Made by a program: the position numbers and the translations under genes. The notes beneath the pieces were generated by a model. It had not been told where the DNA came from and did not search any database. It worked only from the letters and a program-made list of their open reading frames with translations. A stretch of 64,000 nucleotides of DNA, taken from assembly GCA_031285625.1 (NCBI GenBank), contig JAITVV010000092.1, positions 64,001 through 128,000 on the forward strand, written 5' to 3'. Source of the DNA: Prevotella sp. (lineage in GTDB: Bacteria > Bacteroidota > Bacteroidia > Bacteroidales > Dysgonomonadaceae). This document shows, in pieces, positions 1 through 64,000 of this stretch (the first letter of the stretch is position 1; each line of letters begins with the position of its first letter).

Positions 1-227
1 TTACTTTTTGTTATTTAAATATATTATTTCTATTTCGTTCAAAACTAATAAAATACACACATACCTTAATTCCCCGTTTATAAAAATGAGGCTTAATCAA
101 GGCATATGCACACTTTTAGGCGTGCAAATATAATCTTTTATTCTTTACAAATCATAATAAATATAAAGAAAATGAACTAATTTATAAATTCACAAACGAG
201 CTAATTAAGAGGATATATTAACTACAA

Positions 228-1877
228 TTATTCCTGCTTCCTAATCTCTGCTCTCTTTATTTTTCCACTTATTGTTTTTGGCAGTTCATCTACAAATTCA
301 ATGATACGCGGATATTTATATGGAGCTGTCACTTTTTTTACATGATCCTGTATTTCATGTTTAAGGTGATCGTTTGCTTTATCCTTATAGTCCTGGGCCA
401 AAACGATAGTAGCTTTCACTACCTGCCCCCTTATCTCGTCGGGAACACCTGTTATGGCACATTCCACAACAGCAGGATGTGTCATTAAGGCACTCTCTAC
501 CTCAAATGGCCCTATACGATAACCGGAGCTCTTGATTACATCATCCATACGCCCTACAAACCAGTAATAACCATCTTCGTCACGCCAGGCCATATCACCT
601 GTATGATATACATTATTATAGTAAACCTGTTTGGTAAGAGCTTCATCGCGATAATATTCCATAAACAACCCTAAAGGTCTCCATCTATCAGTTTTGATAA
701 CAACTTCTCCAACCTCTCCGTCTTCTACTGAACGTCCATCCGCCGCAATAAGGTCCATATCATATGCCGGATTAGGCACACCCATCGATCCCGGTTTAGG
801 CTCCAGCCAAGGAAAAGTTATAATAGTAGGTGTAGTCTCTGTTTGACCAAACGCCTCCATCATCTTAATACCTGTTCCTTTATAGAAAGCATCAAACACA
901 GATGGATTTAGTGCTTCCCCTGCTGTAGTTGCATACTTTAATGATGATAGATCATATTGGGCTAAATCCTCGCGTATCATAAAACGGAATACCGTAGGAG
1001 GTGCACAAAAAGATGTCACTTTATATTCCTGAATAAGATGTAGCATGGCTTGTGGAGTAAATTTCTCGTGATCATAGACCATCACGGCAGCACCTACAAT
1101 CCATTGTCCGTATAGCTTTCCCCACACAGCCTTGGCCCAGCCGGTATCGGCAACTGTAAGATGCAAACTCTCTTCATTCAGGTTATGCCAATACTTTGCA
1201 GTAACAATATGTCCCAAAGGATATACAAAGTTATGAATTACCATTTTGGGCTCACCGGTTGTACCTGAGGTAAAATATAATATAGAAATATCATCATTCG
1301 TATTTACACTTTCCGGTCTCACAAAAGGCTTCGCTTTTTCTAGCCCTTTATGAAAATCATCCCATCCTGATGGTATATTATCGCCACATGCAATCAGATG
1401 CTTTATTGTAGGTGATTCTGACATTGCATCGTTTATATGATTGATTACAATTTCATCATTTACACTGATGATTGCTTTTATATCTGCCGCATTGTTACGA
1501 TAAACAATGTCCTTTTTTGTCAGTAAGTGTGTCGCGGGAATGGCAACAGCACCTATTTTATGTAATCCGATAACTGCAAACCAGAATTCATAGCGGCGTT
1601 TCATGATCAACATTACCATATCTCCTTTTCCTATTCCAAGGGAAAGGAAATAGGATGCAGCCCTGTCACTTTGTTCTTTTATATCTGCAAATGTAAAATC
1701 AATATGTTCACCCTGATCATTAGCCCAACAGATTGCTCTTTTGTCAGGATTTGTTTTTGCCCATCCATCTACAACATCATATCCAAAATTAAAATTCTCC
1801 GGAATCTGTACATGATAATTATCGGCAAAATCTTTGGTTGAAGTAAAATGTGTTTGTTTTAAAAATCTTTCTAACAT
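228..1877 (-). CDS. AMP-forming acyl-CoA synthetase (acetyl-/short-chain acyl-CoA ligase)
   Basis: 549 aa ORF with AMP-binding motif YFTSGTTGEPK, FGQTET, YHTGD, GRMDDVIKSSGYRIGPFEVES and C-terminal LPKTISGKI. Confidence 0.93.
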   Translation of the reverse strand: MLERFLKQTHFTSTKDFADNYHVQIPENFNFGYDVVDGWAKTNPDKRAICWANDQGEHIDFTFADIKEQSDRAASYFLSLGIGKGDMVMLIMKRRYEFWFAVIGLHKIGAVAIPATHLLTKKDIVYRNNAADIKAIISVNDEIVINHINDAMSESPTIKHLIACGDNIPSGWDDFHKGLEKAKPFVRPESVNTNDDISILYFTSGTTGEPKMVIHNFVYPLGHIVTAKYWHNLNEESLHLTVADTGWAKAVWGKLYGQWIVGAAVMVYDHEKFTPQAMLHLIQEYKVTSFCAPPTVFRFMIREDLAQYDLSSLKYATTAGEALNPSVFDAFYKGTGIKMMEAFGQTETTPTIITFPWLEPKPGSMGVPNPAYDMDLIAADGRSVEDGEVGEVVIKTDRWRPLGLFMEYYRDEALTKQVYYNNVYHTGDMAWRDEDGYYWFVGRMDDVIKSSGYRIGPFEVESALMTHPAVVECAITGVPDEIRGQVVKATIVLAQDYKDKANDHLKHEIQDHVKKVTAPYKYPRIIEFVDELPKTISGKIKRAEIRKQE

Positions 1878-1923
1878 TACATATAGGAATTAGACGATTA
1901 GCTAATATGAAAATAATTAAAGC

Positions 1924-2484
1924 TTATAAAACAACTGCTATAAACTTTACTTTTTTGCCATCTAAGGCTTTCATACCATGAGGCAGGCCTGAATCGAAGT
2001 AGATACTATCCCCTTCTTCCAAAATCAAGTCTTTTCCATTTATCTGGAGCAACATGCGACCTTCCAACACAAGATTAAATTCCTGACCAGAATGTCTGCT
2101 ATGATGGATTTCCACATCATCCCCTTTAGGCTCTACTGTAACTTCAAATACATCGGCCTTGCGATTATTGAAACCTCCGGCTAAAGTCTGATAACTGTAA
2201 TCAGCTACACGGTTTACAGCCATCCCTTTTCCTTTACGTGTTAGAAAATAGCTGCTCATACGTGGTTCTCCATCAAACATAAGAACCGAAACATCAATAT
2301 TATGTTTTGATGCAATTCCTTTCAGCAGGCTTATAGTTAAATCTCTTTCCCCGGCTTCGTACCTAATATACTCATCTACCGGAATATCACAAGATGTGGA
2401 GAATTCTTCCACAGTCATATCCAGAGCCTCACGCAAGCCCTTCAGACGTTGACCTATTTGTTTCATATCTTCGTTCATATCCAT
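1924..2484 (-). CDS. XRE-family HTH transcriptional regulator with C-terminal cupin domain
   Basis: N-terminal IGQRLKGLRE...YIRYEAGE HTH; cupin motifs HSGQEFNLVLEG and GDSIYFDSGLPHG; directly upstream of the acyl-CoA synthetase. Confidence 0.9.
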   Translation of the reverse strand: MDMNEDMKQIGQRLKGLREALDMTVEEFSTSCDIPVDEYIRYEAGERDLTISLLKGIASKHNIDVSVLMFDGEPRMSSYFLTRKGKGMAVNRVADYSYQTLAGGFNNRKADVFEVTVEPKGDDVEIHHSRHSGQEFNLVLEGRMLLQINGKDLILEEGDSIYFDSGLPHGMKALDGKKVKFIAVVL

Positions 2485-2494
2485 CGGAATTATA

Positions 2495-3412
2495 TTATGA
2501 ATCTTTCTTCTTAGAAATATCAGTAAGCAACATCTGCATATTTTTTGGCACAGAACTCTTAAACTCTAACAGTTCGCCTGTTGCCGGATGCTTCAACGTC
2601 AGTTCGCCTGCATGGAGAGCTATCCGCTTTATAGGATTATTAGATGCTCCATATTTTTTATCACCTACTACCGAGTGTCCTATTTGTTGCATATGAACAC
2701 GAATCTGATTCTTACGCCTGGTTTCGAGATTAAAACTTAACAAAGAATAGCGGCCTATCGATTTTATTGTTTTATAGTGTGTTATGGACTTCAAACCTCC
2801 ATTATCTGTAGGAGATGACATCATTACAAAATTTTTATTCTCTGTCAACCATGAAGTTACTGTTCCATTTGATGGATTCGGGCGACCGTCTACTACTGCT
2901 ACATATGCATAATTAATTACTATAGCATCCCAGTTTTTCTGGAATATCTCTTGTAATTCCGGGTTTCTTGCAAAAATCATAAGTCCGGAAACTTCCCTGT
3001 CGAGCCGGTGCAGAACAAAAACCCGTCCGTTCTTATCTTTCTTTTTCACATATTCATTCAAAGCTTTAAAAACTGTGCGCGATTTTTCTTTATCTGTAGA
3101 TACAGACAGGAAACCGGCTTCCTTATCTACAACAATTATATCATCATCTTCAAACAGTATTTTTGCACCTTTCAGCTTCTTTTCTTTACGAGACTGGTCG
3201 AACTTCATCACCGAAACTTTATCTCCGGCTTTTAACTCAAAATCAAACTGGGTAACAAGCTTCCCATTCACCTTAATTTGCTTATGGGCAAGAAGTGACT
3301 TTACTGCATTACGGCTTTTACGCACCTGTTTCTCGATAAGAAAATCAAGTAGCTGAGCTTGCTGAATTACCTTGATTTCCTGAAGCGACTTATCCTTAGG
3401 ATTATTTCTCAT
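2495..3412 (-). CDS. RluA-family RNA pseudouridine synthase with S4-like N-terminus
   Basis: Catalytic HRLDREVSG, VDKEAG, LETRRKNQIRVH and GDKKYG motifs. Confidence 0.92.
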   Translation of the reverse strand: MRNNPKDKSLQEIKVIQQAQLLDFLIEKQVRKSRNAVKSLLAHKQIKVNGKLVTQFDFELKAGDKVSVMKFDQSRKEKKLKGAKILFEDDDIIVVDKEAGFLSVSTDKEKSRTVFKALNEYVKKKDKNGRVFVLHRLDREVSGLMIFARNPELQEIFQKNWDAIVINYAYVAVVDGRPNPSNGTVTSWLTENKNFVMMSSPTDNGGLKSITHYKTIKSIGRYSLLSFNLETRRKNQIRVHMQQIGHSVVGDKKYGASNNPIKRIALHAGELTLKHPATGELLEFKSSVPKNMQMLLTDISKKKDS

Positions 3413-3586
3413 TTAGTTTTATGTATGAATAGAAAACAAAGGTAAGTGTTTTTCTTTTATACAAAGAACTGAATTTACATTTTTACACCTCGCATATAAT
3501 ATATTCAAATTCTCTACAGATTTGCTACAGAATCGCACTTTATGTTTGCATTAGAAACAAGAACATGTTTTACAAAATATACAATT

Positions 3587-3901
3587 ATGAAAAAACTACT
3601 ATTTTTGGCTCTTTTGTCTATAACTATTAGTACAATCAGCGCAGAAAACAATACTATAGCAAAGGTTGAATGGAGTTACGGTTATCCATACAAAGGATAT
3701 AAAGGTAATATTGCACCCGAAAAACTACCAAAATCCATTCAAAAATATCTGAATGAAAATTATCCGGATCACTCTGTAATAGTATCTAAAAGAAAAGGAA
3801 ACGGTAATTATTTTGTAAAGATCAGATTTGGAGGAAACCAGTACAGATCATATTACAGAAGTTTGGTATTTGACAGTGAAGGTTCGGTAATAAAAGGCTA
3901 A
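3587..3901 (+). CDS. Small secreted protein, possibly PepSY-like/BLIP-like
   Basis: Signal peptide MKKLLFLALLSITISTISA from ATG 3587; LPKSIQKYLNENYP and LVFDSEG resemble the PepSY-like repeat. Confidence 0.6.
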   Translation: MKKLLFLALLSITISTISAENNTIAKVEWSYGYPYKGYKGNIAPEKLPKSIQKYLNENYPDHSVIVSKRKGNGNYFVKIRFGGNQYRSYYRSLVFDSEGSVIKG

Positions 3902-3932
3902 ACACACCTTCACAAACTACACAATAATAGAG

Positions 3933-3968
3933 ATGTCCGCGTTGATAATGCGGACATTTCGCTTTATT
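3933..3968 (+). terminator. Probable intrinsic terminator
   Basis: ATGTCCGC...GCGGACAT stem followed by a T-rich tail just after stop 3901. Confidence 0.55.
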
Positions 3969-4034
3969 AGCCCTATCTAATCAAAGCATTACCGAATTAA
4001 CATTTATATTTTGTCTTTCACTGTATTTTATTCT

Positions 4035-4042
4035 TACCTTTG
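4035..4042 (+). promoter_or_regulatory. Bacteroidetes sigma-A -7 element (TACCTTTG) for riboswitch/btu operon
   Basis: Exact TAnnTTTG immediately before the riboswitch. Confidence 0.7.
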
Positions 4043-4046
4043 CACC

Positions 4047-4332
4047 GCTTTGTTTCGCTAACAGATTATTCTTAAAGATCTGTACGAATTAAAAGGGAAT
4101 CAGGTGAAAATCCTGAACAGACCCGCTGCTGTAAGCTCTTTTCAGTTAACAGTCATCAGTTAACAATATAGCTGAGAAAGTCTTTGAGTAAGAAAAGCCA
4201 CTGTCACAAACAGTAATCAGGCATCAGTGATCAGGCATCAACCTTTTGTTGATAACTGCTAATTGATAACTGTTAACTGACATAGATGGGAAGGCCGTTC
4301 AAAGACAGAGTAAGTCAGAAGACCTGCAAAGT
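4047..4332 (+). ncRNA. Cobalamin (AdoCbl-class) riboswitch
   Basis: AAAAGGGAAtCAGGtgaaaatCCTGaacagacCCGCTGCTGTAA (4091-4134), GCCACTG (4197), GGGAAGGC (4288) and B12 box AAGTCAGAAGACCTGC (4312-4327), upstream of a BtuB-like gene. Confidence 0.93.
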
Positions 4333-4428
4333 AGATATTCGGACAGCTTTCGAGGAATAAGGCTTAAGAAACAGTGTAAAGAATCTCCGTTCTTTTCTTT
4401 GTTCTTATCGAAAGCAATATAATATTGT

Positions 4429-6423
4429 ATGATGAGAACTTTTTTATTCTCCGTTTTATTCTTTTTTGTTATAGGATGTATTCCTTCACAGGCCCAGATA
4501 AATGATAGTATCAATGCTAAGAAACTATCTGAAGTAGAGGTATCTGCACATATCAAGCCATCTGTATCGCGCTCCACTACCCCATTGCAGGTAATAGATA
4601 ATACCGAAATGGAACGTATTGGAATATTATCGGTATCCGATGCGGTAAGACGTTTTTCGGGTGTCACAGTAAAAGATTATGGAGGCATTGGGGGTATGAA
4701 AACTGTTTCTATAAGAGGGATGGGCGCTCAACATACTGCTGTAAGCTACGATGGAGTAACGATGAGTAATGTGCAATCAGGACAAATAGACATCAGTAGG
4801 TTCTCATTAGATAATGTATCTATGGTAACACTCTCCATTGGTCAGTCTGACAATATATTCCAGCCTGCCCGATCATATGCTTCAGCCGGGCTGCTTGAAG
4901 TTACAACTGCAAATCCTCTTTTTTCGAATAAATCATATAATCTGAATGCCCAGATCAAAACAGGCTCATATGGTCTGTTTAATCCCACAATATATTATGC
5001 CCAGCGAATAAATAGCAAATTTTCAATTTCTTTGAACAGTGGCTGGGAAAGAGCTGATGGCAGATATAAATTTACATTCAAAAACGCAACACAAACAGAG
5101 GAACGTAAACGCAGAAACTCAGATGTAGATATCTGGAGAACGGAACTCAATCTCTATGGCAACATGGGAAAGGCCGGGGAATTAAGATTTAAGGTCAATT
5201 ACTATGATTCGGAAAGAGGGTTACCGGGCTCTATCATTTTTTATAAAGACGATAATGATGAAAGGGTTTGGAATAAAGATTTATTTTCCCAACTATTATA
5301 CAAAAACAAATTAAACGAGAAACTGGAAATAAAGGCACAGGCTAAATTTAGCCGCAACTATTACAAATACCTGTCAATAACAAATAATGTAGAGGGAGGC
5401 AAACAAGAAGACAGAATTACGCAGTTTGAATATTATGCTTCAGCAGGTGTTTTATACAGGCCACTGCAATACCTTTCAGTCAGTTTGTTTGAAGATGTTT
5501 TTCAGAATCGCCTGAATAGCAATTTTGCGGATGTGGATAAGCCCAAAAGGTTTTCATCTCTTACTGCATTGGCAGCCCAGTTCAACAACAAGCACTTAAC
5601 TATAACAGGAAGTTTATTAGCGACTTATGTAGACGAAAATGTAAAAGGTGAGGATGCGCCGGATGATAAGAAGAAGATCACTCCATCCTTAAGTATCTCC
5701 TATCTGCCATTCAATGAGACCAATCTTAGAATACGAGCTTCATATAAAAAGATATTCAGGGTGCCAACTTTTGATGATATGTATTATATACGCATGGGTA
5801 ATATCAATCTAAAGCCCGAATATGCTACACAATATAATATAGGATTGACTTGGACAGAAAAAATTTCTGACACATTCGATTTCATCAGCATATCATTGGA
5901 CGGATATAAGAATAAAGTGGATGATAAGATTGTACCATTTCCTACAATGAATATTTTCAAAATGAGAAATTATGGTAATGTGGACATGACCGGATTGGAT
6001 CTTAATACACGTCTCCATGCAGCACTTACTTCTGATATTTCACTCGATGTAACCGGAAACTACAGTTATCAGAAGGTTATCGATGTAACAGACAAGGATA
6101 GTAAAAACTACAAAGATCAAGTACCTTATACTCCGCGCCATTATGGTTCAGGCTCAGTAAGTCTCGAAAATCCGTGGATAAATTTTGCCTATACGGTTAT
6201 CATATCAGGTAAGCGTTATGCGTCAGACCAGAACCTTACCGAAAATGAAATAGAATCATATACAGATCATAGTATCTCTTTTAATAAAGCATTTACTATA
6301 AATAATAATCGTTTACGGTTACAGTTGAATCTGATAAATCTGGCAAATAAGAATTATCAAATCATCGAATATTACCCAATGCCCGGACGATCGTTTACTA
6401 TATCGGCAAATTATAATTTTTAA
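4429..6423 (+). CDS. btuB: TonB-dependent cobalamin receptor (BtuB-like)
   Basis: Signal peptide, LSEVEVSA TonB-box region, plug motif VKDYGGIGGMKTVSIRG, C-terminal YPMPGRSFTISANYNF; downstream of a cobalamin riboswitch. Confidence 0.85.
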   Translation: MMRTFLFSVLFFFVIGCIPSQAQINDSINAKKLSEVEVSAHIKPSVSRSTTPLQVIDNTEMERIGILSVSDAVRRFSGVTVKDYGGIGGMKTVSIRGMGAQHTAVSYDGVTMSNVQSGQIDISRFSLDNVSMVTLSIGQSDNIFQPARSYASAGLLEVTTANPLFSNKSYNLNAQIKTGSYGLFNPTIYYAQRINSKFSISLNSGWERADGRYKFTFKNATQTEERKRRNSDVDIWRTELNLYGNMGKAGELRFKVNYYDSERGLPGSIIFYKDDNDERVWNKDLFSQLLYKNKLNEKLEIKAQAKFSRNYYKYLSITNNVEGGKQEDRITQFEYYASAGVLYRPLQYLSVSLFEDVFQNRLNSNFADVDKPKRFSSLTALAAQFNNKHLTITGSLLATYVDENVKGEDAPDDKKKITPSLSISYLPFNETNLRIRASYKKIFRVPTFDDMYYIRMGNINLKPEYATQYNIGLTWTEKISDTFDFISISLDGYKNKVDDKIVPFPTMNIFKMRNYGNVDMTGLDLNTRLHAALTSDISLDVTGNYSYQKVIDVTDKDSKNYKDQVPYTPRHYGSGSVSLENPWINFAYTVIISGKRYASDQNLTENEIESYTDHSISFNKAFTINNNRLRLQLNLINLANKNYQIIEYYPMPGRSFTISANYNF

Positions 6424-6440
6424 TATAAATATTTATCAAT

Positions 6441-7529
6441 ATGAAAATGAATAAGCTTTTTTACATCTTTCTTTCTATCACATTAGTTCTAGGATTTGCT
6501 TCCTGTAGTGACGATGATGATTACCCTGTTGTCGAACCACCTTTGGTAGGTACAGGAGCATATATCTTAAATAGTGGAAAGAGTGGAGATAATAATACTA
6601 ATATTGCTTATTATGATTATGAAACAGGTAAGGTTACCTATGGTATATTCGAATCTATAAACGATAAGCAACTAGGCGACACCGGACAAGATATTATCAC
6701 GTATGGGGAAAGAACCTATGTGGCTGTATATGGTTCAGCTGTTATTTATGTCTTAGATAAAACAGGTAAAATATTAAGCACGATAGAATCGACAAATGAT
6801 GGTAAAAAGCAACAGCCAAGAAATCTGACCGCATATGATGGCAGGATATATGTAACATATTTTGATGGATACCTGGCAAAAATAAATCCCAGCACTTTGA
6901 AAATTGAAGCTCAGGTAGCCGTTGGCCGTAACCCTGAGTATGTACGCGCATCCAAAGGTAAACTATATGTTGCCAATTCCGGAGGTATGGATTATAATAC
7001 ACCTATAGGATATGATAAAACAGTTTCGGTAGTAGATGTTGCAACCTTTAAGGAAGATAAGAAAATAGATGTAGTCCTTAATCCTGATAAGATGGTAGTA
7101 GATAGTCAGGGAGACATTTATGTAATATCGAATGGTAACTATGGAGATATCCCAAATACCCTGCAACGTATAGATGCTAATACTCAAGAAGTAACTCAGG
7201 TAGGAAATGCAACCTGGATGACAATGTGTAATGATAAATTATATATCATTTATTCTCAGTACGATGCTAACTGGAATCAGACCATAACATATAGTGTATA
7301 CGATGCCATAAATGAGAAAAAAATAAGTGATAATTTTATTACTGACGGAACTGATATAGATAAGCCATATAGTATATCTGCCGATCCTGTAAAAAATTAT
7401 ATTTTCATTGGAACATCCAACTATACGACCAATGGCGATATGTATATATTCAGCACAGATGGGAAACTAGTAAAAAAAATTGACACAAACGGATTAAACC
7501 CTATTGTTGTTTGTGCTACTGTTAAATAA
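6441..7529 (+). CDS. Surface lipoprotein, YncE/BtuG-like beta-propeller B12-binding protein
   Basis: Lipobox FASC followed by acidic SDDDD export signal; repeated KLYVAN/RIYVT propeller blades; position in btu operon. Confidence 0.8.
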   Translation: MKMNKLFYIFLSITLVLGFASCSDDDDYPVVEPPLVGTGAYILNSGKSGDNNTNIAYYDYETGKVTYGIFESINDKQLGDTGQDIITYGERTYVAVYGSAVIYVLDKTGKILSTIESTNDGKKQQPRNLTAYDGRIYVTYFDGYLAKINPSTLKIEAQVAVGRNPEYVRASKGKLYVANSGGMDYNTPIGYDKTVSVVDVATFKEDKKIDVVLNPDKMVVDSQGDIYVISNGNYGDIPNTLQRIDANTQEVTQVGNATWMTMCNDKLYIIYSQYDANWNQTITYSVYDAINEKKISDNFITDGTDIDKPYSISADPVKNYIFIGTSNYTTNGDMYIFSTDGKLVKKIDTNGLNPIVVCATVK

Positions 7530-7537
7530 ATCTGTTA

Positions 7538-8683
7538 ATGAAATTCTTCAACATAACATTACTTATTTCAATCTTCTTTGCACTTGCGGCCTGTAATAAA
7601 AACAGGCCAGCAGGGCAAGATAATAACCAGACTGAAGCAAATGCAGATACGGCATATACCGTACATTATGCAAAAGGTTTTCAAGTGAAAAAGTATGGTG
7701 ATTATACATTTGTATCAGTACGTGACCCATGGGATACAACCCGTTTGCTGCAAACATATATCTTAGTGGATAAGCAAAAAGAATTACCTGCTAATTTGCC
7801 TCAGGGTACAATAGTGAGAACGCCTCTAAATAATGTTGCTACATATTCTACTATACACTGTTCATCACTGAATGAACTGGGAGTTACAGATATTATAAAA
7901 GGTGTATGTGAGCCACAATATATCAAATTAGATGTGATTCAGCAGGGTGTAAAAAGCGGGACTATAACAGATCTGGGAATGGCAAGTAAACCTGATGTTG
8001 AGAAAATAATAATGTTGAATCCGGATGCGATTTTTGCCACTCCCATACAGGGCTGGACATATGGTAATATAGAAAAGACAAAGATACCTATTCTGGAAAC
8101 AATAGACTATACCGAGTCAAATCCGTTGGGACGCGCCGAATGGGTACGTTTTTATTCCCTGTTTACAGGAACAGAACAATTAGCTGATTCTCTCTTTGCT
8201 ATTACAGAAAAGAATTACAAAGAGATCAAAAAGATAGTATCTAACACCACCCAACGTCCGTCAGTTTTGACGGATATTCGCTATCAGGGCAAATGGAATA
8301 TGCCGGGAGGAAAAAGTTTTATGTCTAATATGCTGGCTGATGCCGGAGCTACATATCCTTGGGCAGAGAACAGTTCAACGACTTATATGCCTTTAGCTTT
8401 CGAAAGTGTACTGGATAAAGCAGGTGATGCTGATATATGGATCATAAAATACAATACACCTTCGGACTTGACTTATGAAAGCCTTGAGAAAGAGTATAAG
8501 CCATACTCTCACTTTAAATCATTTAGAGACAGGAATATATATGGATGTAATACCGCTTATAGCAGCTATTACGAGGATCTGCCAATTCATCCGGATTATA
8601 TATTAAAAGATATGGCATACGTGTTTCATCCTGAATTATTTCCGGATTACACACCTAAATATTACAAAAAGTTTGGTGAATGA
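7538..8683 (+). CDS. ABC-type B12/iron substrate-binding lipoprotein (BtuF-like)
   Basis: Lipobox LAAC; DYTESNPLGRAEWVRF and HPDYILKD...FHPEL motifs typical of Bacteroidetes periplasmic binding proteins. Confidence 0.85.
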   Translation: MKFFNITLLISIFFALAACNKNRPAGQDNNQTEANADTAYTVHYAKGFQVKKYGDYTFVSVRDPWDTTRLLQTYILVDKQKELPANLPQGTIVRTPLNNVATYSTIHCSSLNELGVTDIIKGVCEPQYIKLDVIQQGVKSGTITDLGMASKPDVEKIIMLNPDAIFATPIQGWTYGNIEKTKIPILETIDYTESNPLGRAEWVRFYSLFTGTEQLADSLFAITEKNYKEIKKIVSNTTQRPSVLTDIRYQGKWNMPGGKSFMSNMLADAGATYPWAENSSTTYMPLAFESVLDKAGDADIWIIKYNTPSDLTYESLEKEYKPYSHFKSFRDRNIYGCNTAYSSYYEDLPIHPDYILKDMAYVFHPELFPDYTPKYYKKFGE

Positions 8684-8701
8684 TTATTATATATAGGTTT
8701 G

Positions 8702-8740
8702 AAAAGGTGTTGGAGTCATATTTGATCTAACACCTTTTTT
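8702..8740. terminator. Bidirectional intrinsic terminator between convergent genes
   Basis: AAAAGGTGTTGG...CTAACACCTTTTTT stem with A/T tails on both sides. Confidence 0.8.
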
Positions 8741-9374
8741 ATTCTGCATCTTCATTATCACCGCAACCTTTATCAAAATACTCCATCGTTTCGGGATCTA
8801 ATTCCAGACACTGTTTTTTTATTATTACCATTTTGTTGTCTACAACCTTATATGTTGTTTCATCCACATACATCCCTGCACAACACTGGTTTCGTTCAAA
8901 AATAGTTTTATTGTCGTCATTAAATTCTAAAGAGGTACCCATTATCTCACTTACAAAAAACTTTTTGATTTCAGGATCGTACAGTAAATATAAACTTACA
9001 GTATTAGGACCCGCTGCATATCCTGCAAACAATGAGAAATCCTCATAACCATCAAAATTAAAATCCCCGCCTCCTATGGTTCCCGCACCATGCCAATTAC
9101 AGAAATCACATTCAAGCTCAATTTCCTGAACAAACCTATTGGTATATTTATCAAATACCTGTACACTCGTAAAATCAGCAAAAGAGTATTCTTTACCTTT
9201 GGTTGTAACTAGTTTCAGATAATAATTTTCGAGTGAGTCTACTTCTGATATTTTGTTACACCATTCATCTTTTTCCCAGTCTTCTTCAGTAAGTGCCGAT
9301 ATTGTGCTTGGCGCTATCTGTCCATAGATATTTGCTGATATAATAAATAAGAATATAAAAGAAATAAGTTTCAT
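8739..9374 (-). CDS. Secreted hypothetical protein, XAC2610-related (Ca-binding DxNxDG loop)
   Basis: Signal peptide from ATG 9374 (MKLISFIFLF); DFNFDGYEDF and GPNTVSLYLLYDP motifs. Confidence 0.6.
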   Translation of the reverse strand: MKLISFIFLFIISANIYGQIAPSTISALTEEDWEKDEWCNKISEVDSLENYYLKLVTTKGKEYSFADFTSVQVFDKYTNRFVQEIELECDFCNWHGAGTIGGGDFNFDGYEDFSLFAGYAAGPNTVSLYLLYDPEIKKFFVSEIMGTSLEFNDDNKTIFERNQCCAGMYVDETTYKVVDNKMVIIKKQCLELDPETMEYFDKGCGDNEDAE

Positions 9375-9416
9375 AGTAGTATTGTAACAGTTAGATAGCA
9401 AATGTATAAAATAAAT

Positions 9417-9455
9417 AAAAGCAATACTCTTCTTTAATCAAGAGTATTGCTTTTT
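9417..9455. terminator. Intrinsic terminator
   Basis: AAAAGCAATACTCT...AGAGTATTGCTTTTT stem downstream of the 9475-10113 gene. Confidence 0.75.
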
Positions 9456-9474
9456 ATAAATATGTTCAAATTAT

Positions 9475-10113
9475 TCAGTAATAATGAACAATATCTATTA
9501 CATCAGATATGGACATTGCTCCCGGATTAATCCCCGGTTCCCCTTCAGGTACAGGTAGATTCAGTTTCCCGAAGTATTCTTTCCACTCTTTGGTTATCTC
9601 ATCCGAATCAGGCGATTTGAAAGTCATTATATTTAAAGGAAAAACAGGAACATTGTTATTTGCCCTTAATAGTATCTCATAAATAAATTCAGAGCAATAA
9701 TATTTATCATTCCCCATTACAAATCCATCATCATATTCTTTCCCGACCAACATAAATCCTTCCTCAATCGCTTTTGGAATACATCGTTGATACTCATCCT
9801 TCAGACGCCCGACCACAGATACGGGAAAACATCCTTTTCCATCTTCAGGATACAAATATCGATGCAAGGGCGTTACAGCTACTTTAGGATGAATAGCTTC
9901 AATCACATAAATACTACCTTTTTCATCGATATATACCATGCCTACATGAGTAAATTGATATCGATCCACACTAATTGTAACATCTTTTATAGCATTCCCC
10001 ATATTTCCTGAACATGATTCCTGAAAGATGAGATCGCCAGTCTGAAGTTTAAAGTCATCAGCCTTAACATTTAGGAATGATAAAATCAAGATAAAATATA
10101 TTATATTTCTCAT
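9475..10113 (-). CDS. YiiX/YebB-like permuted papain (NlpC/P60) amidase
   Basis: Signal peptide; LQTGDLIFQ, FTHVGMV (His) preceding YYCSEFI (Cys), i.e. permuted catalytic order. Confidence 0.85.
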   Translation of the reverse strand: MRNIIYFILILSFLNVKADDFKLQTGDLIFQESCSGNMGNAIKDVTISVDRYQFTHVGMVYIDEKGSIYVIEAIHPKVAVTPLHRYLYPEDGKGCFPVSVVGRLKDEYQRCIPKAIEEGFMLVGKEYDDGFVMGNDKYYCSEFIYEILLRANNNVPVFPLNIMTFKSPDSDEITKEWKEYFGKLNLPVPEGEPGINPGAMSISDVIDIVHYY

Positions 10114-10121
10114 GTCTTTTT

Positions 10122-12140
10122 TTATCTGAAAGTATAATTAATGCCCCCCATCAACCAAAAACCGGCCTGTGGAATATTACCCCTATCGAAATAATGGGTA
10201 TCATAAAGGTTATTCATACTTAAATTGAATAAGATGTCCTTATATCTATAATTCAGTTTAAGGTCAAGAGTCGTAAATGAAGGATATGGTTCATTACCCA
10301 CTTTCTCCCGATTTTCGTATTTCTCATATACTCCCATCCTTTTCTGAAAACGAAAATACCATCCTGCTGAGAATCCCTTATATATCTCATGATGAAATTG
10401 TACCGTAAATTTATCTCGCAAATAATTAAGGCTATACAGTGAAACAAAATCCAGCGTATTACTCGACTGATGCATACGGGCATAGTCCAAAGAGAGCGAG
10501 GCCTGCTGACCTAAAGCAGGGAGAAGGTCTCCTAAACGAAATTTCACACCCATTTCCACTCCTTTTGTGTCTATCTTGGTCATGTTCCATGAAGCCCATT
10601 TATCATCTACTTTCACCCAGTCTATCATATCTCTTCCCCATAGAAGAAATCCGGTAAGATATGCACTGAAAAAAGAATTATTATACTTTAGATTAAGATC
10701 TAAAGACTCTGATTTCTCGGGTTTCAGTCCACTATTTCCATTATGTGTTTCTGTAGTATAATACAGGTCTGTAAAAGTCGGCATACGCGTCGATTTACTC
10801 CATGATGCCGATATATTAAATTTATCAACAGGACGGTAACTAACACTCATTGTTGGGTAAAATTTATATTTACCACTCAATAATGTATTATGATTCATTA
10901 GTACCCCCGCTGATATAACTACTTTTTCTAAATTCAATGTATGCTCCAATGCCACACTGGTATTGGTGCGGTCATCATACATTTTATATTTCCGGTGAGG
11001 TTCTACCATTGGTTTGCCCAGTACCGTACTCATTATATCTTCTCTTCGGATTTCACTCCCCAGGCTTGTTGTACCCAGTTTCCATTTATACATAAAAATC
11101 AGGTTTGCACCATATGTATCATTACGATGAAAATTACGCCCGAAGTCGGTATCTTTAACCAGATCAAACTGATCATGATGCCTGTTCCAGTAAACAATTG
11201 GAATAACTTTAAAATCTGAACCGAATTCACCTTTCAGTGATCCCATATAAGTACTGGTGTGATCGTACTGATTCGGATATTTAGCTGAATAAAAAGTATT
11301 AGCCCCATACTTTTTATCGTTATAACCCAATTGAAGGTCGACTTTAGATGCGTCCTTCACTCTGAAACGGGTCTGCCAAAGCACATTATAAAGGTCATAA
11401 TCACTATTTGCGATATACCCTGATGAAGAACTATATCCCACAGATAAGCTACTTGTAGCAATACCGGTTTTGGCAACGCCACGCACTTCCATGCCGCGTA
11501 GTTTATGCATGCCTGCTTCCACGCTTGCATAAGCTTTATAATCTGCATTTTTTTTAGTAATAATATTGATTCCCCCTGAAAAAGCACTGGCACCATATAT
11601 AAGGGCTGATGGGCCGTGAATGATTTCGATACGTTCAATGTCGGAAAGATTGATGGGAATGTCGAAGCTGTAGTGTCCTGTCTGGGCATTGGAGATATTA
11701 ACTCCGTTTAATAGGACTGCGTTTTGATCGAATGTGCCGCCTCTGATCGAAATGTCGGCTTGTACACCATGTCCGCCTCGTTGGATTACATCTATGTTAG
11801 CGGCGTAAACTAACAAATCCTGAATACTCTGGACGGGTGCCTGCTCTATCTGCTCTTTGGTGATTACCGTCACAAGCTTTGCTGTCTGATTGATCGGAGT
11901 CTCTACCCTCGATGCCGTAACCATGACTTCATCCAGCTCTTTCTCCATTACTTTTTGTTGTTGCTCGTTACTAGCTGTCGTTTGTGCAGAAACGGTGGAT
12001 ACATGCAAAAATGTAAGTGCACACCCTGTTACAACGCCAATGTTCACAAGCCTGTGCATACTGTTAAATGCACTGTAAGCCTTTCGCAAAAATCTTTTGA
12101 AGCGATAAGCTTGTTGTTGATTCGAATGCTTTTGATTCAT
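10122..12140 (-). CDS. TonB-dependent receptor with extended N-terminal leader
   Basis: LDEVMVTASR TonB box, QADISIRGG plug, IERIEIIHGPSALIYG, C-terminal aromatic beta-strand GINYTFR. Confidence 0.9.
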   Translation of the reverse strand: MNQKHSNQQQAYRFKRFLRKAYSAFNSMHRLVNIGVVTGCALTFLHVSTVSAQTTASNEQQQKVMEKELDEVMVTASRVETPINQTAKLVTVITKEQIEQAPVQSIQDLLVYAANIDVIQRGGHGVQADISIRGGTFDQNAVLLNGVNISNAQTGHYSFDIPINLSDIERIEIIHGPSALIYGASAFSGGINIITKKNADYKAYASVEAGMHKLRGMEVRGVAKTGIATSSLSVGYSSSSGYIANSDYDLYNVLWQTRFRVKDASKVDLQLGYNDKKYGANTFYSAKYPNQYDHTSTYMGSLKGEFGSDFKVIPIVYWNRHHDQFDLVKDTDFGRNFHRNDTYGANLIFMYKWKLGTTSLGSEIRREDIMSTVLGKPMVEPHRKYKMYDDRTNTSVALEHTLNLEKVVISAGVLMNHNTLLSGKYKFYPTMSVSYRPVDKFNISASWSKSTRMPTFTDLYYTTETHNGNSGLKPEKSESLDLNLKYNNSFFSAYLTGFLLWGRDMIDWVKVDDKWASWNMTKIDTKGVEMGVKFRLGDLLPALGQQASLSLDYARMHQSSNTLDFVSLYSLNYLRDKFTVQFHHEIYKGFSAGWYFRFQKRMGVYEKYENREKVGNEPYPSFTTLDLKLNYRYKDILFNLSMNNLYDTHYFDRGNIPQAGFWLMGGINYTFR

Positions 12141-12176
12141 TTTTAGTTAATTTGTTAATAAAATAAAATGTCGCCA

Positions 12177-12184
12177 CAAAAGTA
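12177..12184 (-). promoter_or_regulatory. -7 promoter element TACTTTTG embedded in an 8-bp inverted repeat (TCGCCACA/TGTGGCGA)
   Basis: Reverse complement of CAAAAGTA; IR arms at 12171-12178 and 12195-12202. Confidence 0.5.
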
Positions 12185-12227
12185 TAAAAACTGATGTGGC
12201 GAACAATATAAAACGAGCTTTATTTTA

Positions 12228-12998
12228 TTATTTCAATGATTCAAAATCATCTTTTGCCGGTATCCGTTTTTCTTTGAGCACTTCCATAAAAATTTCTTCG
12301 GCTTCTTCTGCTTGATCATCTTCCAAGCCCATAGCTTCACAAAGAAACAGTTCAAACATTTCCTCAATAGCACCGTTCCCTTCTGTTTCTTCCCACGCAG
12401 CCAGTTCTTTCAGATAGTTGTTCAGATTGTTTCCTTCATTCAGATATGTGGTTATTTCATTTACGTCATCATATGTAAAATTATCCCCTCTGTGTTGGCT
12501 GTTTGCAAAAAATAAAGCAATCAATACAGGAACAGTTTTTTCACAATATCCCATTTTATTCAATATCTCCCAAACTCCAAAGAATGCAAAAGGATCGGCT
12601 TCATGATCCAAATCCCTGGTCGCCAAATGACGTGCGAAAAGCAGAATATCCCCATCCTCTTGACTGGCCATCGCCAATTGCCCCGCAAAGAAAGAGCCGG
12701 CAGACCATTCGCTGTCAACATCAATAGGGCCATTCCAATATTTGTTATTTATACTGGTAATCCCTTCAATTATCTGACGTATTACAGGATATAGCTCAGG
12801 ATATTGAACTGCATCTATAGCAAGGGTATCTTCTATATTCATTCCTTTCCCATTTTCAAAATAGTCTTCCAGTTCATCTTGCCATAAAAGATCACTATAC
12901 CAGTTATCTTCCTCATAGTCTTCTTGGGTAGCTTTCTTTATAGTTTCGTAAATTCTGTTGAGTGTTTGCTCAAGTGTGTGTTTTGTAAGGTTAGTCAT
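12228..12998 (-). CDS. Hypothetical highly acidic protein
   Basis: 256 aa ORF, D/E-rich, no recognised motif. Confidence 0.7.
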   Translation of the reverse strand: MTNLTKHTLEQTLNRIYETIKKATQEDYEEDNWYSDLLWQDELEDYFENGKGMNIEDTLAIDAVQYPELYPVIRQIIEGITSINNKYWNGPIDVDSEWSAGSFFAGQLAMASQEDGDILLFARHLATRDLDHEADPFAFFGVWEILNKMGYCEKTVPVLIALFFANSQHRGDNFTYDDVNEITTYLNEGNNLNNYLKELAAWEETEGNGAIEEMFELFLCEAMGLEDDQAEEAEEIFMEVLKEKRIPAKDDFESLK

Positions 12999-13236
12999 AA
13001 GTTTATTATTTAGAATAGATTAGAAATCAAATATAAAAACTTTATAATCCTATCAGACTGAATATTGAAAGTTTTTATCTCATTGACACATTGTATAAAA
13101 TATTTCTATTATATTTACTACCCCGAACAGGTATTAAAAAGTATAAAAATAATGTTTGAACCTTACAAAATACTCCCTTCTCTTAATACGAAAGAACAAT
13201 CCCATTAAAATCAACTAAAAAACAATCTATATAATA

Positions 13237-14775
13237 ATGAAGAAATCTTACGAACAATTTATTGCCCGTCAGGAGCTTCTGAAGAAACAATATGACGATA
13301 CATATTATCAGAAACAACACCAACGAGGCAAATTAACCGCGCGTGAACGCATCTTATTACTCTTCGACGAAGGTACATTTGAAGAAACGGATGCTTATGC
13401 TCCGCCCGCAACAGCATCATTCGGGAAAACAGTAAAAGCCTTTGGCGATGGAGTAATCACCGGATTTGGAAAGGTAAACGGACGACTGGTATATGCCTAC
13501 TCTCAGGATTTTAATGTATTGGGTGGTTCACTGGGTGCCACCCATGCCGCTAAAATAGCCAAAATACAAGGTATGGCACTTAAAACCGGTTCACCGATGG
13601 TGGGACTTATCGACTCGGGTGGCGCACGCATACAAGAAGGAATCAGCAGTCTCGACGGATATGCCAGTATATTCAGGCAAAATATATTATCATCCGGTGT
13701 GATTCCTCAAATATCCGTGATCATGGGACCGGCAGCCGGAGGAGCAGTATACTCCCCTGCCCTCACCGACTTTATCTTTATGACAGCCGATACAAGCTAT
13801 ATGTTTGTTACCGGCCCTAATGTAGTAAAGGAAGTTCTGAATGAAACCGTATCAACGGAAGATCTGGGAGGCGCCTCAGTACATGCAACAAAATCAGGAG
13901 TAGCAGATTTCGTTTACAGTGATGATGAGAATACGCTGTTAGGTGTTAAAAAATTATTATCATATCTGCCATCAAACAATTTGGAAAATCCGCCTCTTAC
14001 CGAACCTGCAATACCAACCAGAGAAGATGAGCAATTGAGAAATATTGTTCCCGAAGACCCGGATAAACCATATAATGTAAAAGATATTGTAAGCCTGATA
14101 GTAGACAATGGAAATTTCCTCGAAGTTTCTGAAAATCATGCAGCGAATATATTCACTGCTTTTGCCCGTATCGACGGACAGGTAGTTGGTATTGTAGCCA
14201 ATCAACCAAAAGTAATGGCAGGTACACTTGATACTCATTCATCGGTAAAGGGGGCACGCTTTATCAATATATGCGATGCTTTCAATATACCAATTGTAAC
14301 ACTGGTAGATGTTCCGGGATTTCTTCCGGGTACAGACCAGGAACATGAAGGGATTATCCGTCATGGAGCTAAATTATTGTATGCTTATACTTATGCCACT
14401 GTACCTAAAATAACAGTCATATTACGCAAAGCCTATGGAGGTGCATATATAGTAATGAACAGCAAAGGCATTGGCGGCGACTTTAGTTTTGCATGGCCTA
14501 CTGCCGAGATTGCTGTGATGGGGCCCGACGGAGCTATCGCAATACTCTACCGAAAAGAATTGAGCGAAGCGGAAGATCCTGTAATACTGAAAAAGGAGTT
14601 AACAGACAAATACCGTGAAGAAGTAACAAATCCATATATAGCTGATGAAAAAGGCTATATAGACGAAGTAATCGATCCGGCACTCACCAAGCAGAAAATC
14701 GCTTCGAGCCTGAAAGCCCTGCAACGTAAGATTGAACTCAGACCAAAACGTAAACATGGTAATCTACCTTTGTAA
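13237..14775 (+). CDS. Acyl-CoA carboxylase carboxyltransferase subunit (PccB/MmdA-like)
   Basis: GKLTARERI, DSGGARIQEG, GPAAGGAVYSPALTD, DVPGFLPG, RKAYGGAY, KHGNLPL. Confidence 0.95.
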   Translation: MKKSYEQFIARQELLKKQYDDTYYQKQHQRGKLTARERILLLFDEGTFEETDAYAPPATASFGKTVKAFGDGVITGFGKVNGRLVYAYSQDFNVLGGSLGATHAAKIAKIQGMALKTGSPMVGLIDSGGARIQEGISSLDGYASIFRQNILSSGVIPQISVIMGPAAGGAVYSPALTDFIFMTADTSYMFVTGPNVVKEVLNETVSTEDLGGASVHATKSGVADFVYSDDENTLLGVKKLLSYLPSNNLENPPLTEPAIPTREDEQLRNIVPEDPDKPYNVKDIVSLIVDNGNFLEVSENHAANIFTAFARIDGQVVGIVANQPKVMAGTLDTHSSVKGARFINICDAFNIPIVTLVDVPGFLPGTDQEHEGIIRHGAKLLYAYTYATVPKITVILRKAYGGAYIVMNSKGIGGDFSFAWPTAEIAVMGPDGAIAILYRKELSEAEDPVILKKELTDKYREEVTNPYIADEKGYIDEVIDPALTKQKIASSLKALQRKIELRPKRKHGNLPL

Positions 14776-14792
14776 CACTAAAACAGTATCTG

Positions 14793-16295
14793 ATGAAACA
14801 TAAAAATAAAATAAAATCGATCCTCATAGCCAATCGTGGGGAGATTGCCATCAGGATAGCACAAACAGCTAAAAAGATGGGAATAGAATCAGTAGGAATA
14901 CGCACATCCAAAGAGCCAAATGCCTATTATCTGACTCAGGTAGACCGGATTCTTAACTTTCCGGAAAGAGAAATCAATGATACTCCAGAATTTTTAGATA
15001 TAGAATGCCTTGTTCTATTAGCCAGCAGGAATAAGATTGATGCCATTCATCCGGGATACGGATATCTGTCGGAAAATGCCCAGTTTGCAACCCGCTGTAC
15101 AGAAGAAGGAATTATCTTTATTGGCCCCTCTCCCCGTATTATTCAAAACATGGGTGATAAAATCACTGCTAAAAACATTGCCGCAAAAGGTAAGGTTCCT
15201 ATGCTCGGAGGTAGCGGTGGTAGTGTAGATACACTGGATGAAGCACTGGAAATAGCTAAAAACATAGGGTTTCCCATCATAATAAAAGCTTCAGCAGGAG
15301 GCGGTGGACGTGGTATGCGTATTGTACGTAAACAATCGGAACTCAAGCAAATGTATCTGTCGGCAGCTTCCGAAGCATTAGCAGCATTCAATAATCCATC
15401 TGTTTTTATCGAAAAATATCTGGAAAACCCCAAGCATATCGAAATACAGATTGTTGCAGATTCTCACGGAAATATAATTCATTTGGGAGAGCGGGAATGT
15501 TCTGTTCAACGCAAACATCAGAAACTGCTTGAAGAAGCTCCTTCACCAGCCCTGGACGAAGAATTACGCAAGAGGATGACAGATGCTGCAATTTCTCTGG
15601 CCAGGGAAGCCAAATACTTGAGCCTTGGTACTGTAGAGTTTTTGTTGGATAAGGATAAGAACTTTTACTTCATGGAAATGAATACACGAGTTCAGGTTGA
15701 ACATCCCGTTACAGAGATGATAACAGGACTTGATCTGATCGAATTACAGATACGTATTGCTAATGGGGAAAAACTACCTATCACACAAGATGATATAAAA
15801 CTTACAGGCTGGGCAATTGAGTGCCGTATCAATGCAGAAGATGTGCAGGCAAATTTCTCTCCTTGTACCGGTATTATCAAAGCATTACGCCTACCTAAAG
15901 GCAGTAATACAAGAATAGACAAAGGAGTGATAGTCGGTTCTGAAATCACACCATTCTTTGATTCGATGATTGCAAAATTGATTATTCATGGAAAAGACCG
16001 GGATACAACTATTGCCAGAACAATAAAAGCGCTGAATAAATTCCATATAAAAGGGATTAAAACAACAATACCTTTCGATAAAGCTGTATTGCATAACAAA
16101 ACATTCCAAAAGGGTGATTATAATACCTCCTTTATTGAAAAGCAATTAGACTCTCTGGTATATCGTGAAAAAGATGAAGACCTGTTCGCTGCCTTATTTT
16201 CAGCTAACCAGTTCAGAAAACAAAATCAGAACGTGGTAGAGAAAAAAGAAGAAATAGACAACTGGTCTCTGAGAAACAGGATTAATAATCTGTAA
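14793..16295 (+). CDS. accC: Biotin carboxylase subunit
   Basis: ILIANRGEIA, IHPGYGYLSEN, KASAGGGGRGMR, ERECSVQRKHQK, EMNTRVQVEHPVTE. Confidence 0.93.
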   Translation: MKHKNKIKSILIANRGEIAIRIAQTAKKMGIESVGIRTSKEPNAYYLTQVDRILNFPEREINDTPEFLDIECLVLLASRNKIDAIHPGYGYLSENAQFATRCTEEGIIFIGPSPRIIQNMGDKITAKNIAAKGKVPMLGGSGGSVDTLDEALEIAKNIGFPIIIKASAGGGGRGMRIVRKQSELKQMYLSAASEALAAFNNPSVFIEKYLENPKHIEIQIVADSHGNIIHLGERECSVQRKHQKLLEEAPSPALDEELRKRMTDAAISLAREAKYLSLGTVEFLLDKDKNFYFMEMNTRVQVEHPVTEMITGLDLIELQIRIANGEKLPITQDDIKLTGWAIECRINAEDVQANFSPCTGIIKALRLPKGSNTRIDKGVIVGSEITPFFDSMIAKLIIHGKDRDTTIARTIKALNKFHIKGIKTTIPFDKAVLHNKTFQKGDYNTSFIEKQLDSLVYREKDEDLFAALFSANQFRKQNQNVVEKKEEIDNWSLRNRINNL

Positions 16296-16306
16296 TATCC
16301 ACAAGT

Positions 16307-16837
16307 ATGAGAAATAAACAAGATAAACCTATTATAGCTCTTGACAAGAACTCAAATAATGCATTTGAATTCTTAGTAGACGACAATAACCGATATACAT
16401 ATACTTCGAAAGAACTGAACTTCGAAATTGAAACTACCCTTGACGGCTTTACTGTTATGACTGTAAATGGTATCACCTATCCTGTAGAGATCATATCCCA
16501 ACACCAGAATGAGTATGAACTGCTTGTAAATGGGGTTAGCTATCTTTTTTCGATAGAATCACCATTTTCGCTACAGCGCAAAAAATTATTATTAACATTG
16601 TCAAGCGAGTCCAGTACAATACGTCTGAAAGCTCCTATGCCGGGCAAAATACTCGATGTATTGGTAAAAACAGGAGATGCTGTAAAAGTGGGTGATACAC
16701 TGCTTATATTGGAAGCTATGAAAATGCAGAATGCGATTCTGGCCAGTACAAAAGGTATCATAAAGAAAGTATTAGTTAAAAAAGGTGATACCACAAGCAA
16801 GAGTGACTTATTGATTGAATTGGAAAAAGAAGTATAA
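16307..16837 (+). CDS. Biotin carboxyl carrier protein
   Basis: KAPMPGKI and biotinylation motif LEAMKMQN. Confidence 0.93.
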   Translation: MRNKQDKPIIALDKNSNNAFEFLVDDNNRYTYTSKELNFEIETTLDGFTVMTVNGITYPVEIISQHQNEYELLVNGVSYLFSIESPFSLQRKKLLLTLSSESSTIRLKAPMPGKILDVLVKTGDAVKVGDTLLILEAMKMQNAILASTKGIIKKVLVKKGDTTSKSDLLIELEKEV

Positions 16838-16850
16838 AAATAGTATCGTT

Positions 16851-17560
16851 ATGAGACTCTTTATAATAATAAATTTGCTTTTATCATTGGCTTTAATATC
16901 TTGCCAAAAGAAACAGCTAAGTCAAGACGATTATCAATCAAATTCAACAATGATTGGTGTAGCTGTATGGAAAATGAATCAAAAGATAAAACACCGGAAG
17001 TTATCATTTCACAAATTTCGGTTAACTGTATTCAAAGTGTAATGCTGCAATATACGCAAGATGAACAATTATATGATGATATTCGCGCACTTGTAGCAGC
17101 AAAAGGTTATGATGATACTTTGTCGGATTATGAAAAAGAGAAGTTATTCGGCAAAGAACTTGGGAAAATTTTAATAACAAACGCTGTCGATAATTGCATT
17201 GCATATCGCCATGCTTTAGTACAATATAAAAAAGATTATATTGAAAAAGCAAAAAAAGAAATGGACCCGGAAGACAAAACCGGAACAGACGAATTGATAA
17301 ATAATATGCAATCGCATCTGGATGGAATTGATGCAGGCCAAACAAATAACCCTCAAATAAAGAAACGGGTCAGTGCTTATTATGCATTATTAGGACTGTT
17401 ATATGAATATGCAGGTAAAGAGATTCCTGCAATTGAACAGTATGATAAAGCTATATTAATCGATCCGGAGAATTCCAATGCAATTGCATTCAAAAAATTA
17501 CTGGTAAGGTATAAAAATGATGAGCAGGACCTTTCATCTCATCGAATTCATAATGATTAA
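16851..17560 (+). pseudogene. Frameshifted lipoprotein with C-terminal TPR (one base missing near 16936; pseudogene or sequencing error)
   Basis: Lipoprotein signal MRLFIIINLLLSLALISC from ATG 16851 is in a different frame from the long ORF ending 17560 (AIEQYDKAILIDPEN TPR); adding one A in TATCAATCAAA joins them. Confidence 0.7.
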
Positions 17561-17610
17561 CTTTGCTGTAATTAACGCCCAAAAGGCTTCTAAAAACAAT
17601 ATTTTATAAT

Positions 17611-18534
17611 ATGAAAAAGATATTATTCGGGTTAGCGTTTTTTTGCTTATGCCCGTTTATTTTTGCCCAAACACTCAATGTTGCAACTTATAACGTAAGA
17701 AATGATAACCAAGGTGATGCTAAACAAGGGAATGGATGGATACAGAGATGCCCTGTGATAGCCAATCTTATTACTTATAATGACTTTGATATATGGGGCT
17801 CACAGGAAGTAAAGCATAACCAGTTGCTTGACCTACTCGATGCATTACCACAATATAGCTATGTAGGAGTAGGCAGAGACGACGGAAAAACAGTTGGAGA
17901 ATATGCTCCTATCTTTTTCAAGAAAGATAAATATAAAGTATTGAAATCGGGGCATTTCTGGATGGCTGAGAAAACAGATGAACCGAACAAAGGATGGGAT
18001 GCTGCACTTCCACGGATTTGTACATGGGTACAACTAAAAGAGAAAAAAGGAAAACTTAAATTCTGGTTTTTCAATCTCCATATGGACCATGTCGGTGTGC
18101 TCGCACGTAGAGAAAGCGCTAAACTGGTATTGGAAAAAATAAAAGAAATGTGTGGAAAAGATCCCGTTATTTTAACTGGAGATTTCAATGTAGACCAACA
18201 TCATCAGAGCTATACGCTGCTAAGTACATCCGGTATCCTCACCGATTCGTATGAAAGGGCAGATGTACGCTATGCCCTGAATGGCACATTTAATGCATTT
18301 AAGCCTGACCTGCTGACAAACAGCCGCATAGATCACATATTTGTAAGTCCAAGTTTATATGTTGAACGTTATGGTGTATTGACCGATACCTACCGTACAC
18401 CGCGCGATGGGGAAAATAATATTAAAGCCGGAGACTTTCCTAAAGAATATTCTTTTGAAGGTTGTGATATTCGCCTTCCTTCAGACCATTTTCCTGTATG
18501 TGTAAAACTTGTATACAAGAAGAAGAAAAAATAA
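17611..18534 (+). CDS. Secreted endonuclease/exonuclease/phosphatase-family protein
   Basis: ATYNVR, GSQE, ILTGDFN, RIDHIF, SDHFPV motifs; signal peptide. Confidence 0.92.
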   Translation: MKKILFGLAFFCLCPFIFAQTLNVATYNVRNDNQGDAKQGNGWIQRCPVIANLITYNDFDIWGSQEVKHNQLLDLLDALPQYSYVGVGRDDGKTVGEYAPIFFKKDKYKVLKSGHFWMAEKTDEPNKGWDAALPRICTWVQLKEKKGKLKFWFFNLHMDHVGVLARRESAKLVLEKIKEMCGKDPVILTGDFNVDQHHQSYTLLSTSGILTDSYERADVRYALNGTFNAFKPDLLTNSRIDHIFVSPSLYVERYGVLTDTYRTPRDGENNIKAGDFPKEYSFEGCDIRLPSDHFPVCVKLVYKKKKK

Positions 18535-18670
18535 TCAAATCATAAAAATCATTTTTTGAGTGGAAATAATCGTTCTTCGGTTATTTATTTTGTAATTTTG
18601 CACCGTGAAAAATAAGGTGTCTAGAAATCAACTTTATACAATATATTAAATCATACTTTTTAAAAAAAAC

Positions 18671-20161
18671 ATGGCTTTAAAATTTATGACTGCTGAAGAG
18701 GCAGCCTCACTAATCAACAACAACAATAATGTTGGATTCAGTGGTTTCACACATGCGGGATGCCCTAAAGTAGTCCCTGGTTTTATTGCAAAACGCGCAG
18801 AAGAAGAACATGCTAAAGGTAATCCGTTTAAGATAAACGTATTTACAGGAGCATCTACCGGTGATAAACTGGATGGCGTATTAACAAGAGCCCACGCAAT
18901 CAATTTCCGCGCTCCTTACCAAACTAACAAGAGCATGCGCGAAGCTATCAACAACGGAGAGGTTAAATTCTGTGATTTGCATCTTTCCACAATGGCTCAG
19001 GATATTCGTTACGGATTTTACGGCGATATTGATGTTGCTGTTATCGAAGCATGTGATGTAACCGAAAGCGGGGAAATCGTTCCTACCTGTGGTGTTGGAA
19101 TCTCGCCTACAGTAGCACGTTTGGCTAAAACAGTAATTGTAGAGCTAAACAGATGGAATCCGAAAGAAATGCGGGGTATGCATGATACATTGGAGCCTCA
19201 GGATCCGACACATCGCAAAGATATGCCTGTATACAATGTAAAAGACAGAGTAGGTTCAGACTGCATAAAAGTTGATCCGAGCAAAATAATAGTTGTAGAA
19301 ACAAACGAACCTAACGAAGGTGGTGGCTTTGCTCCTGTTGATGAAGTAACAGCCAAGATTGGTGAAAATGTAGCTAAATTTTTCGTTCAGGAAATGGCTG
19401 CGGGCCGTATGCCCAAGACGTTTCTGCCTGTTCAGTCGGGTGTAGGTAATATTGCCAATGCTGTACTTGCCGCTATGGGAGACAGTAAAGAAATTCCTGA
19501 TTTTGAAGTTTACACAGAAGTAATTCAGGATGCTGTTATTGGGTTAATGGAATCAGGCCGTGTAAAATTTGCCAGTGGTTGCTCATTAACTGTAAGTAAT
19601 CCATGTATCGAACATATATACCAAAACCTAGACTTCTTTAAAGAAAGAATCGTTCTGCGCCCGTCAGAATATTCAAACAATCCTGAAATTGTCCGTCGTC
19701 TGGGTGTTATCGCTATTAATACGGCTATCGAAGCTGATATCTATGGTAATATCAACTCTACTCATGTAATGGGTACCAAGATGATGAATGGTATTGGAGG
19801 TTCCGGAGATTTTACACGCAGTGCCTATCTTTCAATATTTGTGACTCCTTCTGTTGCTAAAGACGGTAAGATCAGTTCTATCGTTCCATTAGTATCGCAT
19901 GAGGATCATAGTGAGCATTCTGTAAAAATCATTATTTCGGAATACGGTGTAGCTGACCTTCGAGGAAAATGCCCTGAAGACAGAGCTCAGGAAATAATAA
20001 ATAAATGTGCTCATCCTGATTATCGTCCTCTATTGCAGGAATACATAAAAAATGCGCCTAAAGGACAAACACATTTTGATATGTATAATGCATTTGCTTT
20101 CCACAAAGCATTCCAGGAAACAGGCGATATGCACAACGTGAAATGGGAGAAGAGACCATAA
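18671..20161 (+). CDS. Acetyl-CoA hydrolase / succinate CoA-transferase
   Basis: GFSGFT, QSGVGNIANAV, YTEVIQD, MMNGIGGSGDF, GVADLRG; TAATTTTG promoter element at 18593-18600. Confidence 0.93.
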   Translation: MALKFMTAEEAASLINNNNNVGFSGFTHAGCPKVVPGFIAKRAEEEHAKGNPFKINVFTGASTGDKLDGVLTRAHAINFRAPYQTNKSMREAINNGEVKFCDLHLSTMAQDIRYGFYGDIDVAVIEACDVTESGEIVPTCGVGISPTVARLAKTVIVELNRWNPKEMRGMHDTLEPQDPTHRKDMPVYNVKDRVGSDCIKVDPSKIIVVETNEPNEGGGFAPVDEVTAKIGENVAKFFVQEMAAGRMPKTFLPVQSGVGNIANAVLAAMGDSKEIPDFEVYTEVIQDAVIGLMESGRVKFASGCSLTVSNPCIEHIYQNLDFFKERIVLRPSEYSNNPEIVRRLGVIAINTAIEADIYGNINSTHVMGTKMMNGIGGSGDFTRSAYLSIFVTPSVAKDGKISSIVPLVSHEDHSEHSVKIIISEYGVADLRGKCPEDRAQEIINKCAHPDYRPLLQEYIKNAPKGQTHFDMYNAFAFHKAFQETGDMHNVKWEKRP

Positions 20162-20185
20162 GAAACTAATAATTTACTAAATAAT

Positions 20186-20220
20186 AAAAAGCCTTTCAAT
20201 ATTTGATTGAAAGGCTTTTT
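20186..20220. terminator. Bidirectional intrinsic terminator
   Basis: AAAAAGCCTTTCAAT...ATTGAAAGGCTTTTT between convergent genes. Confidence 0.85.
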
Positions 20221-20320
20221 ATTTATAATTGAATCGCATTAAACTAAGTTTGAGTATAGTTATAACCTGTCAATACAGTTTTGAATAAATTATAGCTTAT
20301 CAAAAGTAATATTTACAAGT

Positions 20321-21298
20321 TTACCTATATGGAAAGGTTATATTATCCATATTTTTTACGTACTCACGCTGTTTACGAAAAAACTCACTCTGCATCAATT
20401 CATTCGAAGAGGTAATAAGGGTCGAATATTTCATAAGGGATTCTAACCATTTCTTTTGCACAGTACATACTTCCTTATTACTAATAAAAATGGGTGGCAT
20501 GGAAACTACCCAGAAAATACAGACTTCTTTAGTATCATATTGTACATAGATAGTATTGGTATCAATTTCAAGTGATGAAAGATAATAACTGATTTTTCCC
20601 TCTTCATTAAATTTACCATCCTGAACCAATTTCTCAATAATATCAATCATCTTATACAAATCTTCTTTTAGAACAGCCTTTTCCTCATCTGTAATAAGCT
20701 TCCTGATATAATAATATTGAATTTCTTTTATCAAATTTAAAAAGATACTTGGTCCCATTACCGAAATAACATTCCGGCTTGTCTTGATGTCTGATATAAG
20801 TTGTTCCTTTAAAGAAAGAATTTCGGATGGCACTATAACATCTGAATACATCCTGTTAGAAGGGATATCGGCACCCTGATGTAACCATTTGAAATATCTG
20901 AATTTAAAGAGATGGTCACATTTCACGAGAAATATCGGAGGCAGGTGATTCCATGCATTGATCGTTTCTGTATCCCCAGATACGGCTACCTCATTGAGAT
21001 GCTCTTTGACTAACTTCAATATATTTAAAAAAGTATCTGAATATGACGTTGTACTATTTGCTAATAATTCGAAAGAAGCTATCCCACCATCTTCTGAAAT
21101 GAGCTCATCAACAGAAAAACCTAATTCATGGGATAATTTAATTATCTCATCAAAAGAGAAAGAAACCTCCCCCTTCATTCTTCTATACACTGACTCATTG
21201 CTTATATCTAACAAATCTACTAAATATTGAACTGGCTTCAGTTCTTTTGGGATATGATCCAATAATTTTTGAATAATATCACTTTTGGATTGTGGCAT
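20321..21298 (-). CDS. HTH (BetR-like N-terminal) putative transcriptional regulator, paralog 1
   Basis: LDISNESVYRRMKGEVSFSFDEIIKLS HTH; shares FRYFKW and KYSTLIT..NE with the two adjacent genes. Confidence 0.75.
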   Translation of the reverse strand: MPQSKSDIIQKLLDHIPKELKPVQYLVDLLDISNESVYRRMKGEVSFSFDEIIKLSHELGFSVDELISEDGGIASFELLANSTTSYSDTFLNILKLVKEHLNEVAVSGDTETINAWNHLPPIFLVKCDHLFKFRYFKWLHQGADIPSNRMYSDVIVPSEILSLKEQLISDIKTSRNVISVMGPSIFLNLIKEIQYYYIRKLITDEEKAVLKEDLYKMIDIIEKLVQDGKFNEEGKISYYLSSLEIDTNTIYVQYDTKEVCIFWVVSMPPIFISNKEVCTVQKKWLESLMKYSTLITSSNELMQSEFFRKQREYVKNMDNITFPYR

Positions 21299-21442
21299 AT
21301 TGTATTTTTATTTCCATATATAAACAATCTTTGTTGGGTATAGTTTTCACTCGAAAGCCCTCAATTAGACTACAAAATAATAAAAATCTCTTTTACAGCT
21401 AATTGCCACAAATCTTAAATTACTAAATAATAAGAGATAAGA

Positions 21443-22411
21443 TCAAAAATTACCAAATTTTATATTTTCAATACATTCCCTTTGTCTATCAAAATACTCC
21501 TCTTGTACTATCTCATTTGACTGTGTAATTAATACAGAATATCTTTTTAATGACTCCAACCATTCATGGTGAGCATCACAGATTTCGGGATTAGATATAA
21601 TTATTGTATTAAACTGATGAAAATTAAATGAGGAAATTATATTATCATCCCATTTGAGATAAGTACTATTACCGTCGAGATTAAATTCGGAAAGATAATA
21701 ATAATGCTCGGTTCCTGGATTTGCTTCTCCGGTTCTTACTATTATTTCTATATCATCTATCAAATCATGAAAACTTTTCCTTATACCTTCAAGCTCACTA
21801 TCACTTATCAACCCCAGTTTATAAAAATAATATACTTCCCTTAAAGGACTCTTAAATACATTCATATCCAGAATAAAAGTAATCTTTTTCTGACTCCGTA
21901 CCTTCATATCCAATTCTGCACACAATCTTTGTAGTTCATCTGATATGATTATATCAGAATAATACAACTTTGGTAATTCCTTATATTTCCTATGCATCCA
22001 TGTATAGTAATAAAAGCGGAAAAGCTCTTCAAAATGCAGGCAAAATATTACAGGTAAATAATTCAAAGCCATTGTAATAGTTGAACCCCTACTATTCATC
22101 TGATTATCAACATACTTTGTCAGCTTTTGTATTTTTAAAAGAAATGCATGTTGCGGATCCTTATTAATCTGCAAATTCAGACCTATCATATTAAAACTTT
22201 TATTACCGGCCAATTCATCTATAGAGAATTCTAGTTTTTGCGATAGCTTTACAATTTCTTCAAAAGTAAAAGCCATCTCTCCCCTCAACCGTCTGTATGC
22301 AGATTCTTTGGCAATATCAAGAGTAGCAGAAAGAAAATCTACAGGCTTTATATGTAAAGGTATTTCGCTGATTATCTTATTTATTATTTTTTTCCTAAAA
22401 GCTTCATTCAT
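21443..22411 (-). CDS. HTH (BetR-like) putative transcriptional regulator, paralog 2
   Basis: LDIAKESAYRRLRGEMAFTFEEIVKLS; FRFYYYTW; KRYSVLITQSNE. Confidence 0.75.
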   Translation of the reverse strand: MNEAFRKKIINKIISEIPLHIKPVDFLSATLDIAKESAYRRLRGEMAFTFEEIVKLSQKLEFSIDELAGNKSFNMIGLNLQINKDPQHAFLLKIQKLTKYVDNQMNSRGSTITMALNYLPVIFCLHFEELFRFYYYTWMHRKYKELPKLYYSDIIISDELQRLCAELDMKVRSQKKITFILDMNVFKSPLREVYYFYKLGLISDSELEGIRKSFHDLIDDIEIIVRTGEANPGTEHYYYLSEFNLDGNSTYLKWDDNIISSFNFHQFNTIIISNPEICDAHHEWLESLKRYSVLITQSNEIVQEEYFDRQRECIENIKFGNF

Positions 22412-23399
22412 AAGAGAAATTCTTATTTTTAATGTTGTCTACATAGCTTCTTTGCTGATCGAGAAATGCAGTTTGTAACGGTTCGTTACAACCTGTAATC
22501 AGGCTGGAATATTTCTTAAAGGAAACAAGCCAGGCTTTATATGTTTTACAGACTTCCCGATCTTTAGATGCTATATGTGTCCCCGAATATATCCAGAAAT
22601 GGCACTCTTCCTGATCTCCATATCTGGCATACAAGCCTGATGACTCTATCCTGAATGAAGGGATATAGATCTGACTGTTAAAATTAGGTGATTTGATTTT
22701 TTCTTTGACCATTCCCTCCAGCATATCTACAAAACTTGAGAAATCCTGTTGTATTAAAAGTAATTCTTCGTCCGAAATAAGCTTCCGTTTATAATAATAT
22801 TGAACTTCAAGAAGAGTATTTTTTATAAAATTTTGGTCTAATATATATATATTATTTCCCACAAAAACTCCATTTGATTTGATATTATCTCTTAATATTG
22901 ATATTTTTTCGGGTATTTCTATGTCTGACAGCCTAAACTTAAGCGGCATTAAATGAAATTGTTGCACCCATTTATAATAATAAAATCTGAATAAATGGTC
23001 GAGATGTATTGTGGAGAAAATCATCAGATGGTTTACTGCAATTATTACTTCAGTTTCCTTATAAACCAAGTTTGCCAGGCTATTATCATACATTGAAAAA
23101 ATTTCAAAGAATAATTGCTCCGGATCAAATATACTATTACTTCTATACTCAAATAAAGACAGTTTTGAATTCAAGTTCTTTTCTTTTGAAGAGTGTATAA
23201 TCTCATCCAGCGAAATTGATAAGTCTGTTGCTAATATATAAATATCTTGTAATGTAAATGGAACTTCATCTCTAATCCTACGATAAATAGATTCTTTACT
23301 CAAATTTAATGCACTAGCAAGGTAGTTAATTGGGCTTATATAAGGAGGAATCTTAGATAATACTGTATCTATTATCATTTTATTGAATAAGTGTGTCAT
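22404..23399 (-). CDS. HTH (BetR-like) putative transcriptional regulator, paralog 3
   Basis: LNLSKESIYRRIRDEVPFTLQDIYILA; FRFYYYKW; KKYSSLITGCNE; TAGTTTTG promoter element at 23424-23431 (minus). Confidence 0.75.
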   Translation of the reverse strand: MTHLFNKMIIDTVLSKIPPYISPINYLASALNLSKESIYRRIRDEVPFTLQDIYILATDLSISLDEIIHSSKEKNLNSKLSLFEYRSNSIFDPEQLFFEIFSMYDNSLANLVYKETEVIIAVNHLMIFSTIHLDHLFRFYYYKWVQQFHLMPLKFRLSDIEIPEKISILRDNIKSNGVFVGNNIYILDQNFIKNTLLEVQYYYKRKLISDEELLLIQQDFSSFVDMLEGMVKEKIKSPNFNSQIYIPSFRIESSGLYARYGDQEECHFWIYSGTHIASKDREVCKTYKAWLVSFKKYSSLITGCNEPLQTAFLDQQRSYVDNIKNKNFSYE

Positions 23400-24167
23400 T
23401 AGTTTTTGCTTTTGTCTTAGTCACAAAACTACTTATTAATTTTATATATTAAGAAAAAGTAGATAATGTGCTAATTCACAACAAATTCACGAGTCCACAC
23501 TCAACTTTTCAAAGAAATAAACCAACTAATTTGAAAAAAAAACTTTTTTTTTAAAGAATAATGAAAAAATATTGTGGGCATAAAAGCAACATTTCAATTT
23601 TTTGAAAAATAAAATTTATATTATGTCAGATTATTGAAACAAATATTTTCATCTGTCATTTTTTATATCTAATTCCTAATTTATTAGTAGTTATTTTGCT
23701 TCACGAAATGATAAGGTATTATAATAAGCAAACATTTTAATAGTAAAGATAGTTCACAAATATTTATCCTATTTAAACTTTAACACCCTTTTATTGAAGA
23801 CAACAGGAGGCTAAAGGTAAAACTTGAATAATATCCACAAAACTTCAACAATAGTACAAGCTATATTCCAATTTCAAGTAATATACATAGTGAAGTATAA
23901 TGGGAATAAAGAAGACAATTCCAGTTAGGACTACTATTATTTTGACCAATTAATTTTTATTTTTTATTAAACATAAGTATATATAAATGAATTCAATGTC
24001 TCAAAGATATGGCGTATCAAAAGTTGTCTTCAATTGTCTGTCTTAAATGTCTCAAATTGTTGCTTGCGAAAGTAATAAAGAGGATATCTGAGAGGCATTG
24101 AATTATTTTAAACGGAAAAGAATAAAGCAAAAACATTATCCAAGGCAAACTAATAAATTAATTAATT

Positions 24168-24944
24168 ATGATCACAAAACTTGCAACCTTTTTATCAATT
24201 ACACTGTTAACGATAGGAGTTACAGGACTAAGAGCCCAAGTTACAATTGGTTCTGATCTTGAGCCTGTAAATGCAGCATTACTTGAGCTAAAGAACTTCG
24301 ATGCAACCAATCCGGCAAAAACAACTGACAATGAAAATATTACTTCCGATAAGGGTGGCTTATTATTACCCCGTGTAATACTTGTCAACCGGAAAACTCT
24401 CGAACCTTTTATTAAAACAACAGACCCTTTATGGGTTGATGCTTCCACTTCCAAAATAAAAGAAAAGCATACAGGGCTCACTGTATATAACATAAACGAA
24501 TCGCCCGAAACAGTCACCGAATTGAATAATATATTCCATCAGGGAGTGTATCTGTGGGATGGTGCAAAATGGGTAACAATGGGAGACTCAAATGTCGGAC
24601 AACGATATTTCAACATGCCTGCATTCAATCTGCCGCTAACAAAAATAACCCAGTCGGGAGATACAAAACCCACATACGACCTCTATGCTGAATATAAGAG
24701 ACAGTTCACCAATGATACCAACAATCCTCTTTTCGAAAGCAATAAAGCTACCCTGCCCGGAATTCCTTCACCGGAATGCGGAAAACTATATGAAGCAGGC
24801 GAACTTGATTATGTAGTCACACACTACGATAAAGATGTACTCACAATAAATGGTATAGATGCCAACGGTGTAATGACTTACGAGGTAAAAAGCCTGGATC
24901 CGGGGCCAAACTCATTTGTAAATATCGTATTCGTTATCAAATAA
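24168..24944 (+). CDS. Secreted protein 'A' (QVTIG/LLPRV N-domain + NIVFVIK C-domain)
   Basis: Signal peptide ending AQ; QVTIGS..AALLELK..GGLLLPRV..GLTVYN..GVYLWDG; paralog of 27098-27865. Confidence 0.8.
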   Translation: MITKLATFLSITLLTIGVTGLRAQVTIGSDLEPVNAALLELKNFDATNPAKTTDNENITSDKGGLLLPRVILVNRKTLEPFIKTTDPLWVDASTSKIKEKHTGLTVYNINESPETVTELNNIFHQGVYLWDGAKWVTMGDSNVGQRYFNMPAFNLPLTKITQSGDTKPTYDLYAEYKRQFTNDTNNPLFESNKATLPGIPSPECGKLYEAGELDYVVTHYDKDVLTINGIDANGVMTYEVKSLDPGPNSFVNIVFVIK

Positions 24945-24961
24945 TTAATTGAATAAAAAGC

Positions 24962-27070
24962 ATGAAAAAAATATACATACTAGTTTTCTTATTAATGTAT
25001 GTAAGCATTACACTGTTTGCACAGAAAGAAGCTTATACATGGGCCTTTGGGAATAAGGCAGGACTGGATTTTAATAATCTTCGTTCAGCACCGTTTTCCG
25101 CTACACGCCTTTATCCCTCTGCCGGAACGGTATCCATCCCTAATCTACCAACGGCTATCACAACAAATATCACAACATATGAGGGTTGCTTTGCCCTGTC
25201 AAATGCCGTTACAGGACAGCTAATGTTCTATTCGGACGGAGTAAATGTATTTAGAAGTAACGGATCAATTATGAGTAACGGTACAGGACTGGCCGGACAT
25301 GTATCCTCTACCCAATCCGGTGTTTTGATGCCATTTCCCGGAAATTCAAATAAATATATAGCGTTATCTATCAATTTAATTGCTGCATCAACACAAGTAG
25401 CCTATTCAGTAATTGACATGAGCGATGGAATAGGCAAAGTACTGGACGAAAGCCCTTTCTTAAAAAACACACGACTAACAGGACATCAGGGTATTTTAGG
25501 AGAAAGTGTAAATACTATCCAACACGGAAATAAAAATGACTTCTGGATAATAGCCCCCGGATCGGGAACCAACTCAGCATTTAATGCATGGAAGGTAACC
25601 AAAGAGGGGGTACAAGCATCTACTCCTGTTGTTTCATTATTCCCGGCAGGAGCACTGGAAGCGAGCAGAAATACATATATAAAATTCTCTCCTGACGGAA
25701 AGCATTTCGTATGGTGTAATAATTTCAACTCAACTCCATTCTGGTTTGGGGATTTCGATAATATGACTGGTGAATTTTCCAATATACAGATGGGTATTTC
25801 AAGAAATCAATCAGGAGGAACAATATTGGGTTCATATAGTGCAGAATTTTCTCAGTCAGGCAAATACTTATATGTATCTACAGGGAGTGGGTTAAATGTT
25901 TATGATTATGCTGCCCTGGCTGCTAACCCAAGTACTTATACAGCTACAGTTTACACTATGAATGGAGGTGATGCTACAAGCACAACACAAAACTCTTTAG
26001 CATTAGGGTCCCTGCAATTAGGACCTGACGGGTATATATATGCAACATACTATGATAGGATGAAATCACCTAATGATGATTTAGCAAATTTAACTAATGG
26101 TAGCAGGCGCTATATGATATTGATAACCAATCCGGAAAACCCCACAAACTTAAATATTTACAGGCTCGACAACTTCCTCAATGCCGGTACCGGAGGCCAT
26201 GTTGGTATCACTTCATTTTCTCCTTCATGGTTTACACTTGAGATAAATGGAGAAGCCTCTATCTGTACAAATCCGGCAAGCAATATTACAGAAAGTTATT
26301 CTATCAACCTGGCCGGGACAAGTGCTTCAAGACCGACAGAGCTTCGCTGGTATTTCGATGCTGACAACTCCTCTTCATACACTTCACAGACAGTAAACTC
26401 TACTGATATGACATTAAGTATGGCCGGAAGTTTTCCACCTGTATCTTCTGTTACTACACGCAAAATAGTAGTAAAAGCATATAACGGTTCTACAGAGTTA
26501 GCAGACCTGGAACAATCCCTTACAATTACCTTGTATCCCGCTGCGTCAGTCAGCGCTTCCGATGTCTCTGTCACTTCTGGCAGTACAGCTACATTAACAG
26601 CCACAGCCAGTACCGGAGCTACCATAAGCTGGTATGATTCTGCCACAGGTGGCACCCTGTTGGGTACAGGTGCTACCTATACGACCGGAGCAATCAGCAG
26701 CGAAAGGTCATTCTATGTAGAGGCTGCAAATCCTGCATGTTCATCAGGAAGGCAAGAAGTAAAGGTTACGATCAGAATAGCACAACCAACAATTGATGTT
26801 TCTGATCCGGCTACTATCTGTGCAGGCAGCACAGCCACACTAATAGCTACAGTCAGTGCCGGAGCCAATGCCTACTGGTTCTTAACGCCAACCGGTGATT
26901 CTCCTGTAATGATAGGCACATCGGTGACTACTCCTGTCCTCGATTATACGACTACATACTATGTAGAAGCACAGAATTCAGGAAATGTGCCATCGGAACG
27001 CAAAGCAGTAAAAGTTGTAGTAAACCCGTGTACACTTCCGGTAAACCCGAATATACACCTCATTAATTAA
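24962..27070 (+). CDS. Secreted beta-propeller + Ig-like (two CHU/Ig_7-type) protein 'B'
   Basis: Signal peptide; WAFGNKAGLDF, YEGCFALS, SSTQSG, KFSPDGK, LQLGPDG; ATLTA..ISWYDSATGG..FYVEA repeats; ends CTLPVNPNIHLIN. Confidence 0.8.
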   Translation: MKKIYILVFLLMYVSITLFAQKEAYTWAFGNKAGLDFNNLRSAPFSATRLYPSAGTVSIPNLPTAITTNITTYEGCFALSNAVTGQLMFYSDGVNVFRSNGSIMSNGTGLAGHVSSTQSGVLMPFPGNSNKYIALSINLIAASTQVAYSVIDMSDGIGKVLDESPFLKNTRLTGHQGILGESVNTIQHGNKNDFWIIAPGSGTNSAFNAWKVTKEGVQASTPVVSLFPAGALEASRNTYIKFSPDGKHFVWCNNFNSTPFWFGDFDNMTGEFSNIQMGISRNQSGGTILGSYSAEFSQSGKYLYVSTGSGLNVYDYAALAANPSTYTATVYTMNGGDATSTTQNSLALGSLQLGPDGYIYATYYDRMKSPNDDLANLTNGSRRYMILITNPENPTNLNIYRLDNFLNAGTGGHVGITSFSPSWFTLEINGEASICTNPASNITESYSINLAGTSASRPTELRWYFDADNSSSYTSQTVNSTDMTLSMAGSFPPVSSVTTRKIVVKAYNGSTELADLEQSLTITLYPAASVSASDVSVTSGSTATLTATASTGATISWYDSATGGTLLGTGATYTTGAISSERSFYVEAANPACSSGRQEVKVTIRIAQPTIDVSDPATICAGSTATLIATVSAGANAYWFLTPTGDSPVMIGTSVTTPVLDYTTTYYVEAQNSGNVPSERKAVKVVVNPCTLPVNPNIHLIN

Positions 27071-27097
27071 CAGAACAATACCTAAACATATTAAATT

Positions 27098-27865
27098 ATG
27101 AAAAATTTAAAACTGAAAATCAAAACTACATTTACATTATTGGCTATCATTGCATGTTCTTATCAGGCACATGCACAAGTAACTGTAGGTTCAAATAATC
27201 CCCCTGCAAAAGCGGCATTACTTGAAATAAAAAATATAGAACCAAATGATCCGGCCTCACCTACCGATGCTAATAATATCACAGTAAATGATAAAGGCGG
27301 AGGACTGGGACTACCCCGGGTCAAGCTTGTAAATATAAATACATTGCAGCCATTCATTCCTACCGGAACAGACTGGACAAATAATACGGACAAAGTAAAG
27401 GAAAAACATGCCGGACTAATGGTGTATAATATATATGTATCACCAGATGGAGAAGATGCAGATAAAACTTTCTCACAGGGAATATATGTATGGGATGGAG
27501 CAAAATGGAAAAAAATGATGGATGGTACAGCACAGCGTTATTTTTACATGCCATCGTTTACCATCAAGCTTGTTGAGAATAATAATCCCCAAACGTGTGA
27601 TTTGTATGCCGAATATAAAAAACAGTTCACAAACGACAGCAACAATCCGTTGTTTGTAAGCAGCAATGCAAGTCTTACCAGAATACCATCTCCGGAAAAA
27701 CAGCGGTTATATGCAAAAGATGAACTTGACTATGCCATTACTTACTATGATACGAATATCATTAATAATGTAAGCATAGATGAAGACGGTGTCATGACCT
27801 ACGATGTAGTATCTGTGAATACAAATTCCAATTCGTTTGTAAATATTGTATTCATTGTAAAGTGA
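27098..27865 (+). CDS. Secreted protein A' (paralog of 24168-24944)
   Basis: QVTVGS..AALLEIK..GLGLPRV..WDGAKW..QRYFYMP..DLYAEYKKQFTND..NSFVNIVFIVK. Confidence 0.8.
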   Translation: MKNLKLKIKTTFTLLAIIACSYQAHAQVTVGSNNPPAKAALLEIKNIEPNDPASPTDANNITVNDKGGGLGLPRVKLVNINTLQPFIPTGTDWTNNTDKVKEKHAGLMVYNIYVSPDGEDADKTFSQGIYVWDGAKWKKMMDGTAQRYFYMPSFTIKLVENNNPQTCDLYAEYKKQFTNDSNNPLFVSSNASLTRIPSPEKQRLYAKDELDYAITYYDTNIINNVSIDEDGVMTYDVVSVNTNSNSFVNIVFIVK

Positions 27866-27872
27866 TAAAAAT

Positions 27873-30800
27873 ATGAAAAAACTATATATATTATTATTGT
27901 TGCTATCCTTGGCAGGCATACAAAATATGTTTGCCCAGAGAGAAGTAAACAATTGGTTCTTCGGAAAGAACGCAGGGCTCACATGGAACACTATACAGGA
28001 TTTCAGTGCCACAGGGCTATTCGGAACGCCCAACACTACACTAAAGAGAATACCCACCGAACTGACAGGTTCACCTATGAACACACACGAAGGTTGTTTC
28101 ACCCTATCCGATTCGGATGGGCGTTTATTAGCCTTTTCGGATGGTATAACCCTTTACAATAGGAATTATGAAGTAATTACCAGTGGTCTGGGGGGGCATG
28201 CATCATCAGCTCAGTCCGGCATTATAATACCTTATCCCGGACATCTTAACAAAGCTGTTGTAATTTCACTAGGAGCCGAAGGGGCTAATAACTTAGGCTT
28301 CAACATCCTGAATATGTCACTCAATAACGGTTTAGGTGGAATGGAAGGAACCAGGGTGCTATTTACAGGAATACCGGCAGGAAGTAAAACTAGTGAAAAC
28401 GTAACATCTGTACGGCATGCCAATAAAAAAGACTATTGGATTGTAGCCACATCAAAAATCACATCAGGCAAGACTTACCTGAATGCATGGCTGGTAACCT
28501 CATCCGGAGTACAATCCGGTAATGCTGTTACATATGAAATTCCCGGATTAACAACAAATGCCGAAAGCTCCCAGGGATATCTGAAATTTTCGCCCGATGG
28601 TAAGCATTTTGCATGGGGCACATGGGAAGGAAAGCTTGTATATGGAGACTTTAACAGTTCCACAGGAGCATTCAGTAATGCCAGATATATAGATACAAAT
28701 TATACAAGGGATTTTTATGGAGTAGAATTCTCCTTGTCAGGCAAATACCTGTACACTACCGGAAGTGAGCAGTACAGCCCCCAGATAAATGGGATTAAGG
28801 TCTGGGATTTTGATGAATTACTTGCTACGGCTTCACCTACCCCGGCACTTGCGAAAAAAAATTTCCATTTCGATGAATATACTCAGCTGGGAGCTTTGCA
28901 GATGGCACCAGACGGACGCATATACATCCCGGCAAACATTTTTCAACCATGTATATTTGTGATCGACAATCCGGAAGAAGATCCGAATTCTCTCAGACTA
29001 TATAAACTGGATAACTTATTCTCTGCGGGTGCTTATCCAAACATAGGGCTTCCTTCATTTGTAGCATCCTGGTTCAGCACCAATATTATCGGCACGAATG
29101 AATTCTGTATGGATACAGATCAATATTTCGAATACAGGGGTAAGATAGACAACATATATATAAATACTCTAAAAAATACGGTCTGGGACTATGGAGATGG
29201 GATAACAGAAACAAAACCGTTGATTATATCCGGTTCTAATGTATTCTTTGCCTCAACTACTCATCGCTACAAAAACAGGGGAGAGTATACTATCCTGGTA
29301 AAAGTATTAGATACCGATGACGATGAGATAAGGGATTTGGAGCAAACACTACATATCAAAGTCAATAGCTGTGCAATCCCTGTGAATCATATAACCACTC
29401 ATCTGAATAATACTGCATCCAGACCGGGATGTACACTGCCTGCTCCTCCTACAATTACATTTAATCCAAGCCCGGTCAATATAACAGAAGGGGATACATT
29501 CACAGCAACTATAACATCTAAAGCCGGAGAAACTTATGCATGGTCAATTTCGAACTCTGTCACTAACGGATTATCGATCGAAGGTACAACCAAAGGAAAC
29601 TCTATTACAATAAGAAGTTCCATTGCCGGAACATTCAATGCAAATAATATAAAAGTGACTGCGACCAACTCCTGCGGTTCTACAAATGGGTATGGCAGCG
29701 GTAATATCGTTGTAAACGGAGCATGTCTGGTACCGGTAACTCCGGTTATTGTTCTCAATCCTAGCCCTACGAAAGTAAACAGGAACGAAACATTCACAGC
29801 CAGCATATCATCTCCTGAAAGCGGAGTATCCTATAGTTGGAGTATCTCAGACGCTACTAATAACGGACTAACAATCCCTGGCACTATTACAGGAAATTCG
29901 ATTACCATAAAAGCGACAAAGAGCGGTTCATTCGATGCCAGTGCGATTAATGTTATAGCCACCAACAGTTGCGGTAACACACCGGGACTAGGCTCAGGGA
30001 CTATCACAGTTAATAACTGTGAAGCCGCTCCTGACCCAACTATAGCATTCAGTCCAAGCCCTGTCGTTATTAATCAGAATGGTACATTCACAGCTACTGT
30101 ATCGGTATCAGACCCTACCGGAGTAACCTATAAATGGGCTATTTCACCGGCCGGACAAGCGCAGGGATTATCTATCGACGCTTCTACACCGGACACAGGT
30201 ACTTTCATTACAATAAAAGGGGCCACAGTAGGAACAATCGATGCAAATGTGATTTCCGTTACTGCAACAAATCAATGTGGAACAGGAACAGCTACAGGTA
30301 GTGGAAATATTACAGTAAACGACTGTTCACCTGTAAGCAGGACTATTACCTTCACTCCTAGCCCGGTAGTCATTGATATTAATAATACATTTATTGCAAG
30401 CATATCTGTTTTACCTGGTGAAACAGTCTTATGGTCAACTGGCAATTCTGCAACTAATGGCTTATTAATACAAGGTAGCAATAATGCCTCTTATGTAACT
30501 ATCAAAGGAACTAAGTCCGGCTCATTCAATGCCAGCGATATAAAGGCAACTATAACCAACTCATGTGGTTATACGGAAGTAATGGGTACAGGTACTATAA
30601 CTGTCAACAATTGTGTAGTTCCTAATCCGACTATTACATTCAGTCCTAGCCCTGTAGTAATTGAGAGCAACAATAATTTTACAGCTACTGCATCGGTATC
30701 AGACCCTACAGGTGTTACTTATAAATGGACTATTTCCACCGAAGGTATATCCAAGGGATTATCTATAGTAGGCTCAGATACACAAGCCTCTGTTGCAATA

Positions 30801-31661
30801 AAGGGAGGAACAGCAGATATTATCAATGCTAATGTAATTTCTGTTACTGCCACTAACAGTTGTGGTTCAAAGACAACTACAGGTTCTGGCAATATAACTG
30901 TGAAGGCGCCATTCTCATTGATATGTAACGATGTATATGCTACGGGATACATAAATTATGATATGGGTACAGAGGTTATCCAGATACCTTATACAATGAC
31001 CAGTGGCTCATCTTATAAATTACTAGCTGCTGAGATTGGAACACATAGTGGTATAACAGCCAGAGTAGAGGAACAAACACTGGATAAACAAACCGGAGGC
31101 TATATCGAAGTTAAGTTCTCAGGTTCTACAAGTTCACGTCTGGATAAGGTTGAATTCTCGATAAAAATTGGCGGCAATGTATGTAGCATCTATCTGTCAA
31201 CCATTACGCCTCCTAAAGACTGTGAGAATGGAACTTCCGGTAAAGCTTTCGTCTTCGAACAAAACTCTAAATGGTATGTTGTAGCTATAAGAGGAAAAAT
31301 GTATGGAGAATTTGCGGTTGCCGAAACCATTGAATGTAATAGTGAAGAAGAAGCACTTAGACACCCGGAAGCACTCCAATATTGTGGAGATAAAGACGAG
31401 CCCAGATGTATAAAACTATTTAACAGAAACGGAACGCATGTAGGGTCTGTATATGTATCCGGAACTACTGAGGGCTGGACAGACAAAATTACTTTTGGAA
31501 ATATGGGATGTTGGGAATCTATCAGAGCATATGCAGGCAGCAGGATAGAAGCTACCAAATATGTAAGCGGATATTTTGGAGCATACAAGGTAGTTGGCGG
31601 AGTAGGCTATCTGGGTATAACCAGTGATATAGCAACACTAACAACCAAATCTCTGAGATAA
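27873..31661 (+). CDS. Large secreted modular protein B': beta-propeller, PKD-like domain, five Ig-like repeats, Cys-rich C-terminal domain
   Basis: WFFGKNAGL..HEGCFTLSD..KFSPDGK..LQMAPDG propeller; WDYGDG PKD-like motif; 5x TITF.PSPV...ATNSCG repeats. Confidence 0.82.
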   Translation: MKKLYILLLLLSLAGIQNMFAQREVNNWFFGKNAGLTWNTIQDFSATGLFGTPNTTLKRIPTELTGSPMNTHEGCFTLSDSDGRLLAFSDGITLYNRNYEVITSGLGGHASSAQSGIIIPYPGHLNKAVVISLGAEGANNLGFNILNMSLNNGLGGMEGTRVLFTGIPAGSKTSENVTSVRHANKKDYWIVATSKITSGKTYLNAWLVTSSGVQSGNAVTYEIPGLTTNAESSQGYLKFSPDGKHFAWGTWEGKLVYGDFNSSTGAFSNARYIDTNYTRDFYGVEFSLSGKYLYTTGSEQYSPQINGIKVWDFDELLATASPTPALAKKNFHFDEYTQLGALQMAPDGRIYIPANIFQPCIFVIDNPEEDPNSLRLYKLDNLFSAGAYPNIGLPSFVASWFSTNIIGTNEFCMDTDQYFEYRGKIDNIYINTLKNTVWDYGDGITETKPLIISGSNVFFASTTHRYKNRGEYTILVKVLDTDDDEIRDLEQTLHIKVNSCAIPVNHITTHLNNTASRPGCTLPAPPTITFNPSPVNITEGDTFTATITSKAGETYAWSISNSVTNGLSIEGTTKGNSITIRSSIAGTFNANNIKVTATNSCGSTNGYGSGNIVVNGACLVPVTPVIVLNPSPTKVNRNETFTASISSPESGVSYSWSISDATNNGLTIPGTITGNSITIKATKSGSFDASAINVIATNSCGNTPGLGSGTITVNNCEAAPDPTIAFSPSPVVINQNGTFTATVSVSDPTGVTYKWAISPAGQAQGLSIDASTPDTGTFITIKGATVGTIDANVISVTATNQCGTGTATGSGNITVNDCSPVSRTITFTPSPVVIDINNTFIASISVLPGETVLWSTGNSATNGLLIQGSNNASYVTIKGTKSGSFNASDIKATITNSCGYTEVMGTGTITVNNCVVPNPTITFSPSPVVIESNNNFTATASVSDPTGVTYKWTISTEGISKGLSIVGSDTQASVAIKGGTADIINANVISVTATNSCGSKTTTGSGNITVKAPFSLICNDVYATGYINYDMGTEVIQIPYTMTSGSSYKLLAAEIGTHSGITARVEEQTLDKQTGGYIEVKFSGSTSSRLDKVEFSIKIGGNVCSIYLSTITPPKDCENGTSGKAFVFEQNSKWYVVAIRGKMYGEFAVAETIECNSEEEALRHPEALQYCGDKDEPRCIKLFNRNGTHVGSVYVSGTTEGWTDKITFGNMGCWESIRAYAGSRIEATKYVSGYFGAYKVVGGVGYLGITSDIATLTTKSLR
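29430..30905 (+). repeat. Five intragenic tandem repeats (~95-100 aa, Ig-like)
   Basis: Each unit C-x-x-P-x-PTI(T/A/V)F-x-PSPV...W-x-IS...GLSI...ATN(S/Q)CG...G(S/T)G-x-ITV; units 3 and 5 share near-identical DNA (ATCGGTATCAGACCCTAC). Confidence 0.85.
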
Positions 31662-31695
31662 TACAAGAATTTTTGAATAAGTATTACTTAATTTC

Positions 31696-31734
31696 ATGTG
31701 GAGGACTACGATTTGTAATCCTCCACATTTTTTT
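31696..31734 (+). terminator. Intrinsic terminator of the A-B-A'-B' operon
   Basis: ATGTGGAGGA...TCCTCCACAT followed by a T-run. Confidence 0.85.
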
Positions 31735-31844
31735 ATAAATTATAAATTATCAATCCAATACTAATATCTTCTATTTATTTACTTTTATGTTATTACCTTT
31801 GTTCGCATTATATTTGAGTTATATATTATCATATTTACGTTAAA

Positions 31845-32522
31845 ATGACCGTATTATACGAAGACAACCATATCATTATTGTCAACAAGACTGTTTCGGA
31901 GATTGTACAGGGAGATAAAACCGGAGATAAGCCCCTCTCAGAAATTGTGAAAGAATACCTCAAGGAGAAATACAATAAACCCGGAAATGTATTCTGTGGT
32001 GTTACTCACCGCTTAGACCGCCCTGTAAGTGGTATAGTTGTATTTGCAAAAACGAGCAAAGCTCTCAGCCGCCTGAACGAGATGTTTAAAAACAAAGAGA
32101 TAGATAAGACTTATTGGGCAATTGTAAAGAACACACCAAAAGAAGCGGAAGGTACTCTGAAGCATTATCTGGTGAAAAATGAGAAACAGAATAAATCATA
32201 TGCTTATGATACAGAAAAGTCAAACTCAAAACTGGCTATTCTTCACTACAAAATGATTGCTCATTCGGAGAAATACAATTTGCTGGAAATAGATCTGGAA
32301 ACTGGGCGCCACCACCAGATACGTACTCAGTTGGCTAAAATGGGATGCCCTATCAAAGGTGATTTAAAGTATGGTGCAGAGAGATCCAATCCCGATGGGG
32401 GTATCAGCCTGCACGCACGTAAAATATCATTTATACATCCTGTATCTAAAGAACGGATAAAAATTATTGCTCCATTACCAAAGGATAACTTATGGCAGGC
32501 TTTAGAGAAAACAGTTAGTTAG
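31845..32522 (+). CDS. RluA-family pseudouridine synthase (short form)
   Basis: HRLDRPVSG, LETGRHHQIR, GDLKYG; TACCTTTG promoter element at 31794-31801. Confidence 0.93.
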   Translation: MTVLYEDNHIIIVNKTVSEIVQGDKTGDKPLSEIVKEYLKEKYNKPGNVFCGVTHRLDRPVSGIVVFAKTSKALSRLNEMFKNKEIDKTYWAIVKNTPKEAEGTLKHYLVKNEKQNKSYAYDTEKSNSKLAILHYKMIAHSEKYNLLEIDLETGRHHQIRTQLAKMGCPIKGDLKYGAERSNPDGGISLHARKISFIHPVSKERIKIIAPLPKDNLWQALEKTVS

Positions 32523-33645
32523 AACTTGGTTGTACTTTACCTGTAATAATATCTTCGACATAAGGACGTATTGTACTATAGCTTACATTATCAGGAAAAG
32601 TTTTGTCAAACGTATAATGATTTTCACCTTTGGTCATAGTAAATTTATATTCACCCTTAGCCACCTCTGTAGATGGGATATATTCCATTGAAACAGAAGA
32701 CTCTACTTCACCTTCTTTGTTCATCACATAGAATATATTCTTTATTATAGATTGATTTGAAGGTTCTTCATAACGTTCATAAGCAAAAACATCATTACCT
32801 CCTACCTGAAACTGATCTATACAAAAGTTATTGGAAATACTACCAGATACTAACTGACCTGCTTTGTATGCATTATATAGTCTCGATTTATATGAATTAG
32901 CCTGATCATATAATCCTAAAGCATTATTACACTGTACCAATTTTTCATATGAATAATAGTCATCAGGCATATTCTCAATAAGCTCTTCATACGCTTCTAC
33001 CGCTTTTGTATACCGTCCAAAATCAAACTCCATTTTCCCTATATTATACAGAACTGTAACAAGAAGTTCTTTGTCCTTAACAATCTTATTTTTAGCGATA
33101 TAAAATGCCTCCAAGGCATTTTTCATATCATCCTGCCCGGCATATATGGCTCCGATCATATAATATGCCTTTTCTGAAGGAGGATTTGATGACATTGCCT
33201 TTTTATAGTTCTGTTCAGCAAGACTAATATTATCCTGACCATAATAGATATCACCCATCCCGGTGTATGCATCAGCATAGTTGGGAGATGCATCGGCTGC
33301 CTTCTTAAAACTGGCTAGTGCCTGATCAGTGCTGCCATTAATACTCTGAACAGTTCCTTTCACATAATATGCCCTAGCACATTTTGCATTCTTCTGTACA
33401 GACAGATCTGCATACATGGAAGCATTGAGCATATCATTCAAATGCAAATATGATTCAGCAACATATGCCAGTTCATCAGCAGATAAACTACGCGGTTGAC
33501 TGGCATGCTGATCCACCACTTCCTGATAATACCCCTTATCAAACAGACTTTTAATGTCATCATTTGGCATAGTTACCTGTAAGCTAGTCGAAAATGATGA
33601 GATACTAAATAATAAAACCAATGCTATAAATACAACTCTTTTCAT
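32515..33645 (-). CDS. Secreted tetratricopeptide-repeat protein
   Basis: Signal peptide from MKRVVFIALV (ATG 33645; 33657 possible); multiple TPR units (AYYVKG, AYTGMG, AYYMIG, VLYNIG). Confidence 0.85.
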   Translation of the reverse strand: MKRVVFIALVLLFSISSFSTSLQVTMPNDDIKSLFDKGYYQEVVDQHASQPRSLSADELAYVAESYLHLNDMLNASMYADLSVQKNAKCARAYYVKGTVQSINGSTDQALASFKKAADASPNYADAYTGMGDIYYGQDNISLAEQNYKKAMSSNPPSEKAYYMIGAIYAGQDDMKNALEAFYIAKNKIVKDKELLVTVLYNIGKMEFDFGRYTKAVEAYEELIENMPDDYYSYEKLVQCNNALGLYDQANSYKSRLYNAYKAGQLVSGSISNNFCIDQFQVGGNDVFAYERYEEPSNQSIIKNIFYVMNKEGEVESSVSMEYIPSTEVAKGEYKFTMTKGENHYTFDKTFPDNVSYSTIRPYVEDIITGKVQPSSN

Positions 33646-33656
33646 ATGCATATTCA

Positions 33657-34733
33657 TTAAAACCATTTTTGCTTCCTTATCCATAAATATGTGAATGCCG
33701 CAATTGCTGCCAATACCACCCATGCGACCAGGTATCCATATTTCCAGGCAGTTTCGGGCATAAGCTTAAAGTTCATTCCCCATACCCCTACCATAAACGT
33801 CAGAGGTATAAACATAGTTGAGACAATTGTCAAACGCTTAATTATCTCATTCATCTTCAAGTTATTGTTATTATAATATAAATCCAACAACGATGTCAGG
33901 GATTCATGAAATGATGCCAGATCGCCTAATGTAGTTCGCATACGGTCGTCAAAATCATTAAAATAAACTACATTCTCCTCTTTTATAAGCTTATTAGTGT
34001 TATGCAGCAGGTTAGTAAACTCTTCGCGTAGAGAAACGATAGAGCGTCTTATATGCATATAGTCGACACGGCACTCATGTAATAGCTTCAATATATCAAT
34101 AGAATCTTTACCCAGAATCAATTGATCTTCGACATTGGCCAATTCATCTTCGATATCCATTACTGTATTCACATTCGATATATTTACTGCATTCAATAAG
34201 ATATAGAGAAGAAAATCCGCACCTTTCTGACGTATGAGTATATTATTCTCTTCGATATTCTTTTTCACTTCATCAAAAGCCGGAACACTGCCTTCCTGAA
34301 AACTCACGATAAAATGGTCACCCAGAATAAATGCAACCTGCATATCATCGATATCAATCACATCCTTCTCCTGATAAAAAGCAGACATTAAAACGTAAGA
34401 AACCTTATCATATCCAACTGCTTTGACAACCTGCTGATCGGCAAGTAGATCTTTTACATCAAAGCTATGCAGGCCAAATTCCTTACAAATCCGATTTACC
34501 ACATTTGCATCGGAGATACCGGTTATCTTCACCCAGTTTACTTTTGTATTATCTATCTGATCTTTTATCGTTGATTGCAACTGGATATTCTTCACCTCTA
34601 CACGCATAGCATCATATTGAATCAACTCTATTGACATGGGGATATTCTTATCTCCGAAGTAAGTTGGTTTAGCTAACAGATAGTTATTACGGGCCGGGCT
34701 ATTTTTCGATTTTTTGGGTGTCCTTCTACTCAT
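33657..34733 (-). CDS. corA: Magnesium/cobalt transporter CorA
   Basis: GVWGMNF signature, MPE motif, two C-terminal TM helices; likely start MSRRTPKK at 34733. Confidence 0.92.
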   Translation of the reverse strand: MSRRTPKKSKNSPARNNYLLAKPTYFGDKNIPMSIELIQYDAMRVEVKNIQLQSTIKDQIDNTKVNWVKITGISDANVVNRICKEFGLHSFDVKDLLADQQVVKAVGYDKVSYVLMSAFYQEKDVIDIDDMQVAFILGDHFIVSFQEGSVPAFDEVKKNIEENNILIRQKGADFLLYILLNAVNISNVNTVMDIEDELANVEDQLILGKDSIDILKLLHECRVDYMHIRRSIVSLREEFTNLLHNTNKLIKEENVVYFNDFDDRMRTTLGDLASFHESLTSLLDLYYNNNNLKMNEIIKRLTIVSTMFIPLTFMVGVWGMNFKLMPETAWKYGYLVAWVVLAAIAAFTYLWIRKQKWF

Positions 34734-34875
34734 ATTTAATAAATATGATTTGTCTATATTTAAACTATACCAAAAGTAAGAATAAAATACTATATTTGTG
34801 CACTCTGGAATGGTATTTATTAACACTGCTACAGACTGACTGACTTAAAAAAACTTGATAATCTGAATTATACGA

Positions 34876-36507
34876 ATGAGCGATGTTCTTAACGTATTAA
34901 AAAGGAAGAAAATGCAATTCTTCTTTCTTTTTTATATATTACTCTTAGTGCCCATATTATGCCCGTTAGCTGAAAACTTTTCTTTCATCGATAAAATCGC
35001 TGTTTTCTTAGTTTGCGGATTGCTTTTTGCTTCCATTTGGACACTTTCCCTTTTTATCAGTTCTAAGTCTGAGAAAGTTATTTATTCTGTTATGTTAGCC
35101 ATCTCTATCATACCGGGATCGATATATCTGGCATACCTTCTGTTTGCAAATGTTATGCTGGAGCAAAATAGTGTCACCAGCCTTTTTGAAACAAATCCTG
35201 AAGAAAGTAAGGAATTTGTTGCGCATTATCTGAGTATATGGGTTATAGTCGGTGTTCTTGTATATGCAGCCATTCCCATCGTGATGGTGTGCACAATGAG
35301 ATCGTTCAGACCTTTGAAGATAAGGGAACATAAGACTTTGTTTATCTTTGGTATTATTACATTATTATCTATTGTTGGTATCAACAGGGTATCACGTTCT
35401 GTTTATTTCATCAACTTTTACAAAACATTTGTCAGTTATAAAATCCGTACCAGTGGTGAGGTCAAGGATATAAGAAAGCGGCAAACAGAACCTTATGAAG
35501 TAAAGATAAATCAACAGGATACCATACCACAGGTATTTGTTATTGTGATAGGTGAATCATTGAACAAACATCATATGTCATTGTATGGCTATCCACGAAA
35601 CACCAATCCTTTACTATCACAATATGGAGACAGCCTGGTAGTCTATCAGGACATAGTAGCACCACATGTACATACAATCCCTGTTATTCGTTCTTTATTA
35701 TCAATGTCAGATTATGAACACTCTGAGTACTTCTCCAAAAAACCATCGATGTATGAATTATTTAATCGTGCCGGATATGATACATACTTGATAAGCAACC
35801 AGGGATTTAGCGAAGAATTACGTTCCAGTTTCGATATCTTATTCTCACTGGCAGGTACAAAATATAATCTGGCTACATATAAGCAACATGATGATATTAT
35901 ACTTCCTGTTCTTGACAAAGTATTGAAAAAAGATAATAAAAAGAATAAACTTATTATTATTCATCTAATTGGAAATCATATGGCATACGAATTCAGGTAT
36001 CCCAAAGAATATATTGTTTTCAATAACAAGAAGGATGGATTAGTACCTGATGCACTTTACAGAGACGAAAAAGCAAAGAAAACAATAGACAGATATGATA
36101 ACTCCGTATTATATAATGACTCGATTATAAACAGCGTTATCCTTTCCCTTAAAGAGCTACAGGATCAGGATGCTGTAATGGTATACTTGTCTGACCATGG
36201 CGAAGAGTTATATGACTATCGTGATTTTGCAGGCCACGCCTATGAGAAAGTCTCTCCTACTATGAGTGAGATACCTTTCATGGTCTGGATATCTCCTTCT
36301 TTTCAAAAATACAGAACAGACCTCGTTTTTGACAAAACCCGCCCTTATTCTTCCGAAGACTTCATATATTCTATTTCTGACCTTGCAGGATTAAACTATT
36401 CCGATTATGATGATACAAGGAGCCTGTTCTCAACAAAATTTACTCCCCGTAAACGTTATGTCGGAGAAAAGACCTATGAAGAAATAAAGGAAAAGTTTGA
36501 GAAATAG
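34876..36507 (+). CDS. Phosphoethanolamine transferase (EptA/CptA-like, sulfatase fold)
   Basis: About five N-terminal TM helices; VIGES, YGYPRNTNP, HLIGNH, YDNSV, YLSDHGE. Confidence 0.9.
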   Translation: MSDVLNVLKRKKMQFFFLFYILLLVPILCPLAENFSFIDKIAVFLVCGLLFASIWTLSLFISSKSEKVIYSVMLAISIIPGSIYLAYLLFANVMLEQNSVTSLFETNPEESKEFVAHYLSIWVIVGVLVYAAIPIVMVCTMRSFRPLKIREHKTLFIFGIITLLSIVGINRVSRSVYFINFYKTFVSYKIRTSGEVKDIRKRQTEPYEVKINQQDTIPQVFVIVIGESLNKHHMSLYGYPRNTNPLLSQYGDSLVVYQDIVAPHVHTIPVIRSLLSMSDYEHSEYFSKKPSMYELFNRAGYDTYLISNQGFSEELRSSFDILFSLAGTKYNLATYKQHDDIILPVLDKVLKKDNKKNKLIIIHLIGNHMAYEFRYPKEYIVFNNKKDGLVPDALYRDEKAKKTIDRYDNSVLYNDSIINSVILSLKELQDQDAVMVYLSDHGEELYDYRDFAGHAYEKVSPTMSEIPFMVWISPSFQKYRTDLVFDKTRPYSSEDFIYSISDLAGLNYSDYDDTRSLFSTKFTPRKRYVGEKTYEEIKEKFEK

Positions 36508-36804
36508 TTAAAAATCAATCGAAAACAATTTTTCTTTCATGCTAAAGGTTTTACCTTTGTTTATAGTCAATACTTAATTTAAATTAGGTAACACATATTG
36601 CGTATGAATATGTTATTAAAAATTAATTTAATTATCTGTATATAAGTGGTTTTATATAATATTGATGTACCAAAAGGTTACTATTAATAAAATGCATAAA
36701 AGCTGTTACCTTTGTCACTTTCTAATTATATTTAGCTAGAAACAAGCAGTTTATAAAACAGAGAAAATATATTATTAATTATTACCGATTACTTATATAA
36801 CCTT

Positions 36805-39800
36805 ATGATGAAGAAATCTGTACTTTTTCTTTTCATATCATTGGTTACTGTACCACTGATATTTGCCCAGGAAGCCCGGTTACTCCGATTCCCTTCCACC
36901 AATGGTTCCGAAGTTGTTTTCTCATATGCCGGAGACTTATATAAAGTCTCGATAAATGGCGGAGAAGCCAAACGCTTAACTTCACACATCGGATATGAGA
37001 TGTTTCCGAAGTTTGCTCCGGACGGAAACTCAATTGCATTTACGGGACAATATGATGGTAATACGGAAGTGTATACCATCCCTTCTGTTGGAGGTGAGCC
37101 TTTACGGATTACATACACCCCTACAAACAGCAGGGATGATATCGGCGACCGCATGGGGCCTAATAATATTGTTATGGGGTGGACTCCTGATGGCAAAAAT
37201 ATTGTATACAGGAACCGTATTAGCGACGGATTCTCAGGTCGTCTGTTCCTTGTAAATAATGAAGGCGGATTATCAAAGGGGCTACCATTGCCTGAAGGTG
37301 GATTCTGCAGTTACTCTCCGGATGGGAAGAAACTAGCTTACAATCGTGTAATGCGTGAATTCCGCACATGGAAATATTATAAAGGCGGGATGGCTGATGA
37401 TATCTGGATTTATGATCCGGCAGCAAAATCAGTAGAAAATATCACTAACAATGATGCACAAGATATTATGCCAATGTGGATTGGTGACGACATTTACTTT
37501 ATTTCCGATAGAGACCGTACAATGAATATCTTCGTATACAATACAACATCAAAACAGACATCTAAGGTTACTAATTTTACGGAATATGACGTAAAGTTTC
37601 CAAGTCACCATGGTAACATAATTGTTTTTGAAAACGGAGGCTATATATACAAGCTGGACGTCACCAATAAGCAGCCTGTAAAAATTAATATATCGCTTGC
37701 TTCAGATAATATCTATGCAAGAAGCGAGATTAAGAATGGAGAAAAGTACTTCAATGCAGCCAGCCTTTCACCTGATGGTGAACGGATAGTAGTAACAGCA
37801 CGTGGCGAGGTTTTTAACCTACCAGTAGATAAGGGTGTTACAAAAAATATTACCCGTTCGCCCGGAGCACATGACCGTGGTGCCGAATGGTCACCTGATG
37901 GCAAATATATCGCTTATATGTCTGATGCAACAGGAGAGACTGAACTTTATATGCAAGATGCAACAGGGTCCGATCCTGTACAACTGACAAAAAACAATGA
38001 TACCTATATCCGCTCTTTTCTGTGGAGCCCTGACTCTAAATCTATAGTATATACTGATCGTAAAAACAGAGTCAATTTATTAGATATCACCTCAAAGCAA
38101 AAAACAACATTGCTACAAGATCCTGTTGGAGAACCAAGAGGAGTTGTTTTCTCTCCGGATAGTAAATGGCTGACATATAGCCGCATGGGATCGAACGACT
38201 TCAATGTAGTATATGTATTCAATATTGCAGCAAAAAAAGAATATGCAATAACAGATAAATGGTATGAGTCTTATTCTCCGGCATTCAGTAAAGATGGAAA
38301 ATATCTGATATTCACTTCAGCGCGCGATTTTAATCCAATGTATGGATCAAAAGAATGGAATCATATCTATCAGGCTTCGAACGGAATATATTTAGCGCTT
38401 CTATCTAAAGACACACCGTCTCCATTCATGGAAAAAGATGCCGAAGTAAAAACAGGAGACTCCAAGAAAGCCGATGTACAGAAAAAGGACTCCACCAATA
38501 GTGTAAAAATCGACTTTGAAGGTATTGCGGATAGAATCATTAAATTACCTATTGCCACCGGATACTATTGGAGTTTCTATTCGGATGGTACGAAAGTATA
38601 TTATAATAAACAAGGGGCTGCAGCTGTCTTCGACCTCAAAACGCAAAAGGAAGAAACTATTGCAGACGGTGCATCGATACATATAAGTAATCATGATAAG
38701 AAAGCTATATTCGTTAAGAATAAACAACTATATGTTACGAATATACCTTCGGGCAAAACAGAGTTGAAAGATCCTGTTAATTTGTCCAATATGAAAATAA
38801 CAACAGACTATCCACAAGAATGGGCTCAGATATTCGATGAGGCATGGCGTGTTTACCGTGATGGTTTTTATGTAGAAAATATGCATGGTGTAGACTGGAA
38901 AGCCATTAAACAAAAATATTCAGTGTTACTACCCTATGTAAAAAACCGTTTAGATCTCAACTATATCATTGGTGAAATGATAGGCGAGCTAAATTGTGGT
39001 CATGCATACGTAAATCCGGGTGAGGTAGACCGTGCCGAAAGAATAAATACAGGTCTGCTAGGTGCTGAAATTTCAAGAGATAAGAGTGGATTCTTCAAGA
39101 TAGAAAAGATACTGCAAGGTGCATCATGGGATAAAAAACTTCGTTCTCCGCTGACTGAAGCCGGTATTGAAGCAAATGAAGGTGACTTTATTGTGGCAAT
39201 TGACGGAGTGCCTACCAACAGTGTAAAAGATATGTATTCGTTACTCACAGGAAAAGCTGGTGTACCAACGGAAATATCATTGAATAATAAAGCCCAGTTA
39301 GCCGGAGCCCGCAAAATAGTGATCAGCCCTATAGCTGAAGAGTATTCCCTTTATCATTACGAATGGGTACAGAATAATCTGAAAAAGGTAGAGAAGGCAT
39401 CCAATGGAAAAATCGGTTATATCTACATTCCTGATATGGGGCCGGAAGGCCTAAACGAGTTTGCCCGTTACTTCTATCCTCAGCTCGATAAGGAAGGGCT
39501 TATCATAGATGACCGCGCTAATGGTGGAGGCAATGTTTCGCCAATGATTCTTGAACGTCTGTCTCGCGAACCATACCGCCTGACTATGCGTCGTGGTTCT
39601 AATCGCATAGGTACAGTGCCGGATGCTGTGCAGGTAGGCCCTAAAGTATGTCTGATAAACAAATACTCTGCATCTGACGGAGACCTCTTCCCTTGGGGGT
39701 TCAGAGCTCTGGGACTTGGTAAACTTATCGGTACACGTACATGGGGAGGTATTGTCGGCATTTCAGGTTCTATGCCATTTATCGATGGAACGGATATCCG

Positions 39801-40014
39801 GGTACCATTCTTTACCAGCTATGATGCTAAAACAGGTCAATGGATTATAGAGAATCATGGTGTCGATCCTGATATCCTGATTGATAATGACCCTATAAAA
39901 GAATGGAATGGCGAAGATCAGCAATTAAACAGAGCCATCCAAGAAGTGATGAATGATCTGAAAAACAGACAACCATTAAAACCTGTGCCAGCACCAAGAG
40001 TATGGAATAAGTAG
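36805..40014 (+). CDS. Tricorn protease (peptidase S41)
   Basis: Beta-propeller repeats (SPDG), PDZ region, GYIYIPDM, DDRANGGG, catalytic SASDGD, GTRTWGG, ENHGVDPD. Confidence 0.95.
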   Translation: MMKKSVLFLFISLVTVPLIFAQEARLLRFPSTNGSEVVFSYAGDLYKVSINGGEAKRLTSHIGYEMFPKFAPDGNSIAFTGQYDGNTEVYTIPSVGGEPLRITYTPTNSRDDIGDRMGPNNIVMGWTPDGKNIVYRNRISDGFSGRLFLVNNEGGLSKGLPLPEGGFCSYSPDGKKLAYNRVMREFRTWKYYKGGMADDIWIYDPAAKSVENITNNDAQDIMPMWIGDDIYFISDRDRTMNIFVYNTTSKQTSKVTNFTEYDVKFPSHHGNIIVFENGGYIYKLDVTNKQPVKINISLASDNIYARSEIKNGEKYFNAASLSPDGERIVVTARGEVFNLPVDKGVTKNITRSPGAHDRGAEWSPDGKYIAYMSDATGETELYMQDATGSDPVQLTKNNDTYIRSFLWSPDSKSIVYTDRKNRVNLLDITSKQKTTLLQDPVGEPRGVVFSPDSKWLTYSRMGSNDFNVVYVFNIAAKKEYAITDKWYESYSPAFSKDGKYLIFTSARDFNPMYGSKEWNHIYQASNGIYLALLSKDTPSPFMEKDAEVKTGDSKKADVQKKDSTNSVKIDFEGIADRIIKLPIATGYYWSFYSDGTKVYYNKQGAAAVFDLKTQKEETIADGASIHISNHDKKAIFVKNKQLYVTNIPSGKTELKDPVNLSNMKITTDYPQEWAQIFDEAWRVYRDGFYVENMHGVDWKAIKQKYSVLLPYVKNRLDLNYIIGEMIGELNCGHAYVNPGEVDRAERINTGLLGAEISRDKSGFFKIEKILQGASWDKKLRSPLTEAGIEANEGDFIVAIDGVPTNSVKDMYSLLTGKAGVPTEISLNNKAQLAGARKIVISPIAEEYSLYHYEWVQNNLKKVEKASNGKIGYIYIPDMGPEGLNEFARYFYPQLDKEGLIIDDRANGGGNVSPMILERLSREPYRLTMRRGSNRIGTVPDAVQVGPKVCLINKYSASDGDLFPWGFRALGLGKLIGTRTWGGIVGISGSMPFIDGTDIRVPFFTSYDAKTGQWIIENHGVDPDILIDNDPIKEWNGEDQQLNRAIQEVMNDLKNRQPLKPVPAPRVWNK

Positions 40015-40028
40015 TTAGATATAAACAC

Positions 40029-40062
40029 AATAAGGCTCACATTTCAGATGGGCCTTATTTTT
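40029..40062 (+). terminator. Intrinsic terminator after tricorn gene
   Basis: AATAAGGCTCA...TGGGCCTTATTTTT. Confidence 0.75.
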
Positions 40063-40073
40063 CCACCCTTTAG

Positions 40074-40146
40074 TTTGCGTAAAAAATACGCCAAATATTT
40101 TGCTAAATAAAAAACTATACCTATATTTGCGTAATAATTACGCAAA
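40074..40146. promoter_or_regulatory. Two palindromic operator boxes (NrtR-like GT-N7-AC) bracketing/overlapping a -33/-7 promoter
   Basis: TTTGCGT-AAAAAAT-ACGCCAA (40074-40094) and TTTGCGT-AATAATT-ACGCAAA (40126-40146); TTTG at 40099 and TATATTTG at 40122. Confidence 0.8.
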
Positions 40147-40167
40147 TATTATTTAAACTAAAGTATT

Positions 40168-41025
40168 ATGAGTCATTCAAGCAACAGAAATAAAAGAGTT
40201 GAAAGCGCTCAACAAACTCTGGACATAATAAAACAAGGGTTCTATATAGTAGATGATGAAAAGATAGATATATCGCATACTATTGAAGAATCAGTAAAGA
40301 AAACAACCCTATATATTCCCGAATATTTTGATAAAAGGCTAAGCTATATCGAAAAGGAAATATCAGAGCGGGGTTTTCAAACCAATATTACAGTTAAGAA
40401 CTGTACGGCAATGGAAGCTGCAGCGGAACTACTCTCCCAAGGGGGCAAAACAGGCTGCTTAAACTTTGCTTCTGCCAAAAATCCCGGTGGCGGCTTCCTC
40501 GGTGGAGCACAAGCACAAGAGGAAAGTCTGGCCAGAGCTTCGGCTCTATATCCGACACAAATGAAATATTTCAAAGAATTCTATGAATATAACCGGGCAC
40601 AAAATACATATCTATATTCCGATTACATGATTTACAGTCCTGACGTAATATTTTTCAAAGATGACAGGGATGACCTTCTAGCTAAGCCTTATGTATTGGA
40701 TATCCTTACCAGTCCTGCTGTAAATATTGGAGCAATGATCCAAAACAACAGACTGGATGAAAAGGATGAAGCCGAACAAACAATGATGAGCCGTATGGAT
40801 AAACTCTTGTCCATATTTGTATCACAAGAGGTAGATAACCTTATTCTTGGTGCATGGGGCTGTGGTGTATTTCGCAATCGTCCTGAAGATGTAGCACGTT
40901 ACTTCGCCCATTATTTACTTAATGAGGGCAAATATGCCAAATGCTTTAAGAATATCACTTTTGCGGTATTCGATACAGGCAAAAAGCAAGAAAATATAAA
41001 TGCCTTTACACAAACTTTCAAATAA
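40168..41025 (+). CDS. TIGR02452 / DUF2263 microbial poly(ADP-ribose) glycohydrolase-like macrodomain protein
   Basis: LNFASAKNPGGGFLGGAQAQEESL catalytic loop; IYSPDV; LILGAWGCGVFRN. Confidence 0.92.
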   Translation: MSHSSNRNKRVESAQQTLDIIKQGFYIVDDEKIDISHTIEESVKKTTLYIPEYFDKRLSYIEKEISERGFQTNITVKNCTAMEAAAELLSQGGKTGCLNFASAKNPGGGFLGGAQAQEESLARASALYPTQMKYFKEFYEYNRAQNTYLYSDYMIYSPDVIFFKDDRDDLLAKPYVLDILTSPAVNIGAMIQNNRLDEKDEAEQTMMSRMDKLLSIFVSQEVDNLILGAWGCGVFRNRPEDVARYFAHYLLNEGKYAKCFKNITFAVFDTGKKQENINAFTQTFK

Positions 41026-41089
41026 CTCCTCTCCCACTGGCACGTTGAAATGCATCATATAGCATCTTTTCTGTCAGTGGGATTATTTC

Positions 41090-43234
41090 TTACTCATTCA
41101 GAGCATGCATTAACCGATACAGGCATATTAATAAATGAGCATCCTCGATCTGATCTATACTATTCATCAAATCATCAAAATTCACCCATACTAATTCTTT
41201 TGCAGGTCTGTCTAAACATACCACATAAGGATACACTTGTTCGGTAGTAATACCCACACTCGGAAAGTATTTTTCCCCCAATTTATAATATTGCTCTATC
41301 CTACTCTCTCCTATATGCATTTCAGAAATATATTGGTTCAGACAGGCCATATTCTCAATATCTTTTGGTAAACGCTTTGCTGGAACGGTAAGAATTGTGC
41401 TATTACCACTCAAAAGTTGAGGAACAGGTAAGTCCCTAATTTCTAATCCTATATATATCTGCTCTCCTTTTTCGTATACAGGGAGGGTTAGTAATGTGTT
41501 AGAGCTGACTTTTTCAGGATATACGTACTCCAATATGGAATGGCTTCCTGTAATATCCGTTTCAGCAAAATATCCCCTCCCAATCTTTAAAAATCCAGCT
41601 CGTTCATGGCTTTCAACGAAGACATTTTTCTTTATGGAAAGTAAGTCGGATGCGTTCGCAACAGGAGTAATGAAATCATTATATTGTATCTGGATCTTTT
41701 CTCCCAGCCATTTAGGCAACTGAACGTTTTGCTTATGGAGTAAGTGATAGATATTAAGTTCTAAGCGAGCCTCAACCAAAGTTCCAGTTTGAGCATTATT
41801 TAATAACTGTATTGCATCATATTGATGAATAAATCCTGATTCTTTAAATCCTGAAAAACCATTTTTGAGAACTCTTGATTTTAGTGGCATCTCTTTCAAT
41901 TCAATAAAGTTTGAGGATACCTTTTCGTTGATGCCTCCGGGAGAAGTATAATAATTCAGTGAATGTATTATAGAAGTATATGTATCTTTGCTTATACCAA
42001 ACCTTTCGGCTAAGACAGCTTCGATATTCTCTGTATTCCCAACTGTAATTCCTTCAGGGATATATCCGCTAAAGTATTTATTATCAATCACAGGACTATC
42101 TGTTTTTACATTTACCAAAGGACGCGGATAGCCATGCTTTGCCAAGACTATGATTTTATTTCCATCTTTATAATAAGGTATAAAATCGCTTACAGGATGA
42201 GGCCTCTCAGCAACATCATAAATATGTCCCGTCTCTGTATTCTTATAAGATATATAATTCAGATAGGGCAGTTCTGAAAGAGGTAGATGACGTACAAGTT
42301 GTACTTGTTTTCCGGCTTTAATCTTCTCTCCGGCAATTAAATAATTTGTAGGAGGGAAACCTATTTCCTGGCCCTTTATATCATATAATCTGAACTGATT
42401 TTTATACCTGTTACTTATTATCCACGAATTATATATTGGGGAGGACAGTATTACCCGCAAACCCAGATTTTGAAAAGATTCTTCGAATTCTCTTTGTGTG
42501 AGATATGCATATTCTTCCTGAAGCTCAATATCCCAATTTGCATAATAATCTTTTCTACGTATAAATTCTACAGCATCAGAATAGAATATTTGGAATAAAC
42601 GAGTCTTTTTATTTTGCGATTTTAGTTCTTTTATGGGGAAGCCTCTTTCTTGAAATGGAGCTAATGATCTGGCTGTCTTGGCAAACAATAACAATAAGTC
42701 ACAATCATTAGGCCTGCCCTCTCGATCTTCCAGAGACAATTCAATGACAACTTCCTGTTCTTCCGGCTTTACAAAGTCGCGTACAACCAGGATACCTCTT
42801 TCTTTCAGCAGGTCAACCTGGCGACGCAGGGTATTTAGCGCACGATTAGTGTCATAGCCATTGTAAGAAGTAATATGATGTATTGCAGAGCAATTAAAAA
42901 ATCCGTTTACAGAATTATCCTCAAAACTATCCAATTTCTCACCATCATCTATCCTGAAAGATAGATTGGGCAACTGGTAAGTCCTTTGAGCTATTTCTAC
43001 CATCTTAGGGTTAATATCTACTCCAATAATATTTAACTCAGGAAATAATTCAGCTAAGATGGCAGAGCTTGTACCCGATGCCATACCAACATCTACAATC
43101 GTATTTTCTTTTTCCGGCTCAAAAAATGTACTGGCAGAAGCCACTTTTTCTATGGATATGGCATCCATAGCATCCAGATATTGCTGATAACTTTGCTTAT
43201 CTCCCCTGTCTTGATCAGTATAGTTTGTATTCAT
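41090..43234 (-). CDS. Class I SAM-dependent methyltransferase fused to two degenerate Nudix-like domains
   Basis: IVDVGMASG, GVDINPKMV, SAIHH, GILVVRD; C-terminal YYTSPGGINE and YFPSVGITTE resemble the post-Nudix-box loop of ADP-ribose pyrophosphatases; start MNTNY at 43234. Confidence 0.7.
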   Translation of the reverse strand: MNTNYTDQDRGDKQSYQQYLDAMDAISIEKVASASTFFEPEKENTIVDVGMASGTSSAILAELFPELNIIGVDINPKMVEIAQRTYQLPNLSFRIDDGEKLDSFEDNSVNGFFNCSAIHHITSYNGYDTNRALNTLRRQVDLLKERGILVVRDFVKPEEQEVVIELSLEDREGRPNDCDLLLLFAKTARSLAPFQERGFPIKELKSQNKKTRLFQIFYSDAVEFIRRKDYYANWDIELQEEYAYLTQREFEESFQNLGLRVILSSPIYNSWIISNRYKNQFRLYDIKGQEIGFPPTNYLIAGEKIKAGKQVQLVRHLPLSELPYLNYISYKNTETGHIYDVAERPHPVSDFIPYYKDGNKIIVLAKHGYPRPLVNVKTDSPVIDNKYFSGYIPEGITVGNTENIEAVLAERFGISKDTYTSIIHSLNYYTSPGGINEKVSSNFIELKEMPLKSRVLKNGFSGFKESGFIHQYDAIQLLNNAQTGTLVEARLELNIYHLLHKQNVQLPKWLGEKIQIQYNDFITPVANASDLLSIKKNVFVESHERAGFLKIGRGYFAETDITGSHSILEYVYPEKVSSNTLLTLPVYEKGEQIYIGLEIRDLPVPQLLSGNSTILTVPAKRLPKDIENMACLNQYISEMHIGESRIEQYYKLGEKYFPSVGITTEQVYPYVVCLDRPAKELVWVNFDDLMNSIDQIEDAHLLICLYRLMHALNE

Positions 43235-43389
43235 TGTATTATATCCATTAAAAAGTAACAAAAGTAACACATTTTATATGCTTTTTTACTGTTACTTTTT
43301 CCCTTTTATCAAATCAAGAGCTCTTTATATAAGACAATTTGCATTGGAAAAACTCTTTATACTCTGTAGTTTTAGGGCCGACTTTTTTT

Positions 43390-44124
43390 TCACTTATGAT
43401 AAGTCAAATTATCCAAATTATATTCTTCCCATGGAATAGCCAGCTTTATCGGAGAGGCAGTAATAAGATCAAGAACTATTTCACTTAAGTTTACCATTGT
43501 TACTACACCCAAATCATTTTTAGCTGCTATTTCGAGGAATATCCTCAGTTCAGATATATAGCTAGCAGCATATTCTTCTGTTTCTTGAGGTATGATATCA
43601 CCATAATTGGCCAAAAGGAGCTTAACTTCATTATCTGTCAGCCAATTTACCATACCATTTCCAAGATATGCATGCAAACTGCCAGACTCCGGAAAACGGA
43701 GTGCTTCCAAATATTTTAAAGCAACAGACTTATAATCCATTTTGTCAAAATCGACAAAATAGCTTAACAACCGTTTACCTAACCTGAAATGAGGAGTAAA
43801 TAAGGCGCATTCAGAAAAAACAATAAGTTGAATAATCCTACTCAGATCTTCAATAGCTTGTATATGTATATTTACAAAAGTATCCTGATTGGTAGCATGC
43901 TTATATATAGAATGAATCTTAAAACCGGCATCAAAATCCCTGCATAGTTTTAAAATATTCTCAATTCTGTGACCTCTATTTGTTACATTATCCCAAAGAA
44001 TGGACTTACCCAGACATGAATTAAAATAATGTTGAAGGATCCGGCCTTCCCCCATCAAGTCTGGCACTATTATATTGTGAAATTTTTTACTATCGAATAA
44101 ATGTAATGTATTGCAATCCCCCAT
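43390..44124 (-). CDS. Hypothetical protein
   Basis: 244 aa ORF with own TATATTTG element at 44142-44149 (minus); no motif recognised. Confidence 0.65.
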   Translation of the reverse strand: MGDCNTLHLFDSKKFHNIIVPDLMGEGRILQHYFNSCLGKSILWDNVTNRGHRIENILKLCRDFDAGFKIHSIYKHATNQDTFVNIHIQAIEDLSRIIQLIVFSECALFTPHFRLGKRLLSYFVDFDKMDYKSVALKYLEALRFPESGSLHAYLGNGMVNWLTDNEVKLLLANYGDIIPQETEEYAASYISELRIFLEIAAKNDLGVVTMVNLSEIVLDLITASPIKLAIPWEEYNLDNLTYHK

Positions 44125-44161
44125 AATGTTTGATTATAATACAAATATACATTCTAGTTTA

Positions 44162-45175
44162 TTAGTTTACAAGCCAGTTACGAATAGTTAGCATTTTACC
44201 TTCAATCAATCTGTCTATTTCATCTACTGCTTTTTCGAAACGCTCGTCCCAATTTCCCATAATTTCTGTATAAGGGATATCATGTTCATTTAGTGTCTCA
44301 CGGTGTGATGCATCCAGCCTGTTCCGGCTTTCTTCATCCATTCGGGTTCCATCCTGAACAAACTTTACATCATTGCTTAGATATAAATACAAATTAGCTC
44401 TATTGGCATCATATACATGATTATCAAGCATTAAATCTTCGTTGAAAGTAAAACGTCCATATGATTTTGTAATATGAATATCCGTATCGATTATAATAAG
44501 CGGGGAATCTTTTATCTCTGATAACCGAATACGTTTGGCGTGCTCGTCAGCTACCAGATATAAATCGTTAATAGAGAAATCATTCGAATCGGCTATAATA
44601 TCCCTACCTGCCTCAAAAACAGCTATTGCATTATAATGCTTAGCCAATTTTCCGGTCAATACAGTTTTGCCTGTCGATTCGGTTCCCAAAATAACAACCT
44701 TGATAACCATATCAGGCTTTACAGCATCGGGAAGGTATTGCCAATAAGAAAACAGGTCGGAACGTATCTTAGATGCTGCAACCGGAACCATATTCCTTTC
44801 CATATCGAAAAGGATATGTTTTATTCCTATATATTCAGCTATATACTCCCCATAAGGCTCTGAGGTGATAACAGTTGCATAATCTGGAAAATATTCCTTA
44901 AAAACTTCTGTCCATTTCTTTGAAACGTCCCGTGATGATTCGGAAGAATTGGGCAAATCAGATTCTTTATAGTTGAAAGTAATAATTTCGATGTTAGGAA
45001 TATCAGCAAAAGTTTTCTCAATCCAGTTTTCACGAACTTTTGCCGGTATATTTTCCTTATCGCTTGCACAAACAAGTACAGATAAAAAGTCGACCTGTGT
45101 CAAAGCAAAGCGAATCATAGCTTCATGCCCTTTGTGAAAAGGCAGGAATTTACCAAATACAAAACCTTTATTCAT
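44162..45175 (-). CDS. nadR: NadR-like bifunctional NMN adenylyltransferase / ribosylnicotinamide kinase (no HTH)
   Basis: FGKFLPFHKGH (HxGH), SASKIR-like AASKIR, Walker A GTESTGKT, IIDTD, FVQDGTR; overlaps pnuC stop. Confidence 0.88.
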   Translation of the reverse strand: MNKGFVFGKFLPFHKGHEAMIRFALTQVDFLSVLVCASDKENIPAKVRENWIEKTFADIPNIEIITFNYKESDLPNSSESSRDVSKKWTEVFKEYFPDYATVITSEPYGEYIAEYIGIKHILFDMERNMVPVAASKIRSDLFSYWQYLPDAVKPDMVIKVVILGTESTGKTVLTGKLAKHYNAIAVFEAGRDIIADSNDFSINDLYLVADEHAKRIRLSEIKDSPLIIIDTDIHITKSYGRFTFNEDLMLDNHVYDANRANLYLYLSNDVKFVQDGTRMDEESRNRLDASHRETLNEHDIPYTEIMGNWDERFEKAVDEIDRLIEGKMLTIRNWLVN

Positions 45176-45791
45176 TTGCCTGCTTTTTATACCAGTTATA
45201 CAATCCATAAGATGCAATAAATAGCAATACCAGATATTCCAATGCTATGAAATAGATGCCTTGCTGATAATACAGCACAATGCAAACGACATCATTTATC
45301 ACCCACAAAGCCCAATTCTCAAACTTCTTCTTAGCCAGCAGGATAGTGGCTACAATACTGATAACCATCACAAACGAGTCTGCATAAGGAAAAGCGGAAG
45401 CTTCTTTAAAATACTCAGGCAATGTAATATGTATGTTACCGATAAAATATCCGGTCAATACTGTTCCTGCTATGATAATCAGGGCAGTCAAGAACAGCCC
45501 TTTGGGTCTCAGCCTTGTAACTTTACTTTCTTCTTCTCCATATTTCCATCTGTACCACCCATATATCGAACTAAAGAAGAAAATAACCTGCAAAAACATA
45601 TTTGCATATAGCTGAACCTGAAAGAAAATGACAAATAAAAATAGTTCATTGACAATACCACTGGGCCATGTCAGTATATTTTCCCTTGATGCCCAATAAA
45701 CACACAACAAACCGAATACTGTACCTATCAGTTCAGCATAGCTAAGTGGGTAGCCCAGTATTTCGAGAAATATATTTTGTATGTCAAACAT
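45168..45791 (-). CDS. pnuC: PnuC-family nicotinamide riboside transporter
   Basis: Multi-TM; SIYGWYRW, PYADSF, KKFENWALW, YGLYNW motifs; coupled to nadR. Confidence 0.92.
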   Translation of the reverse strand: MFDIQNIFLEILGYPLSYAELIGTVFGLLCVYWASRENILTWPSGIVNELFLFVIFFQVQLYANMFLQVIFFFSSIYGWYRWKYGEEESKVTRLRPKGLFLTALIIIAGTVLTGYFIGNIHITLPEYFKEASAFPYADSFVMVISIVATILLAKKKFENWALWVINDVVCIVLYYQQGIYFIALEYLVLLFIASYGLYNWYKKQANE

Positions 45792-45811
45792 ATGTTAGTC
45801 ATTAAGAAAAC

Positions 45812-45910
45812 TGTCATTCTGAATGCAATGAAGAATCTCGACCCTCCGGACACGAGAGTTTGGCTCCGCTTCGCTCTGCCGATTTTCAATTCACTTCGTT
45901 CAACATGACA
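45812..45910. repeat. REP-like palindromic element, long form copy 1
   Basis: TGTCATTCTGAATGCAATGAAGAATCTCG...TTCACTTCGTTCAACATGACA; near-identical to 50471-50570. Confidence 0.85.
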
Positions 45911-45917
45911 AAGAGAA

Positions 45918-47909
45918 CTACAACGTATACTTCAAAGATAAATAGAAATTCACCGGTGCTTGTACAAAATACTTCACTGTATTATCATAATCCACATAGG
46001 CATTATTGTAATACTTGGTGTTGGTAATATTGTTTACATAAGCATTCCATTCCATATGTTTGTAAGTATAGCCGATACGTGCATTCAATAATACATAACT
46101 ACCAATTGTTTCAGAATTTGCAAAGTCAATATATGACTTATCCTGATAACGCGCAGATAGTGATATATCAAATTTATCCTTTTGCCATACTACTTCCTGA
46201 TTTACAATAAACTTTGGAGTAAAAATAGGACTGAATTTCTCCCCCTGTTCCTTTATCCGGCTGTGGTTGTACGACGAATTATTGATAAATGCAAACATTG
46301 GAACAGGCTGATAACTGACAGACAATTCTGCTCCCGCCCTATAGCTTTTATCTACTTTATTGGTTAGTGCAAGCCCATTCGGCCCAAAATTACCGTTCAA
46401 TACAATTTCATCTTTGAAGTCCATATAATAAAGATTGGCAGCCAGATTAAGATTCCGGCTTCTGTATCTGAATCCCAATTCATTATCGACAACATATTCA
46501 GGCGAATCTATTACGATTTCAGGTTTTCCGTTTTCATCAACCGTAAGATTCTCATTTCCACCGAACATATCTGTGCGGGTAGGTTCCCTGCCAATACGCC
46601 CTATGCTGTAATATACCTCCATATTATGAGCAGGTTGGTAACTGATACCTGCTTTCGGATTAAAGAAATTCCAGTTTAACTTATCCAGAGGTACATCCCC
46701 TTTGTAATCGAAGTTCGCATGACGATATTGTATATCAGCATAAGCCGTGAAATTGCTGAAGTTATAATCTATCTTCGTATAAACACTAATCTCTTTTTTA
46801 TAGCCGGTATTGCGAAAGTCCTCCCCTGCTGTTCTTTCACTTCCGATGTGCCTGCGGTTGTAGGTATTGGCAAACACTCCTGTTGTCCATTTTACATTCT
46901 TCCAGCTATGGATATAATTAGAATACAGACCGAAAAGATTCGAGCGAAAGGCATAGTTATAGATCTCATCGGTGGAAGGAAGCCCTATGTAATTATTTAT
47001 ATCAAAATCGTAGTTGCCATTCAGATAAGTATAGTAAGCTGCTGATTGCAACAATGAGTTTTCGCCCAATCTGTATATATTATGCAATTGTATCATAGCT
47101 TGTGTAAATTCATCTTTTTCATCTTTGGTATTCGCATTTGTTCTCCTGTCTTTTCGGATAAGCGAGTCCGATACCCCCAGCCATGCCATATCATTCTGCT
47201 GATGTCCGGCAATAATATTCACTTTCCATACAGCTTTATCGGTAAACCAAGCCCCGCTTGCAAACAAAGACTGTGAATGATTTCCCGAATGATGTTTATA
47301 CCCATCCGAATATACTTCCGACAGCCGGGCATAGAATGCCTTGTTATTTACTTCTCCCGATTGTGTTTCTGCATAAGCCCTCAAGCTATTGTATGAACCA
47401 TACCCGATACCGAAAGTCGTCTGTGCCGGATTCCGCAAATTAGGTGAAAATAATTGCACACTTCCGGCATAACTGGCAACTCCGTTCTTGGTAGTACCTA
47501 TTCCCCGCTGTATCTGTACACGGTCGAGCGAATTGAATATATCGGGATAATTGGAGAAATAAGCGCCCTGGTCTTCGGGTTCATTCAGGGGAATACCATC
47601 CAGAGTGATGTTGATACGTGTCTGGTCCATTCCCCTCATTCTGAAATAAGAATAGCTCTGTGTGCTTCCTGCATCGGAATAAGCTGTTATTGAAGGTGTT
47701 TCCATCAGAATAAAGGATGGCTCCTGTCCTATCGATTTCACCTTTAATGTCTTCATTTCAATATTCTGATAGCTGACCGGAGTCGTCTTATTCGCCTGAT
47801 AAGTTACAACAACTTCCTGCAAGCCAATAGTATCAGGCTTGTTTATCTCCTGTGCACATATTATATGAACTAAAAAAGCGAAAGTAACGAGTAGTAATAT
47901 TCTGTACAT
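45918..47909 (-). CDS. TonB-dependent receptor (vitamin-uptake type) upstream of pnuC-nadR
   Basis: LQEVVVT, SDAG...RMRGMDQTRINITLDGIPLNEPE, VQIQRGIG, C-terminal QAPVNFYLSLKYTL. Confidence 0.9.
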   Translation of the reverse strand: MYRILLLVTFAFLVHIICAQEINKPDTIGLQEVVVTYQANKTTPVSYQNIEMKTLKVKSIGQEPSFILMETPSITAYSDAGSTQSYSYFRMRGMDQTRINITLDGIPLNEPEDQGAYFSNYPDIFNSLDRVQIQRGIGTTKNGVASYAGSVQLFSPNLRNPAQTTFGIGYGSYNSLRAYAETQSGEVNNKAFYARLSEVYSDGYKHHSGNHSQSLFASGAWFTDKAVWKVNIIAGHQQNDMAWLGVSDSLIRKDRRTNANTKDEKDEFTQAMIQLHNIYRLGENSLLQSAAYYTYLNGNYDFDINNYIGLPSTDEIYNYAFRSNLFGLYSNYIHSWKNVKWTTGVFANTYNRRHIGSERTAGEDFRNTGYKKEISVYTKIDYNFSNFTAYADIQYRHANFDYKGDVPLDKLNWNFFNPKAGISYQPAHNMEVYYSIGRIGREPTRTDMFGGNENLTVDENGKPEIVIDSPEYVVDNELGFRYRSRNLNLAANLYYMDFKDEIVLNGNFGPNGLALTNKVDKSYRAGAELSVSYQPVPMFAFINNSSYNHSRIKEQGEKFSPIFTPKFIVNQEVVWQKDKFDISLSARYQDKSYIDFANSETIGSYVLLNARIGYTYKHMEWNAYVNNITNTKYYNNAYVDYDNTVKYFVQAPVNFYLSLKYTL

Positions 47910-48017
47910 TTTTATAATAATTAACCGAAAGTTTTTAATAATATTTTCGAATTATAACATACTATTGCTGTTATAAATACAAAATAATAAATAGCTCTGC
48001 GAGCTTAATTTGAGGTG

Positions 48018-48025
48018 CAAAGATA
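48018..48025 (-). promoter_or_regulatory. -7 promoter element TATCTTTG for the TBDT-pnuC-nadR operon
   Basis: Reverse complement of CAAAGATA about 110 nt upstream of ATG 47909. Confidence 0.7.
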
Positions 48026-48043
48026 ATTAATAATGAATATTAA

Positions 48044-48121
48044 CCCCTCCCGACTTCCCCAAAAGGGAGGTGAAAGATATATCGATTTAATCTCCCCTCC
48101 TTTTGGAGGGGTTGGGGGAGG
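48044..48121. repeat. GC-rich REP-like doublet (CCCCTCC..GGAGGGG type) overlapping the 3' end of the AdSS-like gene
   Basis: Two imperfect inverted arms CCCCTCCCGACTTCCCCAAAAGGGAGG and CTCCCCTCCTTTTGGAGGGGTTGGGGGAGG in AT-rich context. Confidence 0.7.
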
Positions 48122-49229
48122 TGCTCCAATCAGGCCTGTCTTTCATTTCCACTCCATTCACCATTTGCAATAAATTACTATCACCCAGTTCTTTCAGAAA
48201 GGTATCCTTATCTTTCAGTTGGTCGAGGCAAGTGAATATGAGAAACTTATTACTGTCCGGATTGTATATCCTGTCGCAATTGATAGCATGTTCCACCAAT
48301 GAAGCATCAAAAGGAGCAGTGCGGAAAATACCCTGCCAGTCGTTTTCCTGATTTGATTCCGTTGTGGTATTTATAAGTTCTATCTGTTTGTTATCGGGAA
48401 AAGGTCCGTTGCCATGCCGTGTCTGATAACAACGGCTGATATAATAAGTATTGATTACCTCGTCTTTCAATGTACTCTTGCTAATAATTTCCATTGCATT
48501 TTGCGATGTGGTATTGCTTCTTGTCACATGAGGAAAGAAACCGAAGTGCTGGTCTAATAATATACCTTGCGATCCTTCAAATACAAAGTCTTTATACTTT
48601 GCTGCAATATCATCTATTGTTGCAACAGTTACAAAGCTTCTGTAAAATTCAAGGCTTTCTTCCCATGATTCCATTGCTATTTCCAATTCACTCTCATAAG
48701 TGATTTGAGAACTCATGTTCAATGTCTTTACCCTATCTTCATAATATCTTTTGATAAAGGACATTTTAGTTTCAAATACATACGGAGTTTTTAAATCGTT
48801 TGTGTAAAGGTTGAAGAAGTCTTCGTTTCGTTGTAAAGTTGTACCGAATCCAACCCCGCATGTACCATGTCCGGTAATCATAGACAAAGCCCTGTTGAAA
48901 GCTAAATCATAAGGTGTAGTAAGCATTGCCATTGGATGAACATAATATGCTTTTCTTTCTATTGCTAACAACTCAAGAGCTTTGTATTCATTCAGAAAAG
49001 CAATAGGAAAGACCGTGCAATGCTGGCTTATATAGGTTGATGCACCCTGAAATGCTCCAGCTCCGAACTGTGAGAATATATGCTTCTTTCCATCTGCAGA
49101 AATGGCCGTATGTCCGCATTGATGCCCTCCTGAAAAGCGAATGACAAGCGCTTCAGGGTGAGACAGGGAATGGACTGCCTGCCCTTTCCCTTCGTCTCCG
49201 AAACCTGTGCCTAATACTATGTTAATCAT
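48087..49229 (-). CDS. Divergent adenylosuccinate-synthetase-like ligase
   Basis: GFGDEGKG, RFSGGHQCGHT, GTCGVGFG, FEGSQGILLD, PHVTRS, YQTRHGNGPF, TCLDQL; canonical TTGRxR loop replaced by WQGIFR; 380 aa. Confidence 0.85.
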   Translation of the reverse strand: MINIVLGTGFGDEGKGQAVHSLSHPEALVIRFSGGHQCGHTAISADGKKHIFSQFGAGAFQGASTYISQHCTVFPIAFLNEYKALELLAIERKAYYVHPMAMLTTPYDLAFNRALSMITGHGTCGVGFGTTLQRNEDFFNLYTNDLKTPYVFETKMSFIKRYYEDRVKTLNMSSQITYESELEIAMESWEESLEFYRSFVTVATIDDIAAKYKDFVFEGSQGILLDQHFGFFPHVTRSNTTSQNAMEIISKSTLKDEVINTYYISRCYQTRHGNGPFPDNKQIELINTTTESNQENDWQGIFRTAPFDASLVEHAINCDRIYNPDSNKFLIFTCLDQLKDKDTFLKELGDSNLLQMVNGVEMKDRPDWSTSPNPSKRRGD

Positions 49230-49275
49230 AATTTTAAAAGAAATAGTAGATTACCTAAAAAATATTCATGTATTT

Positions 49276-49346
49276 TGTCATACTGAGTGCAACGAAGTAT
49301 CTCGACCCTATTGGACACGAGATGTTTCACTCCGTTCAACATGACA
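49276..49346. repeat. REP-like palindromic element, short form
   Basis: TGTCATACTGAGTGCAACGAAGTATCTCG...CGAGATGTTTCACTCCGTTCAACATGACA; same ends as the long copies. Confidence 0.8.
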
Positions 49347-49350
49347 AACA

Positions 49351-50280
49351 CTATAATGTGATTACCGATGACCCGTTATTATACCTATCAGGAACAAGCG
49401 AATCTATTTTAGCAAGAGTGGTTGAGATATTCGAAGCAGTGGCATTGTCAAATGATTTTAGTATCTTATCCATATCCGCACCATTAATTACCGATACAGT
49501 TGTACCAATCAGTTCAGCAATATTATCACTGTCTTTCAAAACCAGAAACCGTTCGCCTAACAACTTTTTCCACTTATCTTCTATATAACTTGACTCATAG
49601 CTACCATCCTCCACATGAATATGGAATACATGGTATTTTTCCAATGCAGCATTATACAGTTGTTCTGCCGTATAATTAGCCGGAGTTTCTTTCATACCCA
49701 TCATATTTTGGATAAAGCGTCCGTTATAATCCGGATGAAAAGATTCGTCCCCAATAGTAAATAAAAAACCTTTCATCCCTCTTTTTTCGTATGCATCGGT
49801 AGATGTATGATATCCCGCCACATACCATGCCAATGGATATGATTCCATCGCCTGTCCTCCACCGCAACCTTCAATATAAATATCGGCAAGGCTATCTACC
49901 AGCTTAGTCGTTTCCTGTTCAAACTGTCCAATCTGTAATGGAACATTATCTGATATATGGTCTCCTATTGCACCGAAACATATCTGTGCATCATTTACCC
50001 CGTGCAGAATAAGTGTATCCATCATCTTCGGAAATTTGTTCTGTATCAGGTGATAAGGTATCTGACCCATAGAACCAGTTACATCTACAAATACCATAAC
50101 CGGTACACTATACGGATGGTCTGCAGAGTCTCGGCATTCACGCATCCCATTTTTCAGCAATGCCGGATTCATTGTATCTTTCAGCGAGTCTGAGAAAATC
50201 TGGTTTGCAGATTTTGAACCATAGTTACGGGCACTTGTTACTGCGTTGTACGTTCTTGATGAATAATGTCCTGTTCCCAT
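49351..50280 (-). CDS. von Willebrand factor A (vWA) domain protein
   Basis: MIDAS FVDVTGSMG, EGCGGGQAMESY, FTIGDE; Ser/Tyr-rich N-terminus MGTGHYSS. Confidence 0.85.
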   Translation of the reverse strand: MGTGHYSSRTYNAVTSARNYGSKSANQIFSDSLKDTMNPALLKNGMRECRDSADHPYSVPVMVFVDVTGSMGQIPYHLIQNKFPKMMDTLILHGVNDAQICFGAIGDHISDNVPLQIGQFEQETTKLVDSLADIYIEGCGGGQAMESYPLAWYVAGYHTSTDAYEKRGMKGFLFTIGDESFHPDYNGRFIQNMMGMKETPANYTAEQLYNAALEKYHVFHIHVEDGSYESSYIEDKWKKLLGERFLVLKDSDNIAELIGTTVSVINGADMDKILKSFDNATASNISTTLAKIDSLVPDRYNNGSSVITL

Positions 50281-50332
50281 AATCTTTAATTTTTAGAAAG
50301 TTTGTAATCAGTTGAAAAGTCCTTAAATATAA

Positions 50333-50410
50333 TTTACGTATTATTTACGCAAACAAAGTAAGAAATAAATATTCAATCTAACAAATAAATTTGCGTATAT
50401 TTTACGCAAA
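50333..50410. promoter_or_regulatory. Two palindromic operator boxes (NrtR-like) upstream of vWA-AdSS operon
   Basis: TTTACGT-ATTATTT-ACGCAAA (50333-50353) and TTTGCGT-ATATTTT-ACGCAAA (50390-50410); same motif as 40074-40146. Confidence 0.8.
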
Positions 50411-50470
50411 TAAAAATAAATAATAGATTATGAGATAATTACAAATAAAAAATAAATTGTATCGAAAGTT

Positions 50471-50570
50471 TGTCATTCTGAATGTAATGAAGAATCCCGA
50501 CCCTCCGGGGCACGAGAGTTTGGCTCCGCTTCGCTCTGCCGATTTTCAATTCACTCCGTTCAACATGACA
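50471..50570. repeat. REP-like palindromic element, long form copy 2
   Basis: Near-identical to 45812-45910, same orientation, both followed by AAGAGA. Confidence 0.85.
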
Positions 50571-50581
50571 AAGAGATAAAT

Positions 50582-50609
50582 AAAAAAGCCCTTGAATTAT
50601 CAAAGGCTT
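50582..50609 (-). terminator. Intrinsic terminator after rdgB
   Basis: AAAAAAGCCCTTGA...TCAAAGGCTT gives a stem plus U-tail on the minus strand. Confidence 0.7.
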
Positions 50610-50630
50610 CATTATCATATAGTAGTATTT

Positions 50631-51212
50631 CTATATCTTTTTCAGAAATTCACACAAAGCTTTTGTAGCTAAAGCACGGTGACTAATATTGTTTTTTACA
50701 TCCATACCCAATTGGGCGAATGTTTCAGTATATCCATCAGGTTGAAAGATAGGGTCATAACCAAAACCGGCGCTACCCTTTTCTTCTGTGATAATAACTC
50801 CTTCTATCTTCCCTTCAAACATATATTCTTTACCATCCAAAATCAGCGCAATCACAGAGCGGAATTGGGCTTTTCTGTTTGTAATGCCATCCAACTCTTT
50901 CAATAGCTTCTTCATATTGGCTTTAGCATCGTGGTCTCCACCTGCATAACGAGCCGAATATACACCCGGAGCACCATTGAGGGCATCTACTTCGAGTCCG
51001 GTATCATCACCGAAGCAGTCATAACCGTATTTCTCTTTAACATAGCAGGCTTTGATTAAAGCATTTTCCTCTAATGTCTCGCCCGGCTCTTCTATATCTT
51101 CGTAGCAACCAATATCTTTCAGGCTAAGTATATCGAAATTTTCTCCCACAACTTCTTTTACCTCTTCCAGTTTATGGGCATTGTTGGTAGCAAATACTAA
51201 TTTTCTTTTCAT
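50631..51212 (-). CDS. rdgB: Non-canonical purine NTP pyrophosphatase (RdgB/HAM1)
   Basis: [44 protein letters not shown]. Confidence 0.96.
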
Positions 51213-52411
51213 TTCTCCTCCAATGAATTATAGGCTTCCAAAGCTTTTTCCAATACAGTAAGCGCCTTGCCTAAATCTTCCTTTTTCAGCACATAAGCTA
51301 TACGCACTTCGTTCTTACCCAGTCCGGGAGTTGTGTAAAAGCCAGATGCCGGAGCCATAAAAATAGTTTCTCCTTCATATTCAAAATCAGACAGACACCA
51401 TGCACAGAACTTATCAGCATCATCTACCGGTAGGCGCGCTACGGTATAGAAAGCACCCATCGGTATAGGTGAATACACCCCTGGAATACGATTCAGCCTG
51501 TCGATAAGGAATTTTCGCCTTTCCACATATTCCTCATACATATCCTGTATATATTCATGCGTCGCATCCAGTGAGGCTTCCGCAGCTATTTGACCGATAA
51601 GTGGCGGACTAAGACGAGCTTGGCATAACTTCATCACCGTTTTGCGAAGCTCTTTATTTTTTGTTATTAATGCACCGATACGGATACCGCACTCACTATA
51701 TCGCTTCGAAACGGAATCGATAAGCACAACATTTTCTTCTATTCCAACCAGATGGCAAGCTGAGACATAAGGAGAGTTGGTATATATAAAATCGCGGTAT
51801 ACTTCATCAGAAAACAGATATAAGTCGTATTTCTGCACCAGATGCTTAATCTGATTCATTTCTGCACGTGAGTATAAATAGCCTGTGGGGTTATTCGGAT
51901 TACAAATCAGAATACCTTTTGTGCGTTCATTGATAAGCGCTTCAAATTTTTCTACAGGTGGCAATGCAAAACCCTCTTCAATAGTAGATGATACGGTACG
52001 GATAACAGCTCCTGCCGATGCTGCAAATGCCATATAATTAGCGTAGGCCGGTTCGGGAACAATAATCTCATCACCCGGATCAAGACAAGCCAGGAAAGCA
52101 AAAAGAACAGCCTCAGAACCTCCCGTTGTTACAATTATATCATCCGGCGATACACTTATATTGTATTTTGTATAATAACCCACAAGTTTTTCCCGATAAG
52201 AACGGTAACCGTCACTCGGGCTATATTCCAATACTGTACGGTCTATATTTCGTATCGCGTCAAGGGCCTCCTCTGGAGTTGGCAGGTCTGGCTGACCTAT
52301 ATTCAGATGATATACTTTCAGTCCTCTTGCTTTTGCAGAGTCTGATAACGGAGCCAATTTCCTGATTGGAGAATTCGGCATATCTATTCCTCGTTGCGAA
52401 ATTTGTGGCAT
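51209..52411 (-). CDS. PLP-dependent aminotransferase class I/II (aspartate aminotransferase-like)
   Basis: [42 protein letters not shown]. Confidence 0.93.
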
Positions 52412-52671
52412 AATAAAGATTATCTATTCTTATTAACAATAAGGCACAAATATACAAATAATAGGAATATATTAAGGTTTGAGCGGAAGAATAGATTTAT
52501 TTAATTGATATATAATCTAGAAAACATTAGATTGTTAAATATAAGAACAAAGTATACGTTTTTAACTCATACTTTTTTTATTTATAGCTTTTTGGAACAT
52601 TATATTTTATTTTTTTACTAATTTTGCAGGCTGAATTTGAATCGCTTATAATTAATTATTAAATATTGAAA

Positions 52672-53571
52672 ATGAAAGCATTTGTATTCCCTGGACAAGG
52701 GGCTCAATTTGTAGGAATGGGAAAAGACCTTTATGAAACATCTCCCGTAGCAAAAGAAATGTTTGAGAAGGCAAACGAAATTCTAGGATTTCGTATAACA
52801 GACCTGATGTTTGCCGGAACTGATGAAGATCTTCGTCAAACAAAAGTTACCCAACCTGCTATTTTTCTACATTCAGTAATTTTAGCTAAAACAATGGGTG
52901 AAGATTTCACACCGGAAATGGTTGCAGGTCACTCATTAGGTGAATTTTCAGCATTAGTTGCTGCTAACGCTTTATCTTTCGAAGACGGACTAAGACTAGT
53001 ATATAAACGTGCTTTGGCTATGCAGAAAGCATGTGAAATGAATCCTTCAACAATGGCTGCCGTACTTGGCTTACCTGATGCTAAAGTTGAAGAAATATGT
53101 GCTTCAATCAAGGATGAAGTTGTAGTTCCGGCAAACTATAATTGCCCCGGACAAGTGGTTATATCCGGTACCAATGCAGGTATCGATCTGGCTTGTGAAC
53201 TTCTTTTGGCCGCTGGAGCAAAACGTGCACTAAAACTAAAAGTAGGCGGTGCATTCCATTCCCCATTGATGGAACCTGCCAAAATAGAATTATCAGAAGC
53301 AATAAATACAACAATATTTGCTTTACCAACATGCCCTGTTTACCAAAATGTATCAACAGTTGGTGAGTCCGATCCTTTGACTATCAAGGCAAACCTGATT
53401 GCACAATTAACAGCTCCTGTAAAATGGACTCAATCGGTAGAACATATGGTGGCTGATGGCGCTACAGAGTTTATTGAACTTGGACCAGGAAATGTACTAC
53501 AAGGACTGGTAAAGAAAATAGCTCCACAAGTAGCTACCAGCGGAAAGCAACAACTTGTTAATTGCCTTTAA
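52672..53571 (+). CDS. fabD: Malonyl-CoA:ACP transacylase
   Basis: FPGQGAQ, TQPAIF, GHSLGE, GAFHSPLM, ELGPG. Confidence 0.96.
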   Translation: MKAFVFPGQGAQFVGMGKDLYETSPVAKEMFEKANEILGFRITDLMFAGTDEDLRQTKVTQPAIFLHSVILAKTMGEDFTPEMVAGHSLGEFSALVAANALSFEDGLRLVYKRALAMQKACEMNPSTMAAVLGLPDAKVEEICASIKDEVVVPANYNCPGQVVISGTNAGIDLACELLLAAGAKRALKLKVGGAFHSPLMEPAKIELSEAINTTIFALPTCPVYQNVSTVGESDPLTIKANLIAQLTAPVKWTQSVEHMVADGATEFIELGPGNVLQGLVKKIAPQVATSGKQQLVNCL

Positions 53572-53672
53572 GGTCGCAGACCTATTTATTGCTTTCATAT
53601 CTATAACAGCAATAGGGCGTTATGATTAAATAATGTTTCAGTAAATATTTCTTTTACTAAATTAGGGCTAAG

Positions 53673-54626
53673 ATGGCATTTTTTTCAGGAAACAAACAAG
53701 CTGACGATCAGGACGAGACGGCAAAAAACATCTTTCTGTTCGAGCTTGTTCAAAAGAATATCCTAGTAACGGGAGCTAACGGTCAGCTAGGTAGCGAGAT
53801 CCGGCGAATATCGGCAAATCATGAGAATAACTTTAAGTTTTTCTTCACAGATGTAGCTGAACTAGATATTACAGATCTACAGGCTATAGATCGTTTTATC
53901 AAAGAAAATAATATAAAATACATTATCAATTGTGCCGCGTATACAGCTGTAGACAAAGCTGAAGATGATGTAGACCTATGTTATAAAATTAATCGTGATG
54001 CTGCAAAAAATCTAGGTATCGCAGCTACAAATAACAATGCTAAAGTTATACATGTTTCTACGGACTATGTGTATGATGGAACAGCTAATAAGCCTTATGT
54101 AGAAACAGATGCTGTAAACCCTCAATCGATATATGGTAAATCCAAACTGGATGGAGAGAATGAGTTAACAAAAGCTTGTCCTGAAAGCATTATTATTCGC
54201 ACAGCCTGGTTGTATTCAATCTATGGGAACAACTTTGTAAAAACAATGATAAAGCTTGGAAAAGAACGTGACACATTAAATGTAATTGCTGACCAGACAG
54301 GTACTCCGACAAATGCAGCTGATCTGGCCCAGGCAATCATAAAAATCTTAGACTTTAGTGAAGCTAATAAATTTATACCCGGAATATATCATTATTCTAA
54401 TGAGGGTATTACCACATGGTATGATTTTACATTAGCAATACATAAAGATGCAGGTATTACATCCTGCAAAGTAAATTCAATCACTACAGATCAATATCCG
54501 ACTAAAGCAACCAGACCTAAGTATAGTGTATTAGAGAAAGCTAAAATAAAATCCACATTTAATCTTTCTATACCTAAATGGGAAGAAAGTTTAAACATTT
54601 GCATCAAAGAATTGTTATCAATATAA
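53673..54626 (+). CDS. rfbD: dTDP-4-dehydrorhamnose reductase
   Basis: LVTGANGQLG, NCAAYTAVDKAE, HVSTDYVYDG, YGKSK, DQTGTPT; about 27 aa N-terminal extension if ATG 53673 is used. Confidence 0.93.
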   Translation: MAFFSGNKQADDQDETAKNIFLFELVQKNILVTGANGQLGSEIRRISANHENNFKFFFTDVAELDITDLQAIDRFIKENNIKYIINCAAYTAVDKAEDDVDLCYKINRDAAKNLGIAATNNNAKVIHVSTDYVYDGTANKPYVETDAVNPQSIYGKSKLDGENELTKACPESIIIRTAWLYSIYGNNFVKTMIKLGKERDTLNVIADQTGTPTNAADLAQAIIKILDFSEANKFIPGIYHYSNEGITTWYDFTLAIHKDAGITSCKVNSITTDQYPTKATRPKYSVLEKAKIKSTFNLSIPKWEESLNICIKELLSI

Positions 54627-54662
54627 CGTATTATAATTCACTCACAGCTATATTTTAGCGCA

Positions 54663-55217
54663 ATGAATAAGATTTATCTTTTCAATTTGATACTCTTTAC
54701 AACATTCGTTTCCTGCCAAAGCAAACAGGAGAATAATTTGAAAGCTCAATTAGGTACTTTGAATGTAGAACTTACCGAAACTTTTCTTAGCAGTAAAGCT
54801 GACAGTATCGACTTAACAGATGTTTTGAGACTTACTCAGAAAGAGTATGATGATTTACAGTTATCTAAAGTTAAAGGGCTGGAAGGTTATGAATTAAGTG
54901 ACCTGACCATGGGACAGGTATTATTGGATAATGCCAATGGTACAATACTCACAATACAGATTATCACAGATGGCGAGATTACTGAGTATCTTCTCAGTTA
55001 CGACAAAGACGGAAATTTGGTAGATAACCTTATTGTTGCCTATGAAGATATGGTAGAATATTATAGTGAAATATCTTCAAAAATAAATTCTGATTTAATT
55101 ACCGTACAAACGGTTAATTTTACCTATGGTGATGAAGATGGCAACCAGACTGAAGCTTCTGACACTGCTATTGCCAAATATCAAATCACACCGGAGTTTA
55201 AGTTTGTAATGAATTGA
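54663..55217 (+). CDS. Hypothetical acidic lipoprotein
   Basis: Lipobox FVSC after hydrophobic signal. Confidence 0.7.
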   Translation: MNKIYLFNLILFTTFVSCQSKQENNLKAQLGTLNVELTETFLSSKADSIDLTDVLRLTQKEYDDLQLSKVKGLEGYELSDLTMGQVLLDNANGTILTIQIITDGEITEYLLSYDKDGNLVDNLIVAYEDMVEYYSEISSKINSDLITVQTVNFTYGDEDGNQTEASDTAIAKYQITPEFKFVMN

Positions 55218-55291
55218 AATTCCGTAATATTTAGCAAGATTAATAAAGATTTCTTGCAACACACTATTTTAAACAAAAGACAACAACACAT

Positions 55292-55327
55292 AATCCAGAA
55301 TTAATACAATTGTATTAATTCTGGATT
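55292..55327. repeat. Perfect 36-bp palindrome upstream of 55354
   Basis: AATCCAGAATTAATACAA|TTGTATTAATTCTGGATT is its own reverse complement. Confidence 0.9.
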
Positions 55328-55353
55328 TTATCACAACGCTCAAAACCGTTAAA

Positions 55354-56523
55354 ATGAAGCAAAAACTTTTTTTTGTGGGTATCTTTATTTCGATACTCTT
55401 ACTTCCTTCTACTACGAAAGCACAGGTAACAATCGGATCTAATCTTACACCTAATACAGGGGCATTATTAGACTTGAAAGAAAATGCAAATAAAGATACA
55501 AATGCAAATAAAGGGTTATTACTACCACGCGTAATGTTAGAAGACATAGGGAATCTATACCCTATGTTTACGAATGGAGATCCCCTTTATACAGATACAG
55601 AAAAGGATCTGCATACCGGACTAATAGTATATAACCTTAAAGATGATCCTGCAAATGGATTATGCCCCGGGCCTTATGTATGGGAAAACTCTAGCTGGAA
55701 CAGACTATTAGAACCTTGTGAATATACTCCGCCGTCAACACTTACCATTGAGTGCCCGATAACAACACCTATTGTTTCCGGAACTAAAGGCGCAACAATG
55801 TCAGGGACAATAGTACCAATCCCGTACACAATCACGGGAGCCCTTCCTTATCAACTGACAGGTTCATCCGTAACATATAACGGATTGACTGCAACTGTAG
55901 CAGATCAGTCCTTAAGTTCTAATTCGGGTACCATTAATATCACTATTAGCGGCAATCCTACGAATGATACTGGTGGGCTTTATGAATGGTCTATACCTAT
56001 AGGGCAAGGACAAGCATCCTGTAAAGTAAACTTAAGTGTAACAACCCCTCCAATAGGCACTGATTGTGCCACAACTAACAGTCCTGGAGTAGCGCTTGTA
56101 TTCAGCTATAACAGCAAATGGTACGCGGTTAAAATAGGATCACTTAATGGAAATGCAGTTGCTGCACTAAATGAACACGACACAGAGGAATCTGCATTAA
56201 GGGATCCTGAAGGACTTCAGTTTTGTTCAAATCTATCCGGACCGAGATGTGTACCAGTATTTTCAAGGGATGGTGTTAGGTATAATACTCAATTCTTCAC
56301 TGTGAATTCGATTAGTAGCGAAAATAACGGAGTAGTTGCATTTAGTGGGTGTACACAATCTATGATAGCAAACCCTGGAGAAATGCTTAGTTATCAGAAT
56401 GCCACTATTCCTCCAATGGCTACATCCGGAAATCTCGGAGCTATAACAGTTAACGGTACATTATATCTAGGTTATGTTACCGGAGCTGGAGGTATATTGA
56501 CAACCAAAAGTATTATCTACTAA
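55354..56523 (+). CDS. Secreted chimeric protein: QVTIG/LLPRV N-domain + Cys-rich C-domain homologous to the end of 27873-31661
   Basis: QVTIGS..GALLDLKE..KGLLLPRV..HTGLIVYN; C-part VFSYNSKWY..EESALRDPEGLQFC..PRC..YLG..LTTKS. Confidence 0.8.
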   Translation: MKQKLFFVGIFISILLLPSTTKAQVTIGSNLTPNTGALLDLKENANKDTNANKGLLLPRVMLEDIGNLYPMFTNGDPLYTDTEKDLHTGLIVYNLKDDPANGLCPGPYVWENSSWNRLLEPCEYTPPSTLTIECPITTPIVSGTKGATMSGTIVPIPYTITGALPYQLTGSSVTYNGLTATVADQSLSSNSGTINITISGNPTNDTGGLYEWSIPIGQGQASCKVNLSVTTPPIGTDCATTNSPGVALVFSYNSKWYAVKIGSLNGNAVAALNEHDTEESALRDPEGLQFCSNLSGPRCVPVFSRDGVRYNTQFFTVNSISSENNGVVAFSGCTQSMIANPGEMLSYQNATIPPMATSGNLGAITVNGTLYLGYVTGAGGILTTKSIIY

Positions 56524-56538
56524 GATATAGTATGAGGG

Positions 56539-56570
56539 AAATAGCCAGCTGATTACAGCAGGCTATTTTT
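56539..56570 (+). terminator. Intrinsic terminator
   Basis: AAATAGCCAGCTG...CAGCAGGCTATTTTT. Confidence 0.75.
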
Positions 56571-56657
56571 ATATTCCGATCCATAATCATGTAAATACAG
56601 TATTAGGATTTATTCTCCTTTTTTTTTAGTATTTTTGCAGCTTATTAGAAAAATTCA

Positions 56658-58238
56658 ATGAGCGAACTCGAAAAAGAAATTCACAGAAGGCGTACATTTG
56701 CCATTATCAGTCACCCCGATGCAGGGAAAACGACCCTCACAGAAAAGTTATTATTATTCGGAGGTGCAATTCACGTTGCAGGAGCAGTAAAATCGAACAA
56801 GATAAAGAAAACAGCCACTTCGGACTGGATGGAGATAGAGAAACAACGTGGTATCTCTGTTGCTACGTCCGTTATGGGATTCGAATACGATGGCTACAAA
56901 ATAAACATTCTCGATACACCCGGTCACCAGGATTTTGCAGAAGATACGTATCGCACTCTTACTGCAGTAGATAGTGTAATTATAGCTGTCGACTCAGCGA
57001 AAGGTGTAGAGGCCCAAACACGTAAACTGATGGAAGTATGCCGCATGCGCCATACTCCGGTGATGATATTTGTAAACAAAATGGATAGAGAGGGGCGAGA
57101 CCCTTTCGAACTTCTTGACGAGCTGGAAGCAGAATTACAAATAAATGTACGTCCGCTAAGTTGGCCTATCGACAGCGGGCAACGCTTTAAAGGCGTTTAT
57201 AATATCTACCAGGAAAAGCTGGATCTATATACACCCAGCAAGCAAACAGTAACAGAATCTATCGGATTTAAGGATATAAACCACCCCGATCTGGAAAAAC
57301 ATATTGGAGTACCGCTTGCAGCCAAACTAAGGGAAGATATTGAATTGATAAATGGAGTATATTCGGATTTAGACATAGATGCTTATCTCAAAGGACAAGT
57401 TGCTCCGGTATTTTTTGGTTCTGCTTTAAACAATTTCGGAGTAAAGGAACTACTCGATTGTTTTGTACAGATTGCACCATCACCCCGGCCTATAGAGGCA
57501 GTAGAGCGTGTTGTGGAACCGGAAGAAGAAACATTCACAGGATTCATATTCAAGATACATGCCAATATGGACCCCAATCACCGCTCATGTATTGCTTTTG
57601 TAAAAATCTGCTCCGGTAAGTTTGAGCGAAATGTCAATTATAAGCATATGCGTTTAAACAGAACGATGAAGTTCTCCTCCCCCACTGCTTTTATGGCACA
57701 AAAGAAAGAAACAGTCGATGAAGCATATGCCGGAGATATAGTTGGTCTGCCTGACACCGGAAACTTCAAGATTGGTGATACACTTACCTCCGGGGAAGAC
57801 CTACACTTTAAAGGACTACCTAGCTTCTCTCCTGAAATGTTTAAATACATAGAAAACGCTGATCCAATGAAAGCTAAACAGCTTCAGAAAGGCATTGACC
57901 AACTTATGGATGAAGGTGTTGCCCAGTTATTTACAAATCAGTTTAACGGACGAAAGATTATTGGTACTGTAGGACAGTTACAATTTGAGGTAATTCAATA
58001 CCGTTTACTTCATGAATATGGCGCCCAATGTAGATGGGAACCAATTAATTTGTATAAAGCATGCTGGATTGAGAGTGAAAACAAACAACAGTTAGATGAT
58101 TTCAAAAAACGTAAAGCTCAATACATGGCAAGTGACAAAGAGGGACGAGACGTTTTTCTTGCTGATTCGAACTATGTGCTAATGATGGCTCAGCAGGATT
58201 TTAAAGATATAAAATTCCATTTCACTTCGGAGTTTTAG
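56658..58238 (+). CDS. prfC: Peptide chain release factor 3
   Basis: [46 protein letters not shown]. Confidence 0.97.
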
Positions 58239-58244
58239 CCTGAT

Positions 58245-59003
58245 ATGACAAATATACTCATCAACCCGGAATACAGTCAGCTAGAAGGTTTTATTACAAA
58301 TCTTCCGGTAACTTTTTCTCACGCAGGAGAGACAGTCTATTCGGGACGTAATATTATAAAATTATTTGACATACAAGGCCTTACTATAAATGTAAAGTCA
58401 TTTAAAAAACCAATATTTATCAATCAAATTGCCTATACAACTTTCAGAAATTCTAAAGCCAGACGTTCCTACGAATATGCATTAAAACTGGAAGAGAAAG
58501 GCTTTAATACTCCTGATCCGATAGCATATATTGAACAAAAAACATTAGGATTACTAAAACACAGCTTTTATATATCTGTAAATGAAAACTTTGATGGTAT
58601 TATGCAAGAGCTGAAAACCGGAAAAATCGAAGACCTGAAAGAGTTACTATATCACTTTGCCCGATACACAGCAAGATTACATGAAGAGCAAATATTGCAT
58701 TTAGACTATTCTTCAGGGAATATATTATATAAGACAGTAAAGGGCAATTACATCTTCTATCTGGTAGATTTGAACAGAATGATATTCGACAAACCTATCG
58801 ATATGGATACAGCATGCTTCAATTTCAGGCGGTTGTGGGGCAGTGATGAAATGATAAATGTATTTGTAGAAGAATATGCAAAATCGAGAGGTTTTGATAC
58901 TGCAACCTGCCTAAAGAAAACATTTGAATACAGAAAAAAATTTTGGGATACATTTACCAGAAAACATCCCGGATCCTCTCCATATTCTGGGCATGGTGAA
59001 TAG
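58245..59003 (+). CDS. Kdo/WaaP-family lipopolysaccharide kinase-like protein
   Basis: NVKSFK, SKARRSYE, TPDPIAY, HLDYSSGNIL, LVDLNR. Confidence 0.85.
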   Translation: MTNILINPEYSQLEGFITNLPVTFSHAGETVYSGRNIIKLFDIQGLTINVKSFKKPIFINQIAYTTFRNSKARRSYEYALKLEEKGFNTPDPIAYIEQKTLGLLKHSFYISVNENFDGIMQELKTGKIEDLKELLYHFARYTARLHEEQILHLDYSSGNILYKTVKGNYIFYLVDLNRMIFDKPIDMDTACFNFRRLWGSDEMINVFVEEYAKSRGFDTATCLKKTFEYRKKFWDTFTRKHPGSSPYSGHGE

Positions 59004-59149
59004 TGTGGCTTGATGAAATCCTGATGAATAAGGATAATATATCGATAAAATTATCTAATATAAGTATCAACTAACAATATGCAAAGTGACAGAACAAATT
59101 GAAATAAGCTGTTTACTTTGTCACTTTTGTCACTTTTAATTAAAATCAA

Positions 59150-59683
59150 ATGATGGATGCCAAAGTAACCCTTATCAAAGGTGATATAACAACTATAAAT
59201 GTTGATATCATTGTAAATGCTGCTAATTCGTCTTTGCTTGGCGGAGGTGGAGTAGATGGTGCTATACATCGCAAAGGTGGAGGGCAGATACTTGAAGAAT
59301 GTAAAGTTATCCGAAACAGGCAAGGCGGTTGTAAGACAGGGGAAGCCGTATACACAACAGCCGGATTACTACCTGCCAAGTATGTGATCCATACGGTTGG
59401 TCCTGTGTGGAATGGAGGAAGTAAAAATGAGAGAGAATCATTAGCTAATTGTTATATTAATTCTTTAAGGTTAGCCAATGAACTGAATGTAAAGACTATT
59501 GCTTTCCCTAATATAAGTACAGGAATTTATCATTTTCCCAAGAAAGAAGCTGCGGATATAGCTTTTCAAGCTGTTAATAGCTTTATGAATGGTGAAAATA
59601 AAACTCTGGTCGAGGTACAATTTGTTTGCTTTGATGATGAGAATTACAAATTATATGAGACTATTCTAGGTAAGAATCAGTAA
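59150..59683 (+). CDS. Macrodomain O-acetyl-ADP-ribose deacetylase (YmdB-like)
   Basis: [41 protein letters not shown]. Confidence 0.95.
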
Positions 59684-60357
59684 ATCATCTTATAACCTAT
59701 ACCTCTGATGTTTATGATCTGTATTCTTGAATCGAAAGATAGCTTTTTTCTGAGTTTCACAATAAAGACATGGAGGCTGCGGGTATTGAAGAAACTGTCG
59801 TCACCCCATAGTTCCATTAGTACAGCTTTGTTTTCTACAATATTATTCTGATTGGAGCAAAGCCGTTCCAAAATTGCAGCTTCACGGTGAGAAAGGATTT
59901 CTGTTTTTTGAGAATGGACAAGTTTTTGCTGTATGGAATCGAAAGTGTACTCGCCTATCTGGTATATCTTATTTTGTGGTATCTCGTTTTGTACACGGTT
60001 TAGCAGAGCTTTTATACGAACGATAAGCTCATCCATTCCAAATGGTTTTTTCAAATAGTCATTTCCTCCTATTTCGAATCCTTGTACTACATCATCGGTT
60101 CTTGATTTGGCACTCAGGAACAGGATTGGTGTTTGCTTATCACTCTGGCGAATTAATTGAGCCATACTGAACCCATCCATCTTAGGCATCATAATATCTG
60201 CTACCACAATATCAGGTTTTATTTTGTGGAACATTTCCAAACCGATATATCCATTTTCGGCACATTCTACCGAAAACTCTCTTTTTTCAAGTGCGTCTTT
60301 AACGATCATCGATAAGGCAGGCTCATCTTCAACTAATAATACCTTTATTTTATTCAT
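59677..60357 (-). CDS. OmpR-family response regulator
   Basis: [22 protein letters not shown], winged-helix [18 protein letters not shown]. Confidence 0.95.
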
Positions 60358-61748
60358 TCTATAATTATTTTAAAACAAGTTCCCTTTCCTTCTGCACTTT
60401 CTACTTTTATTTCCCAACCATGTTTATCTACTATTGTTTTTACATATGATAATCCCAATCCGTAGCCTTTTACATCGTGGATATTACCAGTGGATACCCT
60501 GTAGAACTTATCAAAGATCTTGTCCAAAGAACTATTGGGAATTCCTATTCCATTATCAGTAATAGATATTATTGTTTTACTACCTGCCTGGTAAGCTGAT
60601 AACTTGATATTTACACTCTCTTTTGAATATTTAATGGCGTTTTCGATCAAGTTGCTGATCACATTCTCAAAGTGCAATTTATCGGCTTCTACGTTTAACC
60701 CCGTTGGTTCAACGTCAATTGTAAACGCAACAGGTTTGGAGGTATTTAATAAGAACTTATTTTTTTGATTCTCGAAAACTCTATCCAGCTCTATATCTTC
60801 AAATACAAGTTTCAGGTTTTTTCGTTCTTCAACCGACATTGTTAAGATTTGCTCTACCAATCTGTTGAGATACATTAATTGCTCACGCGAGATAGTCAGG
60901 TATTTATCGCGTTTTTCAGGATCGTCACCCATACCGAAATTTTGTAAAGCATCTACGGCAGCGTATGTTACTGATATTGGAGTCTTCAGTTCATGAGTCA
61001 TATTATTAATAAAGTCTCCCTTTATTTCATCTATGGTTTTCTGCCGTAATATTATCTTTATCAGATAAACATATGTAACGATAAGTAATATTACCATCAA
61101 TACAGATACAGTAACCAATCCCCACATATCTTTAAAAATATACCATTTAGGGTTATCCATATATAAAATATATGAGTGCATACCATCATTTATACTTTCT
61201 ATAGCATATTCTGCACTATTTTTTATATCAAAAGATATATGAGGAATTTGTGTCACCAGACTGTCTGTCTCTGTTACCCTGCATTGGATAATATGAGGCA
61301 TATTGAGTCCCTGAGCAGATAAGTCTGCAGTCAATATACTATCAAACCTTACTAAATCCAATGGTTGTATACTTTCCATAGCGGATAGAAACCCTCTTTT
61401 TAAATGAACGGTTATATATTGTAGATCTGCAAAAATGGAATCAGGATTATTTTCTCCACTCGTACTGTCTCTGGAAAAACTCATACTAAAAGATGCTTCA
61501 TCTTTATTTTTAGATGAATCTGTTTGTAATCCAGTATCTTCCTTCTCTTGGTTTTTCTTCGTTGACACCATCGCCATCCTTATAGATAGCTCTTTAAAAG
61601 TACTGCTTTCAATAGTATTGTTCACTACTGTTTCCATCTTTTGGTATTGCTGGTTGTGAAAATTTACAAGCCAGTAAGTCTGATAAGTACACACTGATAC
61701 TAATAGAATTAAGATGACAGTAGCGGTAAGTTTGAGACGAAATTTCAT
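60354..61748 (-). CDS. Sensor histidine kinase
   Basis: Two TM segments; H-box NMTHELKTP; NLIENAIKY; DNGIG; GYGLGL. Confidence 0.95.
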   Translation of the reverse strand: MKFRLKLTATVILILLVSVCTYQTYWLVNFHNQQYQKMETVVNNTIESSTFKELSIRMAMVSTKKNQEKEDTGLQTDSSKNKDEASFSMSFSRDSTSGENNPDSIFADLQYITVHLKRGFLSAMESIQPLDLVRFDSILTADLSAQGLNMPHIIQCRVTETDSLVTQIPHISFDIKNSAEYAIESINDGMHSYILYMDNPKWYIFKDMWGLVTVSVLMVILLIVTYVYLIKIILRQKTIDEIKGDFINNMTHELKTPISVTYAAVDALQNFGMGDDPEKRDKYLTISREQLMYLNRLVEQILTMSVEERKNLKLVFEDIELDRVFENQKNKFLLNTSKPVAFTIDVEPTGLNVEADKLHFENVISNLIENAIKYSKESVNIKLSAYQAGSKTIISITDNGIGIPNSSLDKIFDKFYRVSTGNIHDVKGYGLGLSYVKTIVDKHGWEIKVESAEGKGTCFKIIIE

Positions 61749-61950
61749 ATTTCTTTTTTATAGTTATGACAAAAGTAAGGAATCAGTTTGTAACAAAAAA
61801 TAGCGATAACACTAAATAACAGTACTTGTTTTTATTTTGATCGATATCTTTTTCACATTATTAATAACTAACAGAATGTTGAGAGATATACCTTATAGAA
61901 TTTTTCATTATCTTTGTCCACAATTTTTTAAGCAGATTATAATACACATT

Positions 61951-64000
61951 ATGAGTAAGCAGTTTTCAGAGTATAATCGATTTAACTTATCTGATATCAA
62001 TAAAGAGATATTAGAAAAATGGGACAAAGAAGGCATATTTCAGCAGAGTCTGGATATACGTGAAGGGGCTCCATCTTTCGTTTTCTACGAAGGACCTCCG
62101 TCAGCAAATGGCATGCCGGGTATTCACCATGTAATGGCAAGATCGGTTAAGGATATTTTCTGCCGTTATAAGACCATGAAAGGTTTCCTTGTTAACCGCA
62201 AGGCCGGATGGGATACTCATGGCTTACCTGTAGAGCTTGCTGTAGAAAAGAAACTGGGAATAACCAAAGAAGATATTGGTAAAAAAATATCTGTAAAAGA
62301 ATATAACGATGCCTGCCGCAAGGAGGTAATGAAATATACTGGAGAATGGGAAAATCTGACCCGTATTATGGGATACTGGGTAGATATGAATGATCCTTAT
62401 GTTACTTATGATAACCGTTATATAGAAACACTCTGGTTCTTACTGAAAGAATTATATAAAAAAGGGTATTTGTATAAAGGTTATACAATTCAACCTTATT
62501 CTCCTGCTGCAGGAACAGGATTAAGCACACATGAATTGAATATGCCAGGTGCATATCGTGATGTAAAAGATACAACTTGTGTAGCACAGTTTAAAATAAA
62601 GGATCCTAAGCCTGAAATGTCTCAATTTGGAGAAGCTTTCTTTTTGGCATGGACAACCACCCCGTGGACATTACCTTCAAATACAGCTTTAACTGTAGGA
62701 CCTGAAATAACATATGTTGCTGTACAATCGTACAATCCATACACAGGTAATAAGATAACTGCTGTAATGGCAAAATCACTTGTCTACAGTATGTTTAATG
62801 AGAAGGCTAAAGATTTGTCTTTAGAAGACTATAAAGCCGGAGATAAGCTGATCCCATATAAGATAGTAGGAGAATGGAAAGGCAACGAGTTGGCGGGAAT
62901 GGAATATGAGCAACTTATACCTTGGATGAATCCTGGAGAGGGAGCCTTCAAAGTGTTGGTTGGAGATTTTGTTACAACAGAAGATGGTACCGGTATAGTA
63001 CACACAGCTCCAACCTTTGGAGCAGATGATGCAAAAGTAGCCAAAGCAAATAATATTCCTGCACTTTTATTGTTGGACAAAGACGAAAACCTGCGTCCGA
63101 TGGTAGACCTTACCGGTAAATTTTTCAGATTGGAAGATCTGGATCCGGAATATGTAAAAAACAACGTTAATGTTGATTTATATAAAGAATATGCAGGCCG
63201 TTATGTGAAGAATGAATATGACGATACATTGCCTGCTGATGCATCCACTCTGGATATCGATCTAAGTGTGATGTTGAAACAGCAAAACAGGGCATTCAAA
63301 ATAGAACGTCATGTCCACAATTACCCACATTGTTGGCGTACAGACAAACCTGTATTATACTATCCTTTAGATAGCTGGTTTATAAAAACGACAGCGAGCC
63401 GTGAGCGTATGATGGAACTCAATAAAACCATCAACTGGAAGCCTGAATCGACTGGTACGGGACGTTTTGGTAAATGGCTCGAAAATTTACAGGACTGGAA
63501 TCTGAGCCGTAGCCGTTACTGGGGAACTCCTCTACCTATCTGGAGAACAGAAGATGGTAAAGAAGAAAAATGTATCGGTTCTATGAAAGAGCTTTATGCC
63601 GAAATACAAAAAGCAGGAGAAGCCGGAGTAATGAAGGAAATACCTTGGAATGATTTTGAAATAGGTAATCTGGATAAGGGCAATTATGAAAAGATAGATC
63701 TTCACCGTCCATATGTCGATGAAATCGTACTTGTTTCGGATTCGGGGCAGCCGATGATGCGTGAAAAGGATCTTATCGATGTTTGGTTCGACTCTGGAGC
63801 CATGCCTTTTGCTCAGGTCTTTTATCCAAATATAAGCGAAGAGGAGTTTTCAAAAGTCTATCCGGCCGATTTTATCGCAGAAGGAGTTGATCAGACACGT
63901 GGATGGTTCTTTACATTACATGCTATATCAACAATGTTTAAGGATAGCATCTCCTTTAAGAATGTTATCTCTAATGGACTTGTCTTAGATAAGAATGGCA
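61951..64000 (+). CDS. ileS: Isoleucine--tRNA ligase (type 2), runs off the window end
   Basis: Not in ORF track (no stop in window); translates MSKQFSEY...FYEGPPSANGMPGIHHV...GWDTHGLPVE...WTTTPWTLPSN...DGTGIVH...YPHCWR...DWNLSRSRYWGTP...EGVDQTRGWF...GLVLDKNG; TATCTTTG promoter at 61909-61916. Confidence 0.96.
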   Translation, partial: MSKQFSEYNRFNLSDINKEILEKWDKEGIFQQSLDIREGAPSFVFYEGPPSANGMPGIHHVMARSVKDIFCRYKTMKGFLVNRKAGWDTHGLPVELAVEKKLGITKEDIGKKISVKEYNDACRKEVMKYTGEWENLTRIMGYWVDMNDPYVTYDNRYIETLWFLLKELYKKGYLYKGYTIQPYSPAAGTGLSTHELNMPGAYRDVKDTTCVAQFKIKDPKPEMSQFGEAFFLAWTTTPWTLPSNTALTVGPEITYVAVQSYNPYTGNKITAVMAKSLVYSMFNEKAKDLSLEDYKAGDKLIPYKIVGEWKGNELAGMEYEQLIPWMNPGEGAFKVLVGDFVTTEDGTGIVHTAPTFGADDAKVAKANNIPALLLLDKDENLRPMVDLTGKFFRLEDLDPEYVKNNVNVDLYKEYAGRYVKNEYDDTLPADASTLDIDLSVMLKQQNRAFKIERHVHNYPHCWRTDKPVLYYPLDSWFIKTTASRERMMELNKTINWKPESTGTGRFGKWLENLQDWNLSRSRYWGTPLPIWRTEDGKEEKCIGSMKELYAEIQKAGEAGVMKEIPWNDFEIGNLDKGNYEKIDLHRPYVDEIVLVSDSGQPMMREKDLIDVWFDSGAMPFAQVFYPNISEEEFSKVYPADFIAEGVDQTRGWFFTLHAISTMFKDSISFKNVISNGLVLDKNG

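Follow-up and report, generated by a model that had tools for sequence, protein, structure and literature searches.

A candidate NrtR-type regulon joining ADP-ribose removal, NAD salvage and a three-gene module in a Prevotella sp. genome

Our analysis suggests, with a probability that we put at roughly 0.85, that four boxes in a 64,000-nucleotide stretch of a Prevotella sp. genome (the window) are operators of an NrtR-family repressor, which would control a poly(ADP-ribose) glycohydrolase (PARG) gene, a vWA/adenylosuccinate-synthetase-like (AdSS-like) gene pair and the operon of nrtR itself, and which could be released by ADP-ribose. The genes that would be switched in this way include an unstudied three-gene module that is also found on large phages.

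Boxes, promoters and a regulator outside the window

Each box is a 21-bp palindrome built on a GT-N7-AC core. The motif TTTRCGT-N7-ACGCMAA matches the window at four sites (Table 1), in two pairs at exactly the positions that the sequence-only reading had given, 52 bp apart (centre to centre) at the PARG promoter and 57 bp apart at the vWA promoter; a motif listing shows six matches because two of the sites are perfect palindromes that match on both strands. The expectation for the window is 0.01 (100 shuffles), and six matches were reached in 0/100 shuffles. No further window site appeared with up to two mismatches to TTTGCGT-N7-ACGCAAA, in agreement with the claim that the boxes occur nowhere else in it. 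That reading had also proposed a genome-wide scan as a check, and a PWM built from the sites found six strong sites in the whole 4.84-Mb genome (27.8-33.1), the next best scoring 15.8. Because the window corresponds to C37:64001-128000, the third pair, 52 bp apart (C37:140980 and C37:141032), lies 13 kb past its end. It sits upstream of a gene (C37:140103-140801) encoding a protein with Nudix and NrtR_WHD domains (PF00293, 5.3e-18; PF21906, 4e-23). An NrtR-type regulon with its regulator encoded outside the window had been predicted, and a box pair upstream of a Nudix and NrtR-wHTH gene indicates that the missing regulator exists; nrtR is probably autoregulated. The use of GT-N7-AC as the NrtR operator core agrees with the motif passages of Rodionov et al. 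(2008, PMC2330246), in which the common NrtR motif is a 21-bp palindrome with this core. At the level of sequence, the NrtR-type reading of the boxes is supported.

Table 1. Features in and around the boxed island (window coordinates)
Feature	Position	Strand	Evidence
Candidate NrtR box 1, PARG promoter (TTTGCGTAAAAAATACGCCAA)	40074..40094	.	PWM 30.3; column-conserved in 8 promoters
Putative Bacteroidota-type core promoter of PARG	40099..40129	+	TTTG (40099-40102), 19 bp, TATATTTG (40122-40129)
Candidate NrtR box 2, PARG promoter, perfect palindrome TTTGCGTAATAATTACGCAAA	40126..40146	.	PWM 33.1
Bacterial-type PARG, 285 aa	40168..41025	+	PF10021 1.3e-49; TIGR02452 1.8e-84
Class I SAM methyltransferase, 726 aa, long C-terminal extension	41090..43270	-	Methyltransf_11/25/31 about 1e-11, residues 53-173
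244-aa protein	43390..44124	-	Family search without match
NadR-type NMN adenylyltransferase / ribosylnicotinamide kinase	44162..45217	-	AAA_28 2.8e-23 and cytidylyltransferase-like
PnuC nicotinamide riboside transporter	45168..45791	-	PF04973 6e-55
MITE-like repeat copy in TBDT-pnuC gap	45812..45916	.	blastn 95% over 106 bp to 50455-50590 copy
TonB-dependent receptor (TBDT)	45918..47909	-	Plug and barrel
Terminator-like hairpin, weak T tail, just past AdSS-like stop codon	48044..48068	-
AdSS-like (PurA-superfamily) ligase, 380 aa	48087..49229	-	PF00709 3.3e-44; phrog_1211 2.7e-59
vWA protein, 309 aa, MIDAS-like D66-x-T68-x-S70	49351..50280	-	phrog_2971 4.5e-45
Candidate NrtR box, promoter-proximal, vWA promoter (TTTACGTATTATTTACGCAAA on + strand)	50333..50353	.	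PWM 27.8
Candidate NrtR box, distal, vWA promoter, perfect palindrome	50390..50410	.	PWM 31.6
Dispersed MITE-like repeat upstream of vWA promoter, outside operator	50455..50590	.	57 blastn matches in genome
Macrodomain protein, 177 aa	59150..59683	+	76% identical to G004 Macro protein (PF01661 2.4e-49)

The Bacteroidota promoter consensus is TTTG at -33 and TAnnTTTG at -7. At each promoter box 1 adjoins TTTG and box 2 lies over a TAnnTTTG-like element, a placement that fits repression; at the PARG gene, box 1 ends 4 bp before TTTG, and box 2 overlaps the -7-like element and ends 21 bp before the ATG. The 57-bp promoter class, which has no clean TAnnTTTG, counts against this reading. We propose that one NrtR dimer would bind beside the -33-like TTTG, that another would cover the -7-like element and the transcription start, that RNA polymerase would therefore be blocked, and that the repressor would come off in response to ADP-ribose or a close derivative.

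Over about 75 bp the promoter regions of PARG and nrtR resemble each other, and a MITE-like repeat adjoins two of the three boxed promoters, as might be seen if the boxes had no part in regulation and were left over from a mobile repeat or from duplication of a promoter cassette. We regard this as extremely improbable: box 1, TTTG and box 2 are common to 8/8 aligned promoters, in which the inter-box spacer diverges between species whereas the palindrome half-sites and TTTG are invariant; in distant Bacteroidota, too, sites lie ahead of genes with related functions. Moreover, the boxes are separate from the MITE-like repeat, which is absent from contigs of runs X4 and X5 that join 50440 to 50576, and the contig of X4, at least, still spans the box region.

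A PWM site (>=14) lies upstream of 8/9 NrtR orthologues (73-90% identity), the box pairs being clear at 86-90% identity and decayed at 73-75%. Pairs with 0-1 mismatches are present where a close NrtR orthologue is encoded (genomes G004, G010, G023 and G024), and five near-complete genomes without an orthologue have no paired site and none with 0-1 mismatches. A WYL-WCX gene lies directly upstream of the nrtR boxes, its end about 10 bp from the distal box, and section 3.8 of Iyer et al. (2022, PMC9503650) describes ADP-ribosylglycohydrolase systems that use either a WYL or a Nudix regulator; another factor such as this protein might act on the boxes, with NrtR a passenger. This is very unlikely, given that tblastn with the WYL protein found no match in the boxed loci of G023, G024 and G004, that a box pair lies next to nrtR in G004, G010 and G023, as do one strong and one weak box in G024, and that the motif has the form described for the NrtR family (motif passages of PMC2330246).

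The candidate effector

We infer that ADP-ribose or a close derivative would be the effector of NrtR. Arg92 stands at the place of the ADP-ribose-binding Arg98 of SoNrtR, where BtAraR has Gly89; Arg37 and Arg89 are likewise kept, and the near-canonical Nudix box (G51-x5-E57-x7-R65-K-L-x-E69-E70) would suit a diphosphate ligand. Two findings count against this reading: among solved structures the best match is to the arabinose-sensing BtAraR (E 3.6e-53, versus 1e-32 for the ADP-ribose-sensing SoNrtR), and two phosphate contacts of SoNrtR have been lost (Asn43 is replaced by Ile39, Lys76 by Glu70). Both fit a regulator that senses another ligand, as the Bacteroides AraR/XylR branch does, for instance a pentose, ribose 5-phosphate, ADP-ribose 1''-phosphate or cyclic phosphate, or O-acetyl-ADP-ribose. 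KptA and Sir2 produce ADP-ribose derivatives, and KptA is encoded in these NrtR operons, with Sir2 as well in G024. Bacteroidetes NrtR groups are, moreover, listed as pentose regulators in the parts of Rodionov et al. (2008, PMC2330246) that treat them. A different ligand therefore deserves serious mention as a minority possibility, but the regulon here and those examined in relatives contain no pentose gene, and the retained arginines and Nudix box favor ADP-ribose.

Regulon content and the gene triad

The first unit of the regulon would be PARG, a call that the family matches confirm; the protein also matches T. curvata PARG (3sig, E 1.6e-49) and carries the GGG..QEE stretch PGGGFLGGAQAQEE. 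The second would comprise the vWA and AdSS-like genes and perhaps extend into TBDT-pnuC-nadR, the 244-aa gene (without a match in Pfam, NCBIfam, PHROGs, PADLOC or PDB sequences) and the methyltransferase gene. Pfam bears out the TBDT, PnuC and NadR calls, and TBDT-pnuC-nadR may be co-transcribed from the vWA promoter; the hairpin and a 177-bp gap between the AdSS-like gene and TBDT count against this. In G023 the NadR and PnuC orthologues both lie within the nrtR operon and the TBDT orthologue (78-80% identical) is directly behind a box pair. The supposed methyltransferase-pseudoNudix fusion stands in its methyltransferase half; residues 181-726 have no Pfam match, and a Nudix-like fold of this tail is a lead only, from ESM Atlas structure rows (TM 0.72-0.77, normalised by the Nudix row). 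Orthologues of the methyltransferase come after NrtR boxes in G024 and after vWA-AdSSl-NADAR in L049. The third unit would run from nrtR through a J-domain pseudokinase, NADAR, NADAR, a 258-aa gene, ARH, DUF4291, Macro, ARH, KptA and ARH to a 148-aa gene. Induction would thus take ADP-ribose off macromolecules, import nicotinamide riboside and turn it into NAD, and add a further putative reaction by the pseudokinase-vWA-AdSS-like triad.

Two neighbors had also been brought into the island. The macrodomain gene was located at 59153-59668, 9 kb away as described; the genome scan gave no PWM match near it, and its orthologues are the last genes of NrtR-controlled operons in G004 and G024. The rdgB gene is correctly called, but nothing backs its adjacency as a sign of shared function: vWA is absent from the other 34 genus genomes searched.

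Across the genus, what follows the boxes is a reshuffled assortment of ADP-ribose hydrolases, KptA, TBDT and pnuC-nadR: TBDT-ARH-DUF4291-Macro-ARH and nrtR-NADAR-NADAR-KptA..pnuC-nadR in G023, KptA-ARH-Macro and SPFH-x-methyltransferase in G024, and a 12-gene hydrolase operon in G004. Relatives, too, bear out the proposed connection, via NrtR, between PARG and the vWA/AdSS-like genes. Six PARG genes were found in 35 genomes of the genus; that of G043 has the same box pair, those of G007 and G014 are inside nrtR operons, and that of G015, flanked by ARH and Macro genes, shares its strand with nrtR and sits about 2 kb downstream of it.

The triad, for which our literature search found no published description, begins with the J-domain pseudokinase, a kinase fold without the catalytic Asp residues. 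In this genome it is split, the pseudokinase lying behind nrtR, 27 kb from the vWA/AdSS-like pair; vWA and pseudokinase each occur in 1/35 genus genomes, the same genome both times. The vWA call stands despite the lack of a Pfam match: D66-x-T68-x-S70 is invariant in 30 homologues, and an AF2 structure prediction (pLDDT 86.3) resembles integrin beta I-like domains (E about 2e-6). Elsewhere, the AdSS-like gene comes after vWA in 71/80 genome loci, with the pseudokinase ahead in 67/80, and the vWA/AdSS-like order is kept in 76/80 viral loci; the triad is present in 219 phage records, including large phages. In bacteria and phages the vWA/AdSS-like genes have Prs-like and NAMPT-like, or PnuC and NadR, genes as neighbors, and one Pedobacter and one Mucilaginibacter have nrtR-prs-nadV-triad operons. 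PWM sites (18 at >=16, in 12/80 triad loci) are all upstream of the triad or nrtR. Counting against the main reading, 68/80 triad loci have no site matching this PWM, and an NrtR gene lies within 10 kb in only 6/80.

The AdSS-like call is likewise sound, the PF00709 match covering only model positions 1-316 of 416. Since the protein keeps the P-loop GDEGKG, GGHxxGHT, EGxQG and TRHGxGP motifs and is labeled PurA-like in phage records, it might be a plain second adenylosuccinate synthetase for AMP, with vWA and pseudokinase as unrelated neighbors. This is unlikely: the genome already encodes a normal 421-aa purA, the protein scores 132.6 bits against the PurA equivalog NF002223 (cut-off 402) and 48.1 against the PurZ equivalog (cut-off 300), and its order with vWA is conserved. 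An alignment to the PurA of this genome shows 'WQGxFR' in place of 'TGRPRRCGW' and a C-terminus shorter by about 90 residues; the predicted acceptor site is remodelled. For the triad's putative reaction our guess is a GTP-driven ligation whose substrate would be a nucleotide linked to NAD breakdown and whose acceptor would not be aspartate.

Comparison with known systems

As in the regulons covered by the relevant passages of Rodionov et al. (2008, PMC2330246), for example Streptomyces nrtR1-draG and Shewanella nrtR-prs-nadV with its tandem sites, a Nudix and wHTH regulator has sites upstream of its own operon, sites occur in tandem at one promoter, and the targets are NAD salvage (pnuC-nadR, prs-nadV) and ADP-ribosylglycohydrolase genes. 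In those passages, however, the Bacteroidetes branches control pentose use, the only NAD regulon listed for Bacteroidetes being Cytophaga hutchinsonii nrtR-prs-nadV and nadE, whereas here at least seven ADP-ribose hydrolases dominate, plus the uncharacterised triad. BtAraR of Bacteroides thetaiotaomicron (PDB 5bs6; PMC4666351) shares the two-domain fold family and tandem operator sites; unlike NrtR here, it binds L-arabinose and controls arabinose genes, and its Gly89 is Arg in NrtR here and in SoNrtR.

The ARG-centric systems for which a role against viral ADP-ribosylation has been predicted (Iyer, Burroughs, Anantharaman and Aravind, 2022, PMC9503650, section 3.8) similarly combine an ADP-ribosylglycohydrolase core and a Nudix or WYL repressor with Macro and NADAR add-ons and vWA 'chaperones', and their gene content varies between close genomes. 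Section 3.8 names no adenylosuccinate-synthetase-like gene (the word count across the paper is 0). Those systems were picked for the absence of ART/sirtuin genes, whereas the operons here hold KptA (and Sir2 in G024), and that section lists them from actinobacteria, planctomycetes and proteobacteria, Bacteroidota not being among them.

Phage NAD+ reconstitution pathways, NARP1 (Adps and Namat), NARP2 and NARP3 (PnuC and NadR), offer a parallel to the Prs-like/NAMPT-like or PnuC/NadR genes beside vWA/AdSS-like, where prs-like may be Adps or Prs; the passages searched in the papers on these pathways (bioRxiv 10.1101/2024.02.11.579819; PMC13464706) name no vWA, pseudokinase or AdSS-like component, and 'adenylosuccinate' occurs in them 0 times. 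The AdSS-like protein belongs to the same superfamily as PurA and phage PurZ and keeps the phosphoryl-transfer motifs, but it falls below both equivalog cut-offs, with a changed aspartate loop and a short C-terminus. Finally, the TerY-P triad consists of a vWA protein, a kinase and a PP2C phosphatase. The triad described here likewise places a vWA protein and a kinase-fold protein in one operon, but has no phosphatase; its kinase fold lacks the catalytic Asp and carries a J-domain, and its third gene encodes a PurA-superfamily ligase.

An NrtR-type operator and its probable regulator

The sequence-only reading had described one operator, TTTRCGT-N7-ACGCMAA, in four copies at the promoters of the PARG and vWA genes, and had placed both genes in a candidate NrtR-type regulon. 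All four boxes are present where 0.01 would be expected from shuffled sequence, and no further window site appears when the pattern is relaxed to two mismatches. Across the whole genome (G000; 96 contigs, 4.84 Mb, 37% G+C), scanned by regular expression and then with a weight matrix built from the boxes, six sites score 27.8-33.1 and the next best only 15.8, with no chance site of at least 16, which puts the pattern far beyond chance. The two additional sites lie 52 bp apart, 13 kb past the window. All six have the form TTTGCGTA-N5-TACGCAAA, and by sequence they fit the description of the NrtR motif, most versions of which share a GT-N7-AC core and 21-bp palindromic symmetry (Rodionov et al., 2008, PMC2330246, in part). 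A SOS/LexA box was considered early as the identity of these sites and was dropped once an NrtR gene had been found. No Rfam family matches in 38000-53000.

The NrtR gene lies downstream of the third box pair, outside the window, and supports the NrtR-type reading. It encodes a 233-aa protein with a Nudix domain (PF00293, 5.3e-18, residues 16-139) and an NrtR winged helix (PF21906 NrtR_WHD, 4e-23, residues 156-216), matching the ADP-ribose-sensing SoNrtR (3gz5) at E 1e-32. Against NF050029, the NCBIfam equivalog for the ADPR-responsive repressor, it scores 170.4 bits where the cut-off is 400; on these profile scores it is a member of the family and not that equivalog. As in other members of the family, the sites lie upstream of the regulator's own gene and of NAD/ADP-ribose genes and are conserved across species. 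The genome holds five NrtR-family genes. One paralogue on contig C86, 39% identical, has three boxes of another type upstream (GTGCGT-N7-ACGCA, of the GCGT-N7-ACGC type, 53 and 40 bp apart, none scoring 12 or more by our matrix) and probably governs a separate regulon.

Domain searches bore out the earlier calls of PARG, TBDT, PnuC, NadR, RdgB and the AdSS-like protein, and the macrodomain gene is present as well; rdgB itself was rejected as a part of the system because its adjacency occurs in this genome alone among the 35 of the genus that were searched. The PARG protein scores 283.4 bits against TIGR02452 (cut-off 50) and matches structure 3sig at E 1.6e-49. Bacterial-type PARG (TIGR02452 / PF10021) has the catalytic signature GGG-X6-8-QEE, and the corresponding stretch here, PGGGFLGGAQAQEE, carries it. 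No PADLOC model matches the triad, PARG, DUF4291 or the proteins without a family; the sole matches are those of the methyltransferase N-terminus to mad2 and of the WYL protein. The methyltransferase tail has no match in Pfam, and the 244-aa, 258-aa and DUF4291 proteins find nothing below E 0.08 among PDB sequences.

Directly upstream of the nrtR boxes, on the same strand, lie genes for a WYL-WCX regulator, a 121-aa protein and a UPF0167 protein; Iyer et al. (2022, PMC9503650, in part) describe WYL regulators as the alternative sensors of ARG systems.

Coordinates of features (plain numbers are window positions; C37 and C86 are contigs of G000; L001, L065, L133 and L134 are single loci)
Feature	Coordinates	Remark
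Boxes, PARG promoter	40074, 40126	starts
Boxes, vWA promoter	50333, 50390	starts
Boxes, nrtR promoter	C37:140980, C37:141032	outside window
TTTG, PARG promoter	40099-40102	
TATATTTG, PARG promoter	40122-40129	
nrtR	C37:140103-140801	
J-domain pseudokinase gene	L001 7115-8005	nrtR operon gene 2 in G000
WYL-WCX, 121-aa and UPF0167 genes	L001 9061-11096 (C37:141061-143096)	
Macrodomain gene	59153-59668	
nadR ORF	44162-45217	from first start codon
pnuC	45168-45791	
MITE-like copies	50455-50590; 45812-45916; L001 about 8868-8950	third copy in nrtR leader
MITE-like copy	50441-50575	the first copy above, as missing from X4 and X5 contigs
Segment missing from X2 contig	43438-45510	43437 joined directly to 45511
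NrtR paralogue	C86:44049-44729	
Boxes of the paralogue	C86:43853-43966	three, other type
HemN-like radical-SAM gene	L134 11028-12389	nrtR operon gene 2 in G004
Sir2 gene	L133 8580-9407	nrtR operon gene 2 in G024
SPFH and 306-307-aa genes	L133 15268-17207; L065 7164-9108	behind NrtR boxes
763-aa isochorismatase fusion	L065 12148-14439	Bacteroidota MAG

The promoter cassette and its cargo across the genus

Eight aligned promoters share one layout, namely box 1, an invariant TTTG, a spacer and box 2, and they fall into two classes by the distance between boxes. In the 52-bp class (PARG and nrtR of G000, nrtR of the same-genus genomes G004 and G023, kptA of G024) the spacer ends in TATATTTG, so that its TTTG is shared with box 2. 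At PARG the invariant TTTG is followed by 19 bp and then by TATATTTG, an arrangement that we take to be the Bacteroidetes -33/-7 consensus. This organism uses a promoter type other than sigma-70, and a scan for sigma-70 promoters was uninformative, with 42 found and 43.2 expected. The 56-57-bp class (vWA of G000, vWA of L049, a related MAG locus, and TBDT of G023) has a common spacer ending in CTTTGTTTGCG, without a clean -7 element. Since the vWA promoter of G000 resembles the TBDT promoter of G023, the alignment suggests that insertion placed the vWA and AdSS-like genes between TBDT and a promoter under NrtR control. Transcription from the vWA promoter may continue into TBDT; the 177-bp gap between the AdSS-like gene and TBDT holds a weak terminator-like hairpin and TATCTTTG, and a MITE-like repeat precedes pnuC. 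We do not claim cooperative looping between paired boxes, because the 52-bp pairs fit five helical turns whereas the 56-57-bp pairs do not.

The MITE-like repeat is dispersed, with 57 blastn matches across the genome in a long (about 106 nt) and a short (about 60-80 nt) form. The copy in the nrtR leader sits between the boxes and the start codon, the operator there being displaced about 180-250 bp upstream. Contigs from sequencing runs X2-X5 show gene presence and order in related strains rather than transcripts or operon limits. The X2 contig joins two distant window positions directly and therefore represents a related strain that lacks both the 244-aa gene and nadR as well as the 3' part of pnuC. 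Among the RNA-labelled sequencing runs, 0.07 of the words matched. The nadR reading frame, counted from its first start codon, shares 50 bases with the end of pnuC; the true nadR start is probably further inside.

Of the 24 other genomes drawn from the genus, 9 have an NrtR orthologue (73-90% identity), and eight of these nine orthologues are flanked by a site of at least 14 by the matrix, with clear pairs at 86-90% identity and decayed boxes at 73-75%. The same flank test succeeded at one of 20 loci from more distant family members. A pattern scan of five orthologue-bearing genomes found box pairs at nrtR in G004, G010 and G023, one strong and one weak box at nrtR in G024, and a lone two-mismatch box at nrtR in G016; G023 and G024 have extra pairs elsewhere. 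Five genomes that are 99-100% complete and lack the orthologue gave seven isolated two-mismatch matches, none of them paired and no more than a reversed-pattern control.

Gene orders in NrtR-linked operons and triad loci
Genome or locus	Gene order
G000	boxes, then 12 same-strand genes: nrtR, 296-aa gene, NADAR, NADAR, 258-aa gene, ADP-ribosylglycohydrolase, DUF4291, Macro, ADP-ribosylglycohydrolase, KptA/Tpt1, ADP-ribosylglycohydrolase, 148-aa gene
G004	boxes, nrtR, radical-SAM gene, NADAR, GNAT/YoaP, ARH, ARH, DUF4291, Macro, 114-aa gene, KptA, ARH, homologue of 148-aa gene, Macro
G023	boxes, TBDT (78-80% identical to window TBDT), ARH, DUF4291, NADAR-like, Macro, ARH
G023	boxes, nrtR, NADAR, NADAR, KptA, then pnuC-nadR
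G024	boxes, KptA, ARH, Macro
G024	boxes, SPFH, 306-aa gene, long methyltransferase
G024	boxes, nrtR, Sir2, NADAR, GNAT/YoaP, ARH, Macro
Pedobacter L117	nrtR-prs-nadV-pseudokinase-vWA-AdSS-like
Mucilaginibacter L121	nrtR-prs-nadV-triad as in L117, plus ARH gene
L114	nrtR, boxes, nadV, vWA, AdSS-like
L065	nrtR, box, SPFH, 307-aa gene, triad, isochorismatase-TCAD9-phosphatase protein

The PARG gene, found in 6 of the 35 genus genomes, illustrates how settings change: in G043 it has the same box pair at the same upstream distance, in G007 and G014 it lies within the nrtR operon, in G015 it follows nrtR on the same strand at a distance of about 2 kb, flanked by ARH and Macro genes, and in G023 no box was seen within 1.5 kb. 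Across these species, then, one constant promoter cassette heads a changing set of genes. Gene 2 of the nrtR operon likewise varies: G000 has the J-domain pseudokinase there, G004 a HemN-like radical-SAM gene and G024 Sir2, and G023 has no such gene; a GNAT-YoaP gene recurs in the nrtR operons of G004 and G024. An SPFH gene paired with one for a 306-307-aa protein without Pfam match stands behind NrtR boxes in two lineages and recalls nrtX-nrtY, a pair without known function in Rodionov et al. (2008, PMC2330246, in part).

The triad of pseudokinase, vWA protein and AdSS-like ligase

The earlier vWA call for the 309-aa protein holds: no Pfam vWA model matches it, but its MIDAS-like D66-x-T68-x-S70 is invariant, with Thr replacing the first Ser of DxSxS, and Foldseek on a confident model finds integrin beta I-like vWA domains (E 1.8e-6, probability 1.00). 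Its homologues form 1592 clusters at E <=0.001. The 296-aa protein matches Pfam DnaJ at just 0.0025, yet H32-P33-D34 is invariant in 28 sequences and the model (pLDDT 95.4) has the two flanking helices (21-31 and 39-57), which marks it as a J-domain protein. Its C-terminal part resembles PAK, ASK1 and a DnaJ-PKA chimera (E about 2e-6) without the marks of an active kinase. Because the positions of the HRD and DFG aspartates read H-x-G-I-N-P and S-F-Y-H, we call it a J-domain pseudokinase or an atypical enzyme.

The AdSS-like protein keeps GDEGKG, GGHxxGHT, EGxQG and TRHGxGP. Compared with the genome's own PurA (C52), GTTG(K/R)G becomes GSCGVG, TGRPRRCGW becomes WQGxFR and MKSD becomes TCLD, and about 90 C-terminal residues are missing; the changes include the aspartate-binding loop of PurA. 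It is neither a PurA equivalog (132.6 bits against 402, with a different loop and C-terminus) nor PurZ, the succino-amino-deoxyadenylate synthase (48.1 bits against 300).

A scan of species-level genomes confirmed 232 vWA loci. Among the best 80 of these, some on short contigs so that misses stem partly from contig ends, the AdSS-like gene directly follows vWA in 71 and a homologue of the pseudokinase directly precedes it in 67; an NrtR gene lies within 10 kb in 6, ARH neighbours occur in 3, NADAR in 2, and PARG and the long methyltransferase in one each. G000 has the triad in two pieces: the pseudokinase belongs to the nrtR operon, and at a distance of 27 kb a separate copy of the operator precedes the vWA and AdSS-like genes. 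Pseudokinase and vWA each occur in one of 35 genus genomes, in both cases G000. The MAG locus L049 shows the same split, its two operons convergent within 7 kb, and in L050 the order is vWA-PARG-AdSS-like.

In these best 80 loci (1.33 Mb), 12 carry 18 sites of at least 16 by the matrix; each site lies either upstream of the triad or in the interval from nrtR to the triad, and 52-bp pairs in three Niastella loci are among them. The other 68 loci have no match. Pfam families in 128 flanking ORFs from 25 diverse loci are mostly unrelated (130 in all), the recurrent specific ones being ADP-ribosylglycohydrolase (3), NAMPT (3), Nudix with NrtR_WHD (3) and Prs-like (2). Directly after the triad in L065 comes a 763-aa fusion of a nicotinamidase-like isochorismatase, TCAD9 and a dual-specificity phosphatase. 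In Dyadobacter and Saprospiraceae loci the triad is preceded by other palindromes; three of the former (L052, L086, L107) have a 21-bp G(G/A)CGTAG-N7-CTAC(G/A)CC, 150-195 bp upstream, which could be a lineage-specific operator or the terminator of the preceding gene.

Phages carry the triad as well, and all three proteins are in PHROGs (phrog_3043, phrog_2971, phrog_1211). By tblastn the vWA protein was found in 219 phage records, all below 60% identity: 200 of Mycobacterium, 10 of Rhizobium, 6 of Vibrio and 3 others (one Mycolicibacterium, one 'Bacteriophage', one uncultured). Phage Bread has the order 'serine/threonine kinase', vWA homologue, 'PurA-like adenylosuccinate synthetase', its kinase matching the pseudokinase profile at 1.5e-23. 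In Rhizobium phage RHph_Y65, phosphoribosyltransferase-like and NMN adenylyltransferase/Nudix genes lie about 3-4 kb from the vWA/AdSS-like pair, and Vibrio phage Va1 has a NADAR homologue (43% identical) 1.1 kb upstream. The IMG/VR scan confirmed 154 contigs; of the best 80, 76 have the AdSS-like gene as an adjacent gene and 53 the pseudokinase, and the order Prs-like, Macro, vWA, AdSS-like, NADAR, NAMPT-like appears on two contigs. No box was found on the IMG/VR triad contigs.

Effector, proposed role and relation to known systems

The best solved relative of the NrtR protein is the arabinose-sensing BtAraR. Using the residue list of PMC4666351 (in part), Arg37 (SoNrtR Arg41, BtAraR Arg34) and Arg89 (SoNrtR Arg95, chain residue 98, a number derived from the alignment offset; BtAraR Arg86) are kept, and Arg92 corresponds to the ADP-ribose-binding Arg98 of SoNrtR, where BtAraR has Gly89. 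Ile39 (Asn43 in SoNrtR, Phe36 in BtAraR) and Glu70 (Lys76, Leu67) are not kept, Glu70 being part of a near-canonical Nudix box. Judging from the genes of the regulon, we consider it rather probable that the effector is ADP-ribose or a close derivative.

NrtR regulons are already known, with draG, pnuC-nadR and prs-nadV described in Rodionov et al. (2008, PMC2330246, in part), and the operator in itself is an ordinary, though clean, result. The genus regulon consists mostly of ADP-ribose 'erasers' (PARG, NADAR, ARH, Macro) together with KptA and is a new, eraser-rich and highly plastic NrtR regulon; this composition and plasticity are easier to reconcile with a response to ADP-ribosylation or NAD cleavage than with simple vitamin homeostasis. 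Of the regulon's cargo the triad is the most interesting part, and G000 adds to it a split arrangement with predicted co-regulation. We propose, with a probability of roughly 0.3, that the triad may perform an undescribed reaction in the NAD+/ADP-ribose economy, NrtR-induced in bacteria and serving counter-defence in phages, with the split triad as evidence for selected co-expression. With GTP, the ligase would activate a nucleotide that remains after NAD has been cleaved or ADP-ribose removed, and would then attach it to some acceptor that is not aspartate; the vWA and J-domain proteins would recruit a protein client or DnaK. Bacteria would turn the module on via NrtR when ADP-ribose appears; in large phages of mycobacteria, rhizobia and vibrios, where it would stand beside NAMPT, Prs-like, NADAR and Macro genes, it could be an extra means of surviving NAD-depleting or ADP-ribosylating host defences. 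If so, the split triad, with the same operator at both of its loci, would amount to evidence from nature that selection maintains the co-expression of all three genes.

Literature searches covering titles and abstract openings found no description of the triad; the supplements of PMC2330246 and PMC9503650 may list related regulons or neighbourhoods. Supplements aside, 'adenylosuccinate' has 0 occurrences in PMC9503650, PMC7824862, PMC13464706 and the NARP1 preprint. The triad is a widespread, unstudied module (232 genome loci, 154 viral contigs, 219 phage records) tied to an NrtR signal, and the probable inducer and the partners NAMPT, Prs-like and NADAR narrow the search for its substrate and bear on work on NAD+ reconstitution by phages.

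A further comparison is with the ARG-centred systems predicted by Iyer et al. (2022, PMC9503650, in part), in which vWA, Macro and NADAR accompany a Nudix or WYL regulator; they are defined there by an ARG core, no coupled ART or sirtuin, a Nudix/WYL repressor, a chaperone and variable add-ons. In G000 three ARG genes, an NrtR gene with a WYL gene beside it, vWA, Macro and NADAR are present, and KptA, of the ART fold, is in the operon, as is Sir2 in G024. The regulon may therefore belong to these predicted anti-ADP-ribosylation systems, of which it offers a testable version.
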